Part shown: piece after piece, positions 1 through 64,000 of the stretch | How the letters are laid out: each line of letters begins with the position of its first letter | How positions within the stretch are numbered: the first letter of the stretch is position 1 | Source of the DNA: Raillietiella orientalis | Taxonomy: Eukaryota | DNA: 64,000 nucleotides | Direction: 5' to 3' | Assembly (NCBI GenBank): GCA_036172245.1 | Contig: JAYWIR010000046.1 | Coordinates: forward strand, 558,001 to 622,000 | Translations under genes and position numbers: made by a program | Notes under the pieces: generated by a model | Told to the model about the DNA's origin: nothing | The model's input: only the letters and a program-made list of their open reading frames with translations | Databases searched by the model: none

Positions 1-2102
1 TTGGTTTTTATGGGATATTGCCGCACTGTTGATTTGAGTTGCTGCAGTTGAAAACTCAAAATTCCATTCTCACTTCTTTAAATCTTAGAACCATAATCCT
101 AATCTATCTAGTTCCTAATTTGTTAGAGGTACTCAAAACTAAAAAAAAATCGAAAATCTAATTCAGGAAAATAATGAAACCAAAAGCTTCATATTCTGTT
201 TAAACGAAGAAGAAAAATATTTTAGCAACAATTTCACTTTGTTCTGTATACTTCTCCAAGTTTTATAGGTCATATCCTTCCCCTAATGAGTGATTTCTTG
301 GACATCAGAAAATTGCAAAATTTCTTTGTGAAAAAGAACAAATATAATAGAGTCCTTAAGATCGTAATCTTACTTTACTATTGCTATGCTGTGGTCCAGC
401 AACAGCAATAATAAAAGAGAATTTGAACCTATCTTTCTTTTTGCCAGCTCTGATGATTCTAATTTTTACATGAACAACAATTCATCTGATTTGTCTCAGA
501 CATCCAATCCAGACATCGTTCATAAAAACTCTTTCCGAAAGATTGCAATATGATGAACTCGACTGTGTGCCAAGTTTTGCACATAAATAAAAGAAGAATA
601 GTCACTTTTCTTAGCAGAAAGAGTTCTTGTTCAAATATCATATAGAAACCGCAAATCCTACCTTTTTTGACATCCAGCATCAATCATTAAAACTTGAAAA
701 TACAATTGTAATGACTCAATGTTTGAATCTAGAGTTAATTAGTCGTTCATATCGTTAATTTCTTGTTTCAAGGTTGGTGTTATCAAAGGAAATAAACTAG
801 ATTTTGCATGTTTGACTTGAGATCATTATTTCAAAGCATAAGATCTACTGTGCCATTTATTACGTTACCTTCATTTTCTATGAGTGAGATAGACTAAACT
901 GATAATCAACTTCACCGCTTTTTTAAATAAGTTGTATGCAAATTCCAACTGAATACCTTTAGTCTATTTCACGGTTTTGCCACAAAAATTTGGTTTGATG
1001 TTGAAGCTCCGCTGCAACAATAAATGAAAGTTGTGCATGAGGAAACAAAAACATGGATGTTTTTGAGTATTTCCTGTGTATAAGCTGGTGATGCAATGCC
1101 TGAAAGGATTCAACATATGTTTACAGCTACAGTGATTTAGCATTTAGCAGATAAGAATGCACTTTAATGTTTCCAAGATCTCAATGGCTTTTCATTCTTT
1201 ATAATTTTTTCCGGCAAAGCACGTTCGATACAACTCACAACCAGCTCTTCCTATGGTTTCTGTGTTTAATGAGATGTATAATTCCACCTCATTCTATTAT
1301 TTTATTTTATTTGTTATTATTTATGTGTATTCAGGAGCATCGTTGAAATAGTGGCAAGACATTAAAATGCTTTATACACAATGTAAAATCCAATTCTGTT
1401 TGTTTGTTTCTATGTTTTGTATCTACTCAGATATCAAATTTTGTTATAATTGTATTAAGTCACTTCTTGTGATGTGTTCGAGGAATAGATTTAAGATATC
1501 TCCAAAAAGGAGTTGAATTCGCGAATATCGTACGTGATTAGCAGTGCAATGCTTGATTTTGCTGAAAGCAGGATAAATTCAAATTTACTCGTTCAACATT
1601 GTTCATTTGATTTTTTTGAGCTATGCATAAGCTTTTGTAATGAGCGAGACTAAGACTGATGTGTATAAGAGTAAATATTGATTATAAAGCAGACTTTGCT
1701 TACACAAGTCGTGTGCGTTGGAGGATGCAACTAGGATGCGTCGTTTTAATAAATTCAAGGGATTTACTATTCGCAATAGCGTACTCGCGCATGGTCACAT
1801 TTGACCCTCGGCCCGCACACTCATACTCGGTTCACTTGAATGCTTGAAACCGTTTTATTTATCAATACCATTCTGATATGCAATTCAAACGCTTGTTTGT
1901 AATTATGGAACCATGCAATAAGCCAGGTTGAAAAAATGTTAAAGATATAAGTAAGTATTTATTTTCTAAATGTGTGGTTTTAGTCATTTTCTAATGATTC
2001 AACCAAGTTTAATCAGTTTATGGTATCCTAAGCGGTGAAGGTATTCAATTCGTAATCTTAAAAAATTGCGACATTTGAGTATCAATGGTGTGAGTCGTTA
2101 AG

Positions 2103-2889
2103 ATGGTGGTTCATCAGGTGTGTGCTATTCCCACCATAACAGTTCGTAATATTTAGCCTATAACAAATTCCCAAGATAAACAGCTGTATTCATTTAATTC
2201 CTGCTATTTTGTTAAGCATTGCTTTTTACATTATTTTATACTACAGAGTGGGGTAAATTGCATGTTGTTGTGGGTGTAAGGGAAGTCTGTGGTAGTCCTT
2301 GTGTTGCAATTTTAGTCATCAGTATCATGGCCAGTTTAAACTTTCAATTTCTCTTTCCTTACTTATCTATTTTGTGCATAAATTAATGTATGAGTTTCAA
2401 AACCTTAATGCTCTATTTTACATTTATGTAAGGATTCCAGAGTAGATATATCTTTTGAGGATCAACAAAAAATAAATAAATTTGCTGAATTGAGTTTCAA
2501 ATTCATCACACTCAAAAATGATCTGAAGACAAAGGAAAATGAATTAAAAAATATTGAAGATGTTTGTGATGAGCTCACATTAATGGATGAATCTGATTCA
2601 GTACCATACTTATTAGGTGATGTGATCTTCTATGAGTCAGTTCCTGAAGTTCAGGCAAGTTACTAATTAGTAATTGAATAACATGATGGAAGGATTTTGC
2701 CTTGTATTTGAATGCATCTTTCTTTTTAAAATGCAGAAATTATTGCAAGAAAGTCAAAGTCAAATAGAAATTGAGGTTCATCGTTTAGAAGCAGAAGTTT
2801 CCAAAATGCAGAGTGTTATGCTCAGCCTTAAATCTCAATTATATGCCAAATTTGGTAATAATATTTATTTAGAATTAGAGGAAGAATAA
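2103..2889 (+). CDS. PFDN4: Prefoldin subunit 4, about 129 aa; exons 2103-2117 (tentative), 2433-2654, 2737-2889
   Basis: Spliced translation MVVHQ|DSRVDISFEDQQKINKFAELS...LKNIEDVCDELTLMDESDSVPYLLGDVIF...VQ|KLLQESQ...LKSQLYAKFGNNIYLELEEE*. It carries the PFDN4 hallmarks FEDQQKINKF and LYAKFGxNIxLE. Both introns are phase 0. The first exon is a best guess (ATG...CAG|GTGTGT). Confidence 0.93.
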
Positions 2890-4270
2890 AGTAATAAAAG
2901 CTTCATGAATTTTTATGCAATTTAAAACAAATTCAGATAAAAATTTCCATGTACATGATAGTATACATTATAAATAGTTAATCCCATTTTATGCTTAACT
3001 CCCAGAAAATGTTTTGTTTAATTAAAATCATGACTATACCAATAAATCTAAAGCATTTTTGTACCCTAACTGACAATCAGGATTGATTCACATTCATGCA
3101 ACATTGCAAGATAAGTGTATTCACTACATGTTTACATTACTAGTAGTGATATATTCAGCACCTTTATTTGTATTTGTTTTATTGACAATAAATTGTTGGA
3201 ACATCATAATTTTCAAATAATGAAGTCTTGCTACAGGTGCCTAAACTTTAAACTTACTTAAGTAACCTAAATTAAGAGATTCCTTTCATGCAATTCTATA
3301 ACTAAAGGCAATAAGAATTATGATTTGGAATTAGAAGTTTAGTTCGTTTTCCATGATTGAATGCAATGAAATCTAAGACAGTAAGTATAAATACCTAAAT
3401 TGCTTTTGGAGCGCTTAGAAAAATCACTTTCAGAAAATTACTAGAACCTCAAATAATGAAATTTACCTTCTGGAGGAAATGTAGTTCAATTCACATTTGA
3501 ATCAGCAACAACAATCAGTTTCTTTCGATCCTGACATTCCTTTGCCTGAGGGGGAATGATGTTATTCATTTCATTGTCATCTACTTTTCACATACATGGA
3601 AGAACACAAGTTGTAACAGTTTATTCTCGAATTGTTCGATCTTAATCCCACCTATGCTTCCAGTTTTCTATTCCAAGAGCTTATTAAACAGTTATTTAGA
3701 TTGTCCACTTTTTTCAATCGCAAATATACTAGTAGACCATGTTCTTCCTTTAACATGTACTTTTCTTCCTCAAAATTCCTATTTATTACTTAGTAATAAA
3801 TGCCTTTTTCTTTACAGAATACTCCTAAAATTTACACTATACTTTAAGATCTAAGCTTTCTCAGGTAACAATATTTTTCTGGATCACTCTTCACTTGAAA
3901 TAGGAATAGATTCCATTTCATGTGCGAAATAAATCTTTTTCATATACTAGTATTTCTTTGTAGTTGCATGATTCCAATAAGCCAAATTAACACGTGGAAT
4001 TTAAAAATCACACTTGATTTTGAGGATATCCATTACTGTTTCTTGATTATCTTTAGATCCAGCCATCATGTCCACTTCATTGTATAAGAGCATAAGTGTA
4101 TACATTAAAACTATCAAGATGACCGTATTTTTATCACCCAACAGATGACATCTGAAAATTTAGTCCTTTCATTTTAACAAGGTTTATTTCATCTCAATAT
4201 TTTTCTACGTCAATTAAAAAGATACATCACAGTCAACTATCAACTGATGATTCTGATTGTCAAATGCTCC

Positions 4271-4425
4271 TACTTCAGCTATATAAAATCTAGCATGCTC
4301 ATAACACCTAGTGCATAATACCTGACTACAAAATATCATCAAACAAAATATCATACTTCAGCTATATAAAATCTAGCATGCTCATAACACCTAGTGCATA
4401 ATACCTGACTACAAAATATCATCAA
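4271..4425. repeat. Exact 72-bp direct duplication (4271-4342, 4354-4425) with an 11-nt spacer
   Basis: TACTTCAGCT...AAATATCATCAA occurs twice. The spacer ACAAAATATCA copies 4328-4338. Confidence 0.95.
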
Positions 4426-5551
4426 TCATTTAAAATCTCTGTATAGATAAATAACTTGAATAATCCAGGATTGTATACTTCAGAAATATGCTGCACAACG
4501 ATACCATCGGGTGCCCAGAAATGCAAATGATTAATTACCAGTTTGGACACTGATGCATAATTCCATGAACCTATTTTGCTTGTTTACTAATGTCTCGTGA
4601 ATGGTAAAGAATGTCTTCATCACAAGCCAATGCTGCCAGACATAATTCATGAAAACTTCTGAAGTATTTATTTCGGTTGTAAAATACAACCGAAATAAAT
4701 AGCATTACGCTAAAGTAAAAAATAAAAAAATGAAATTATGTAATTTAGTAAAATTAGTTTTATTTTCTAGTTTGTATAAACTGTAAAATTTACTATTTTG
4801 ACTTTATTTTGCTATATTCTGCAACATGCAATCTCAGACTATCATGCAGTTCCTTGTTGAGAATTGTAAGCATTCTAGAAAGACATCTTGAAATATTTGA
4901 TCGTCCACACATATTGAAGGACAAAAGGAATTATAGAAAAACTGCAACTTTTATGAAAGTTTAACATTCCATGACATTTCAAGTTTGTTTTTTGCTTCAT
5001 GTTGCATTGAATCATCCTATTATTTCAATCATCTCTATGAAACCTGACCAGTTTCCACTTAACTAATGACCAGTTTCATACTTTTTCTATGCTATTAGTA
5101 TTTTAAATAATTCTCAGTGGTAAAGGCAAACTTTGTTGCTGTGAATAGCAATTTGACATTACCTAACTGTAGCAAAGTTGATTCCACTTTCTTCTTAATA
5201 AGCAAACTAAAACTAAATCAACATTCAACAATCAACACTTTTAAAAAGAATCAAATAATTACTCCAAAACAATTTTCTTGTTTAACAAAATAACAGAACC
5301 ACAACTGTTTTTCCCTGTTACAATTTTTTTAAATACCAAAAATGACAATTTGATCTTACATTTTGTACATTCAAATGTTTAACACAAAAATCATCAAATA
5401 CATCATGCATGTGCATCTGGTTTCTTTATGAATAGTTGTTGCATTCCTTTAAACCTATATTATTGCATGTGGCTGTTTCATCCATCACCTTCTGGATGGA
5501 TGCAATGATTGAATTACATCCCATACCTAATACATTACAATATCATTACAT

Positions 5552-8500
5552 TTAATTTAATGCAGTCTTATCAATATTGTTGGAAACACTTTCTTCCTTT
5601 TCATGGATAAGTAAATGCGTTTTGATTTTACTTTTTTGAATAGTCTGGTAAGAGCACAAATGGCATGTGTACATATTGTTATCCATATCTGGATGGTACT
5701 TGCTCAAATGGGACTTATAACTGTAACTCTGTATGGCAGAATATGAGCAATGAGGGCACTTGTAAGAATAAATGCCAGAATGTTTTTGCTGATGTCGGCG
5801 TAGAGAATTTAAATCAGCTGTGCGATATAAACACTGGGTACACTGAAAGGGCTTTTCCCTTGTGTGAGTACGCAAATGAAGTTCATGGGCATATTTTGTT
5901 GCTGAGGAGTGACCACATGATGAACATGTGAAAGGACGCAGCCTTTCATGAACCATACGTAAGTGATTTTGATAAGCCCGTTGTGATGAGTATGTTCTCT
6001 GACATAGTTCACAAAATTGGGATCGCCGGCTTCCTGGAAGACATTGTCTTTCAGCTAATGGAAGATGCACCACATGATGATTCAACAACTGAGTTGCTTG
6101 AGTGAACTGTTTGCCACATATCAAGCAAGCATGTTTCCTTTCGGACATATGTATTTGCTGATGTAAGCAAAGACGGGCCTTTGTATTTGCCCAATACCTG
6201 TGGCAAATAGAACATTCCAATAAACCAACAACAATCCTAGAAACATATATTAACTTCAAAAAACTTTAATCACATAACTTACTGATGTGCTTGGCATAGA
6301 TGCTTAGCACACTGGGGCCATTTTGGAGAGTAAAACTGGCAAAGAATACATTTGAAACGGCATGATGGTTTCTCAGAATTAACATGACAATTCATATGTA
6401 TTTGCATTTCTCTTGTGCTTGAGAACTTAAATCTACAGTTCTGAAATTTGCATCTTTGACAGATAACTTAAGATTTCGATCAATCAATAATTTACTTCAA
6501 TTTTTCGTCGAGAAATCTCTTTTGCTCCCAAAGTGTAGTTTTGAAATCTGCATCAATCTCGTCCAAAAATACGGAATTATTCACTTTCGGTGTTTTTTCT
6601 CGCATGCTTCTTTCAGGCGATTGTATACGAATATCATTTGGTATTTTTGTAATTGTAACTAGAAGAAGTGGCTTCGCTGAGTCACCTTGGACTTTGGTCA
6701 TAGACTACAAAACAATACAGTAGCAATAAAAAAAAGAAATTCAAAATACAGTAGCAGACTAGCAAACCAAACTAAATAAAAATGCTCCTCTATGCATTAG
6801 TAGGATGTAAACAAGAGAGTAGGGAGCATGACAAATGCTGTTTCAAGAAAAACAAACATGAAAATGAAACATTTTTTTAGACATTTTTTGAGACTGGTGG
6901 TGATAATTAATTTGTTGGTATTATCTGCTGGAAATATATAACAGCATGCTGCCAGTCCCTTCAAAAGAGAAGGAATCAATAAAAACTAAAGCTGATGGTA
7001 CAAGATTTAGAATATTAATGTTATTGCAGTTTTTAAAATATTTTTCCATCCTTTCTATTTTTGGTTATTTAAAAGATACAACTTTAAGAATGGAAACAAA
7101 TGTGTATTTACATTGGAAATAAGTGAATATATTCATGAAACCTTATCTGAGCAACATGCCTGTAACTTTTAATTATTTTTGCCAATTTAAAGGTATCCAT
7201 TTGCCTTCAACACATAGAAAGTGCTTCAACTAGTAATTCAACAGCATTCCCAAGAGAACGCATGATTTATAATACTAAACAGATTGGGTTCTCCCAGTTA
7301 ATGTTCAGAGGTCTTTCATTGCCACAGTCATTTCATTAAATTTCACTTTCACATTACCAGTTCGTTAAGTAATCAGAATTATTCTAAAAACTGTGAACTG
7401 TTTGCTTTTATTTATATAAAAATTAGCATTAGCAAAAATACAGAATATATGGTGGAAATATAAAATAACATTTGAGCTTGAGGTCATTTCTGACATTCAA
7501 ATATTTAATCAAAAGAAAAACTAGAATTACTTTGATCATTCAGTCTTATTTATGAGTCCCATTTATGGGTCTTGAAGTCCCTGTCTACAATAAATACGTG
7601 CTTAACTCAAGTTATCCATTTATACTGTTAGCAGCTATGACATGCAATTTTATTTCATGGAATAGAAAATAAATTTTAATTGTTGGCTGTTCCCCCAAGG
7701 TTATTTTTTGATTGAAGAAAGACTAGACTTACATTCAGCATGAGATCAAAATAAAAATTAGTTCAACTTAATGAAAATGTACCAGGTGAAAAGACTATTT
7801 GAAGAGATACAAATAAGAATCATTAATAAACTTGAATCGAAAACAATTATCAGTCTGTATGGACACGTCTGTTAATAAAGCAATGAATTAAATACTTGAT
7901 TAGTTTAATTAAATGACTTCTTATTATGACAAAAGAAGTCTTTGGTCATTGATATCTCTTTACAAACTATTTCTAGACCATGTTTACATACAGTTTTTCA
8001 ATCAGTTTGGCACTTCTGATTGAATGAAGACAAAATCGATACTAAATCAAAACATTATTACCTTCTACATGAAACATCAGTTTAGTTACCTATAAATCTC
8101 AGAAAAAATAAACACAACACCATTTACGTAAGACCTAAGTTATTACTGAAGGCTGTAATTAGGAATTTACAATGACATATAAGTGTGGTGACAAAAAACA
8201 CGAATTCAACAGAATTCCACTTATATGGCTTGCCTCTGCATCTATATGAATAAGGAGCACAGAAACTGAAACGCATTTTTTTTCCTTCCAGATTTGATCC
8301 ATAAGAACTCTGCTCAAGCTGAATTAAATTTACATGATTCAGAAAGTTCATTTCAAACATCAATATTACAAACTGGATATTTTGGGCAATAGTAAACATT
8401 AATTCCCTTCTTTCAACGTTCACATGTATGTTCTCAATTTCTTCTCAGTTTCATCTAACTACTTAAAATTGCTCTTTCACAAGTATTTTGGAAGTGGTTC

Positions 8501-11500
8501 TTGTATCTGAAGGCACATGATTTGTGTACTCTAAACTTCCCTAATGTTAACAACGGTTAAAAAAAGCAAAAACAAACAAACTGAGAATCTCATGAGTCAC
8601 ATGTGATTCTCCAACAGACTGTTTTTGTTAAAAAAATCTACATCAATAAGACTAAATGTATCAAACCTTAGAAATGAAATCTTACTGATTTGTGACATTT
8701 AATTTTAGAGATAGAATCGAAGGCTTCACTAATTAATGAAACATAACTGATATAATTTTCCTTGACTTCCTTGCTTATTTAATTTTCTAAACATTTCATA
8801 AAATTAATCTCCATGTCTTGCTTTTATGATGAAGCATAAGTTCAAATTATTCATGATGACATCAGTTTTTGTAGCATACTGATAAGTATAGCTGAAAAAC
8901 TAGAACAAATTGAAAGTAAGTGAAAGTCAGGAAATCGAAAAGCAATTATTTTCATAACAGTATATGCTTTTTCTCTGGCAACCAACATTCAATAAATCAT
9001 GATGCCAGCATAATTTATCAAACATAATAAAGAACAGTTGAATTAATTAAGCTGGAATGGAGTTGGTTTGGTTGGTTTTAATCTGGAGAAACTCATGATT
9101 TATACAAGAAATACGATCAAGGACTTACAACATATTCTCATGATAATATTTTAAAACTCATATAAATTAGTCACTCAAATAACTAAAGCAGAAAAATTTG
9201 AAAGTCTAATGAGCGAAAGGAATGCTATGATCACTCCATCAAGTGACAAAACTAATTTCTATCAAAATCTAAACAATCATATGATATTCCTATTTCATAA
9301 AGATAATTTTGCTCAGAAAGAATTGCTAGCATTGATTTCAAAAAAGCTTCATTGAATATTAATTCAACACACACCAATTCTGTTTGATACAGGAACAGTG
9401 GAACTATTACATGGACCTAACAATTTTGTAATGGTCACATATTTCTTCAATGTGACATGCTGTTTCAAAAAGCATGGAATCAAAATGATCTTTTGTAACA
9501 AATATATTACGCAAACAATGAATTAATCTGTAAACATTTTTGTAAGAAAGCACCATAATCACTAATTTAGGAAAGTGAATAATAAGATGCAATAAGAGGG
9601 GTTGAATCGCTGATGACATTACAACTTTGAACACTCTCAGATTACACATACTGTTTAAAAAGAATTTTGGATATGAAGAAATTAAACAAATTATGATTGC
9701 ATTCATAAAAGAAACTCACGCCTACAAAATATAAAGAAAATCTATTAAAAAGGGTAATTTTAATAAAGTCTATGTAAATTTCCTATCATAAAGTCATGAT
9801 ACAGCATTTGCTTTTTGAGTCAGCTACTTCTTATATAGGCTTCCTATCTTACAGCTGAGTATTCAAAGTGAAACAATGATCTGTAAAACTGGGAGAAATG
9901 CTTTAACTGGTATCTTCCTTCCTTCTTTTTTTTTTTTTTTTCAAACATCACTTTAAGTATTTTATTTGATATTTTCAATCAAGATGGAACAGGAATTTCA
10001 ATTTAAAACACTGGAAACAATGTGGCTTTCAATAACTGATATAAATGCTACAATGTAAATGAATAACCAATAATCTATCAAAAAGATTACTAGGATTTCA
10101 TGCATATGCTTAAATGTTAAAATAAACATTTTTAATAGTTGGCTATTTTATCATATATGCATAAAAGCACAAAAAATCTCCAAATGTCATAGGGACAAAT
10201 TCAACACTGTCAAACACCCAAATCCTAGACTTATGATCATTAAGTAGCAATACTTTAAAAATTTATTTTTAATAACACGCAGGTTTCAGTTAAATTTCTC
10301 AGTTCCGTAGATCTTTTAACTGTTATTACTATATTCATATGAATTTCAAAGATTTTTTTTGTGATTTACAAAGTACCCTAAAAATCACTATAACCAACTT
10401 AACAAAAGGAAACAAAAAATCATGTTGTGCTTTATATGCTGTATTTCACCTGATTTTCTTCAAAATAATATTTCATGATCTGCATTGAATGAATCAACAA
10501 CTTTGCTATTTTTGATTGATTAATTTATTCCATTAGCAATTAAATACGTTGCACAATTTTTAATGTGAACATCTAAATCGATATACAGAATGTGCCTATA
10601 TAACTTGTTAATTAAAATGCATTAATGAATACATCGGTTATTAATAACATTAACATAATTTCACATTAATCAATCATAAGAATCTTTACAAAAATGTGCT
10701 TTCAAGTTCTTAGCAAATACAAAAGTACTATTACACATTTCATTTAAATTTTTCATTAAATATCATTACCTTCAAGCATAATGAGAAAAATAAAACCTGA
10801 ACACAACTCAAAACATACAATCTGTATGCTAGAATTATTCAATCTTTGAGTCTCAGTGCATACTTATACATGCAACTTTGTTTTACATACAACGCTTCAT
10901 ATAAAAGCATTGCATTTGAAGCAATCTTTGAAAGGAATACCTGATGCATCTGTGTTTTGTTTTGATAGCTACATATTTCTCCATTACTTTCACTACATTT
11001 TCGATGAAAACTGATGAAAACCTTTCCTGCCTTGCATATTTGAATTAAACTGCTGACAACAGTTGGAGATCCTCTATTTCCGTTCTCATGATGAATAAAT
11101 TAAAAAACAATCTCTCTCACACAGACGACTTTGAAAATTAAATGAAAACAGTAATATTATACTATCAAACTGATGGTATTATTATGAAACTGAGGTTAAT
11201 GAACTAATATGAACAACAAAGACAACAGAGTATAGATCCTGATAGCAACAGAATTCTAGCATTTTTCTCGCTATATGGTGGTTAAAAGGTTACAAGCCTT
11301 TGGAGACAAAATTGGGCTGAAAATGGTAATATGCTGGTAACTATACTTTTATGGAACTCTAACTTGCGCCTTTCTCTACTCCAGTTTTCTAAGATAATCA
11401 TAAGTTGATACATTTTCAGGAATATATTTATACATGAACAAATGTGCAATGCTAGTCATAGAATATATTTTTTAAATCAAATCTAACGCTACAATCAAAT

Positions 11501-12236
11501 GGAAACACAGAACACAATTTTTAACTCAGAAAGACATATCAATCAAAAAAACAGTAATCCACAATAAGCTTGTTATACTTCAAATAGATTTTTTCCTGAG
11601 GTGAATATGGAATCAATATTTACTTTTTTTTTTTTACAAACTCTTCAATGGGATTACTCCTATACGATAACCTGGATAAGTTTAGGGAGATCTTATATAA
11701 AGCTTTATAAATACTGCTTAATTTAATAAAACAATATATGGGTTACAAAAAAAACAACCAACGAATTCTTAAACCAAAAACTACTCTTCACTTGTATTCA
11801 AATATCAAAATAGGCTGAAAATTCATGCAAGCATTACCATATGTTTGGAGTGAACATGTTCAGTTACATCACATTCCGATTCAAAATGTCTATGACACAT
11901 TTTACACTGAAAAACTTTCACTCCTGTTGATACAGAATCAACATCAATTGAAATATTTGATTTCTTCTCTTTTCTCTTTTCTCTAATTTCTTCACAAGAA
12001 CTTTTATTTTTCAGAGAAGTATTACACTCATTAATCACACTTTCAGTTTCCTTGCATGAATTAGATATATCTCTGTTTTTTTTTGACGGAGAAAGGTTGT
12101 CACTACCGCACACATCTATTATGAAATACTTTTTTGTGGTAGGGTCGATAATTTCGATTTGGCCTGTCTCTTCCAGTTTTTTCAGGAAGGCATCAACGTC
12201 AATTTTGTCATTAATGGAAGCATTATTTACTTTCAT
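5552..12236 (-). CDS. Multi-C2H2 zinc-finger protein, about 487 aa; exons 12236-11838, 6704-6496, 6453-6283, 6236-5552
   Basis: GT-AG junctions give one phase-consistent frame (399+209+171+685 nt). Fingers include CKMCHRHFESECDVTEHVHSKH, CKFQNCRFKFSSTREMQIHMNCH, CLICGKQF...HHVVH and CTQCLYRTADLNSLRRHQQKH, with an HTREKPFQC linker. Extra exons in the 5-kb intron or upstream cannot be excluded. Confidence 0.88.
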
Positions 12237-13119
12237 ACTTACTTCATAGGAATGTGCTTCTTACCTCACTGTAAAATCATTTCCTATAAATGATCGGGGA
12301 AAACATGCATTTCAGCGATGGTTTGTTGCGCACAATGTACGTACAAAACACATAATAAATTCAGGAAAGAGTCACGTTTTTTCAACTCGCTCGCAAAGAA
12401 GCTTTTACAAATTTGTTTCGTAGTAAACAAGCTACCCACTTGAACTTAACCAAAAAAACTCTTTAATTCATTTCAATTGTCTTATTTTTCAATCAGAAAA
12501 TAGAATTTCCTTATATATACAAAAATAGTTTCCTTATATATACTCCGTGTAAAATTTACAGCTTTCTACTTTTATCGATAATTTTTTTGTTTCGCAAAGT
12601 TCAAATGAATAAATTAAATGCTTGATAACGATAATATGCAAAAACCATCTTAAAATAAAATAACTGCTTTCTCGCTGAATTCCTCAGATATAATTAGTAT
12701 TGGATATCAGTAATAGCCCCCGTGCTTGAAATTCATACTATGTAATAGGTATCTAAACTTCTGGAAGATCAAAAACTATTTCCTCGTTTTTTCACGTGTT
12801 AATGAATTATTTCCACTTTTAAAACATGATTAATATGTGAAACCTAGTTTCACATAATATATGCACGTTAATTTGCTGTTTTGTTATCTAGACATTTAGA
12901 CTCGTTTTGGGGAATACATTGTTTGTCGATCCAAATAATGTGAAACTCTATTTGCAATAGATATGCCAATCTTTACTGTAATCGAATAAGATTCTTTAAG
13001 ATTTAATTCTTGAGAAATAATCTTTAGGAAGAATTTAATGACTTATAAACTTCAATATTTGAAATGCAATAACGAACAGACCATTTGTAATACTAAATTT
13101 TCCTGTGGAGATATTGAAT

Positions 13120-13400
13120 CCTTTTGATTTTTTTCGTTAACGTGGGACTTGTTAGAGTTGATTTACAAGGTGCTGGACTTTTGTTGAGCATGTTTCCAGA
13201 TAGAAAGATATCTCTATTTCCATTTCCGTGTTGTTTCATTATAATTAATCAGGTAGAAACTACTTGTTTGAGTCATTCTTCAAACAGGAAAACAAATTCA
13301 TTCAAACTTTTATTGAAATTTCAAGAATGAATCACCGACTGTCAAATTCTTTTCTTCCGGTTTAGCGAGTCACTTGGAAATAAGACTACTTTATTAACTT
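13120..13400 (+). mobile_element. Possible decayed BEL/Pao integrase fragment
   Basis: NVGLVRVDLQGAGLL...KISLFPFPCC...TNSFKLLLKF loosely follows the BEL/Pao pattern GVDFAGP...ICLFTC...STxSFLxAL. Weak match. Confidence 0.3.
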
Positions 13401-15459
13401 GTCTTATATTTTAATTACTCCTACCTTTTATATCTGCTTTTCAATCCCATATCATCATTTAAACTCTGCTCTGTTTCACAAGAACAGACTTTAAATTTAA
13501 ATCTATTTGAGAAAATGATGTATTTGTTTTTACATGATGACCGAGTTCTCACTAGAGTGAAGATCACTGCATTGCGAGAATTCTCGAAAAGAAAATCGTT
13601 CTCTGAGGATTGTCGTTTTCAATGATGCTAATAATAATGAAACGATACAAAGAAATTATGGAAATCATCATTGCTTAGTGAGTTGAAATAAGTCTTCGGT
13701 AACTTAATTCGTTGAAGCTCAATCTACAAAACTTGACTAATGTCAAGTTTCATGTTTCTCAATCCATCTCCCAAACTAACACAGTGATATGTCCTCTCTC
13801 ACGTTTTTCTCAACTTCCTATACATTATTTTTTCTCCCATTTGTCGTTGTTTCGCCATCATGCTTTGTGCTTGCAATATGCCATCTACACGAAATTAATG
13901 CTATGAAGAGTTATAAACATCTCTATATAAATCTTTTAACCAAAAATTGAAGTTCCTTTTGAAGTTCTCATTTTTACTTTTCTTTATTGTGTCAAAATTT
14001 CTCCATCATTCTAATGTTTGCATCAGTCCAGATCAAAATTGTTTGAGCATTATTTATTACTTTCATCTTTAATTGTTCTCTTCAATGGTTTTTCTCGCAT
14101 TTGATAATTCGCGAATCAAAAGCACGTTTCTTCAGCAGAGATGTAATACTGAAAATTTTTCGCTTCTGAAGGTAAGACAAACACTGACAAATAACAAAGA
14201 AAGTATCCTAACTTGTAAATTACAATTATTTCAAAAGATAAAAGAATAACTTTTAGCAACTTTTCGTTCACTTTTTTCTATTTTGTTGTGCACATTTTGC
14301 ACTGCTTGCATTTATTTCTGTTTTTGTATTGCATTATTTGTATATTCTCTGCAATAGTATGAATGCAGTCTTTTTGTCTCTTATTTGATTGTTTGGATTC
14401 CACATTTCTTCCATCATGTCACCATTAGGGATTGTTACTAACGACGATAGAAATGAGAATCAATCCGTCAAATTATCATTGTCCCGGACAGAGACAGGAT
14501 CTTGAATTCTGAATAAAGATGAAAAAGAAATCAAATATATTTGAAAAAATTCAGAGGAAGTCTAAATCTCCTAAACAGTAATAAATTCCTATCTCCCCCC
14601 AAAACAAGAAACAAATCTAACGCCCAAATAGAGGAGCTTGATTTAAAAAACATCAGAGAAATGAAACAAATTCAAGCATAAATGAAATGATCTAACATAT
14701 CTTCTTGTTCTATGACGATCGAACTATTCTATGACGAATTGAAAAAGATTAAGTAATGAAACTTATTGTTATTATTGTTAGTTGTTTTAATCCAACTTCA
14801 GATCCATTCTATATTTAGGATTAGCATTCTTATTGTCTTTCAAAGAGCCTAATTGTTTCGTTATACTTGCTTTGCAGGTTTTACTTATAATTTGAAATAA
14901 GTTCATTACAGTCTGTTAAACATGTAGATCATCAGCTACATTTGCTGTTCATACACTTGTAAGTAAATTTCAAAGTGTAACAGAAATCAGATCAATTTTT
15001 TCTAAAAGCCGACTAGTCTTAACCAAATCCTAAAGCACCATCACCATAATCTTCCTCAATGGTTATTAGACATCTAATCATGTTATCTAGTCTCTCAGTA
15101 CGAATAATCACCTACTTCTAAACAGATTATCATTATTTATCCATAATAAAGCATATTTATTAGAATGTGAAACAATGAAACGATGCTGTGCAGTGCTCCT
15201 TTTAAGACAGATTCCAGTGCTATGAATAAGCGATTTTCCAAAATAGGATGACTTTTCAAACTGGTTAATTGTAAATATTGGTTGTCTATGAGTATATACT
15301 CAGAATAATACAGTTTCATGAAAATTTTTCATGTAGGATTCACGTTCTCAAGTATGAATTGTTTTTACGGAGAGCGGTATATTTCGTTTCCTTCCTTCTA
15401 TGCTCTTCGACTTGTAAAATAATTAAAATGAAGAACAAAAGCATACACAGTATTTAAAC

Positions 15460-15690
15460 ATCTAATTCAGTTTTGCGGTTTTCGGTGCTTTTTAAAAAAT
15501 CTTTTCGCTGTTCATGTTTACTGCTTTTCGTTAAGCGTCTAAGCCGAAAAGGTAAGACGAAAAGATCCATTCGATTTCTTGAGATCTCAAATAAATGTCT
15601 TCCATCTACATGAAATTTATGTCTTTTGCATTAAATCCGATAAAACATCGGAAGTATTAAGCTGTGAAATTTTTCCCTGGATCCAATGTT
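15460..15690 (-). mobile_element. Possible decayed BEL/Pao integrase fragment abutting the ftsA insert
   Basis: LDPGKNFTA*...LRSQEIEWIF resembles SDNGxNF...IxWxF. Contains stops. Confidence 0.35.
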
Positions 15691-15691
15691 T

Positions 15692-15925
15692 TTCAATGTA
15701 TTTCTCAAATGTTTGAAAAACTACACGTCTTGTATCACGCTCAGAAATCTCATGATTAGCTGCAATAATTTCATTATGTACATTAAAAGATGAGATGACA
15801 CACCCAGCAGTATTAACATATATCTGGTCTATTGTTTCTTCAGATGCTTGCTCGGCTGAACCTACGGTTGATGAAATAGAGTAATTTGCACGTTGGACAT
15901 CAGCGATTGATCCGCCATTTACACC
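15692..15925 (-). pseudogene. ftsA: Bacterial ftsA fragment, Wolbachia-like (nuclear endosymbiont transfer)
   Basis: 78 stop-free codons GVNGGSIADVQRANYSISSTVGSAEQASEETIDQIYVNTAGCVISSFNVHNEIIAANHEISERDTRRVVFQTFEKYIE. This fits the FtsA N-terminal/SHS2 region (GVxxGxI...AEx...IxxVYVNxAG...EIxxxD) and, from recall, Wolbachia FtsA closely. No start codon; truncated at both ends. Confidence 0.88.
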
Positions 15926-16179
15926 TATCGATACAGATATTGACGATCTAATATATTCAAATAGTTCTCTTTAGATTCACAGAATCAAAGTGTAAGAAAT
16001 CTGAAGTCCATTATTTTTATAGAATCCCGGTGCATAAGTTTGGTATTGTAAGTTTCAAACTGCTGTCAAATGAAAGAATCTTCGTGAAACTTTGTGCAAT
16101 TTCTTCGAATTAAGAGTTAATACTTTCTTGGAATACGCAATTCGCAACAGTATTCTAAGTAGATTCCATGAAAATTTCT

Positions 16180-16660
16180 TTTATGTAGCGGCATAGGCAT
16201 GGCGAAGGTGAATCGATGCTGCTGCATAATATATCAATAGATTTATACAAAAAATCAACAACAGAACGTGTTCCAGATTTTTTTTGCAGAACGAAGCCTG
16301 TTTTAGTTTTTATGAAGGTTGCCATTTCGATTGTTTCCAAAATGAAACTCCAACATTCACTTATAGCACAAAGGGATGCATTCAATGATTCAAGACTTAA
16401 GCCTACTTCTCCCAAGTTTGCGTATTTAGATGCTAAAGAAATTCTGTGAAAAGAGTATGAACTTGTCATTGTTACAAATGAATGATGCAGAAAAGTGTAA
16501 CTCACAGTGAATAATGGAAACCCAGACATGCAAAACTATTGATATTGTTTCGTTCACAAAATTCGAGGGAAAGCTGTTATCTGCAATAGAAGAACTTCGA
16601 TTTAGAAGGGTAAAATCCTTTAAGAGATTCATTTTATGCTGTAAACATCACACAATCAAA
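16180..16660 (+). mobile_element. Possible decayed BEL/Pao pol fragment (RNase H to integrase linker)
   Basis: YINRFIQK...FQNE and NDSRLKPTSPKFAYLDAKEIL, in different frames, resemble RF...FxNEI...SRLxxLxPFLDxxGIL. Confidence 0.35.
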
Positions 16661-17823
16661 CAAGTTATGAGAATTCAAATAATGCTTTACTACCAGAAAA
16701 GTAATTGAAATTCTTGCAAGCCTTATGAGAAATGGAAAACTCAAAAATGAGAAAGAATTTTTGTTCCTTCAACATGTAATGTAAACGTATTTCATAATAA
16801 CCATAGCCGAAACCATATAAATATATATAACCTGGAGATACTCTAAACAGTACCGAAAAAATAAAAGCTACCTTTATATTACCAAGGTTTTGCAGATAAA
16901 TGATTATTATTTTTAACACCCACAAGTAAGATGTATATCCGATTTAGTGATTTGAATCAATAAATACAATTTATGCAAAAAAAAAATACTCCAGAAGTAT
17001 GCTAAGTTTAGGTTTCTTTGAAGTTTCCTACAAAATAAGTAGATAGAGATTAAGTCATATTTTAGGTATGCTTCCTTCATACCATAATAAGGCGAGTTGT
17101 ATTATGCGATTTTCCTTTTTTTCCCTAAGTTATTACTCATGTTTGAAGAGGTAGTCGAATTCAAAAATCTATTTTCTGAAGTGTTAGATTGCTTGAAGAA
17201 GTGACAGTAATCGGACTTCTGCAGTCGGTTTATCTGATAGTGGGGTGTCCCAGGAGCCTTGCGACTTCGTAATGGGCAATAGTTTATTATAGTTTATGTT
17301 TTACATTCATTTAGCTTGCTTGTGTGTGTGCATGAAGCAGCCAACAGAATGGCAGGTTCACGTACGGAAGAAACAGGAAACGTACGCACTCCAAGACTTC
17401 AGTTTTTCGTGTTACTCAAATGTCCAAACGATACGATTCCCTCTTGTAGACCAATCTACAAAGTGACTCGAATGAAAACTAACTGAAGCACTACAATACT
17501 TTGAATACCACCCATCTCTTTACTTGTTCCCTTGTCTGGACCAACGCGGTAGAATGATGCGGGGTCAATAATTCGGAAACCTACTTGAGCCTCTCATTTC
17601 GGTCATGGATGAGATTAGGAACGATCCGATTTTAAAACTGATCCTTGAGTCCTATCATTGTTACTGAGTGGTGAAATTGGGATTTCGTTAGAGTTGAGAA
17701 TCACATCTTCCAGCACAAGATAATGTAAATCAAATTGTGTAAATAAGGTGAACCATCATGACCATTCTTCTTTAGAATGACGTTAGCTTCTCAGAGATAA
17801 CTGTTTTTTGTGGGTTCGAATGC

Positions 17824-18870
17824 CTACTGTTTTTCGAAACAGCCTGGTCGATGGTCAAAGCATTCGTCTTCAGCGTGGGCAAGTGCAACCTCAACACGAT
17901 CATGGATGGGCCTTCACCGAAGAGTACGTGGGCCGCTTCCACAGGAGACCCATCTGACTGACGAGTACGGCTCGAGAACTGCACCCTCCTGAGTGCTGGT
18001 CCGCACAGCCATCCACATTTCGTCCGGCGAGTCCCTGTCTTGCAGCATCACGAAATATGCCGTGCCAGCGCATGGCACGCCTCAACGCTCACCACCCTTC
18101 CCTACGAAGACAGCTCGGGTCGCGTTCGTGGTCGCATCAGCTGCCTAAACCCAGCAGGCAAGCGACTCTTCTGTTCACCTCAGCACATTCGCCCTTCCTG
18201 CTTGCGCGACGACGCGACAACGTTCGCTTTCGGATGTGCGCACAGCCTACGGGAAACGCACTTTCCATCTGCCTGCACTACTAGGAAGTCGCCATCCCAG
18301 AGCTGCCGAACCGGCCTGAATCCGAAACGCTTGAGAATCGCGCGGTGCTCGCCATGCGAATTCAGTCTACTCGATGACGCACCTCGCTCCACCCATCTCC
18401 CCTCGTTCGACTGGCCGCGTTTCGAACTCGTCCTTTTACGCGTTGTCCGTTTCCGGGGGCAAAGTTTCCGACTACCCGATCCACGTCCGAGCGAGCGACT
18501 TACCAGCTTCCGACGCATCTCCGGCGTCGTGCTCGCCCTTCCTCGCTTCCATTTGCCATGGTTAGCTGGAAACGATGCAGACAAGCGCAGCACTTTGGCC
18601 TTCCCCGCGGAACAGTTACAGAGCGGTCCCGATCCATCGTTCCACTGGTTCACAAAATTCGAATCGTGGAAGCAAAGATAAGCAAAAGTTCCCCTTCGGC
18701 TAATTTTCGAAACGCACTCGGCTTATCCAGTACAATTCCTTCGGAGACTGATAAGATCCCGCAGCGAGATTCAGCGTACCATTCACCTGATGGCTTCCTC
18801 GACTCAGCGGAGCAACCTGGCCGTCGTCCATCATTCATCTCTTGACCTTTGAATGACACCAGTTTACTAG
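17824..18870 (+). mobile_element. Decayed L1/Tx1-like non-LTR ORF2, AP-endonuclease domain (GC-rich)
   Basis: Ordered endonuclease motifs across frames: QETHL (17942-17956), EDSSGR, EFSLLD...PSFDW...SFRL, SD(x)..GVVL, then WFTKFESWKQR. Confidence 0.65.
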
Positions 18871-19204
18871 GGCATTCGTTGGGAAATGCACGGGTAAAGT
18901 ATAAGATTCATACTTTTGCGCGGCAAAGTTTTCCCTGAATCTGCCTTAAGAAGGATCGAGAGTCTGCAAATTTCTCACTACTTCGAATTGCCACGTTTCT
19001 GAAAAAACGTCCTGTTGAATCGGAAAGAGACGAAGATTCATCCCGTTTTAGCGTTTCAGGAAGTAATCATCTTATTGGAAAATCTATATTTATCGATCGA
19101 CACATCGGTCATACGATGCATAGTTGAGTGTTTCTCAGAACGGGTGTTTTATTGTGTTTGCTGTTGGCTACACATATGCAATCATCCACATATTGCTGGA
19201 TTCC
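17824..19204. repeat. 1381-bp inverted duplication, copy 1 (partner at 53699-55080)
   Basis: Reverse-complement match. By eye about 5 substitutions and one 1-bp indel. The ORF track shows near-identical peptides on opposite strands. Confidence 0.97.
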
Positions 19205-22200
19205 GAAAGTGTTATATATTCTTCAAATTTCAGGATGCATTAACTCTCATTGTCTAGTTCTTTGTTTTGTTTTTTACTGACTTGTAAGGCCTTTTTCACA
19301 ATTAGACATTGAATTTTTATTGGCCGCATTAATAATAAAGCTGTACATAATCAGTAAGCAAAATGCATGAAAATGTTATTTCATTTACAGTCTTTAATTT
19401 TCTTTCTGTTTATGAGTTTGTCGTCTAGTATCTGTTATTATTGGAGTAATTCAGTTAAAAATCTTCATTTTTGTTTGGTTCTTTGTATACAACAACTAAA
19501 AATGAGAAAACATGACGTAGAAAACATTTTTGTTTTGAATCACTTCGTAATCATTTCATCTCAAACTGAAACAATTTTTGGAACTAGTCAACATCAATTT
19601 GGAATTGGACTACTTGTGGATAAAAATAATTCACAAGAACTTACAATTATATAAGAATACTATAGAATATTTATGGAATTAAACTGAAAGATTGCACATC
19701 AGTGGAAACTAAAACTTATTTCTTGCTTATTCTTTTATCATCCAAAATTATAATGATAAGCAGAATAATCAAAAGATTGATCTCAAGGGCTATAAACCAT
19801 TAGAGCTATTCCCTTTTATTGATTATTGTACAGAATTACACCTTAGAGCATATTATATTCCTGGTAAGTCTGTTTTTTTATCTCGTATTACATTTCGAAA
19901 TTTATGCTTTAGCTGCTCAAAGAAATCAGTATGATTGTTTGACCATTTCCTCTATTTTTGAACTATAGATGCTAGAAGAATGAATGGAATCGAGGAATGA
20001 ACCAAAAATAGAAAAAAGACAATTTGATGTAAAGGAGCGTCTAAATTCATGCTTTCCTGTTTTTTATATTCAAATTTTAAAACCCATAATATGAATGCTG
20101 TTTAAAGCAGTACTTGGGATACGATTTTTATCAGTATTATTTAAAAAAGTGTCTACTTTTGTCTTGACATGCATTTAATAAAACTGATTTGGTCATATCG
20201 CTTATATAAAACTCATGAAAATTACTCGGTCATTAATCCTTTGCAAAAATCATTTGAGTTTTTTGTGATACTCTTCTTAAAGATCTCGGCATCCAAGTCT
20301 TTTTATGAGGACAAGCTGTTTTTCAAGTTCAATGAGAAAATCTACAAGATGAAAGATGAACAAAAGCTTCAAAATCGTAAATGCTAAGAACATGAATATT
20401 GACTTTTTTGAATAGTGCTCCATGTAAGTTCTATTAAACCGTAGTTCATTGCTTCGTTACATTATCCTATATTTCCCATTTATGAATTTTTTTTTTTAAA
20501 TTGAACTTTTGATAAAAATAATTTCATTGATTGAAGGGATTCTTTTAAGCCAGCAACTACTAGAATTCGTGTTGGGTTATATCAATATTTTCTACAGTTA
20601 TTTCTCGTAGAAATAATTGTAATGTTTGGAATTTCTGAAAATGTTTGTGTTCAGCAGCCTCACGATTGATATCGTCTACCTTATTCTTTTAAATAAAAAA
20701 TAAACAACGTTGTTTTCATCTCTGCAACACTGATCCGTCAATGTTTTCGAGAGAGATTACAAGGCAGATTTGGGGAGATTCGACTTTTTATCTTAAAATC
20801 TAAAGACAATAGCTGAACATGTGAAAAAAATCGGCGCTTACAAAAGCGCCGATTTTTAAGCGCCGATTATATTATTATTTCAAATTATATTATTTCTTAT
20901 ATTATAACTTATATTATTTCAAAGCATTACGATTCTTATTAAAAAGAACATACCCTAATTGCATAATCAATGAAAATATCACGGTGGCTTCGCTTTTTGA
21001 ACTTCCAGGATTTCGTTGTCAATTTCATTTTCTCATCCTTTTTTTTTTAAATTAAAATACAACCATAGATCATATTGCTGTTAGCTATCTTTTGAAAATA
21101 GGCGTTTTGAAATATTTATAAACATGCAATCTCTCTCATGTATATGCATAACGTAACTCAAAATATGGATGAACATAAAAAACTAATGCAAGATATAAAA
21201 GGGTTGGTTATTTCAAAACATTTCTAGAAAATATTTGATGTTTTCAAAGTAATCCATTTTTCATATTTGAATTTCGATACACAAATTTCGCTGAAATTCA
21301 ATTAGATTTCTGTTTTTCAGTTCGAAAGCATGCTTTCTTAGCTTTGCAAATTAATTTACAATTGAGGCAAGGATTAAAGTGTAAGACCTAGAGATGTTTC
21401 CCTGGTAGTTCGTTCCTTCTGTGTTGATTTCCACAGTGTTTCAGTAGTTTTTTGATTTATAAAACTTCCTTTTCATAGTTTTTGCTGCTTTCTTGAGTGT
21501 TAATTATTTTACATACTATTTTAGACCATGTCTTCTTTTGTCGCAGCTTTCTTTATATATCCAGCAACTTCATTTGTGGACTTGTCATGATAAACATACT
21601 CTTAAGCAAATGCAATGGCATAATGCTTACTTACTTTCACATCTTGAATACTTTGCCTGTTTGTGTAATGAATTGGGAAATAACTCGTCACTTGGTTGAA
21701 ATAGGGGAAGTTCACAACTCATTTCCTTATATGTGCAAGAAGTAACTTTATAAATATCTAATTTCTGATTAACTTTATAATATTACTAACTTTAAGAAAT
21801 CAGTGAAAGTTCAATGAAGAAATGAGAATCAGGAGTTTTGGAACTTGTAGAAAGAAAAAAGTAAAGATTCCTGAAAATAAAGGAAGAGCGACCAAGTAGA
21901 TTCTTCACACGTTTAAACCTAGGATTATACTCCTTTCTTCAACGAGTCAAAAAGACTGTTTTTCAAAAATTATCTACACACAAAAATCTATAATTTATCT
22001 ATCTACACAAAAATGTCTAATTCATTAGGTTATAGTGAGTTAGATTGTACTGGTTCACAAAATTGAGCAGTGTCTACAAGACCAAAATTCCATATTGCTA
22101 TTATTAAGTTACATATGAACCAAAACACAAAGTTCTTAAGTTTTATTGACTGAGCAGATTTGCTTCCCTGCTTAAGGAATAAGATCACAAGAAACCTACA

Positions 22201-24038
22201 GGGAAGTTTGTGAATAACGATCGCAGAACAGTGTGCAAGCATGAAATTTTTTCAATTTTGATGAAAGGAAGCCACAAAGAATTTGTTTAACTGAGTTTCA
22301 CTATTATTGTACTCATTCATTTATTAAAAGCATTCGTTATTTTGGGCGCTTTGCCAAAAACAAGGATTTCAGAATTTCGAGGAAACTAAGAAAAATGAAA
22401 GATCAGAAAGTATCGAAAATGAAAATTGGAGTGACTCCTAGACAAGCGTGCAAGTTAATTTCTTATTTGCAAGTGGTTTTAAGCGATAATGGAAAATTTT
22501 TCACGAACAAACTCCATTTCCAAAATCCCAGAATGAACAAAAGTTATTTAATTGATTCAGTGGAGACCACGTTTGAAACTTTCCATATATCAGTTATGGT
22601 GTTATCTAGTCTCTGAAAATCTAAGAAACAAACATAACATATTATTTCAATAAACCTTAAATTTTGTTTCTCCATTGCTGTTATGATAAAAGCAGACAAT
22701 AAAACGGAATGCAATACCACTTTGTAATTATGTCAACGTCATTTGGCTTTTAATGTTTCTATTTATTCAGTAGGTTGAATAGAGAATAGAAACAGAGCTG
22801 CCAAGAATGGAAATTCTTTGGCACAAAATACGTATGAAACACAGACAAAAACGGACGTATCCAGGTTCTTTGGATCATTACCTCTTATTTCTAATGCTAT
22901 CGTTTCATTATTTTTACTTTGGAGAAAAGCTGCTAACTTGAATCCTTGTTTGGCCCAGTTATCAGTTTAAATTTTGCCTTTTTCAATAATTAAGAATGCA
23001 AATTTTGCAAATAATACCGAATCTAATTTTCACTTAAACAAGTTTCTAGAACAGATTGATCCTTCTTCTATTCTAATATTATTTGCAGTGTATCTCAAGT
23101 CTAAATGAGTGTGTGATTTTTTCTATTCGACCATGAGTAAGAATATTTGGTTAAATATTATACTGTAAAAAAAATTGTTCACAAGGTCATTTAACAAGCA
23201 TTTTCAAACTAGTTATTATAATGAAGAAGAGTGCTAATTTTTTAAAGAGATTCAGCTTAATGCATTTAAGTTGTGTTTCTTTTGTGATACTTGAAGTCTG
23301 GTTTGCATTTTTAATTTGCACATCATCTTTGGTTTCTCCTCGATTTGACGAGCATTGCACAGTTTAAGCATTATCGCAGCAGATTATGGTCTTTGTTTTC
23401 ATCTGCAGATCGGCATTTAATATAATATGCAAAAGTAAAAGAATGAGGTATCTTACTGAATGTGCATGTTACTTAAAAAAAAAAAAACTTCACATTATTA
23501 GAATGAACGCACTCGCGTTTAATGTGCTTTCTGTGATACTTTGAATGATTATTTCTAAAAGATTATTTCTAACTTCGAAATTATTAATCGTATGTAGAAT
23601 TTCGGGAGTGTAGGGGGAGAAAGGGGGGGGGGGGAGAGAATAAAGCTACATTTCAAAACAGTTTCCAATCATCTGAAAAATACTAGACATAATATGAATT
23701 TATTTCTATTCGTTTGAGCAAACCATTAATTCCAAAAATAGATTTATAAAGCAATAGAATTGTTCATATAGTCCCTTAAAACTTAAATGTTGAATCATTG
23801 AAAATATTAAATCATTCGATCTATATGATTTAATCCGAGTAAGCAGCGAGACAAAATTTATTGCGAGATAAAGGAAATTAACGAATGAATTTCAGGAAAA
23901 AAAGAAACTTTCACGAAATCAAACATTTAACATTGAAAAATATTTGTGACTCCTCTTTAATTTTTGACAAAAGAACTTGATATTCTTTTTATGAATCTGC
24001 TTTTGAAATCTTAATTTTCGAATCTATTTTTCATAAAG

Positions 24039-27000
24039 AAATACTTTGCGATTCAAGAAGCAAAAATAAAGGAATTATTGACGAGATGTTATGAGTTAGA
24101 TAAACAACTTCAAGAAGAAAAGCAAATGCTGCAAACTCACAAGACAGAACATGAGATTGCGATTAGACAATGCAAAGCATCATTAGAAAAACAGATTCAA
24201 CATTACGTAGAGGAAAACCATTTCAAGATCCAGGAGATGCAATTCCATAAAAGAGAAACTGAGCAATTAAGGGAGGACTATCAGAAATTACAGGTTTGCC
24301 ATGTTTTCATGATGAAGCTATCTATCATTTGTATGCTTGGCATGCCAACCAATGAAAAAATGAATAACCACTTAAATCTACATAAAGCAAGTAAAAAAAA
24401 AACAAAAAGTCTTTGCAAAATTTTTATGGCATAATTACAAAGTACGGACTTTTAGATGGGATACACTGAATTCTATTTAAATTTTCACTACCATGATATA
24501 TTAACTTCAAAATTTCGGAAATCACATATAAGAATCTAATTTCAAGCTATGAAAATGTTATAAAATATTCGCGAAAGTATAACTGAAAAACGCTTTAAGA
24601 CTTCGATCCTTTGAAATATTCGGTTATTTGGAATAAAGAAGGAAATGAATTGATTGCATTACCATGTCGTTTTTCTAAGAAAATTATGCATCATTTTAGA
24701 TGGAAAGATTAGATATAGAAGAAGAACTTCAAGCAAATAGAAATCTCCTTGCTGTTAAGGATTCAATCGATAAAGAAAGACAAAAGAGAGTAATTAAACT
24801 TTCAGAGGAATCTCAGATCATTAATAGGTAGATCAAAATTCTCTGAAGTTTTCAAACACAATATTGCGAGAAAAATAAAAGTTTTGAGATTTAAATTGTC
24901 TGTTTATTTTTTATCAGAATAAATCTCAAAACAAAGGGGGAAAATACGAATCATGATGCAGAATCACTGCTTAATAATGATCAGAACGAAACTATGAAAA
25001 AATTTTCTGTTTATTTGATTATTTTGTGTTGAAAGGCGCATTCAGGAATTAAACGAAGTTCATCTCCGATTAGAGAAAAATGTAGCAATAGTTGGGAAAA
25101 CAAACGACGATCTCTTAATGAAATATAAGCATCAAAATTGTATAATAAATTACATTCAGGAAGAGAACCAACAATTCAGGTAAGAATTAGTGTAATGTTT
25201 TCGAGATCAATCGAGAATAGCGATCTTCCACTCATTACTGTACGGTATACGTCTTTTGAAAAACAACCAATGTAAAAATTTTTCAGAAAAGCTTGGTTTT
25301 GCGTTTTAACTGGCTGCTTTAACTGATTTTGCTGTAATCAGGCAATGAAATCTGAGAGCAAACAGATTACCAATTTCTTTATCTCCGCTTTTTCTAGCTT
25401 CTTATTAGCCGAATAAAATGTAAAGCCGATTCAGCAATTATGGTTTAGTCTGATGCAAATTTTATTCACATTCGCATATAGCTACGTTGTATTTCATGAT
25501 GGAGCATTTCTTATTCTTTAAACTCACAGTAATATAGTTCTTTTAAAAAAATCTCTTAAAAAGTTGACCAGTACAATTGTGCTCATTGATCATCTTCACA
25601 AAGTTATGAGTAAGTTCTTATGCAGCCTGCAAAATTTATTAACGGTACAATGATTTAAAAACTTGTATAGATCATCTGACTGCTCCTTTTTTTTGAAAAA
25701 AATTTTTTTTTGTCACACAGATCTTTGTAATGCTTTTTCTCTTCAATATTTAGAGTGTATTAAAGACAAGAACTAAGTTGATATAGCAACATGAATCTAC
25801 AGAACGAAAATCTCTTCCTGTGTGAATGAAATCATTCTTCCTGCTAGAATGAATATTTTAATTTAACGTCGTAAAGTTATTACTCAAAATAAGTGGTAAA
25901 AAAGCTGACAAATGATTATTATGGTTTTCCTATTTAGATTTTCTCAGCAAATTACCATGTATTAATATGGTAATATATGCGATGTCTTAATATGTGTATG
26001 CGATGTATGCAGTCAGATTACCGATGGTTTTTTACAAACAAGTGCGTTACACTTATTACTACTGGGTTCTCTCAAATTATGTACATACCAGTCAGCAACT
26101 TAAATTGCTCTTGTAACGGTGCAAGATTTGTCAATAAGGTTCTGTTCAGATCAGGAGCTTATATTTATCATATATATATAATTCTTGGTGCTTTAGTGTC
26201 AATTCACTAAATAATAACAAACAAATATAAAAAACGGATCAGTTGCAAATGAAATTATTTCTTTGAGGTGTTTCGTTCTATCTATTGCGGAAGTGATAAT
26301 TTCTATATATTTATCTGTTTCTTATTAGCTGTGCATATAATGTTTGAATGAGGAATTATAAGTAGGTCTTTATATTACAACGGGTGTACTCTTGATGGAT
26401 TTTATTCCTTCTTCTATATTAATGGAATCAAGGATCTTTCCATACAGTTATTCATTTGCGTCGCTTATGTTGTTAATCGGAGGTTTCGTTCAACAAGGTA
26501 TGTCGTAGAAATGGGAGCGGCTCTAGTTAGCAAAGAGGTCGTTCTCAGCCACTGCAGCAGTCTTTCCAGAGGAAGCATTTCTTATGTGAGCTTTAGATTT
26601 TTAATAATGATTTCTGTAGCTTCAAAGAAACCAATCCTTTACTCGTAGAAGTACAAACGCATTTCTTCGAAGATGATTCCTTCCAAGAGTCAGATTAGCT
26701 ATAAAATAAGCGATGCTTAAGGCAGGCATCTACGCAAAAAGTTAATTAAATGATCATTCGCTAGCTTTGCTTTAAATTTCAATGCAAAGTCAACTAGTTT
26801 CCTTTATTCAGTCAGTTTTGCTCTCATTGGAATACACATTTTTAAAGACAAACATCACTAAGGTGAAATTCATCCGGAAAACAGTTTCTTTTCGCTCCGT
26901 AAAATCACAGAGGATAAAAAAAAAAACGACCAACGGATTAAAAATAGTTAATAAAATGCTTATTCAACAAAATCTTAAAACACTCAGCACATCTTTTTTT

Positions 27001-30000
27001 TCGCTTTGTGGTCTAATCTTTTTTCCTCTCTAATCGTTTAAGATTTAGTAGCATCCTTGTTTTTTTCCATGCTTTGTTCAATTCTTTACACCTGTTTCAT
27101 AGACAGGATGTCTGAATAAAAAACCATTCTCCGCATTTTCCTGTCTTATTTACCCTAAAAAAAAAAAACAAAAATACCATCTTGCTCCTTTTTTAAAAAA
27201 TGAATAAGCTCACTTACAATTCGAGTTTGAAATATATTCACAATTTCTGAGCTTCAACAAAAACCAGAAAAGACTTTTCTGGTTTTTGTTGCTGTATATT
27301 TTCGAAAAGTGGAAAAATTAAAATGACCATCATTGATTTTTCTCTTATATATGTTATGTATTATATATGCGAAATAAATGTAAATCAACAAAAAGCATGT
27401 GAGATGTTATTCATCTCCTTTATTTTATTAAAATTATTTCATTCCGAATTTTGCAATCAGAAACAGAAACTGGCAAAAGTTTTTCTCCAGCTGATTGCCT
27501 CATCTATTGGAAAATCAAACACAGTTTCGACGTTTGCAAGTAGCCACATGTTACATTCTATGTTTGAAATTTTTTCAGAAATCAACAGAAACAAACTTTG
27601 CATATGCAGTTTCTAGGTTTCCTCTGCAGAAATGCAGAAATGTGAGTTTCTTTGTTATACATAATAATCTAAGCAACTATTTTCAATATTTCTTTAAATT
27701 CAGTTTTTTCTGTATCCATCGAGGAAGGCAACGAACTCTTGTTATTTTGAAACGACACCTTACATTATTTTTTTTTTTTTAAATGTTGTTTTGATTCCTT
27801 CATAATAGGGAGTTTTGCACTTTCGCTATCAGTGGTTACCGCGACCGAGAATTTTTCAGGTACCTTCCAAGAGAGTTTTCTCTTCTCTCTATCAGTTAAT
27901 TTATTTTGAACATTTTGTTGGGTCCTTGTTTTAATTCATTGATTTTGATGTGTACCCTGAATCCTGGATCCATTCAAATTCCAACTCACATTCTCAGTTT
28001 CCACATCAAGGTATCAAATATTTTCTTCATAGAAGAAATACGTCTATTCTTGGAAATGCATTCGATCTTCGTTTTCTAGAACTGGTATGCTAATGAAGTT
28101 AGTTTAATCAAATAGAACATTAGTCTTGTTTCGGATCATGTTACTGATTTGAGAAAAGTTTTTGTTTGAAAGCACACAATTTTTCCCTTTATTGAAGGAA
28201 ACTTGGGTGAATATTTTTCAGTCTGCTTGTTCTCTTCATTTGTCTTCGTTTTTTTCACAATTCGTAATTTTGCAAAGTCACGTCAAATAAATGGCTTGGT
28301 ATTCGTTTATCTTTGTCTCCCTACATCATATACAAACCATGGAGTACAACTAGTTTGCCAATGTTTTCCGAATTTAAAGACAACAAAAATTTGTTCTAAT
28401 CAGAAGGAAATTCTTCATGATCTACCCTTTTTCCTACCTTTCGTGTATAGATATGTACGTTATAGAGTGTCCTTTGATTTGGTGTTTCAATAAAGGAAAG
28501 CATTTGGTTCGCATAACTCTATTTTCAATAAACTGGTTTATAGTTATGAAGTCATTAACCCTTTTAGTTAGCCGTTTTTTCTTTTCTTTTCCAATGTTTT
28601 GTTTTTTCCTGCTCATCTCAATTATTTGGTCATACAACAGACGGTTTAACTATAGATAAGCGCGTGCTGTTTTTTTTTATTCATTAATAGTATACAGTAG
28701 AAGAACTTGATTTGCCAATAGCATCCTGTATCAATGTGTAATGATATACTTCATCATGCAAGTATGTTAACTAACTTTTGGTAGGAAAGAATACTACACA
28801 ATTAAAGTAAGTTTGAGAATGGATAGGAAATTTTATCTTGACGTATCAGTGTGAACTTTAAATTATTCTATAGAACCTTATAGATATGCGCAATTTGGAT
28901 TCATACAAACACTCGAACTTTTGGATTGCAGCTGGGAATGACAACTATTTTTTCATCACTGCTCTTCTGTTTTTTTTGTATATTAAAATTTGACTTTAAA
29001 ATCGAAAATCAGTTAGTTATTCCACAAACCAAATTCTGTATAATAACAGCGTCAATATAAACAACGTCTGAAATATGTTTTGTAAACTGAACTGCGAGAA
29101 ATCAAATATCACTGAAGATTTTCTATGAATTTATCTCATTGGGAATTCTGTCAACAGAATGTCATAAATACATTTTCGAAAGCACGAAATAACGAAATTT
29201 TATAAAAATATAATGAAAAAATTCAATTCATGTGATTTTATTTTATTTTAAGAGGATTCAAGTAAAATTTCTCAAACATCTATCTATCTATTACTACGAC
29301 GAGTAATTATTAAGACTTCCGTGTATATAGTATATATTTTATATCCTGTAAATATGTATTTTTAAAGCATATATAGTGATTACTCTGTTTTCAGATATTC
29401 CACAATTCTCTCAAGAGGTAAACCTCAGTATGTTTACACTTTTTCAAGATCTTGGAACTTTAATCCTTTTTGCTAATTCTTTTCTATGCGTTTCCTTCAC
29501 ACACAATGCTGTCTGGTTTATAAGCAAGCCATTTGCATTCATCTTTCTATTTATTAACTTTGTTTATTCTTCATTTTCCAAGAAAACGAAGTTTTTAAAT
29601 TGTGCTGGGCCATGGGAATTAATCAGTTGTGTACAACGAAAATGCATTCTTGCACGAATATTTTCATAACATTTGTAATCATGTGATTTGATTGTATAAT
29701 CTGAAGAATAATCATTATTCATACGGACCATGTAATTGCTGCAATTTTCACAATATGATCTAAATAAAAGATGAAACAACCATGGATTTTCCCACACTAT
29801 TGCTTTAATCTCAGAATAATAAGGCATTTTTGTAACTGCATTTTCTCAAAATAGGTGCTACCGATTTTTCAATGAATATCGATTATTCTCATTTCTTTAA
29901 GAAATTATAGAGTCTGAACGAATGTTTTGAGGGTGCAGAATTTCCCTGCTATAAAATATCGGGTTTTCGCGTTATTTCTTACTGTGCTAATGAAAGTCGA

Positions 30001-33000
30001 ATGCGGTAAAACTATATGGTTATGCCCGGCCAGACATTTATAAATCGTGTCTTTTATGTAGATATGACTCAATGCTTTGACGCCGTATAGACTCGAAGGT
30101 AAGCATTATGTTTCATCATCTCATGTGACTGGTCTTTTTGCATGTGTGGGGTTAGAGAAAATAGACTCTAAATTGTGTATTCTGTTGTTGTAATGGTTTC
30201 TTAGCGTGCAGTTAGTATAGTCTGCATTCAATTTACTACATCTTGATTTCCCGAGGGTAATTGGGATTTCAAGCTAACATCTCCAAAGGCTGATTAAGCA
30301 AAATATTGCATTGCTAAAAATTAAGTTGATTTATGAAATTTAAAATGCGTCATAATCTTATGAAGGAGGCTCTCTTTAAAGTTGCTATACAATTGTCTTG
30401 TATAGGGAGCTCATACATTTTATTTTGCTTACTGCCATTTAAGTTTCTTTTCAATGTTTCAACCTATCAATAATGTATAATAAATTCCGTTGTTTTTGCA
30501 TTTCTGGAAATTCATTCCATTTTGAGTTTAAATTTGCACGAAACGAAACAGCGACATGAAACATAAATGCTCGTCACGTGGAAAATACTAACGTAATAAA
30601 AAAAACTTGAAAGATTCGAAGAGTTCGAGGATCAAACAAAGATTCACTTTGAAATGCCTTGTAAATTCGATCATGTACTTTGAAAATCGATAGCTTTTAG
30701 GAAACTTACACTTGGATGATCATTTTCATAGTATAATTACTTTAATGCCAGAATCGCATTATAATAAGAAACAATCCATACGTAATATACATTTGCAAAA
30801 ATTATTTGAAAGATTCGGCTGTTTTATTACGAAGAAAATGGAAAAGCTGAATTCACAGCACTGCTTGAGGGAGTTTCAACTAAATGATCATTATACAGCT
30901 CTACTTATTGTGTTAAATTTCTGTTGAAAAGTAACTTAAAAAGAAACAATTATATTTAAAGTGGTGTCATTGCGATGATGTGATCAAGAGACTCCGAAAA
31001 CTGGGACCATTTAACAAAAAGGCAATGAAATGGTTACCTTTCACAGATTCAATATAAATCCCAAAAATATTAGGATATATGGATTGTATATATTCCAAAT
31101 AGAATTTATATAATTGGAGCCGCGAAAATTGGAATCTGTAAAAGTTATTCGTTTCAACCCCAGATTCAAAAAGATTTAAGGTGTAATGGTTTTAAGGTTC
31201 AAAAGATTAGCCATACTTTCACTGTTTTGCTAAGAAGCAAGTAGACATTTCAGTACACTAGAAGTATTAAGATGTTTGCAATAATAAAAGCTATTTAAAA
31301 ACTATGTACTTTGAAATTAAAATAGTAAACTCAGCTAAACAATTAAAGAGATAAATCTGTGATGCCGCTAATTTAGATATACAGAGAACGATTTACAAGT
31401 GGACATTTTTTTCTTTAAACTGTAAATTTAAGTTGAGTATAAGTGTTTTGATAACCTTCCCTTTGTTTAAAATTAATGCTTCATTATGCTACACCTGATA
31501 ATACTCGAATGATAGCAATTAACCGGTGAAGACTTGTGTGAGAGTGAGTGTATTATAAAAACATTTTATTCCAGAATGCTGAAGAGCATACGTATTGAGG
31601 AATCTGTTAAATCTTTAGAAGAAAGTCAATTTTGTTCGAAACGATTGTTTCTGGACATACTCTTGGAATCGCGAAACGGCATCTCATGAAAAAATTCAAG
31701 AGAAGTTTCGTTTCTTGCAATACAAATACAGATTTGGCATTCATTTATCAAACTGACTTATTGTTCTATTCTACTACCGCATATTTAAAAAGTTCTAACT
31801 AAGTTGTATGTGATGTCATGCACTCATGAGAATATTTAGTAAATTTTTCATTATGTAGGTGTTTTCTATTAGTTTTACAAATGATAAATGCGTTACTTTT
31901 CGTTGAAATCTAATTTAATGAAGACAACACTGAAACAACCCACCTTCTAAACATCAGAATCCTAATTTTATAAGAAAACGTACAATAATGAGTACATGCC
32001 ATAATAATTACAATGTGATAGTGTTCACTAATGATGACCTCCGTAATGATAATCGAAACAAGGAAGTGACGTGATCATTGCACAATATTTTGTAATAGAA
32101 GGGAGCTCGATAAAAGGATTTTACTATTCATTACTCTGTGATAATAGTAGTAATACCCATATATATCTATAATATCAGGTGACTTTTATGAGTAAAGTTG
32201 GTACTACTAATTCTTATGAAAGGAGGGTAGACAATTTACACAGTTTTAGTTTTCGAAACGGGAAATCTTAAACTGTAACCTGCGTTTTCTTTCCAAAAGC
32301 GAATTCGTAGCAATACTAACATTAAGAAAATCAGCATTCTAAGATGCTGTTCCTGTTGAACAGTAAACGACTTTCAAAAATTTATAGATGAGAGAAAAGG
32401 TTAAATTATGAAAAAAAAGTACCCATAAAATAAAAGGATGTGGATTCCACGAGAAGCATCCGAAAAATAAGTTTCTGTCATCAGAGAAATGTAAATGTAA
32501 ATGAGAAATGGGAAAAGAAACCACGATGTATTTCATTTATGAATTATTACAAATAGCAGCATGTAACAGAAACAGCAAGACACAAAAAGATCCAATCTCC
32601 GAGACTGAAAGCATAGCAATTTGTAACTTATGAAAATGAGTGTAATATAAACTAGCTTTGATCCCAGGGATTTTTTTTTTTTTTGACACGGAAATGAAAC
32701 TTCATGCCAAATCTCTCTCTCTCTTCTTTTCCAATGTCGTAACGCATTTTCTGTTCTGATTTCACGAAACTATTCAGTAATTGTGGAATATCTTGTGCAA
32801 ATATAAAGATTGCAATCTTGACTGCCTTTCAGTGACTAGGTCTGAAGTCCATTAGCAGTTATATCGAGAAGTTATTCAATAAAATCTTCAGATCACTCCT
32901 TTATTCACCATTTTGTGAATAAAGGAGGGAACGAAGATCGAGGATTCCTGTTTAATTTCTCCATTTCTAGTTCCCAGGCCATTGGGAATCGCTTCATTTA

Positions 33001-36000
33001 ATTTCGAGATGTGCCCGTGACGGGAATGATGGAATACTTCTTCATTTCGATCCTTCCACGTAAAATAAATCTGGACATAAAATAAGAATGATTGGATATC
33101 ATAAGAAAATCAGAGAGTGGAAAAAGTTAGAACGCTTGATTTCAGCACGAAAAATCACAAAAATCAATATAGAGGCCATTCATTGCTTAGCTACACAGAA
33201 TCTGCTTGTATTACACATATGCCAAGAGTGAAAATTACTAAGAAGACTATTCGAACCGTTATTTGCATCCCCAGGAAATAAAAAATCATTACTCACTCAA
33301 GTTTCAGGCAATCAGAACCAAAAAGGTAGTCGAAGCAAAAACTAACTCAATTTCTGGGTATAGGAAAAAAAGGAACAATAAAAAAAAAAGAGTCGATTTA
33401 TTCTTAAACTTCCCATGAATATCGGATCAACTGAAAATGCAATTGTTTTTTTAGTTTGGAATTTTTTTAGAATATTGTGATTCATGAATTAGTCTATGAT
33501 TCTACGGGCAAGAATATTAGTTCATATTCTTTTTATATTCTTGATTTTTTTTCGAGTGTTTTTCAACTTTTCTATATCATATTTTCTTAATTGTACTTCA
33601 AAATCTGATTCTGTGTTCTGTGCGTTACCACCTCCCCAGAGTTTCTATTTAAAGTTGTGATCATTTATCACAAGTTCTACATTCTTGCATTTGTTTTTCA
33701 TGATCATGATAATTTATTCACTCTTTCCAATACAATGTTTTTCCTGGAAACAAGGATTTACTTGAATTGCTCACATTCTACTTTATGATACAAATCGTTT
33801 TTGTCAGTTCAGTTTTTATGCCTCAAAGCACTTGCACCCTTTCATTTCAAAGGATCATTGAAAGATAAAGTTTTCTTATCTAATTCAATTGAGTCGTCAT
33901 TATTAACAGTATAGTTCGAATGGTAATTTTATTCCTCCATTAATTGCAATATTGATTATTCTCTCTGCCTCGCATATTCAAGTAGTGCTATGAATTATGA
34001 CCCACACAATCATCAGCTAGCTCACTTGTATATTACATTTATCCCCTACAGTTCAAATTTCTACTTTTATTCACGTATACGTCAACTTACTTTAAAAGAC
34101 TGTCCACTTTTCGATATTTGTCTAAGTAAGTGCTCACGATTGCTTTTCCTCGGTAGTAGAGTTCGATATTTTTGTTTATCGGATGCATTCTCACAATTCT
34201 TTTCCTGTAGGTTTTCCAATCACATAAATTCACCAGAAAGCAGGAAATATTTGCAAACTTAGACTACTGAATAAGCGAGCCCTTGTACATATGAAAGGGT
34301 TTGTTCCACTCAACGTAAATCAATTAACTGTTCAGATTTTATGCGCTTCTTTAATATTTCTAGATTTAAAGCGGCTATCAACTCAGGAAATCTCTTATTC
34401 CATCCATTTGTCACAGATGTTTCGGAACGATGCTTGCAACTTAATTGTAACAAAGTTCTTTTTCTGAAAATCTATGGAAACAAATTTCATATTATGAGAG
34501 TTCGTTTTAGTAGACTGCTCTCTAAAAAAGACTGAATTTAGTCTGAGTGTTATATGTTTGTCTAAATTCAATCTCCAACTTATTTCACCCTAATGAGTCA
34601 TTATAGGTTCTGGCTCACTGTTCAAATGTCAACTTATCACGCTTAGAAAATCAAAGAACTTTCTGATGCTTAAGAAGAACATCTACTGAAATTAATTCAT
34701 TTTCTAAGATTTTTTTCTCTCAAGATTATTTCGAATGTTTTCCATTAATATTTCTTGCTTTTGTAACAATATTAGGAGACCAATTTTTCAGAAAAATTCT
34801 TATTCAGTTATATAAGACAAAACAAACTGAAAACTGTTTTCACAATATCAACAATCGTAATCTGAGGATTATTTGAAGAAGATACATAACTTTCTCCATA
34901 TTGTTATTGTTATTTTAATTGAGCACATCTTCAACTTCATTTACGTTCTTCTCAAAATCTAATGGTTTCAGTTGTAACTATTTGATTGTAACTATTGTAA
35001 GTTGTAACTATTTGCTTTTAAGATTAGACTAACTTTTAGCTGGTTCAATTTTGGACCAGAACATTAAGCTAGTTATTTGTTAAACAAGTCATGGGTTATT
35101 AAGATTATGAACTACTCTCCTACTGAATCAACTCCCCTTTAAAGATCGTTTCTTTAAAAACTGGCCATTGCAAACAAAAGTGTAATTTCTGGAAACTGTG
35201 CGCCTTTTTTTTTGTTTGTTTTGTCCTGTTTCACTTCAGTCAAAGAGATGGCTTTAGTGATTCACTTAATCAACTTGAGATTTTTGCTAGGAAATCAACA
35301 CGTGACAAAATTGTGGTTATGGACCTCTTCTCCAAACATATGATAGCTCTATTTCTCTTCATTCTATGAAGAGAAATAGAGCTAAAGTATTGAACCGTAG
35401 TTATCCTAATTCCTAAAATTTTTTTTCCAGAGTTATTGCAGTTTATCGGATTGTGGAGTCCTTCTATCAAGTCTCTTCAATAAAGTCTTATTCTTAGGGA
35501 ATCATCCTTCCTCATGAATGTATGCTCATTTTCCGCAATCTTGTACTCTTGGTAATTTCCTAAACAGAAAGCATTTTTATTGAAACAAATTGTATGGATG
35601 AGATGATTTGTTGACGTTTACCGTATCATATAATTGTTCCAAAGCAAGAGTCTCTAAGAAAACTTTCTGAATCATTAAGTTTCATTCTCTAATTTTTCCC
35701 CTTTTTCCGATATAAGATTTATACTTAATAAATCGAGAGAAAAATGAACTAGTAGTATAAAAAGAATTTAGTAGCTTTGATAACCTCATCCTACAGAGTA
35801 ATGAAAAAATTATCCCCCCCCCCGTCCCCAAAAAACAAAACAAAAAACAAATACATGTGGCTGACTCCCAGTTTAGACTGCCACTGTCAATGGTGACTTT
35901 GGAATCCTGGTAACTGATAATTTGTAATCAACTGATGGGATCAAATTCAGTACTCGTAAGAATATTGAAAACGCGAAAGGAGTTCTGATTAGATTTATTT

Positions 36001-39000
36001 GTTCCGAATATATGCATTCTGAAGGCACCCTGTCTGGAAAGTCTTGTAGGATGAATCCCATGATCATCCGAAAAGGCTTTCCAGTGCCATCACATAATTT
36101 GTCAACGAGAGACGAAACTGACTAAGATGGGAATAGATGTGAATGTGTCTTTTTACAAGGAGACTGGTTTTATCAAAAGGAAAAGTTTCTATCAGTTTCT
36201 GTTCATATGGGATTCTTGCTCTGGTGAAGAGATGGAGAAAGTGCATAATGGATAACGACTTTTTTCCTTTCTTATTCATTATCACACGAAAGTCGTTTGC
36301 AACTATCACCTCATCGATGCTAAAGCATTTTTTACACGAGAAGACAACACGTAATAATTCATCACTAATTACATTTATGTAATATTATATAATTCTAAAG
36401 CTTTTCTGAACTTATAGCTTGAGATCAAGGAATTTGGTTTATTTCTAGTATCAAGACAATACCAAGTTTCTTTTTTTTTTTCCTGCACATCAAATGCTTA
36501 ACGATATTTCTTTCCTCTAAATTGTTTTTGACAGTGGTTTCTTTTGATAAATATTCGTTATTTTCCAATGGTGATCAAGATTGATTGTTTGGTACTGACT
36601 ATTGACTTGATCTTAGCATATTTGCTAATTTATCAAAAAAGCATCTCTTGAAATTGTTTTCTTTTTTTTATATTAATTAAAGGAAACTAATTAATTTCAT
36701 AAATAAAGTACTTTATTTTGTTTAGCTAACTTGATACGATTGCATGATTCTTTTTGTTGGAACTTTGAGTATTTTTTTATATATGTATAGAATTCCAGTT
36801 TCTGTAGTTAGACATCGAATATGTGAAGTTGTTTCCAATTCTGGCATCGCTGCGATTTGCAGCTCATAGTCTTCAATTTATAAAAAGTATTTTGCTAATT
36901 TTCTTTCAATGTTTGGTTGATTTATGTTTTTATCGTGCCGAGGTTTGATATCCACTTTGACATGAAAATATGAACTTTAGTTTATTTCAGATTTTCCGAA
37001 TTCCGAATTCCCGAATAAGAATGAAATTGCGAGCAATTCAAAAATAAAAAAATAAATCAGAATGCTTCTAATGAGCTAATGAGTGAAATTCTAATGAATA
37101 AATAGTAATAATTTCTATAACAACGAATTTTGAAGGCCCATTACATGGATCTTGAAAACTAAAATGTACTGTATTATATTTACTTCAGTGAGGATGAAAC
37201 TGATCATAAAAGAAATTAGTTTAGAAAAACTAAGGGAAAAAGGGATTACAAGTAAAAATTGAAACCAATTAATAATGATTTTTCTTTTTAAGAAAACAAA
37301 TGAATGTCATGCAGTCTACAAAAGATTTAATCAATCAGTGTACAAATTGTCTTGAAAAAGAAGAGAAGAACAAAGTATTAACTAAAGAATTGGAAATTGT
37401 AAGTCAGTTTATCCGAATGCTTTCGATTATTTGATTATAGATGAAGAAGCTTTCCATCATACAGGACAAAAAATTACTTGACTTAGAAGAATTCATTAAC
37501 AATATGGAGCAAATTAATCATTATCACGGAGAAAGTATTCAGAAAGTTACAGAAATGAACTCAGCAATGGAGCAACAAAATAAAGTTCTTCATCAGACAG
37601 TACACAAATTTGAAGAAACGCTGAGAGAAAAGAATGAGTTAATTGTGAATTTGGAACAGCAAAATAATTCTCTGAGGTATATTTTGTAAATAAGAGAGAA
37701 GCGAAAGAATACTCGTTAATCAAAACAAAAAAAAGTAAATTTCTTTCCTTTAACGACTGTACATCAATAGCTCGTTTGAACAAATGAAAGTCAGTTTAAA
37801 TTTTAAGTGAAAAAAAATGTTGACTGGAGCCTAAAAATTTGGGAAAATTGTTTCATGCACAGGAAAGCCTTTTAAAGTTGACATATCTAAAAATTGAAGT
37901 AAAGAAAAACATTTGTGAAATAAAAATATTTAGCCAGGTGAAAGAAATAACGAAAAATGGTAGGGACCTTACTTCTCTTATTTTGTTATTTTATTAAGTA
38001 TTTCTTTTTTACGTCTTCCTCATTATGCCATGCTTTCTTGTCAAGTGTCTCGTTTTGCGAAGAATTCAAAATTGTTCTGATCTACTTGCTAATATTTTAA
38101 TTTATCGTGCTTAGTCTGCCAGTTTATTTGTATTCGCAATAATTTATTTCTCAATGCACGCGCTAGCAGAGATTTTTCTTCTTTTAACATCAGCTATGTA
38201 ACAGAAAATTCAACGATCATCAGCCTAAGTCCTTTCTGGGAATTACTCGATTCATTTTTTCATTACATGACAAATGTTAGGGGATACAGTAGAGGGCATC
38301 TCTCCTATTCTGCTCTCAAATGTTGCTCAGGAGATTTAATCTTCAGCGCTAGTGACGCAATGTTGGTAAATAATGGTGATCGACATGTTATTAAAGTATA
38401 AGGTTCGTCACAAAATTAAAAGACCTGAGATGTGAACAAGTTTTCTTTCAGGGTGTTAAATAAGCTCAATATTAGGGAGTTCAACCAATTATAATCTCTC
38501 ATATTCATGTGTTTCCCATTTACGTTTAGTATTTGTATGAGGATTAGATTAGTTTTAAACATCTTTATAAGATGTTTTTCATGATGAAAAACGATCACAA
38601 AAGTTCGGATTTTCCCATCTAAGATTGTTTTTCAAGCATGTAAAATCACACAAGATTGCTAAAAATCTAAACCAAAAATCTTTCATTCTTGTGCTTGGCT
38701 TTTTTTTTTTCCCGAAAGATTATTATTTTTGACTCTACTTTCAAAGTTTCCGAAATATTTGTGCATCATTCTTTCTGATCTTTGTTCTAGGTATCATAAA
38801 GTTCAAAAACGTGATTCCCTCAAGCTACAAAGTTTTCCTTTTTTCAGTTTTCTTGTTTTTCATTTATTTAAACAGAATATCTTGGGAGAAACAACTTCGC
38901 CTACAGACTTTGGAATAGCAGAAGAATGAAGCTAGCTGAAAAAGACTCTTTATGTGAATAGCTATGATGACCAATCTTTGCTTTTGAAAAAAAATAAATA

Positions 39001-42000
39001 AATAAATGGATGAAAATGTAAAGAACAGAATCAAAAGTATGAGACAGAGGTCTACGAACTTTGATATTCCAAGTGGTTCCTTAGCTCAGCTGCGGAACAA
39101 TTTAAAGTCAACTGCTACAACTGCTCTTCTTATGCTTAGAGATGTTCAAGTTTTGTTCTTTTAAGTCTAGAAAAGGTCTGTAAAGAGATTGCGAGTCTTG
39201 CTCACAGGAAGCTTATTAGGAAGTTAAAAGATCTTGAATACAGGAAACAGCTGCTGTTGTCTTTTATGAAAAGATAAGAGTCGATTGAAAGAGAACAAGC
39301 GATCAAAGAATTGAATTTAAAATGAATTTCAATGAAATTTATCAGCATAGATAGAAGAAAACTTTTCAATTTTGTTCTACAGTTTACATCATCATATTGA
39401 TTTTGAAACAACGATTACTTATTGATATAAGACTCGATGAGACCAGAAAGTTTGTAGTCCAAGTTGTAAGATTCAGGAAAAATTTCAATGTTGCTCTGTT
39501 TATCAGTACAGCGGCTATGAGTAGTAAACAAAGTATGTGCATTATCTCTGAAAGAAGATTGTGCTTTAGAGAAACGTTTTTTAGAGAAAAAATGTCGTGT
39601 GCGATTCAAAATAGGGGTAGGGACATTATAGAAGTAGATAATGTATATTCAGGAAAAACAGTTGTATGTATCACAGGGGCTAGAAGCAACCACTCTGAAG
39701 ATGAATTCAAAGGTGAGAAGCAAAAATGTGGTTTTATCTCGAAGCTCAATAAGAGAAATACTAAATCAAACGCAGGAGAATTTGATAGGATTCCAGTGAT
39801 TACGAATTAAGTTTTTGAAATCGATTGAAAACAGATTATTCACAAATTTAAAGAAAAATCAGGAAATCAGGCTGCAAATGGAAATATACTTCAAGGAAAC
39901 CAGTTAAATACTGAAGCGTAATATTTACGTTGATGAGAAATGCAAGGATGGATTCGTGTGTATTTATGAAGATTAAACTCATCTTTTCCAAAGGCTTCAA
40001 ATGACAGTGCAGTATGGCGTAACGAAACTCACTGAACGCTCTTGTAATGACTGTTTACAGTAGCCATCTGAATCCCAAACAATATCCCTAAAACATGGGC
40101 TTAGTTTTCAGGCTATGGATCTCAAGAGCACCTTGAAAAAAATGGAAAGTGTGAATACAACTTGTGAATACGAAATGAAATTCAGAAAAGAAGTGTCATA
40201 GCATGCAAGATAGAATAGACTAATGATATCTGTCAAACTTTCGGAAAAGCTTTTAAATTCTTTTTAACAGGAGAAGATCATATCCATTGAACATGTTAGA
40301 AGTGTCACATTCATTTGATAGATTAAAAATGTAAACGATAACGAAGTGTTGCATCTTTCGAAATGACAGGAATAGAATCTTTTAGAAAAGATGAAACACT
40401 GTGCTTGAAAAATAGAGGGATCAGTATTATGGGAACAGAAGAATATCAGTTATTAAAAATCATCCAGGTATATCGATTTAAACCGAAGAAATTAAAGCAG
40501 CATTCATGCTCTTAAATGTTTTTTCTTCTGAACTAACCTTTATAAACACTCCATAAGCAAAACTATGTTCAAATAGCTTGATTTTTAGAATTAATCTCAC
40601 ATGTTCTGAGGACGAACCAAGGGGAATACACGAACCTGTTTTTCTAGAACTGTTTCGGTGGACATTGCATAGGAGTGGATTCCTCCATGTCTTAGTAATA
40701 TGTAAACAAGAATTTTAAATGTGCATTCCTCTTGGTTTTCGAATAACTATACTGAAAACGAGGCAAAGCAAAGCAGTTTAAGTATTTTGCATTTTGCATT
40801 TCGTGTCCAGATGTTAGGATTTAGGAGCTCAAAATTTAACAGAACTTTGAACACTACATCTTTTTGACACCAGTTTTTATGTATTATGTTTTAGTCTGAT
40901 AGATGCTGCACGTAATATGGATGTTGGTTGTCAAGTATACCCTATTTTAAATAGATACAAGGTGGTGGTCAATATGAAAATATGATGCGAAGAATCAGCA
41001 ACCGTTTTATTGCCAGAAAAGTGTTCATGCTGTCTGAAACTTACCAGAACAGAACAAATACCTTATTCTGTGAACAAATGTTGCGGATTTTCTCTCGAGG
41101 GATTGGCAGTTCCTTCGAATTTTTACGAATGCGTGGATGCTAGATGAAAAGAATTTAAACCGACAGTTTGTTTTCTGAGTAGCTTTAAAGGCCACATGTG
41201 ACGAATACTGGCTGGTCACGCAATCTCGAACCAAACGTATAAGAGATTTGAATAAATTTCACAAATTGGATCATTAGTTAGCAAACAGAAGAACACTTTT
41301 GGAAGTCTTCTCCAAATTTTTAAAAGAAAAAAAAAATCCATACTGTGGTATTTGAGAAGTAAGAAAGAAAAACCGGTGTTTTTAAGTCGGCAAGTTAGCA
41401 GACCAAAATTACGAAATTCAACATGCATCCAGATCAGCTCTTTAGAAAAAGGATTGATGTTTTCCGAGGAGTAATTTCAGGATAATGAAAATAACAGTCT
41501 TGAAATTCATGGGTTCAAATCGAAATTCTACGTTAATACGACTTTCAAGATAATACGCCAATAGACATCAATTTTTTAATTGCATTAAAAACACTGTGTG
41601 CTTTATGTTTTTAAGTAGGGTTTACAATCATACAACGCTTCAGCGTATTTACTAAAAAATTTGAAGCAACATATTCTTGAATTAAAAGAGGCAAACAAAT
41701 AAAAACCTACCTTTTTGTCAATCTGTTCTAAATCTCTGTATTTCAGAAGTAAACAGAGCAATTTCGGATTTAACTTCTCAAAAGAATGCGAAAGTTTTCC
41801 TAAATTTCGGAATTTTCTCACAGTATTTTTCAGGTCTAATAAAAGTCTTCTCCAAGAAAACATACTGACGTCGGCAAATGAAATCGCTGTGCAAACAGAG
41901 TACTTTGAGTGCACAGAACTTGAGGTCTCACAGCAGCAATCAACAAAGATTGCAAGTACGGTGAACATCTGCCACCAATCATCTCAAACGAAGGAGGGAT

Positions 42001-42083
42001 ATGGCTCTCAAATTGTGGATGATAGCATATCAGGAGATGAATCTCAAAAAACCAACGATACCATATTATACGGAGATGATTAA
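24039..42083 (+). CDS. Multi-exon coiled-coil protein, CCDC73-like; supported exons 24039-24293, 24700-24827, 25036-25179, 37293-37398, 37441-37676, 41834-42083; 5' end and middle exons unresolved
   Basis: GT-AG bounded, phase-compatible, heptad-rich exons: KYFAIQEAKIKELLTRCYEL...KRETEQLREDYQKLQ|MERLDIEEEL...|RIQELNEVHLRLEKNV.... These are colinear with recalled CCDC73 segments (EKEIEGLKETLKALQ, HEKLEQNV). Candidate extra exons near 23350-23447, 27461-27641 and 37189-37251 do not phase cleanly. Confidence 0.7.
31540..31780 (+). mobile_element. Possible decayed LINE reverse-transcriptase fragment
   Basis: KTFYSRMLKSIRIEESVKSLEESQFCSKR...EKFR...HSFIKLT resembles the YKxxxRIL..RL...LxESQxGFR...EKxRE...FxD region. 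Confidence 0.35.
33560..34450 (-). mobile_element. Decayed Ty1/Copia pre-integrase and integrase remnant
   Basis: Ordered motifs with many stops: WNKRF...LNLEILKK, CEN...KYRTLLPRKS, INGGIK, VLERVNKL...ARM, KLWG (compare WHKRLGHLN, CxxCxxGKxxRLPFPKS, SxGG, VAERxNRTL...ARxM, FWxEA). Confidence 0.5.
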
Positions 42084-43954
42084 TATTCTGAGTACTAACA
42101 TGTAATCAGTACGGTGTGTCACAATGTGGAAAAAGTAAAAATTATATATGTAAACCTTTTGTCAATTTTCTATGTAGTGCATTAACCAATCTCCAAGAAA
42201 CTTCACATGATGGAAGTGAGTATGAAGGGAGTGAAAAAACATGTATATTTCTCTTATATTTCTTGCAAAGTATAGAATTCTGTTATCCCGCATGTGATTC
42301 TTTTCAACTTTGTGCAGAGTGATGGGAAATGCAGAGAATTCCAATGATTTTGATAGTTTTTTTTGGCTAAAACAACAGTTCCGATCCTTATCTCTACAAG
42401 GAGAATGAAAAAGCGTGTGCAACCGTACAAAATTGCCATCTTGCATGAAGTACTCGTGCTGACTCCTCTTTCTACAAGGAATTTTCCAGAAATTCCATGG
42501 AATTTTCATCTATAATAAAGTGATCCACATTGAATCTATGTGTGCCATCTACTACGATTATCTATGATTTGCTCAATATTCATGTTGTCGCGTTTCTTAT
42601 CAAGAATCACTCTATCCTCTGCGTGGGCATTCTGCCACACAGCATAAAAATTAAATGCTAGGTAAATAAATAATATGAATGAATCAAATCCATGAACACA
42701 TGGAGAAGTGAATTATGAAATAATTCAATTTCATAATTCATTCAAAGAAACAATGTCTGATCGAACCGAGTTTTTTTCGGGAAACATCTCGAAGTTTGTC
42801 AGTGGAGCTGTCTCCAGAAACCCTTCAGCTGATCTCGCATTATGATCGATAGCTCTTTCAAATTTGTTTTTGAATATGGAAGCAAAGAATTCAAATACTG
42901 ATTCGTACTATCATGAGTTTTTGTCCTCGCCACTTTGTGGAATGCTGGCAACTCTGACACAAATGCTGCTTGAATGCCGAAGGCTAGGTCAGGGATGGAA
43001 ACGCATCGCTAAGGCACTCTAGAGCCTGGATGCTGCGCTTCTGGGCCTACTCAAAGAAACGCTTAGTTCTCTAGGCTGAGCAGCTGTCTCCTCGCCGAGG
43101 ATCCTCCGTCCCATGAGAGCAGAGATGACTGCCAAAATGGAGGAAGGGTGTGGTCATCACCCCGGGGAGCCGTTTTTGATCGCCACTGCTTGCACACAAA
43201 GGTCAGCGAACTGGCCCAGTCTGGAATGTGACCCAAGAGGGGACCTGATTACAACTGCGGCAGATAGACCCGACATCAACGAGCGCATTTATCTCTCCCC
43301 CCGTGCTTTCCCTGCCTGACTTAGACCCTCGGAAATCGTGTCCATTGCAGAGGGGTCGGTCCACCCCATTCCCTATTTATTGATCGCTACTCAAGAGTTT
43401 TTTCACAACTCTACCCTCCTAGTCCTGCCCCCAGCGATGCAGTCTCCATCTTTCCAGACCTGCGCATGTCTGTTGCCGGAGTTTTATTTATTTCTAATAA
43501 ATCACCCAGAAATCCGGAATGAGAATCAGGCAAGGGAGTTTATTAGGGTGTCGATAAACTTTCAGTTCCGAAGAGGGAAAGACTTGGGAGACACTCTGTC
43601 CTCCTTGAAACTCTGATATCTAGGAGGCTCGCCGATTCTCAGAACGATGCTTTCCAGTGTACACAATAGGATTAGGATCCGAACGAAAGAAGACAAGAAA
43701 AGTACGAGTACAATCATGTAATATCTGTTAATACCATGAGAATCATCACACAGCCCATATGTTCACAAATTATCTATAATCTTCAGATCAGGAAAGCAAA
43801 TTAGGATTTTCGTTTCAAATCTTTTGAGTCCTTGTTAACCATTATTGTGAGACATTGAACACATCTTGAAGTGAAATCGCGCCAATCATCCACCCTGATT
43901 CAGAAAATCTCAAGTTTCCAAAAATAAATTCAGTATTAAATTCAATTCCCGACA

Positions 43955-44940
43955 TTAGAGCAGATGCACCCTCCAGGACGTCGCACAGCATCTGCGAAAG
44001 TTGGTCACTGCCTCCACAACTCTCCTCGCAACAGCTCTGTGCCCTCTACGGAATAGCAATGTGCAGCTAGCCGGCAAGGTGAAGACGGCTTGTGACATCG
44101 CAGGAACCAGGAAACTCTTAGGTGGTATCAGAAAGCGACAAATTGCCGACCGAAGCAACGCCAGTTGCATTCCCGAAGAACTACGCTGCCGAGCAGATCT
44201 CGAAATTTCCGGCTGATCTGGAGACCCCCAAGGCTCTCAGGAACACCTCCACTCTTCCCTTGAAGGGGAAGCACTGCGGCAACGCTGTTGCTGCATTGGG
44301 ACCTTCCGTGCAATGCACATAGCAGTCGAGGAACTTTGACTTTTTGCTTCTTCACTTGCGCAGAAGTGGAATTATTCTTTCACCTGCTCGTGGACTGTGC
44401 TGCCCTCCGGAGTGTGTGGGGGCGCGTCTCTCGACGGTTCTTCCGCTCTCGGTATGCAGCTTTAGAGGAGTATGAAAGAGCCTCTTCGTGCGCAGCGTGA
44501 TGCAGACCTCCAGAGCGATTGCCCACCCACATCTGCTTCTGTGGGATGATCCGCGGCATGTCGAGGTGCTGCTGCAAGAGGACAGCACGCCAGGAACGCC
44601 ATCGCGACGATGGTCCCCTTCTAGGGGAGGGCAACGGGATGGCTACATCCGGTGCATTTCAGAGCGGAACTCGCCAGCATCCAGCACAGAGGACCACAGA
44701 GGTCTTCCCCTGTGGCAGAGACCTTTCTTCCCCTTGTCTCTCTCACATAGAAGACTTTGCTTTTTCAAATTTCTTTATATACTCCTCCTTGTCCTCCTTG
44801 ACCGAGGCGGATCTCATTGGCCAGTCAAGTGGAGAGCAGCCAGCTGACCCATAGTTCCTTCGGAGTTTGGTGGGAACGAGTGCCCTGGTCTGCATTTTTG
44901 TTTTTGTTTTTGTTCATCGAAGAGCTGCAATAAACATCCC
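43955..44940 (+). mobile_element. 3' part of an L1/Tx1-like non-LTR element with zf-RVT CCHC region
   Basis: GC-rich island. LLHWDLPCN...FCFFTCAEVELFFHLLVDCAALRSVWGRV fits zf-RVT (H..LP...CxxC...E..HL..C.....W). (TTTTTG)3 and AATAAA lie near 44895-44934. Confidence 0.7.
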
Positions 44941-47439
44941 CCGGCGTAACCGCGTATCTCAACAGATACCGTTTAGCAATGTTCATCACGTTCCAGAAGT
45001 TCCTCAAACCACTCGATCAAAAGATCACTGCCACAGGTGTGAGCTTTAAAAGGGAGGTCGTCCTCCTTCCAGATTCACAGTGCTCAGTTCCCATGTCTCA
45101 TGGTGTTCTTATAATGAATTCTCTTTTGCTGAACGAGAATTTCATTTATCTTGCATTCTCTGGTGTTCGAGAACTCTTTTAATGATGATTCCTCGCTTCC
45201 GAAGTAACTGGGTGTAAGCAAAATATATCAAATAAAATTTTATTTCAAATTCAAACAGTGCTGTGTAATATTTTAAACTGTCCTTATGAATGAATAGAGG
45301 AATGTAATCAGGGTATTTCACGGGCTCACAGTATGAACAAAACTAAAAATCACAATTGTATCATCTTAAGTGGAATTCGAAGCTTTTTAGGCCACTTTTT
45401 CTGTTTATCGATGTGAAGCAAGTAAAACGTGAAGATAAAAAAAAAAATTTTTTGTTCATTCGTGAAACAGGAAAACGAATATATTTTCTTCGACGTTTGA
45501 GGATAGGTAGTGAATGAATGGTACGACGAGACTCCAGAGAGGTTAAGGGACTGTTCTGTTAGAATGAATGCATCCCAAGAGGAACTCATAGAGAAAAATT
45601 TTCATGAGATTACATAAGCCAATTTTTGGGGGAAGCTAATCGAATTAGTACCAGGACAGGAGAATCTAGAAGAATAAGAACATTTCCGTAGTGTTCGCGT
45701 TTCACTGAAGGTCTCAAGAACTTCATTCTCGTTCAGTTTTATACTTCATTTTATAGGAAAGAAAATGCACAGGGATAACACATCATTTCATTAAAATGCA
45801 AACTCGTAAAGCTCCTTAGTTCTCGGGTAGTTCTACAGAATCTTCTTCCTTGGGGAGTTTCTTTCTAACATGATCAGTGAATGCAAGTCTTTCAAGGAGA
45901 GCACAGTCTGATTTTCAGTCAGGATGTGCGTGTTGTTTCTATAGGTAGAAAGACAAATGTTTTCAGTCCCTCTGGTTTTGAATCTTTATCTTGTTGTTTA
46001 TTTGAATTTTCGGCTTCCTTTGCGATGCACCAATCATTCATTAGATTAAAGAGAGAGAACTGATATGGAAACATGAAAGACTCCAGTTTCCGCTTCTATA
46101 TCATTTTCTGGACATAACCAACACTGCTGTTGTCAGCTTATGGTTACCCTCTCTCTCTTTTCTATTTAGATTACACTGGTTCCATAAGACCGCAACTTGA
46201 TTCTGCCAGTTGTCTTTCCAAATAAAATTCTGCCATGCTGCTCATTACAACCGAATGCCTCTAAGTAAGAAGTTAGGTCCATGCTGATGGCAGCTCCATC
46301 AATTCGTGATTCTTTAGCTTTTTTCCCCTAATGTTCCATGAGACTGAATGCTGCACAGTCAATTCCATTCTGGGGAACTCCACAGTGCAATCTGAAACGC
46401 AATGCAACAGGAGAACAAGTGCAGATGCAGATTCACAAGATTCAAAAAAAAAAAAAAAAATCAACTAAATTCAGCATATTTATAGGATCCATATAAAAAG
46501 TCGCAATGAGGATCAACTTATGGGGACTGCTGAAAATGAGCATACTGATCAACTTGTCTGAGATGATGAGATGAAGAACAGAAGGTAGAAACATGAATAC
46601 GATCGTCTCCTTCCAGAATTGGAGATAAATACGTGACTATGAGAACAGTTATGCGAATCGGGTGTATATGGAGAAATTACTGAGAGAAAAGCATCGCAAA
46701 ATGACAACAAATGAGTTTATTAGTTCTTCAGATGAGTTTCTTATCAATTAAGCGTCAAGACGGAAAACTTAAATGTTTCGATTTACATAATTAAAAAGAT
46801 ATTTCCTTCTAATTTTTGGCTAGAGAGAAGCTTAAATGCACAAGTTTGCAATTCAAGGTTGGAACATTTGCAACTGATGGCTTCTGATTAATTCCGTAGA
46901 TACCTCAGTTTTTCTATCTGCATTTTTTGCTTCTCCTATGTGATGATAAATAGATTCCTCTATCATCTTCACTAGTTGTTTGTGTCTTTTTGTATTTATA
47001 GTACATCATCTATTTCTCTATATCTCATTTTTCCACTAGCGTCATTCGTGATCAATAGCATCTCTGTACTCGATTTGTTGAAATGTAAGTGTCTCGGCAC
47101 ATGGAGTTCCTTCTAGGTTTCTGTTCATCCATGAGAGGCAGCAAGTGATCTGTTTTTCAGTGTGCTCTCCCTTCGATATCAATTTTATGGGACTGTCTCA
47201 TGCATACACTATTGCAAACGTTCAAATCAATCTATCTTTAGGCTTGCAGAAATCCTTTCCATTGCAATCACTATCAGAGTCATTCGGTTGTTTCTTTTTT
47301 TTTTTTTCCTCTAACATCTTTGTTGAACTCTTTTTTCTCCGGACAATTCATATTTCAGTTTCTGTTGAGGCTTGGACCGATTATTCAGAGGTGGCTCTAT
47401 GAACTTATGAACTCGGTTTTCGATGAAGAAACTCAGTTT

Positions 47440-47760
47440 TCAGCAGCCATTCAAATGCTCCCAAATTCAACGAAGGAATGTTTACGTGCTACAGATGTGA
47501 TTCCTGATTTTTATTCCTCTTCAAAATTACTAGCTGAGGAACCTGGCAAGAATATAAGGTGGAAGCAAGGAAAAACATGGGACACCCTGATTCTCTAGGG
47601 AAAAACGAAAGAAAAAAAGTGTCAGGAATAAAAATCTTAGGAGATTCAAATCTTTAAGGATTTGATGGCTCCCTGGATCGGAAATAGTGATGAGTATCAA
47701 ATCTGCATTTCAGTTCAAGCAAGAGGCACTGAAAATCTTCAAAGATTAACAGCAAGAGTG
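47440..47760 (+). mobile_element. Decayed BEL/Pao pol fragment
   Basis: STKECLRA..IPDFY...KLL...WKQGKTWD...EIQIFKDLMAPWIG (compare TKR.L...IFDP.G...KLL..LW..G..WD...IPRW). Confidence 0.5.
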
Positions 47761-50700
47761 GAACAGTAAAACAGATTCGTCTATTCACAAGATACGACAT
47801 TATCCGAACGTGTTCCTACTCGAAGAGTTCACAAAGATTTGTTTCAGCATGGCAATGTGTATTCTTCTACATCCCAGCGATATGTTTGCTGAAATTTGAA
47901 AGCACGCATTCCTCTTGCTTTCCGAGTAACCATGCTGGAAATGGGGAAAAACAAATCCGTTTTGTCTTGAAAGTTTAACGTTTCTGTGCTTCGTATTTCG
48001 TGTGGATTTAAGAAGCCATAATTTTAACGAGACTTCGGGCACTTAGTCTCTCTGCTACTGTGTTAGATTTTAAGTTCACAGATGCTGAGCGTGATATGGG
48101 ATGAGAGTTATCTGGTATATGCATTCTACTCTCATCAGTTATCAAACACATCCTCGCTTGCGCATCCCTTGTGATTCCCCTGCTGTACTCCGCAGAGTTG
48201 CCTCAAATCTCTAAGAATGAATGAATCCTGGAAAATTTCTGAGGTTCAATAAAATATTTAGAGTCAACCATATAGCCTTCATGGAATCATACAAGCGAAA
48301 GCTGTTCAGGACCCTTTCGAATAAGAACAGCAATCATTTTATCGTCGACTCCTTGTTAACCTAAGATTTAATGAAAAATATAAAAGTACCATTACATATT
48401 CTTCGTTATTGAACAGTATTTATATTTCCTTCATGTTCTTAATTATCTGTACGTTAAGGACGTCTTCCTACATGCGCATGACTTTCGGGAAATGTATAAA
48501 TTTGAATATAAATTTAAAGTATCAGTAGATCCTGACTGACTGTGCAAGGACTGTTCCTCTTGGGGCCCATAAACGATTTAATGAGGAAACTTTGCATTTG
48601 CATAATTTTCTTCACACTGATGCCACATTTAATTAATGCGGCTTATCAACCAAAAAAAAAAAAAAAAAAAGTGAGAGGCACTGATCCTACCGTTTGCAAA
48701 CCTCTGCTAGGGAATACCTAATCTGGGGATTCCATAAAATAAAGGGGTTAATGTGCAAAGTGCACTTGTTTGGTTTCCTATTCATTCTAAAAACGCGATC
48801 ACAAATCCTTCTTTGAAGCGATTAAGGTATTTTTTGGTGAGATGCATTTTACTCAAAAGTATTTTCCGCAGTCATATTACTGGTATTATGGGCTTTTAAA
48901 TGATGAGATGAAACTGAACTGCCCACAGCAAAGCGTGAAAAATTAAAAACCACTGATCCGACTCTCTGAGTGTGGATCAAGAGTTTCGCATTTGTTTTTA
49001 TGGAAATATTGAATGATGGCTCTTGTGATTCCTAGTCTTCGCATTTATTCAGTTCATGAAATACTGCTCCTATTCCAGATATGGCTCAATGAGTTCCGAG
49101 AGGAAAATGCAGGAAAACTTGCCTGCGTTCTCGAGACTCCATGTCCAGCGGGCGAATTATTGCAAAGGTGGGAAAGAAGTAACTCGAGGATTCACCCCAA
49201 GCGAGAAACAGAGAACGCAGTCAGTGTAGGGTGCTTTAGGCAAATGATTTCGGTTCTCATGTCATGAACATCATGCTCTCAGTCCCGAGTTTCACTGCTT
49301 CTTTTTAAACATGGTGCTCATACAGTCCTATCTGCGATTCGAGGACGGTTAAGGTACCTTCCGATCACAGTTCGTAATCTTTGCAATCGGGGCTGTTTTG
49401 TAGTCAGATTTGTTAGCTGCAGTCATCTTCAATCCTTTCTTTCTAAGAGTGTTGCTTTCTGACTGAAGAGTAGTGTCTAGACGCGTCTGCTCTCAACTCC
49501 TAATTCGTGATCAAGGATCAGAAAAGTGCTTGGATGTGCATAGAAATCTCACTACTGGAATCAGGAGGAAGAAAAGCAGCTCTGTGAACGAGAACCCTCT
49601 TAAGACTGAATTATATTAAACTCACGTGTTCTGAATCACAATACTTGGGACACAGTATCTGAAATCTGCATCTTGCACGTGGGGTCAAGAATACCCCGAT
49701 ACTATTGCAAAAAATGAAATTCTATTCGTGTGATCAGCAGAAGCTCTTTAAAAATAGTCTTCAGGATTTCCTCATAGCTCTTTTGGTTTCTGCATAAGTC
49801 AGTGAGGATATCGTCATAATGAAGGGAAAATCGTCTCTCGAAAATCTTCTTGAAATCTTGAAATCTTCCTACGACTTACTTTTTGTTCGAACAAGGTTTC
49901 TCAAATTTTCCATCAAGAATTTTCTTTTGCACTTGACCATATGATCCGACAATGCTTTTCTTTAGTAAGAGTACTCCGTGTAGTAATTTGTTTACATTTG
50001 TCTTTCCCCTACATCTTAATTACTGTGATTGCTGACCTGTGGGCTTGCTCTTCCTTCAGACTTTTTTGATGATCTTTATGTGTTAAGATTTCGATAAAAA
50101 CAGATTTTCTGGGGTGTATCTGTAGAACTTTATCACATTCAGTGGTACATGCTGCTTCAGAATGTGATTTAAGTCTTTGCTTGCTTCTCAGTTGTCTCTG
50201 ACAGACCTAAGTAGACTTTGGGTTTCACCCAGACAATTTCCAAGGTTCCAAGGTTTTCTCATTCTTCTAAGCGAAGAATGGTTCAAAGAATAAGGAAAAA
50301 ATTTGATTTTCTTCATTGTCGCTCTTTGGGTCTATCCGTTTGTTCAAGGGACAATCTTCCTGGTTGCCCGAATTCCCCAGGGGATTGGAATTCTAAACCA
50401 TTAGAAGATTTCTTCAGAAAACATACTCTCTTGTTCGAACATGTATTCGATTGCCTCTGTTAGCTGTGCCAAATCTTTGCTGATGTAACATGATGAGAAT
50501 TATCATGTTGATGCTGTTCTTAATGTTACCACCTGCAACCGTTTCAACAACTTCCATTTTACGTATGATTCAACGAGAAGTGCAAATCTATGGCAATGAA
50601 TTCACAGTTTCGAGAACATCCTCAAAAATTATAATGGTCATTAAATCATTTGACGTTTTCCGAAAATACATGATACAGTAACAGCTACTTGATGCAGACA

Positions 50701-52219
50701 TGATATTTATCAATAAAGATCCTCTGAACAAATAGTGCTGTTTTTCTATTTTTATTTTTTTGACTACATTTTTCTATTAAAGTGAATTCGAAAAAATTTT
50801 CTTACTCAAATTACGCAAATCTAGAGCAAATATTTGTTTATAGGATACATGAGTTCATGATATTGAGCTTTAATCCTCTTGGTTGCAGACTGCATCTCTA
50901 ATGGCTTTTACGATAAGGAAGCTGACATGAGACTTAGACATAGTACTTATTTCTTATGATTTTCCTGATGCCTTTCTTCTGTATTCTACCATTCTCGTTT
51001 TTCATTCACATTTTTCTTTTTTTTAATTTTTGCGTATTTGACTATGAATAAGATGTCTATTTAAAATGTCTAAAGCAGAGACGGTTTAAGGTTTATGCTG
51101 ACTACTAGAATTGCGTGCCCACAATGTTCTCTGTCCACAGAAACATGCCTGAATGGGGCCGTACAAAGCAAATGCATATATGGGCGTTGTTTCCAACGTT
51201 CGCTAAGTGTTGGATTAACATCGAGAAATTCTGAGCCGACTTCTTGGAATGCCAGCTCGGAAACTACTGATAGTTTTGAAAGAAATTAATGCTGGGTTAG
51301 GTACTCAGAACGCATGCTCAATAGTTCTTCAGTTTCAAACAATTTGAGAAGCAGTAAAAACAAGTGCGGGTGCACTTGTAAGTTATTATTTTAAATGCCA
51401 CAGTGATGTGCGGAACTGCTGCAAACTGGCTCTAAAAATTCTAAGCGAAATGAGGAGATCCTTTCAAGAGGATATCAACTGCTTTTGCGAAGCCATCGTG
51501 GTCACAAATGGCTTCGCATAAGGGTTGAGTCGAGCAGCTGAACAGAAAACCGCATACTAGGCATGTGATCAGATTTGCTATACGGCAACGAGCTAGGATT
51601 TCACCTACTCGAGTACCAATACGAAGAGGTGTCCCTAGAATCGGGGGATGATTTCACGAGAAAAAAAATTGCGATTTCGATGAAAGGAGTGGTTGAAATA
51701 CAATGAGACTCCATGACTGCTTTTTTTCAGAATCTCTTCTGATCCTCGAAATATTCCCCTCATTGATCCATACCCATTTTCCTGTGCTTTAGTGCTTTAC
51801 TCTGTTTTCAGACAGTAAGCCTCTGTGAAAATCAAAGACCTCTGCAACCTGAAGAAGATTACTGACAAAGGATTTATATAGTTTAAGTCAGAGGTATGAG
51901 CTTTGCATTGAAAAACATTCGAAAGAGTTTCTTTCCAGTAAAAAAACACAGGGCTTTTATTAATTTGTATTTTTCAAAGGGGAAAAAAAGATTCTATCAG
52001 CTTACTTTTGGATAAGCCGATGAAGCACTAATCCCACTTTGATTAAAGGATTCAAATACAGTTTAAGAGAGTGAATTTCAGAGAATAATTTCAGATAGCT
52101 TCCAGCAACGTTAACAGATTCAGGAACCATTTCAGGATATACTCAAGGAGTATGCTCATTTCCATTGGAAGTTGGCCATTTTAAACTTTAAACATTTTAA
52201 AACTTTTTAAACATTTAAA

Positions 52220-52357
52220 ATGGCTTTCATTGAACGGGATCTCATTCCTTCAACGATTTGGGACGACAGACCTCTGATCACTTAAAATTTCAAGGTTCTG
52301 TGGAATGCGTTCCGTTTTCGAGAAGCAAAACGACGTGATACCACCTTCGGCTACTAG
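52220..52357 (+). pseudogene. Possible CRESS capsid C-terminal fragment
   Basis: MAFIERDLIPSTIWDDRPLIT*NFKVLWNAFRFREAKRRDTTFGY*. The ending resembles the circovirus-type capsid terminal strand (Y.V...xxFRE). One internal stop; short. Confidence 0.3.
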
Positions 52358-52583
52358 ATAGCCTACTGAAGATTTCCCTTAACCTCCCTCCCTTTTACAC
52401 TCTTACTGGTGGGCGTGGCCCACCCGACTATCCGAGTCCTTCGCGAGGTCGGGTTTCACCAGACACCCACGCTAGGAAGCTTATCGCTTTCCGCATTCCT
52501 CAGTCTTCCACGTGTGCGGACGATAGCTAGACACTAAAAATATCTGCTTACATAACAATTTCCCACGAGGTCGGATGATTACT

Positions 52584-52615
52584 GCGCAATCTGGGTAATA
52601 CAAACCGGATTGCGC
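52584..52615 (-). other. Rolling-circle origin stem-loop with nonanucleotide TTGTATTAC
   Basis: Arms GCGCAATCTGG (52584-52594) and CCGGATTGCGC (52605-52615) pair at 10 of 11 positions. The loop GTAATACAAA reads TTTGTATTAC on the minus strand. Confidence 0.88.
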
Positions 52616-52643
52616 TAACAAAAAATACTGCGCAGTTAGCCAG

Positions 52644-52651
52644 TATATAAA
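52644..52651 (+). promoter_or_regulatory. TATA box of the viral rep promoter
   Basis: TATATAAA lies about 30 nt after the origin hairpin and about 60 nt before the inferred rep start. Confidence 0.6.
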
Positions 52652-52707
52652 CCACCTAAACCATCCAAACCACAGTCTTACCTTCCAGTGAATTTCTTGA
52701 GCACGCC

Positions 52708-53580
52708 ATACCATACGCACTACACTTCAACTGGTGCCTCACCCTATGCAACTATACAGAAGAAGACTTCAAGGCCATAAAGCAGTGGTGCCGCACCAAT
52801 TGCTTTTTCGCCTGCATCGGCAGAGAGACCGCCGACACAGGAACGCCACACCTCCAGGGCTACATGGAACTTAAAGAGCCTAGGACCATACCCGGTTTGC
52901 ATCGCAAACCTTTTCATAAAACGCACCTTGAAAAAAAGGCTCTCCTCAGAGCAACGTTAGGTACTGCACGAAGCAGGATAAAGATGCATGGACTTACGGC
53001 GCCATTAACCAACAACCAGAAGCAACATCCTACCAAGAACAAGTTAACGACAACGATAACTACTACTCTACTATTTCCTTTCTAGATACTCCAACTCATA
53101 GAAAGCGGAGCAGATGAGCTCTACGTCCTCAAACATCACACCTAATTCTACTCCAAAAACATTAACTTCATTAAAGAATGTTTCCGACTGTCCAGAACAC
53201 GCCAACATCCCAATCCACTAGCAGGTCTACAACTAAAAGAATGGCAGATACAAATTCTGGATATCATCAGACAACAACCCCACAAACGAAAAATCTACTG
53301 GTTCTTTGACAAAGTTGGAAACACTGGAAAAACTATGATGGCCAAATTTCTTTTCCTAAAGAAAGACGCCATCTACATGCACAGCTGTAAAAAAGCTGAT
53401 GCAGCTCACATTCACAACGGTAAGCGAATTATTGTAGTCGATTTTACGAAAGATAACATGGAGCACGTACAATACGGCTTCATTGAATCTTTAAAGAATG
53501 GAATCATATTCGATTTCAAATATCAAGGAAGTATAAAATACCTTCTGCAATCATATTGCATTATTCTTTCTAATATTCCT
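52708..53580 (+). pseudogene. rep: CRESS replication-associated protein (HUH endonuclease plus SF3 helicase), disrupted
   Basis: Motif I WCLTLCN (52732), motif II PHLQGY (52846-52863), motif III YCTK (52962-52973), LKEWQ, Walker A WFFDKVGNTGKT (GNTGKT 53317-53334), Walker B IIVVDF (53428-53445), YGFIESLKNG and motif C IILSN (53560-53574). Lesions: probable start ATG>ATA (GCCATA), a frameshift in the A7 run at 52931-52937, a second shift near 53060-53090, a stop at 53143 and a lost C-terminus. Confidence 0.93.
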
Positions 53581-54050
53581 TATGTATCATTTCTTCCATT
53601 TAAACTTTCTGAGGAAATACTTCCTGCATTGAAATTAGTTCCATTCCTGCTATCAGATATTGATAGCGCGTTCACTTCAATAATACGATCATCATTAGGG
53701 AATCCAGCAATATGTGGATGATTGCATATGTGTAGCCAACAGCAAACACAATAAAACACCCGTTCTGAGAAACACTCAACTATGCATCGTATGACCGATG
53801 TGTCGATCGATAAATATAGATTTTCCAATAAGATGATTACTTCCTGAAACGCTAAAACGGGATGAATCTTCGTCTCTTTCCGATTCAACAGGACGTTTTT
53901 TCAGAAACGTGGCAATTCGAAGTAGTGAGAAATTTGCAGACTCTCGATCCTTCTTAAGGCAGATTCAGGGAAAACTTTGCCGCGCAAAAGTATGAATCTT
54001 ATACTTTACCCGTGCATTTCCCAACGAATGCCCTAGTAAACTGGTGTCAT
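53581..54050 (+). mobile_element. Decayed L1-like reverse-transcriptase fragment(s)
   Basis: LLSDIDSAFTSIIRSSL (RT domain 3-like), then YVDDCICV (YVDD at 53711-53722) in another frame, and IQGKL further on. The spacing implies an internal deletion. Confidence 0.45.
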
Positions 54051-55080
54051 TCAAAGGTCAAGAGATGAATGATGGACGACGGCCAGGTTGCTCCGCTGAG
54101 TCGAGGAAGCCATCAGGTGAATGGTACGCTGAATCTCGCTGCGGGATCTTATCAGTCTCCGAAGGAATTGTACTGGATAAGCCGAGTGCGTTTCGAAAAT
54201 TAGCCGAAGGGGAACTTTTGCTTATCTTTGCTTCCACGATTCGAATTTTGTGAACCAGTGGAACGATGGATCGGCACCGCTCTGTAACTGTTCCGCGGGG
54301 AAGGCCAAAGTGCTGCGCTTGTCTGCATCGTTTCCAGCTAACCATGGCAAATGGAAGCGAGGAAGGGCGAGCACGACGCCGGAGATGCGTCGGAAGCTGG
54401 TAAGTCGCTCGCTCGGACGTGGATCGGGTAGTCGGAAACTTTGCCCCCGGAAACGGACAACGCGTCAAAAGGACGAGTTCGAAACGCGGCCAGTCGAACG
54501 AGGGGAGATGGGTGGAGCGAGGTGCGTCATCGAGTAGACTGAATTCGCATGGCGAGCACCGCGCGATTCTCAAGCGTTTCGGATTCAGGCCGGTTCGGCA
54601 GCTCTGGGATGGCGACTTCCTAGTAGTGCAGGCAGATGGAAAGTGCGTTTCCCGTAGGCTGTGCGCACATCCGAAAGCGAACGTTGTCGCGTCGTCGCGC
54701 AAGCAGGAAGGGCGAATGTGCTGAGGTGAACAGAAGAGTCGCTTGCCTGCTGGGTTTAGGCAGCTGATGCGACCACGAACGCGACCCGAGCTGTCTTCGT
54801 AGGGAAGGGTGGTGAGCGTTGAGGCGTGCCATGCGCTGGCACGGCATGTTTCGTGATGCTGCAAGACAGGGACTCGCCGGACGAAATGTGGATGGCTGTG
54901 CGGACCAGCACTCAGGAGGGTGCAGTTCTCGAGCCGTACTCGTCAGTCAGATGGGTCGCCTGTGGAAGCGGCCCACGTACTCTTCGGTGAAGGCCCATCC
55001 ATGATCGTGTTGAGGTTGCACTTGCCCACGCTGAAGATGAATGCTTTGACCATCGACCAGGCTGTTTCGAAAAATAGTAG
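53699..55080. repeat. 1382-bp inverted duplication, copy 2 (partner at 17824-19204); carries the L1/Tx1 endonuclease remnant on the minus strand
   Basis: Direct reverse-complement comparison with 17824-19204. Confidence 0.97.
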
Positions 55081-55199
55081 ACGTCCGGTATCTACTCAAA
55101 AAACTGCTTCCAAGGTGGCATAATCAACGCTAATTTTAATTCTTTTGTAATTAATTTCGTTACATGTTGAATTCTGGCTTTACTGTGACACACCTAGGG

Positions 55200-56640
55200 G
55201 CGGATCTCGGAGTATCAATAGGAGACGAGCACAAGGATCCGATGCGAAGGAAGAGATAAGTTTCTATGTACTGTCTAGTACGAAAGAGTACATATTTCAT
55301 CAAAGTTGTAGAAGTAGGGGGTGAAGAATGCAATCTTATAGTTTTGTCACTCTTAATTTGTTTACTGTTTCGAGTATTGGAAACGATGAAAGAAATGAAT
55401 ACACTTTTTCCAGGAATAAAAGAATGTCGATGTACTTATGTAACCTCTAGAGATAACTTTTACGATGTTCATGGGATAGCAATTCGATTACTTCTATGAA
55501 TCCATTGCTAACTGTTGTAGGGAGCATGCTATCTTGAATTGGTTGTTTCTGCAGGAAGTCCATACCTCTTAGAGTGGAAAGCCTTTTAGAAGCCTGGGTT
55601 TAGTTTTCTAGGTTTGCGATATCACTTTAACACTATCCCTTACTTGTCACTTGTCCTATGAGCAAGTAGCAAGCAAGCATTGTCTCATTCTGCTCAGCAG
55701 CAGACCTACGTTCCTTGTTTGTTCGGGATTGGTGGCTTTCACGAAAAAAAAAAACACACAAAAACAAAAAAGCAATCTGGTCAGGCCCTACTCCAGTCGT
55801 TCTCGAAAATACTTCAAGAACCTTTCCAAGGCAAAGAAAAGCTTACATTTGCAAGAGCAGAAACCGTTTCAGAATATTCGAGTAACATGGAAGGAGGAGG
55901 GGGGAGGCGAATCCGTGGTTCACGACCGCCATTCTGTTGGAGCAAAATATTGCAGAAGGACCCTAGTTGAGTCGAGAAGAGGGAGTGAGACAACTGAGCT
56001 GCTTGATTTTCGATGTGGAGCAAAGCCGTTCTTCGTAAATTGCATCATCATGCAGACTACTTTGTAAGGTCTGCTCAGTAGATAGCTGTAGATATTCGGC
56101 ATCACTGGGAAGTACTGCACCCTGATTCGTATTTTCTCCATAGTTGCGCTGGCGGTTTCCACGGGGATTTCCAGATAAGACTCAAGCGGTATGAAATCAG
56201 GCTTTGGTATAAACTTATAAGAAGTTGTTGCAGTCAAGTTGGTACTGAATAGTTTTAAGAACTTACTCCACAAAAAACTCGGTGGGGTATGTGTGATCGG
56301 ATCTAAAGATATTTTGTCAGAAGGAACGAGTCTTTGTTTCGATCATGGGAGACTCCAGGCACTGCTATCTTGCTAAGGGACCAGCATATGTCACTGAGTA
56401 ACGGGTTCATGGATTTTGTTCCAGCCTGACCATGGCCATGGCATTTGCAGTAGAGCCACAAACCTTTATAAACAAACGCATACCTCTTCTGAAGATGCCA
56501 TGGAAATTACAAACTCTCAAATAGGAAATGCACCAAAGCATCTTGAATCAGAGTGAATTCTTTTCTTGAGTTTCTGCAAGGAATAGTGGGTTGCGGTGCT
56601 CAGATATCTTCAAAATCGGGTATTTTTTTATGATCTCAAA
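55200..56640 (-). mobile_element. Highly decayed L1-like ORF2 (endonuclease to RT N-terminus)
   Basis: Ordered remnants LFLAETQ, RGMRLFIK, VTYAGP, LSRPYKV, YGLPAE, SWKK, NYKI (compare FLQETH, RGVAIL, NVYAP, SRLDRI, DGLPAE, SWK, NYRPI). Confidence 0.45.
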
Positions 56641-57879
56641 GGTCCAGTGAACTGTTTATAAAGTCCATATTCGAATGGGAAACTAAAATTTAAAATAGAG
56701 TCGGTTTTGCATTTATGGCTGTTATAGTTGGAATATCTAAATGGGTTCCGTTTGAAAATGACATAATTCGAACGATTATTGAATCATCTTCTAGGAAACA
56801 CAATTTTAGTTAGGAAAACTGTCGAGTTAAAACAACACATGCCGGTGAAAGTCTCCAGATGAGCTACAGAATGCTCAAATCTTTTGCCAAGTCGGTGAAA
56901 GATCTCCATGCACCAAAGCCAACAAAAAAATGCGAGTTGTCTGTGGAACCCTTTCAGTCGGTTTCAAGATAAAGAGCTTTCGTTCACGGTTCCACATTTA
57001 CAATGACATGCAGTAGTCTGAAGTTTTGTTTCCATAATTTCAAAATTTGGTAATTGAAACCTGATGCACCTGAAATCAGATATATTTTTAATGTAACAGT
57101 TTGCTGCGAACCACTGTGAATTGAGCATTAGTTTAGTGCTTAGTTTACTGTTAATTTTTGGATCACTTATAGAGGCAGTCAATCTTAATGCATTATTAAA
57201 ATTAGTTGTCAACTGCCTAGCCGAAAATTCGATGTTTTCCTGAAATAAGCATATATATTACAGAATTAAGAAACAATTCCCGAGCTGTAAGTAAGACTAA
57301 TTGCCAACGAATACTTCTCCATTACTCTATTTCGTTGCATTCCCATGAATGTAGGAATGTAGGAGGAGAATGAAGTAGCTAGAATGTGGATCATTTATTG
57401 CGGTTGCACATGAAGTCGATGTGATGCATACGATGAAAAGTGATAGATGAACAGAAGGTAATGAATATTCTTAAGACCCTATGCAGAGAACCACACCAAC
57501 TTGTATGAAGATACTTCTTTTGTATTTCTCTTTTTTCGTTTTGCCACATCATCTTATGTTTCATCATATTATCCATTAATACATGTATTTGCATAATGAA
57601 AAGGAAATTGTGAATATCTAGAATAAACAGTTAAAAAGTCTCATCTGGAAAACTTTGCCGTGGAAATTGCTTTAACCCCGAACTGTTGGATCTAAAATAT
57701 ATTTGTTCCTTTTTTTTTTTACATTGTACATATTAATCAAAGTACTAGTTTGAATATGATCACTCACGATCTTGAAGTAAAATGCCTGATTTTCAAGAGA
57801 TGAAAAGTATTTTATTTAAGAACAAATTTGTAATTATAACTCTTGTAACTATATTTGAAAAAGGAAGACACTGCTTAAT

Positions 57880-58976
57880 CTAATGGAACTGTCTAACATC
57901 TGCTGGAAACCCGAATACTCATGCTTCATTATCAGAGAGACAACTCAATTTCTTCAGAGTTTTCCTACGTTTCCTTTGAAAGATTAAGAATTCCAAAGTG
58001 TATTTTAGTATCGTGAGACTTGAACAGAAACAGTGGATGGTTTCTCAGACGTTGAAGAATGATGATGTCACTATTCCCTTTATCCAATTTGAAGCTTTTT
58101 GCAATTACTCTTGGTTGTGGTAGCAGAACAGTTTGTTAAGAAGTAAAGAATGCTATCCAAATACGGATTAATTCGCTAAGTTTCTTTCAGAGAAGAAGGG
58201 ACCTTTGGCATTTGAAGTTGTAATTTATGGCAAATGGAAGACCGTTTCCGAAATAACGTGTTTCGCAACTTGTGAAATGATTTTAGACTTTGTGATAAGT
58301 GCATCAGCAGTTAGAATCTGTCCAAAGATCAGCACATTAAATAGTCTCTAAGCATTCAAAGACAAATACTGCTGTCGTTTCTATTCTCAGAGTAGCTTAA
58401 GCAGATTCCTACTTATTTTATTCTTAATTTGATATTTGGATTACTCGGAGTGTGTGCTTTGTATGTAATCTGCAATTGCTTGCATTCTTGATGATCGAAA
58501 CAATCCTTAAGAAATATTCTTCGACATTACAGTGCTGTGAGAGATCAATCAAGAACACTAACTCTGATTGAAAGATGATAGTACATCTTCTTATTACAGT
58601 ATTCTAAATGTTGCTGACCACAATGGTAGAGAGTGTTGCTTATAACGCTTCGTAATTATTATTTGGTTGATAAGAACGATGAATAATGATCAGAGGTTAT
58701 CATATCTTCTGCTAAAATAAGTCAGTCTCTTCAAAAATAAACAGTGGATTCGAAAGATGGGTTTCCAAGATTCTTCAGCCATTTGGAAAGTTCGAGCCCA
58801 TTTTCTTCCATCTCTTCAGCTTGATTCATAGTTTTTGTTGCCCATTCATCATGGACATGTGATCTTAACTCATTAACGTGCATTTCTTCATTTCTTTGGT
58901 AGTAATGCAACAGATATTTCTCATGAGTTCCGAGACCTGAAAATGGTACCTTCGGGTATATTTCGCCGTTTATCAT
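57880..58976 (-). mobile_element. Decayed BEL/Pao RT and downstream pol
   Basis: YPKVPFSG...YLL...SHVHDE...EENGLELSKWLKN (compare RVPFG...YVDD...GFxLxKWxSN), followed by LTADAL...INPYLDSIL. Confidence 0.55.
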
Positions 58977-59989
58977 TGGATATCTGAGTTCTTAATAATA
59001 CCGATGCATCAGTTGTCACAAAAAGATCCACAGGGGAAACAGACTGATTAGACTACAGGAACACAATACATTCACTTGGTTTATTTTATTTTTTAAAAAA
59101 TGAATTCGAAATCCTTACATCTTAACGTGTTTTTGCAAGTCAGTTCACGTACAAAAAATAGCACTAGAAATGAAAGAAGTTTGGTGCAGGGTTCTTCTCA
59201 GTGATGGACCCAGCTAGAGACGCAGACGCTCCATGCGATGGTCTAGAATAAAACCTGTGCTTAGTGCTGAGTAAATGACAAGTACGAAGACAGAACTACA
59301 GTTTTGGACAATTAAGCTTACAAACATCGCGAAACATATCGAATTGACTGTTTCTAGAATCAGAGGTGGGAACTGTGGAATTTTATGTAAAGATCCACGG
59401 CAAACTACTGAAATCTAAGGGTCAAAAATTCCTTTGTCTGGATAATTGCATTTGTGCAACTGACCATTTTTAAAGGTCATGTCTTGTTTCTGTGGCCGAA
59501 TAATGAAAGAAGAAAAAAGATCATGTTCTTAGTGAAGGAAATTCTTATTCTACTTGCAGCTTTAAGAACGTTACTCAGAGTGATTAGTAAAATTTTTATT
59601 AATGATCTCGAGTCCTTAATTGCTCTGTATTCAAGATTTATTTCTTCTGGAAATTTGTGCCGAAAAACATGCAATGCATGAATGTCACTCGGTTTTCCTG
59701 TTCGAGCGGAAGTGAATTCTATAAACGAACTTTCTAAGGAGATTTCGGATGTGAAAGATCGTTCTAGTTATTAAAGATACTCACTCCCTAAACTTGTCAA
59801 TAATTTTTGCTTATTTATCTCAGATAAAACAAATCTTGCACAATCTCTCTGAAAATAGGAAAAAAACGCGTTCGAAAGTATTGTCTTTGGAATTTACAAA
59901 TCTTCGCTTCTTTTCAATTGCTTTCCATAGGGTGCAAAGGAGCACATAAAGGAAAAGGCGTGAAATGACAAAATACGTAAAAAAAAGTA

Positions 59990-60420
59990 TACGAGAAATC
60001 TCTCTTATTAGACTGGAAGGCTCCAATAAATTCTTCCAGTCCCAGACTTTTCGTTGTCCATTTACCTAAAAAGAGCCACTTTACTAAACAAGTCAAATAT
60101 ATTTCCAGTTTTCAAATATATTTCCAATCATTTCGCTTCTCATTTAGATAGAGATAAACAACTCTGTTCCTAAATTCTAGAAGAGATCAAACATCAGTAA
60201 ACACTATTGATGACATCAGGAGCAGTGTCTTCCCAAGAAATCCTCTCTTTGATTAGAAGATGATTTTGAAAGAACAGTTGCCGCTACTACAACTCGAATC
60301 ACAGCTCCAAGTTTGGAAGGCCTATCTTCACTTCTGGAAGTTTAGAGGCTGAAGCCAATTTGAAGTTTTGCATGCTAATGGAATTTAACTTTGCGAGACC
60401 AGCTGCTTCCTACATTTCGG
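59990..60420 (+). mobile_element. Decayed BEL/Pao integrase N-terminal region
   Basis: VHLPKKSHFTKQV and G(I)..NFARP (compare PIILPKxSHxTxL and GxDFAGP). Confidence 0.5.
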
Positions 60421-61199
60421 CAGTGAACACGGGGTGTACGCAAAGCGGTGGAATTAAAGGCTCATGCAGTCAGCAAGCTTCCAACCACAATTTCTGAACA
60501 TGAGACATTAAAATGGATGATTTTATGAGAATTGGTCTAAACTAAAGATCCCTAGATTTTCAGCTCTTTTACAAAATATATGATCTTCCAGAGGAAAGAG
60601 TTTGATATACAATTTTGTTAAAGTTAAGCACACATCAGGTGCACACTTTTGCACTTTTTCTCCGAAACCATGCAAAGAGAGGATCTGTCTACCACGGTAA
60701 GAATTCCACAGCTCACTAATCCCATGCTGATGTCGGCAGCAGTCAATCCATTCGAAGGAAATCAGCTCAGATTTTCAACCACTTTTCTGGACTGTGACAG
60801 AGTGGTCAGAAACTTTTTTTTCCTTGCTGCTTGCAAACATAATGCAAACGAGATGTCCTCATTATTTGTGCAGTGAGGATCGAAGATCAAAAATACTGAG
60901 TCAATAAAAAATGCGTTCCTGATGTCAGGAAGTGTTTCGAAAAGCTTTTCAAACTTCCCCGGAATCGAGAAATCCTTGGATCTACGCTTTTTTCTGTCTC
61001 GAATCCTTGAGAAATTGTATTGGTCTACATGCATTCATCACGATGCAAGTTCCTCTTCAAGCTGAATGCATTTTTCGTGAGCCATGTCGTCTCTCTGCTT
61101 TTGATTTTGCCTCACTAGGGTCTTCCATAATTGCTTTGACGTGGAGCATTATGTACGACTGAAATGGGGAACTGTGATTTTATTGATTCCCCCAGACCA

Positions 61200-62900
61200 A
61201 ACATCCAACACGAGCACCCCCCCCTCACTAAGGAGAACTTTTGCTAATTCGTAATCACGTTTGTCATGATCGGCGCTTTATTCCAATTTTTTCTGCTGAC
61301 TCTCCGCAACGCTCAGTGATCCTTTCATCCCTTGAATGCACGAAAGTGAAATTCAGCACAGCATAGGATCAAAAAACTCATTTACAGTTATCTTCTTACT
61401 GGGGAATCAGCATATCGCAAGCTTCTGCGGACGAGAGCAACATTATCTGGATGTATACTCTGTTGCGGTTTTACAATTCAACGTATAAGAATTATGTAAT
61501 AATCTCTCTCAAGCATCTCCAAGAGTGACTTGACGAGGGAATCGACTTGGCATCCAACCTGACAAGCCCCCTTTTCCAGAAGCAACCTTAGCTTTGAAAC
61601 AGCACGTAGTTCATGTGCTGCTTATCCATGTTGTCTTATGCTACGTCTTGAAACCGTGTTGTCAGTGCCTTCCTACCTTTACGGAGACTTTAGGTTTCCC
61701 ATTATTTTCCGAGTTCACTGTTAGATACTTTTCTCATGGTTTCACGCTTGCCGTTTTCTTATATCAGGACAGCTTTGCGTGATACTTGGAATCTTATGGA
61801 AGAGTGCTGAATGTTTTTTTCCCATACAGGCAATGATACAGGATATGAAGAAATGATGCTTTTATTGCAAAGCATTCTGAAATTCCCAACCACTGGGTTG
61901 TAAGGAGAAAATTCTAGTGCACTTGTTTTGTTCGCGTGTTTTTGGACAGCTCTGTTTTTTTTTTTTAGAAGCTCATGGAGTCATTATAAAAGAGAATGCT
62001 TTCCTCTCCTCGCTTGCCGTGCTCAACTGCTGCGACTCAGAACAACATCATGACGAAGACCACCACTGCATTAGCTGCTGTTACACAAGCAGGAAACTTG
62101 TTTCTTTGAAAACGAGGAAAGCACTTCTAGCTGACTTGAGAAGGGTGTCAGCCAGGAGTTCTGACGCCCTTTCAAAAGTTACAAGAAGCTGCACCTTTCT
62201 TTCATTTCCGTTCTCACGGAGAGAAGATTCGACCCTTCTCTCTCAACAGTCACACAGCCATTCGTCTGCAGCGCCTACTTCTGCACAAGGGTGATTTTCT
62301 TGTTTGACATAGTCACAAACGTATCTAGAGCTGAGGATATTTCTTTGAATGTTAACATTCGTTTCCTTTGATTTTTCCTTTGAGCTTGGGAGCTAAATGT
62401 CATTTCACGTATCGGTCCGGTTCCCGAAGCTGGTGCTTGTAGTTCCGAGAGTAGCGTAACAGCGAGACCATTCCTTCAGTAAGGGAGATCTCGACCGCTG
62501 AGATAGGATCGATGACTGGAGCAAACCACATGCTAGTGCCATATAATCGAGTATAATGGGCGTTGTCGAACCTCTGTTTAGGTAAACAAATAGAGGACGC
62601 CTCAGCTACAGAGGTAGGCACTGAAATGATAAGCGCAGATCGATTCCAGCTTTCTGCATCAACACAGATAGACGCAACACCATCCTAGATACTGTTTTAA
62701 ACAGCATGGCAACGGCGAATGAAGTCAGCTACTGTGTCTAATGGGAGGTAATGGCACCATTACGAGCTCGGCATATACGACTCTTGGTCTGGAGTTTCTT
62801 GAAGTAGGCTTCGTCTTGGCAGTGCATCTCGCTTCGAAGCAGTGAGCACGGCCGCCTTCTGGCTAAGACCTTAGCATAGCAGTGTGTGCATAGGAAAGTT
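61200..62900 (-). mobile_element. Decayed L1/Tx1-like ORF2 (endonuclease plus RT)
   Basis: YAKVLARRR...LLQET (endonuclease start, about 62880-62790), FDNAHYTR, then KGACQVGCQ...SLRYADS (about 61580-61410; compare KGVRQGCP...YADD). Confidence 0.6.
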
Positions 62901-64000
62901 CCCAGAAGGCTACCGAGGAACTTCGTTGCCCATTCCACCAGCAGACTGCACATGTCTTCTCGAGCATAGATGGAAGAAGTTAAAAGAATGGTGAGAACAA
63001 AATCAGTAATTTGTATCTGAGAGATACAAAGAACGGGGTTCGTGTACTGTGGATAAGTAGCTGAGACCGGAAGAAATGATGCTCTATCATGGCCATCGCA
63101 CATTCCCAGGAGGTACGGGATTCTGGAGGAAACGTCAACGATTTTTTCTAACGAAAGTCAGCCTTGAAGCACAAATGCCAAATCGTAAAAGGATGAAGGA
63201 GAAAAGACCACGAGTTCGTTTTTGTAGAATCTTGGGTTCCTTAAAAACATATTAGCAGATCAAGAACATTTCTCTCCTGAAAAGGCATACCTACTGTTGA
63301 GTGTCTTCTGATGTAAACCAAAAAAACGCCGGAGTACACGGAAACGTCCGTGTGTTACTGCAGATTAATCAAGAAAGAATGACAGATATCCTTTCGTCCT
63401 GAATAGTTTGGAGAGGATTTGGAGAAGACAGCCCATATTTACAATTACAGTGTAGTTTATAGTAATCAGACGAATGGAAGGGAAATTAACGACTCAGAAA
63501 AAACGAATTACCTTGGCTGTCGTGTGCAAAAAACCCTCCTTGACGAAGAATTGAAAATGCATTAGATATGATGGATGTGTTCTATCCGGGCAACTCACTG
63601 CCCGCGTCATTTATACGCTTCGCTTCCCTTGACTTCGTGCCGAATTGATATCTCGGAGGAATTATTTTAAAATCAACAACAAGTAATTCCAGAAATACAT
63701 AATATCCTGGCCCAAAATCAAGTGCGTTCCTGTTACGGTCTCAGACGTTTGATACATTTTCATAAAGTGGACGATAAAAAAACGTCCATTTCCTTGTACA
63801 TGCTTTGATGATAGTCTACAATAAATTTTGTATAGATCATTTCGTATAGATCCCTTCGTCTTCTGATAAGTCCTGTTTCTTGCTGGGAACGAATGCCATC
63901 CATAAAACACATTCCCACTAATGCCGATTGATTCTACTCAAACATTAAAATCATTTACTATGTAATCTGGGAGAATACGATTGCCATAATCCACCCCTTG

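What the first reader, a model, noticed from the sequence alone, without database searches (positions are those of the whole stretch)
52220..53580. Endogenous CRESS-DNA virus retaining origin, promoter and a near-complete Rep
Seen: RCR motifs I-III and SF3 Walker A/B/C in order across two frameshifts, preceded by an origin hairpin and a TATA box. The ORF track shows only fragments of this. Known: the helicase signature (LxxWQ...RxIxWxxDxxGNxGKT...VDF...YxxIExLKNG...KY...N) resembles nanovirus/alphasatellite/smacovirus-type Reps more than Circoviridae Reps. Inference: this is a germline record of a possibly undescribed ssDNA virus lineage that infected this animal, preserved together with its cis-elements.
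Basis: partly seen in the sequence, partly recalled or inferred. Interest (0 to 1): 0.88.

Follow-up and report, generated by a model that had tools for sequence, protein, structure and literature searches.

The report
Decayed CRESS-DNA virus fossil in arthropod
A broken, integrated copy of the replication gene and replication origin of a small circular single-stranded DNA virus sits in what looks like an arthropod chromosome; it is a genuine viral fossil of a well-known kind, from a virus lineage with no close described relative.

Summary
Window 52,584-53,667 carries an origin-like hairpin, a TATA motif and a full-length but broken Rep gene of a CRESS-DNA virus (phylum Cressdnaviricota).

Evidence for Rep:
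- Pfam Viral_Rep scores 38.3 bits against a cut-off of 26.
- A profile of 26 homologues scores 235.6 bits over 52,723-53,580.
- The helicase part has 4,418 relatives; the best is 50% identical.

Rep is dead: no in-frame ATG, two frameshifts that put motif III in another frame, in-frame stops, and the helicase arginine finger replaced.

The hairpin (11-bp stem) is the only one of its kind in the 64 kb; 0 of 100 simulated sequences had one. Its nonamer TTGTATTAC lies on the strand opposite Rep. The closest complete virus genome found, L001, has the same arrangement.

The block is embedded in AT-rich sequence with arthropod-like host genes. At 53,699 it abuts a 1.39-kb host repeat that has a second copy 34 kb away.

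No capsid remnant was found. Integration could not be checked with reads or a whole genome. Family placement stays "unclassified": the helicase is not PCV2-like, and likeness to nanoviruses was not testable.

Such elements are widely reported in invertebrates, so this is a new member of a known kind, of modest interest.

The parts
52584..52615 (-). Origin-like stem-loop. It has an 11-bp stem (10 Watson-Crick pairs plus one T.G / A.C position) and a 10-nt loop. The nonamer TTGTATTAC (52,595-52,603) reads on the minus strand, which is 8 of 9 matches to TAGTATTAC.
   Evidence: Inverted repeat I8. The DNA fold gives -16.5 kcal/mol, z -3.68, 0 of 200 shuffles as good. It is the only such hairpin in the window, and 0 of 100 simulated sequences had one. 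The closest full genome, L001, has the same strand arrangement.
52580..52634 (+). Two copies of TACTGCGCA (52,580-52,588 and 52,626-52,634) bracket the hairpin. They are candidate Rep-binding iterons; this is inferred.
   Evidence: Direct repeat D9. The function is inferred only from the position next to the stem-loop. Nine-mer repeats of this kind are common by chance over the whole 1.65-kb region, where 11 families were found.
52644..52651 (+). TATATAAA inside CCAGTATATAAA, 29 nt after the stem and 88 nt before the Trp codon of motif I. It is a likely former Rep promoter element.
   Evidence: the motif alone is common, 72 in the window. L001 has CCAGTATATAGG at the corresponding place between its hairpin and its Rep ATG.
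52723..52937 (+). Rep HUH-endonuclease domain, first part, in the frame with start mod 3 = 1. It carries motif I (52,735-52,752) and motif II (52,846-52,863). No ATG lies in this frame between the TATA motif and motif I. The first frameshift is in or next to the A7 run at 52,931-52,937.
   Evidence: Pfam Viral_Rep 38.3 bits. PDB 7kii at 1.3e-08. Profile alignment. Sequence reading.
52923..53057 (+). Rep segment displaced into frame 0. It carries motif III, YCTK, with the catalytic tyrosine (52,962-52,973). The second frameshift lies between about 53,030 and 53,085.
   Evidence: hmmsearch of the homologue profile on the separate frames: frame 0 matches profile positions 78-130.
53086..53667 (+). 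Linker and SF3 helicase domain, back in frame 1. An in-frame TAA sits at 53,143-53,145, and a TAG at 53,083-85 lies just before this part. It carries Walker A (53,317-34), Walker B (53,428-45) and motif C (53,560-74). The arginine-finger position (53,602-22) reads KLSEEIL where homologues have KLSxDRW.
   Evidence: The tblastn match with the L001 Rep reaches 53,667.
52230..52583 (.). Unassigned block upstream of the hairpin. It is GC-richer (0.46-0.58) than the flank to its left (0.31-0.34). It may be virus-derived, for example a decayed 5' end of a capsid gene on the minus strand, but this is not shown.
   Evidence: Composition step at about 52,260. There was no capsid homology. The minus frames have 5-10 stops and an R+K fraction of 0.15-0.20, against a background 95th percentile of 0.189.
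53699..55087 (-). A 1.39-kb GC-rich interspersed host repeat that abuts the 3' end of Rep. A second, inverted copy lies at 17,817-19,204. It is not part of the virus and marks the right boundary.
   Evidence: Inverted repeats I1 (771 nt, 100%) and I2 (621 nt, 99%). The flanks of the two copies differ. No Pfam or Rfam match.

Best explanation
This is an endogenous viral element: a linearised piece of a small circular Rep-encoding ssDNA virus (phylum Cressdnaviricota) that was inserted by chance recombination into the chromosome of an arthropod-like host and has since decayed.

What survives is the intergenic origin region and the whole length of the Rep gene. The origin region holds the stem-loop with its nonamer, flanking repeats and a TATA motif. 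Rep comprises the HUH nuclease and the SF3 helicase.

In the living virus, Rep would have bound the repeats and nicked the nonamer in the loop on the strand opposite its own gene. It would then have driven rolling-circle replication with its helicase. That is the arrangement of cycloviruses and of the metagenomic genome L001, where the capsid gene is on the nicked strand.

In the present copy none of this can work. There is no start codon. Two frameshifts displace the catalytic-tyrosine motif. Stop codons interrupt the frame, and the helicase arginine finger is gone.

The capsid gene is missing or unrecognisable. The right end is bounded by a host repeat.

Shown: Rep homology, the breaks, the hairpin, and the host-like context. 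Inferred: germline integration, the ambisense Rep+Cap ancestor, and the roles of the repeats and the TATA motif.
For: Rep identity:
- Viral_Rep scores 38.3 bits against a cut-off of 26.
- The profile of 26 homologues aligns positions 10-284 of 352 to one frame over 52,723-53,580 at 235.6 bits. Motif III is found only in another frame.
- The helicase fragment has 4,418 relatives at E <= 0.001 and 1,294 at <= 1e-10.
- Of the 20 best, 18 carry Viral_Rep at E <= 0.01 (14 above the cut-off) and 16 carry RNA_helicase.
- ESM Atlas: the nearest clusters are 93-100% viral, with Cressdnaviricota the commonest phylum.
- The L001 Rep aligns over 52,732-53,667 at E 4e-41.

Decay:
- In-frame TAG and TAA codons, two frame changes, and no ATG.
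- At the arginine finger, D/R/W is replaced by E/I/L, and two further near-invariant columns deviate.
- The window sits on a long terminal branch of 0.92, against a median of 0.41.

Origin:
-.
- 12 of 13 related IMG/VR genomes have a nonamer hairpin just upstream of Rep. In 4 of them (L001, and the near-identical trio L006/L009/L013) it is on the strand opposite Rep, as here.
- L001 also shares the GTAATAC... loop and a CCAGTATATA motif before Rep.

Host context:
- 0 N in the window.
- A prefoldin-4 exon 55% identical to an insect protein.
- A C2H2 zinc-finger ORF.
- A host repeat abutting Rep, with a second copy 34 kb away.
- The element meets the criteria used by Dennis et al. 2018 (PMC6069186, passages read): more than 3 kb of host flank plus frameshifts or stops.
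Against: - Integration rests on the assembly alone. No sequencing run could be listed and no whole genome is held, so a chimeric join cannot be ruled out by reads.
- The first frameshift sits at an A7 run, a typical site of sequencing error, so the true number of breaks could be lower.
- No capsid remnant was detected. The ancestor could therefore have been a Rep-only replicon rather than a Rep+Cap virus.
- The left boundary is not defined.
- No second copy or orthologue was available to date the insertion.
- The intergenic DNA does not align with that of L001 at nucleotide level. The shared layout is therefore architecture, not sequence homology.
Confidence: 0.87

Rival explanations
1. The ancestor was a Rep-only circular replicon of about 1.2 kb, like an alphasatellite or a nanovirus DNA-R segment. 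On this reading the block (origin plus Rep, about 1.1-1.4 kb) is essentially the whole molecule and no capsid gene was ever there.
For: No capsid homology was found anywhere in 49-58 kb. Six related metagenome contigs (L018-L023, 1,234-1,303 nt) have identical 55-nt ends, as circular molecules do. Each holds only a Rep gene, and four of the six (L018, L019, L021, L022) also show an upstream hairpin. The window helicase is 33-41% identical to five of the six (L018-L022) and 28% to L023, which is as close as to L001 (36%).
Against: Where a hairpin was found in those Rep-only circles (four of six), the nonamer is on the Rep strand. In the window and in the Rep+Cap genome L001 it is on the opposite strand. 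L001 is the best full-length match (E 4e-41, against 5e-20 or weaker for the other 12 IMG/VR genomes). Capsid genes diverge too fast for their absence to be proven by these searches.
Confidence: 0.2
2. The Rep block is not integrated. A free virus, or a virus of a contaminating organism, was joined to host DNA by misassembly.
For: Integration could not be checked with reads. CRESS-DNA viruses are frequent contaminants of sequencing samples (PMC6069186, passages read).
Against: The gene is broken in at least four ways, which a replicating virus would not tolerate. There is no N gap in the window. The right edge joins a host repeat whose other copy lies in the same window. No terminal redundancy of a circular genome was found.
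Confidence: 0.05
3. The Rep belongs to a host rolling-circle or other mobile element, or to a co-opted host gene, rather than to a viral fossil.
For: Some endogenous CRESS Reps in invertebrates are intact and possibly co-opted (PMC6069186, discussion passage). The locus is repeat-rich.
Against: There is only one copy in the window, and the block has no match elsewhere in it. The helicase is the SF3 type found in CRESS-DNA viruses. All 20 best relatives examined come from contigs of 1.6-5.7 kb, as small circular genomes do. The frame is broken, so the gene is not functional.
Confidence: 0.04

Closest known systems
CRESS-DNA / circovirus-like endogenous viral elements of invertebrates (Liu et al. 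2011, recalled; Dennis et al. 2018, PMC6069186; Rosario et al. 2018, PMC6186406)
   Same: A Rep-derived insert in an arthropod-like genome, with long host flanks, frameshifts and stops. It serves as evidence of a past host-virus link.
   Different: This copy also keeps the origin stem-loop and a TATA motif next to Rep. The passages I read in those papers do not mention retained origins: 'stem-loop' and 'origin of replication' occur 0 times in PMC6069186. Its Rep is not in the Circovirus/Cyclovirus clade as far as tested.
IMG/VR genome L001 (IMGVR_UViG_2700988944_000001, 2,308 nt), an unclassified cressdnavirus with divergent Rep and Cap
   Same: It is the best full-length Rep match (about 30% over 331 aa, E 4e-41). 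The hairpin lies just upstream of Rep with the nonamer on the strand opposite Rep. The loop begins GTAATAC on the Rep strand. CCAGTATATA lies between the hairpin and Rep.
   Different: L001 has an intact Rep and a 255-aa arginine-rich Cap. The window has neither. The intergenic DNA is not alignable.
Arizlama virus (QXP08173.1) and Skomarfal virus 56, unclassified Cressdnaviricota from lake water and freshwater mussels
   Same: They were the only two virus-named hits among the helicase relatives whose names were looked up or listed: one of the 20 best and one of the 76 profile hits. P0003 shares 39% identity at E 1.7e-25.
   Different: They are free metagenomic genomes. PMC10821283 places an Arizlama isolate in an unnamed 'Cluster A' outside the established families.
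Circoviridae Rep (PCV2, 7lar; Muscovy duck circovirus, 7kii)
   Same: The nuclease domain matches 7kii at 1.3e-08 and PCV2 at 0.007-0.03. The nonamer sits on the capsid strand as in cycloviruses; the cyclovirus layout is recalled, and Table 3 of PMC6186406 lists such genomes as type II.
   Different: The helicase fragment has no match to any solved chain at E <= 10. The homologue profile matches PCV2 Rep only over residues 14-164, not over its helicase.
Nanoviridae / Alphasatellitidae Rep
   Same: The homologue profile matches the solved nuclease domains 2hwt and 6h8o at about 1e-22, as well as it matches PCV2; that these entries are nanovirus Reps is recalled. Related Rep-only circles of about 1.2 kb exist. 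From recall, the helicase signature resembles that of nanovirus Reps.
   Different: This was not tested with nanovirus or alphasatellite helicase sequences, because none could be brought in. In the Rep-only relatives the nonamer is on the Rep strand, unlike here.

Membership tests
Cressdnaviricota Rep (HUH endonuclease + SF3 helicase) | HUH-endonuclease domain with motifs I, II (HxQ) and III (YxxK) | tested here: met
   Viral_Rep scores 38.3 bits, above the cut-off of 26. CLTLCN, PHLQGY and YCTK are present, although YCTK is in a shifted frame.
Cressdnaviricota Rep (HUH endonuclease + SF3 helicase) | SF3 helicase with Walker A, Walker B, motif C and an arginine finger | tested here: inconclusive
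   Walker A, Walker B and motif C are present, and the window shares all 15 invariant columns of alignment A1. The arginine finger is replaced (KLSEEIL). Pfam RNA_helicase is not reached by the window fragment, though 16 of its 20 best relatives reach it. So ancestry is met but a working helicase is not.
Cressdnaviricota genome | Origin stem-loop with a NANTATTAC-like nonamer at its apex, next to Rep | tested here: met
   The hairpin is at 52,584-52,615 and carries TTGTATTAC, one mismatch to TAGTATTAC. It is unique in the window, and 0 of 100 simulations had one.
Cressdnaviricota virus (as opposed to a Rep-only replicon) | Capsid gene | tested here: not met
   No match to 13 related genomes' non-Rep ORFs in 49-58 kb. 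There is no open arginine-rich frame. The ORF at 55,920-56,342(-) is not capsid-like. Weak searches cannot prove absence.
Endogenous viral element (criteria of Dennis et al. 2018) | More than 3 kb of host sequence on both sides, plus in-frame stops or frameshifts | tested here: met
   There are 52 kb on the left and 10 kb on the right with no N. Host-type genes and a repeat are present. There are two frameshifts and stops.
Endogenous viral element | Junctions confirmed by reads, or an orthologous locus in related species | not testable with these tools
   No run was listed and no genome is held.
Circoviridae | Rep, including its helicase, groups with Circovirus/Cyclovirus Reps | tested here: not met
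   The helicase does not match PCV2 Rep, either by sequence or by the family profile. Only the nuclease domain matches. No phylogeny with ICTV references was possible.
Nanoviridae / Alphasatellitidae / Smacoviridae | Rep groups with reference Reps of these families | not tested
   No reference sequences of these families were returned by any tool. The resemblance is recalled only.
Helitron-type host transposon | Rep fused to a Pif1-like SF1 helicase, in many copies | tested here: not met
   The helicase relatives are Rep proteins on contigs of 1.6-5.7 kb that carry Viral_Rep and RNA_helicase. There is a single copy in the window. The Helitron definition is recalled.

The most novel reading that the evidence does not exclude
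The element records an arthropod infection by a deep, still unnamed cressdnavirus lineage that links Rep+Cap genomes and 1.2-kb Rep-only circles. Because it keeps an almost intact origin (stem-loop, nonamer, flanking repeats), the locus may still be recognised in trans by the Rep of a related circulating virus. Alternatively, it may serve the host as a template for antiviral small RNAs. Either way it would be an EVE with a living cis-function rather than a dead fossil.
Probability: 0.07. Interest if true: 0.7.

Novelty: new member of a known kind. Interest (0 to 1): 0.3.

Why it matters
It gives a direct host link (an arthropod-like animal) for a group of cressdnaviruses otherwise known only from water, faecal and bulk-sample metagenomes. 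It also shows that an endogenous copy can preserve the replication origin beside Rep, which lets the origin strand and genome layout of the extinct virus be read. Beyond that it is an ordinary paleovirological record. It does not open a new mechanism or a long-standing question.

Tried and rejected
- **Word-indexed protein search with the helicase fragment:** 30 candidates, none at E <= 0.001. The exhaustive search then found the relatives.
- **PDB by sequence with the helicase fragment:** no hit at E <= 10.
- **Rfam on the whole window:** 0 matches.
- **Own genome search:** none is held.
- **Sequencing runs:** none was listed and no RNA holder was listed. Read support, copy number and expression therefore stay open.
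- **Earlier findings of this scan:** nothing for this genome or this sequence. One unrelated diatom-plastid Rep note came up and was not used.
- **The search for related loci:** alignment A1 was too diverse. The window fragment and P0002 found nothing in viral contigs. P0161 found nothing in metagenome contigs.
- **Capsid search:** non-Rep ORFs of 13 related genomes against 49-58 kb gave no hit below E 0.4. Arginine/lysine content of the minus frames upstream of the hairpin was borderline, with many stops. The ESM Atlas score for the 140-aa ORF at 55,920-56,342(-) was 0.82 with low recognition.
- **Terminal redundancy or a second copy of the block in the window:** none.
- **Intron instead of frameshift:** rejected. 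Homology runs continuously across the first shift, and a TAA lies inside a homologous helicase-linker stretch.
- **BEACH-domain host gene around the locus:** one weak sub-threshold hit at 47,242-47,598 (20 bits against a cut-off of 26.8). None of the 32 other plus-strand ORFs scanned in 44.8-51.7 kb supported it.
- **Helicase tree (72 rows, 131 columns, quick search):** the window was not placed in any strongly supported clade.
- **Nucleotide alignment of the intergenic region with L001:** not in register, so there is no DNA-level homology.
Full report
**1. What is there**

Reading window 52,580-53,700 shows the following parts on the plus strand, in this order:
- An inverted repeat GCGCAATCTGG / CCGGATTGCGC (52,584-52,594 and 52,605-52,615) around the loop GTAATACAAA.
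- A second copy of TACTGCGCA (the first overlaps the left arm).
- CCAGTATATAAA (52,640-52,651).
- A Rep-like reading frame.

The Rep frame carries these motifs:

| Motif | Sequence | Coordinates | Frame (start mod 3) |
|---|---|---|---|
| Motif I | CLTLCN | 52,735-52,752 | 1 |
| Motif II | PHLQGY | 52,846-52,863 | 1 |
| Motif III | YCTK | 52,962-52,973 | 0 |
| Walker A | GNTGKT | 53,317-53,334 | 1 |
| Walker B | IIVVDF | 53,428-53,445 | 1 |
| B'-type block | YGFIESLKNG | 53,473-53,502 | 1 |
| Motif C | IILSN | 53,560-53,574 | 1 |

**2. Is it more than chance?**

Yes.
- The first fragment reaches Pfam Viral_Rep at 38.3 bits, E 1.6e-09, against a cut-off of 26.
- It matches solved circovirus nuclease domains. 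The best is 7kii at 1.3e-08, which PMC9973303 identifies as the Muscovy duck circovirus Rep (passages read).
- The helicase fragment found nothing in the word-indexed search or in the PDB.
- The exhaustive HMMER search of 1.84 billion representatives gave 4,418 proteins at E <= 0.001, 1,294 at <= 1e-10 and 1 at <= 1e-30. The highest identity was 50%, to P0002.
- Of the 20 best hits, 18 carry Viral_Rep at E <= 0.01 (14 above Pfam's cut-off) and 16 carry RNA_helicase.
- All 20 come from contigs of 1.6-5.7 kb.
- I built a profile from 26 of these homologues, leaving the window out, and ran it on the separate frames with stops as X. It aligns positions 10-284 of 352 to frame 1 over 52,723-53,580 at 235.6 bits. 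The motif III segment is found only in frame 0, at 52,923-53,057.
- No other Rep-like stretch exists in the 64 kb.

**3. How it is broken**

- No ATG lies in the Rep frame between the TATA motif and motif I.
- The frame changes in or next to an A7 run (52,931-52,937). It changes back somewhere between about 53,030 and 53,085.
- Frame 1 holds TAG at 53,083-85 and TAA at 53,143-45. The TAA lies inside a stretch that still aligns with homologues.
- In alignment A1 the window shares all 15 invariant columns. It deviates at near-invariant ones, including the arginine-finger triplet: KLSEEIL where relatives have KLSxDRW.
- The first shift is at a homopolymer and could be a sequencing error. The stop codons and substitutions cannot be explained that way.
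- An intron does not explain the shifts either, because homology is continuous across the first one.
- In a helicase tree of 72 rows and 131 columns, the window sits on a long end branch (0.92, median 0.41). It pairs weakly with P0019 (SH-aLRT 86) and falls in no strongly supported clade.

**4. The origin**

- The hairpin folds at -16.5 kcal/mol as DNA. That is z -3.68, and 0 of 200 shuffles fold as well.
- I scanned for a nonamer within one mismatch of TAGTATTAC in the loop of a stem of at least 9 Watson-Crick pairs. Exactly one site was found in the window, this one, and none in 100 simulated 64-kb sequences.
- An earlier, stricter scan missed it. The third stem position is a T.G pair on the plus strand and therefore an A.C mismatch on the minus strand.
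- The nonamer TTGTATTAC reads on the minus strand, opposite Rep.
- Among 13 related IMG/VR genomes, 12 have such a hairpin within about 100 nt upstream of Rep:
  - 6 have it on the Rep strand.
  - 4 have it on the opposite strand: L001 and the near-identical trio L006/L009/L013.
  - 2 are readable on both strands.
- L001 is the best full-length match, with its Rep aligning to 52,732-53,667 at E 4e-41. It is a 2,308-nt genome with Rep and a divergent, arginine-rich 255-aa Cap.
- L001's loop reads GTAATACTGAA on the Rep strand, and CCAGTATATAGG lies between its hairpin and its Rep ATG. This is the same layout as in the window.
- The intergenic DNA of the two is not alignable.
- The TATA motif by itself is not significant: 72 in the window against 44 expected.
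- The TACTGCGCA pair is a plausible iteron pair by position only.

**5. Context and boundaries**

- The window has no N and is AT-rich, about 30-35% GC over most of its length.
- It carries a prefoldin exon at 2,409-2,666. Its best named relatives are prefoldin subunit 4 of a lacewing (55% identity) and of a fly (45%).
- It also carries a C2H2 zinc-finger ORF at 5,552-6,265. The host therefore looks like an arthropod, probably an insect, with no close relative among the named hits.
- Rep homology ends at about 53,667.
- At 53,699 a 1.39-kb GC-rich repeat begins. An inverted copy lies at 17,817-19,204, identical over 771 nt and 99% identical over 621 nt, with different flanks. This is a host interspersed repeat, not part of the virus.
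- On the left, GC content steps up at about 52,260. The 52,230-52,583 block could not be assigned.
- No capsid remnant was detected on either side.

**6. Ancestor**

Relatives of this Rep include two kinds of molecule:
- Rep+Cap genomes of about 2.0-2.9 kb (L001-L013).
- Rep-only molecules. Six metagenome contigs of 1,234-1,303 nt have identical 55-nt ends, encode Rep alone, and in four of the six show an upstream hairpin.

The window's helicase is about equally distant from both: 33-41% identity to five of the six circles (28% to L023), and 36% to L001. The origin strand and the best overall match favour an L001-like ambisense Rep+Cap ancestor. A Rep-only ancestor remains possible; I give it about 0.2.

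**7. Family placement**

- Named relatives are unclassified. Arizlama virus is one, and PMC10821283 puts an Arizlama isolate in an unnamed 'Cluster A'. Skomarfal virus 56 is the other.
- The homologue profile matches the PCV2 Rep only over residues 14-164. It matches two further solved nuclease domains (2hwt and 6h8o, which I recall as nanovirus Rep) about equally well, at roughly 1e-22.
- So the helicase is not of the solved circovirus type.
- The proposed likeness to nanovirus, alphasatellite or smacovirus helicases could not be tested, because no reference sequences of those families were available. It rests on recall.

**8. Comparison with what is known, and verdict**

- Endogenous circovirus- and CRESS-like Rep sequences are well documented in invertebrates.
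- Dennis et al. 2018 list 93 such sequences in invertebrate genomes and judge 60 of them to be endogenous. Their criteria are host flanks of more than 3 kb and frameshifts or stops (PMC6069186, passages read).
- Rosario et al. 2018 include such elements in a Rep phylogeny (PMC6186406, passages read).
- The present element meets those criteria.
- Its retained origin is a nice detail. One full-text search for endogenous elements with nonanucleotide stem-loops found no animal example among the 8 papers returned. That is one search of an open-access library, not proof of absence.
- Verdict: a real, decayed endogenous CRESS-DNA virus element. It is a new member of a known kind, of modest interest.
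- Integration, age and any host use remain to be shown with reads, related genomes and small-RNA data.

Noticed in passing
window 17,817-19,204 and 53,699-55,087: A 1.39-kb interspersed repeat with a GC-rich core (up to about 57% GC) is present twice in inverted orientation. The copies are 99-100% identical. Several long frames are open but have no Pfam or Rfam match. I saw no terminal inverted repeats or target-site duplication. The element type is unknown.
   Followed up: partly
window 43,000-45,000: A third GC-rich island (0.47-0.54 GC) sits in an otherwise 30-37% GC region. It is not similar to the 1.39-kb repeat at the thresholds used.
   Followed up: no
window 4,261-4,426: Two tandem copies of an 83-nt unit, 94% identical.
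   Followed up: no
window 2,409-2,666 (+) and 5,552-6,265 (-): Host genes. One is a prefoldin subunit 4 exon (Prefoldin_2, E 1.9e-12; 55% identical to a lacewing protein). The other is a multi-finger C2H2 zinc-finger ORF of 237 aa.
   Followed up: partly
window 47,242-47,598 (+): A weak, sub-threshold BEACH-domain match (20 bits, cut-off 26.8). No supporting exons were found in the neighbouring plus-strand ORFs. It is either a gene fragment or chance.
   Followed up: partly
window 52,175-52,224: An AT-rich imperfect palindrome (GCCATTTTAAA...TTTAAAATGGC) lies just left of the compositional step that may mark the left edge of the viral block.
   Followed up: no
protein P0001 (MCK5919361.1, labelled Methylococcales MAG, contig 3.9 kb): The best-scoring helicase hit is a 354-aa protein made of two tandem CRESS-type helicase domains with no nuclease domain, filed under a bacterial MAG. 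It looks like a mis-binned or integrated CRESS-derived sequence.
   Followed up: no
protein P0019 (362 aa, contig 1,889 nt): The window's nearest neighbour in the helicase tree has a CRESS-type helicase. In place of a recognisable Viral_Rep domain, its N-terminus gives weak zinc-finger (C2H2/C2HC) matches.
   Followed up: no
loci L018-L023 (metagenome contigs of 1,234-1,303 nt): Six contigs with identical 55-nt ends encode only a Rep of about 300 aa; four of them also show an origin hairpin. They look like a set of 1.2-kb Rep-only circular molecules of alphasatellite or DNA-R size in environmental data.
   Followed up: partly
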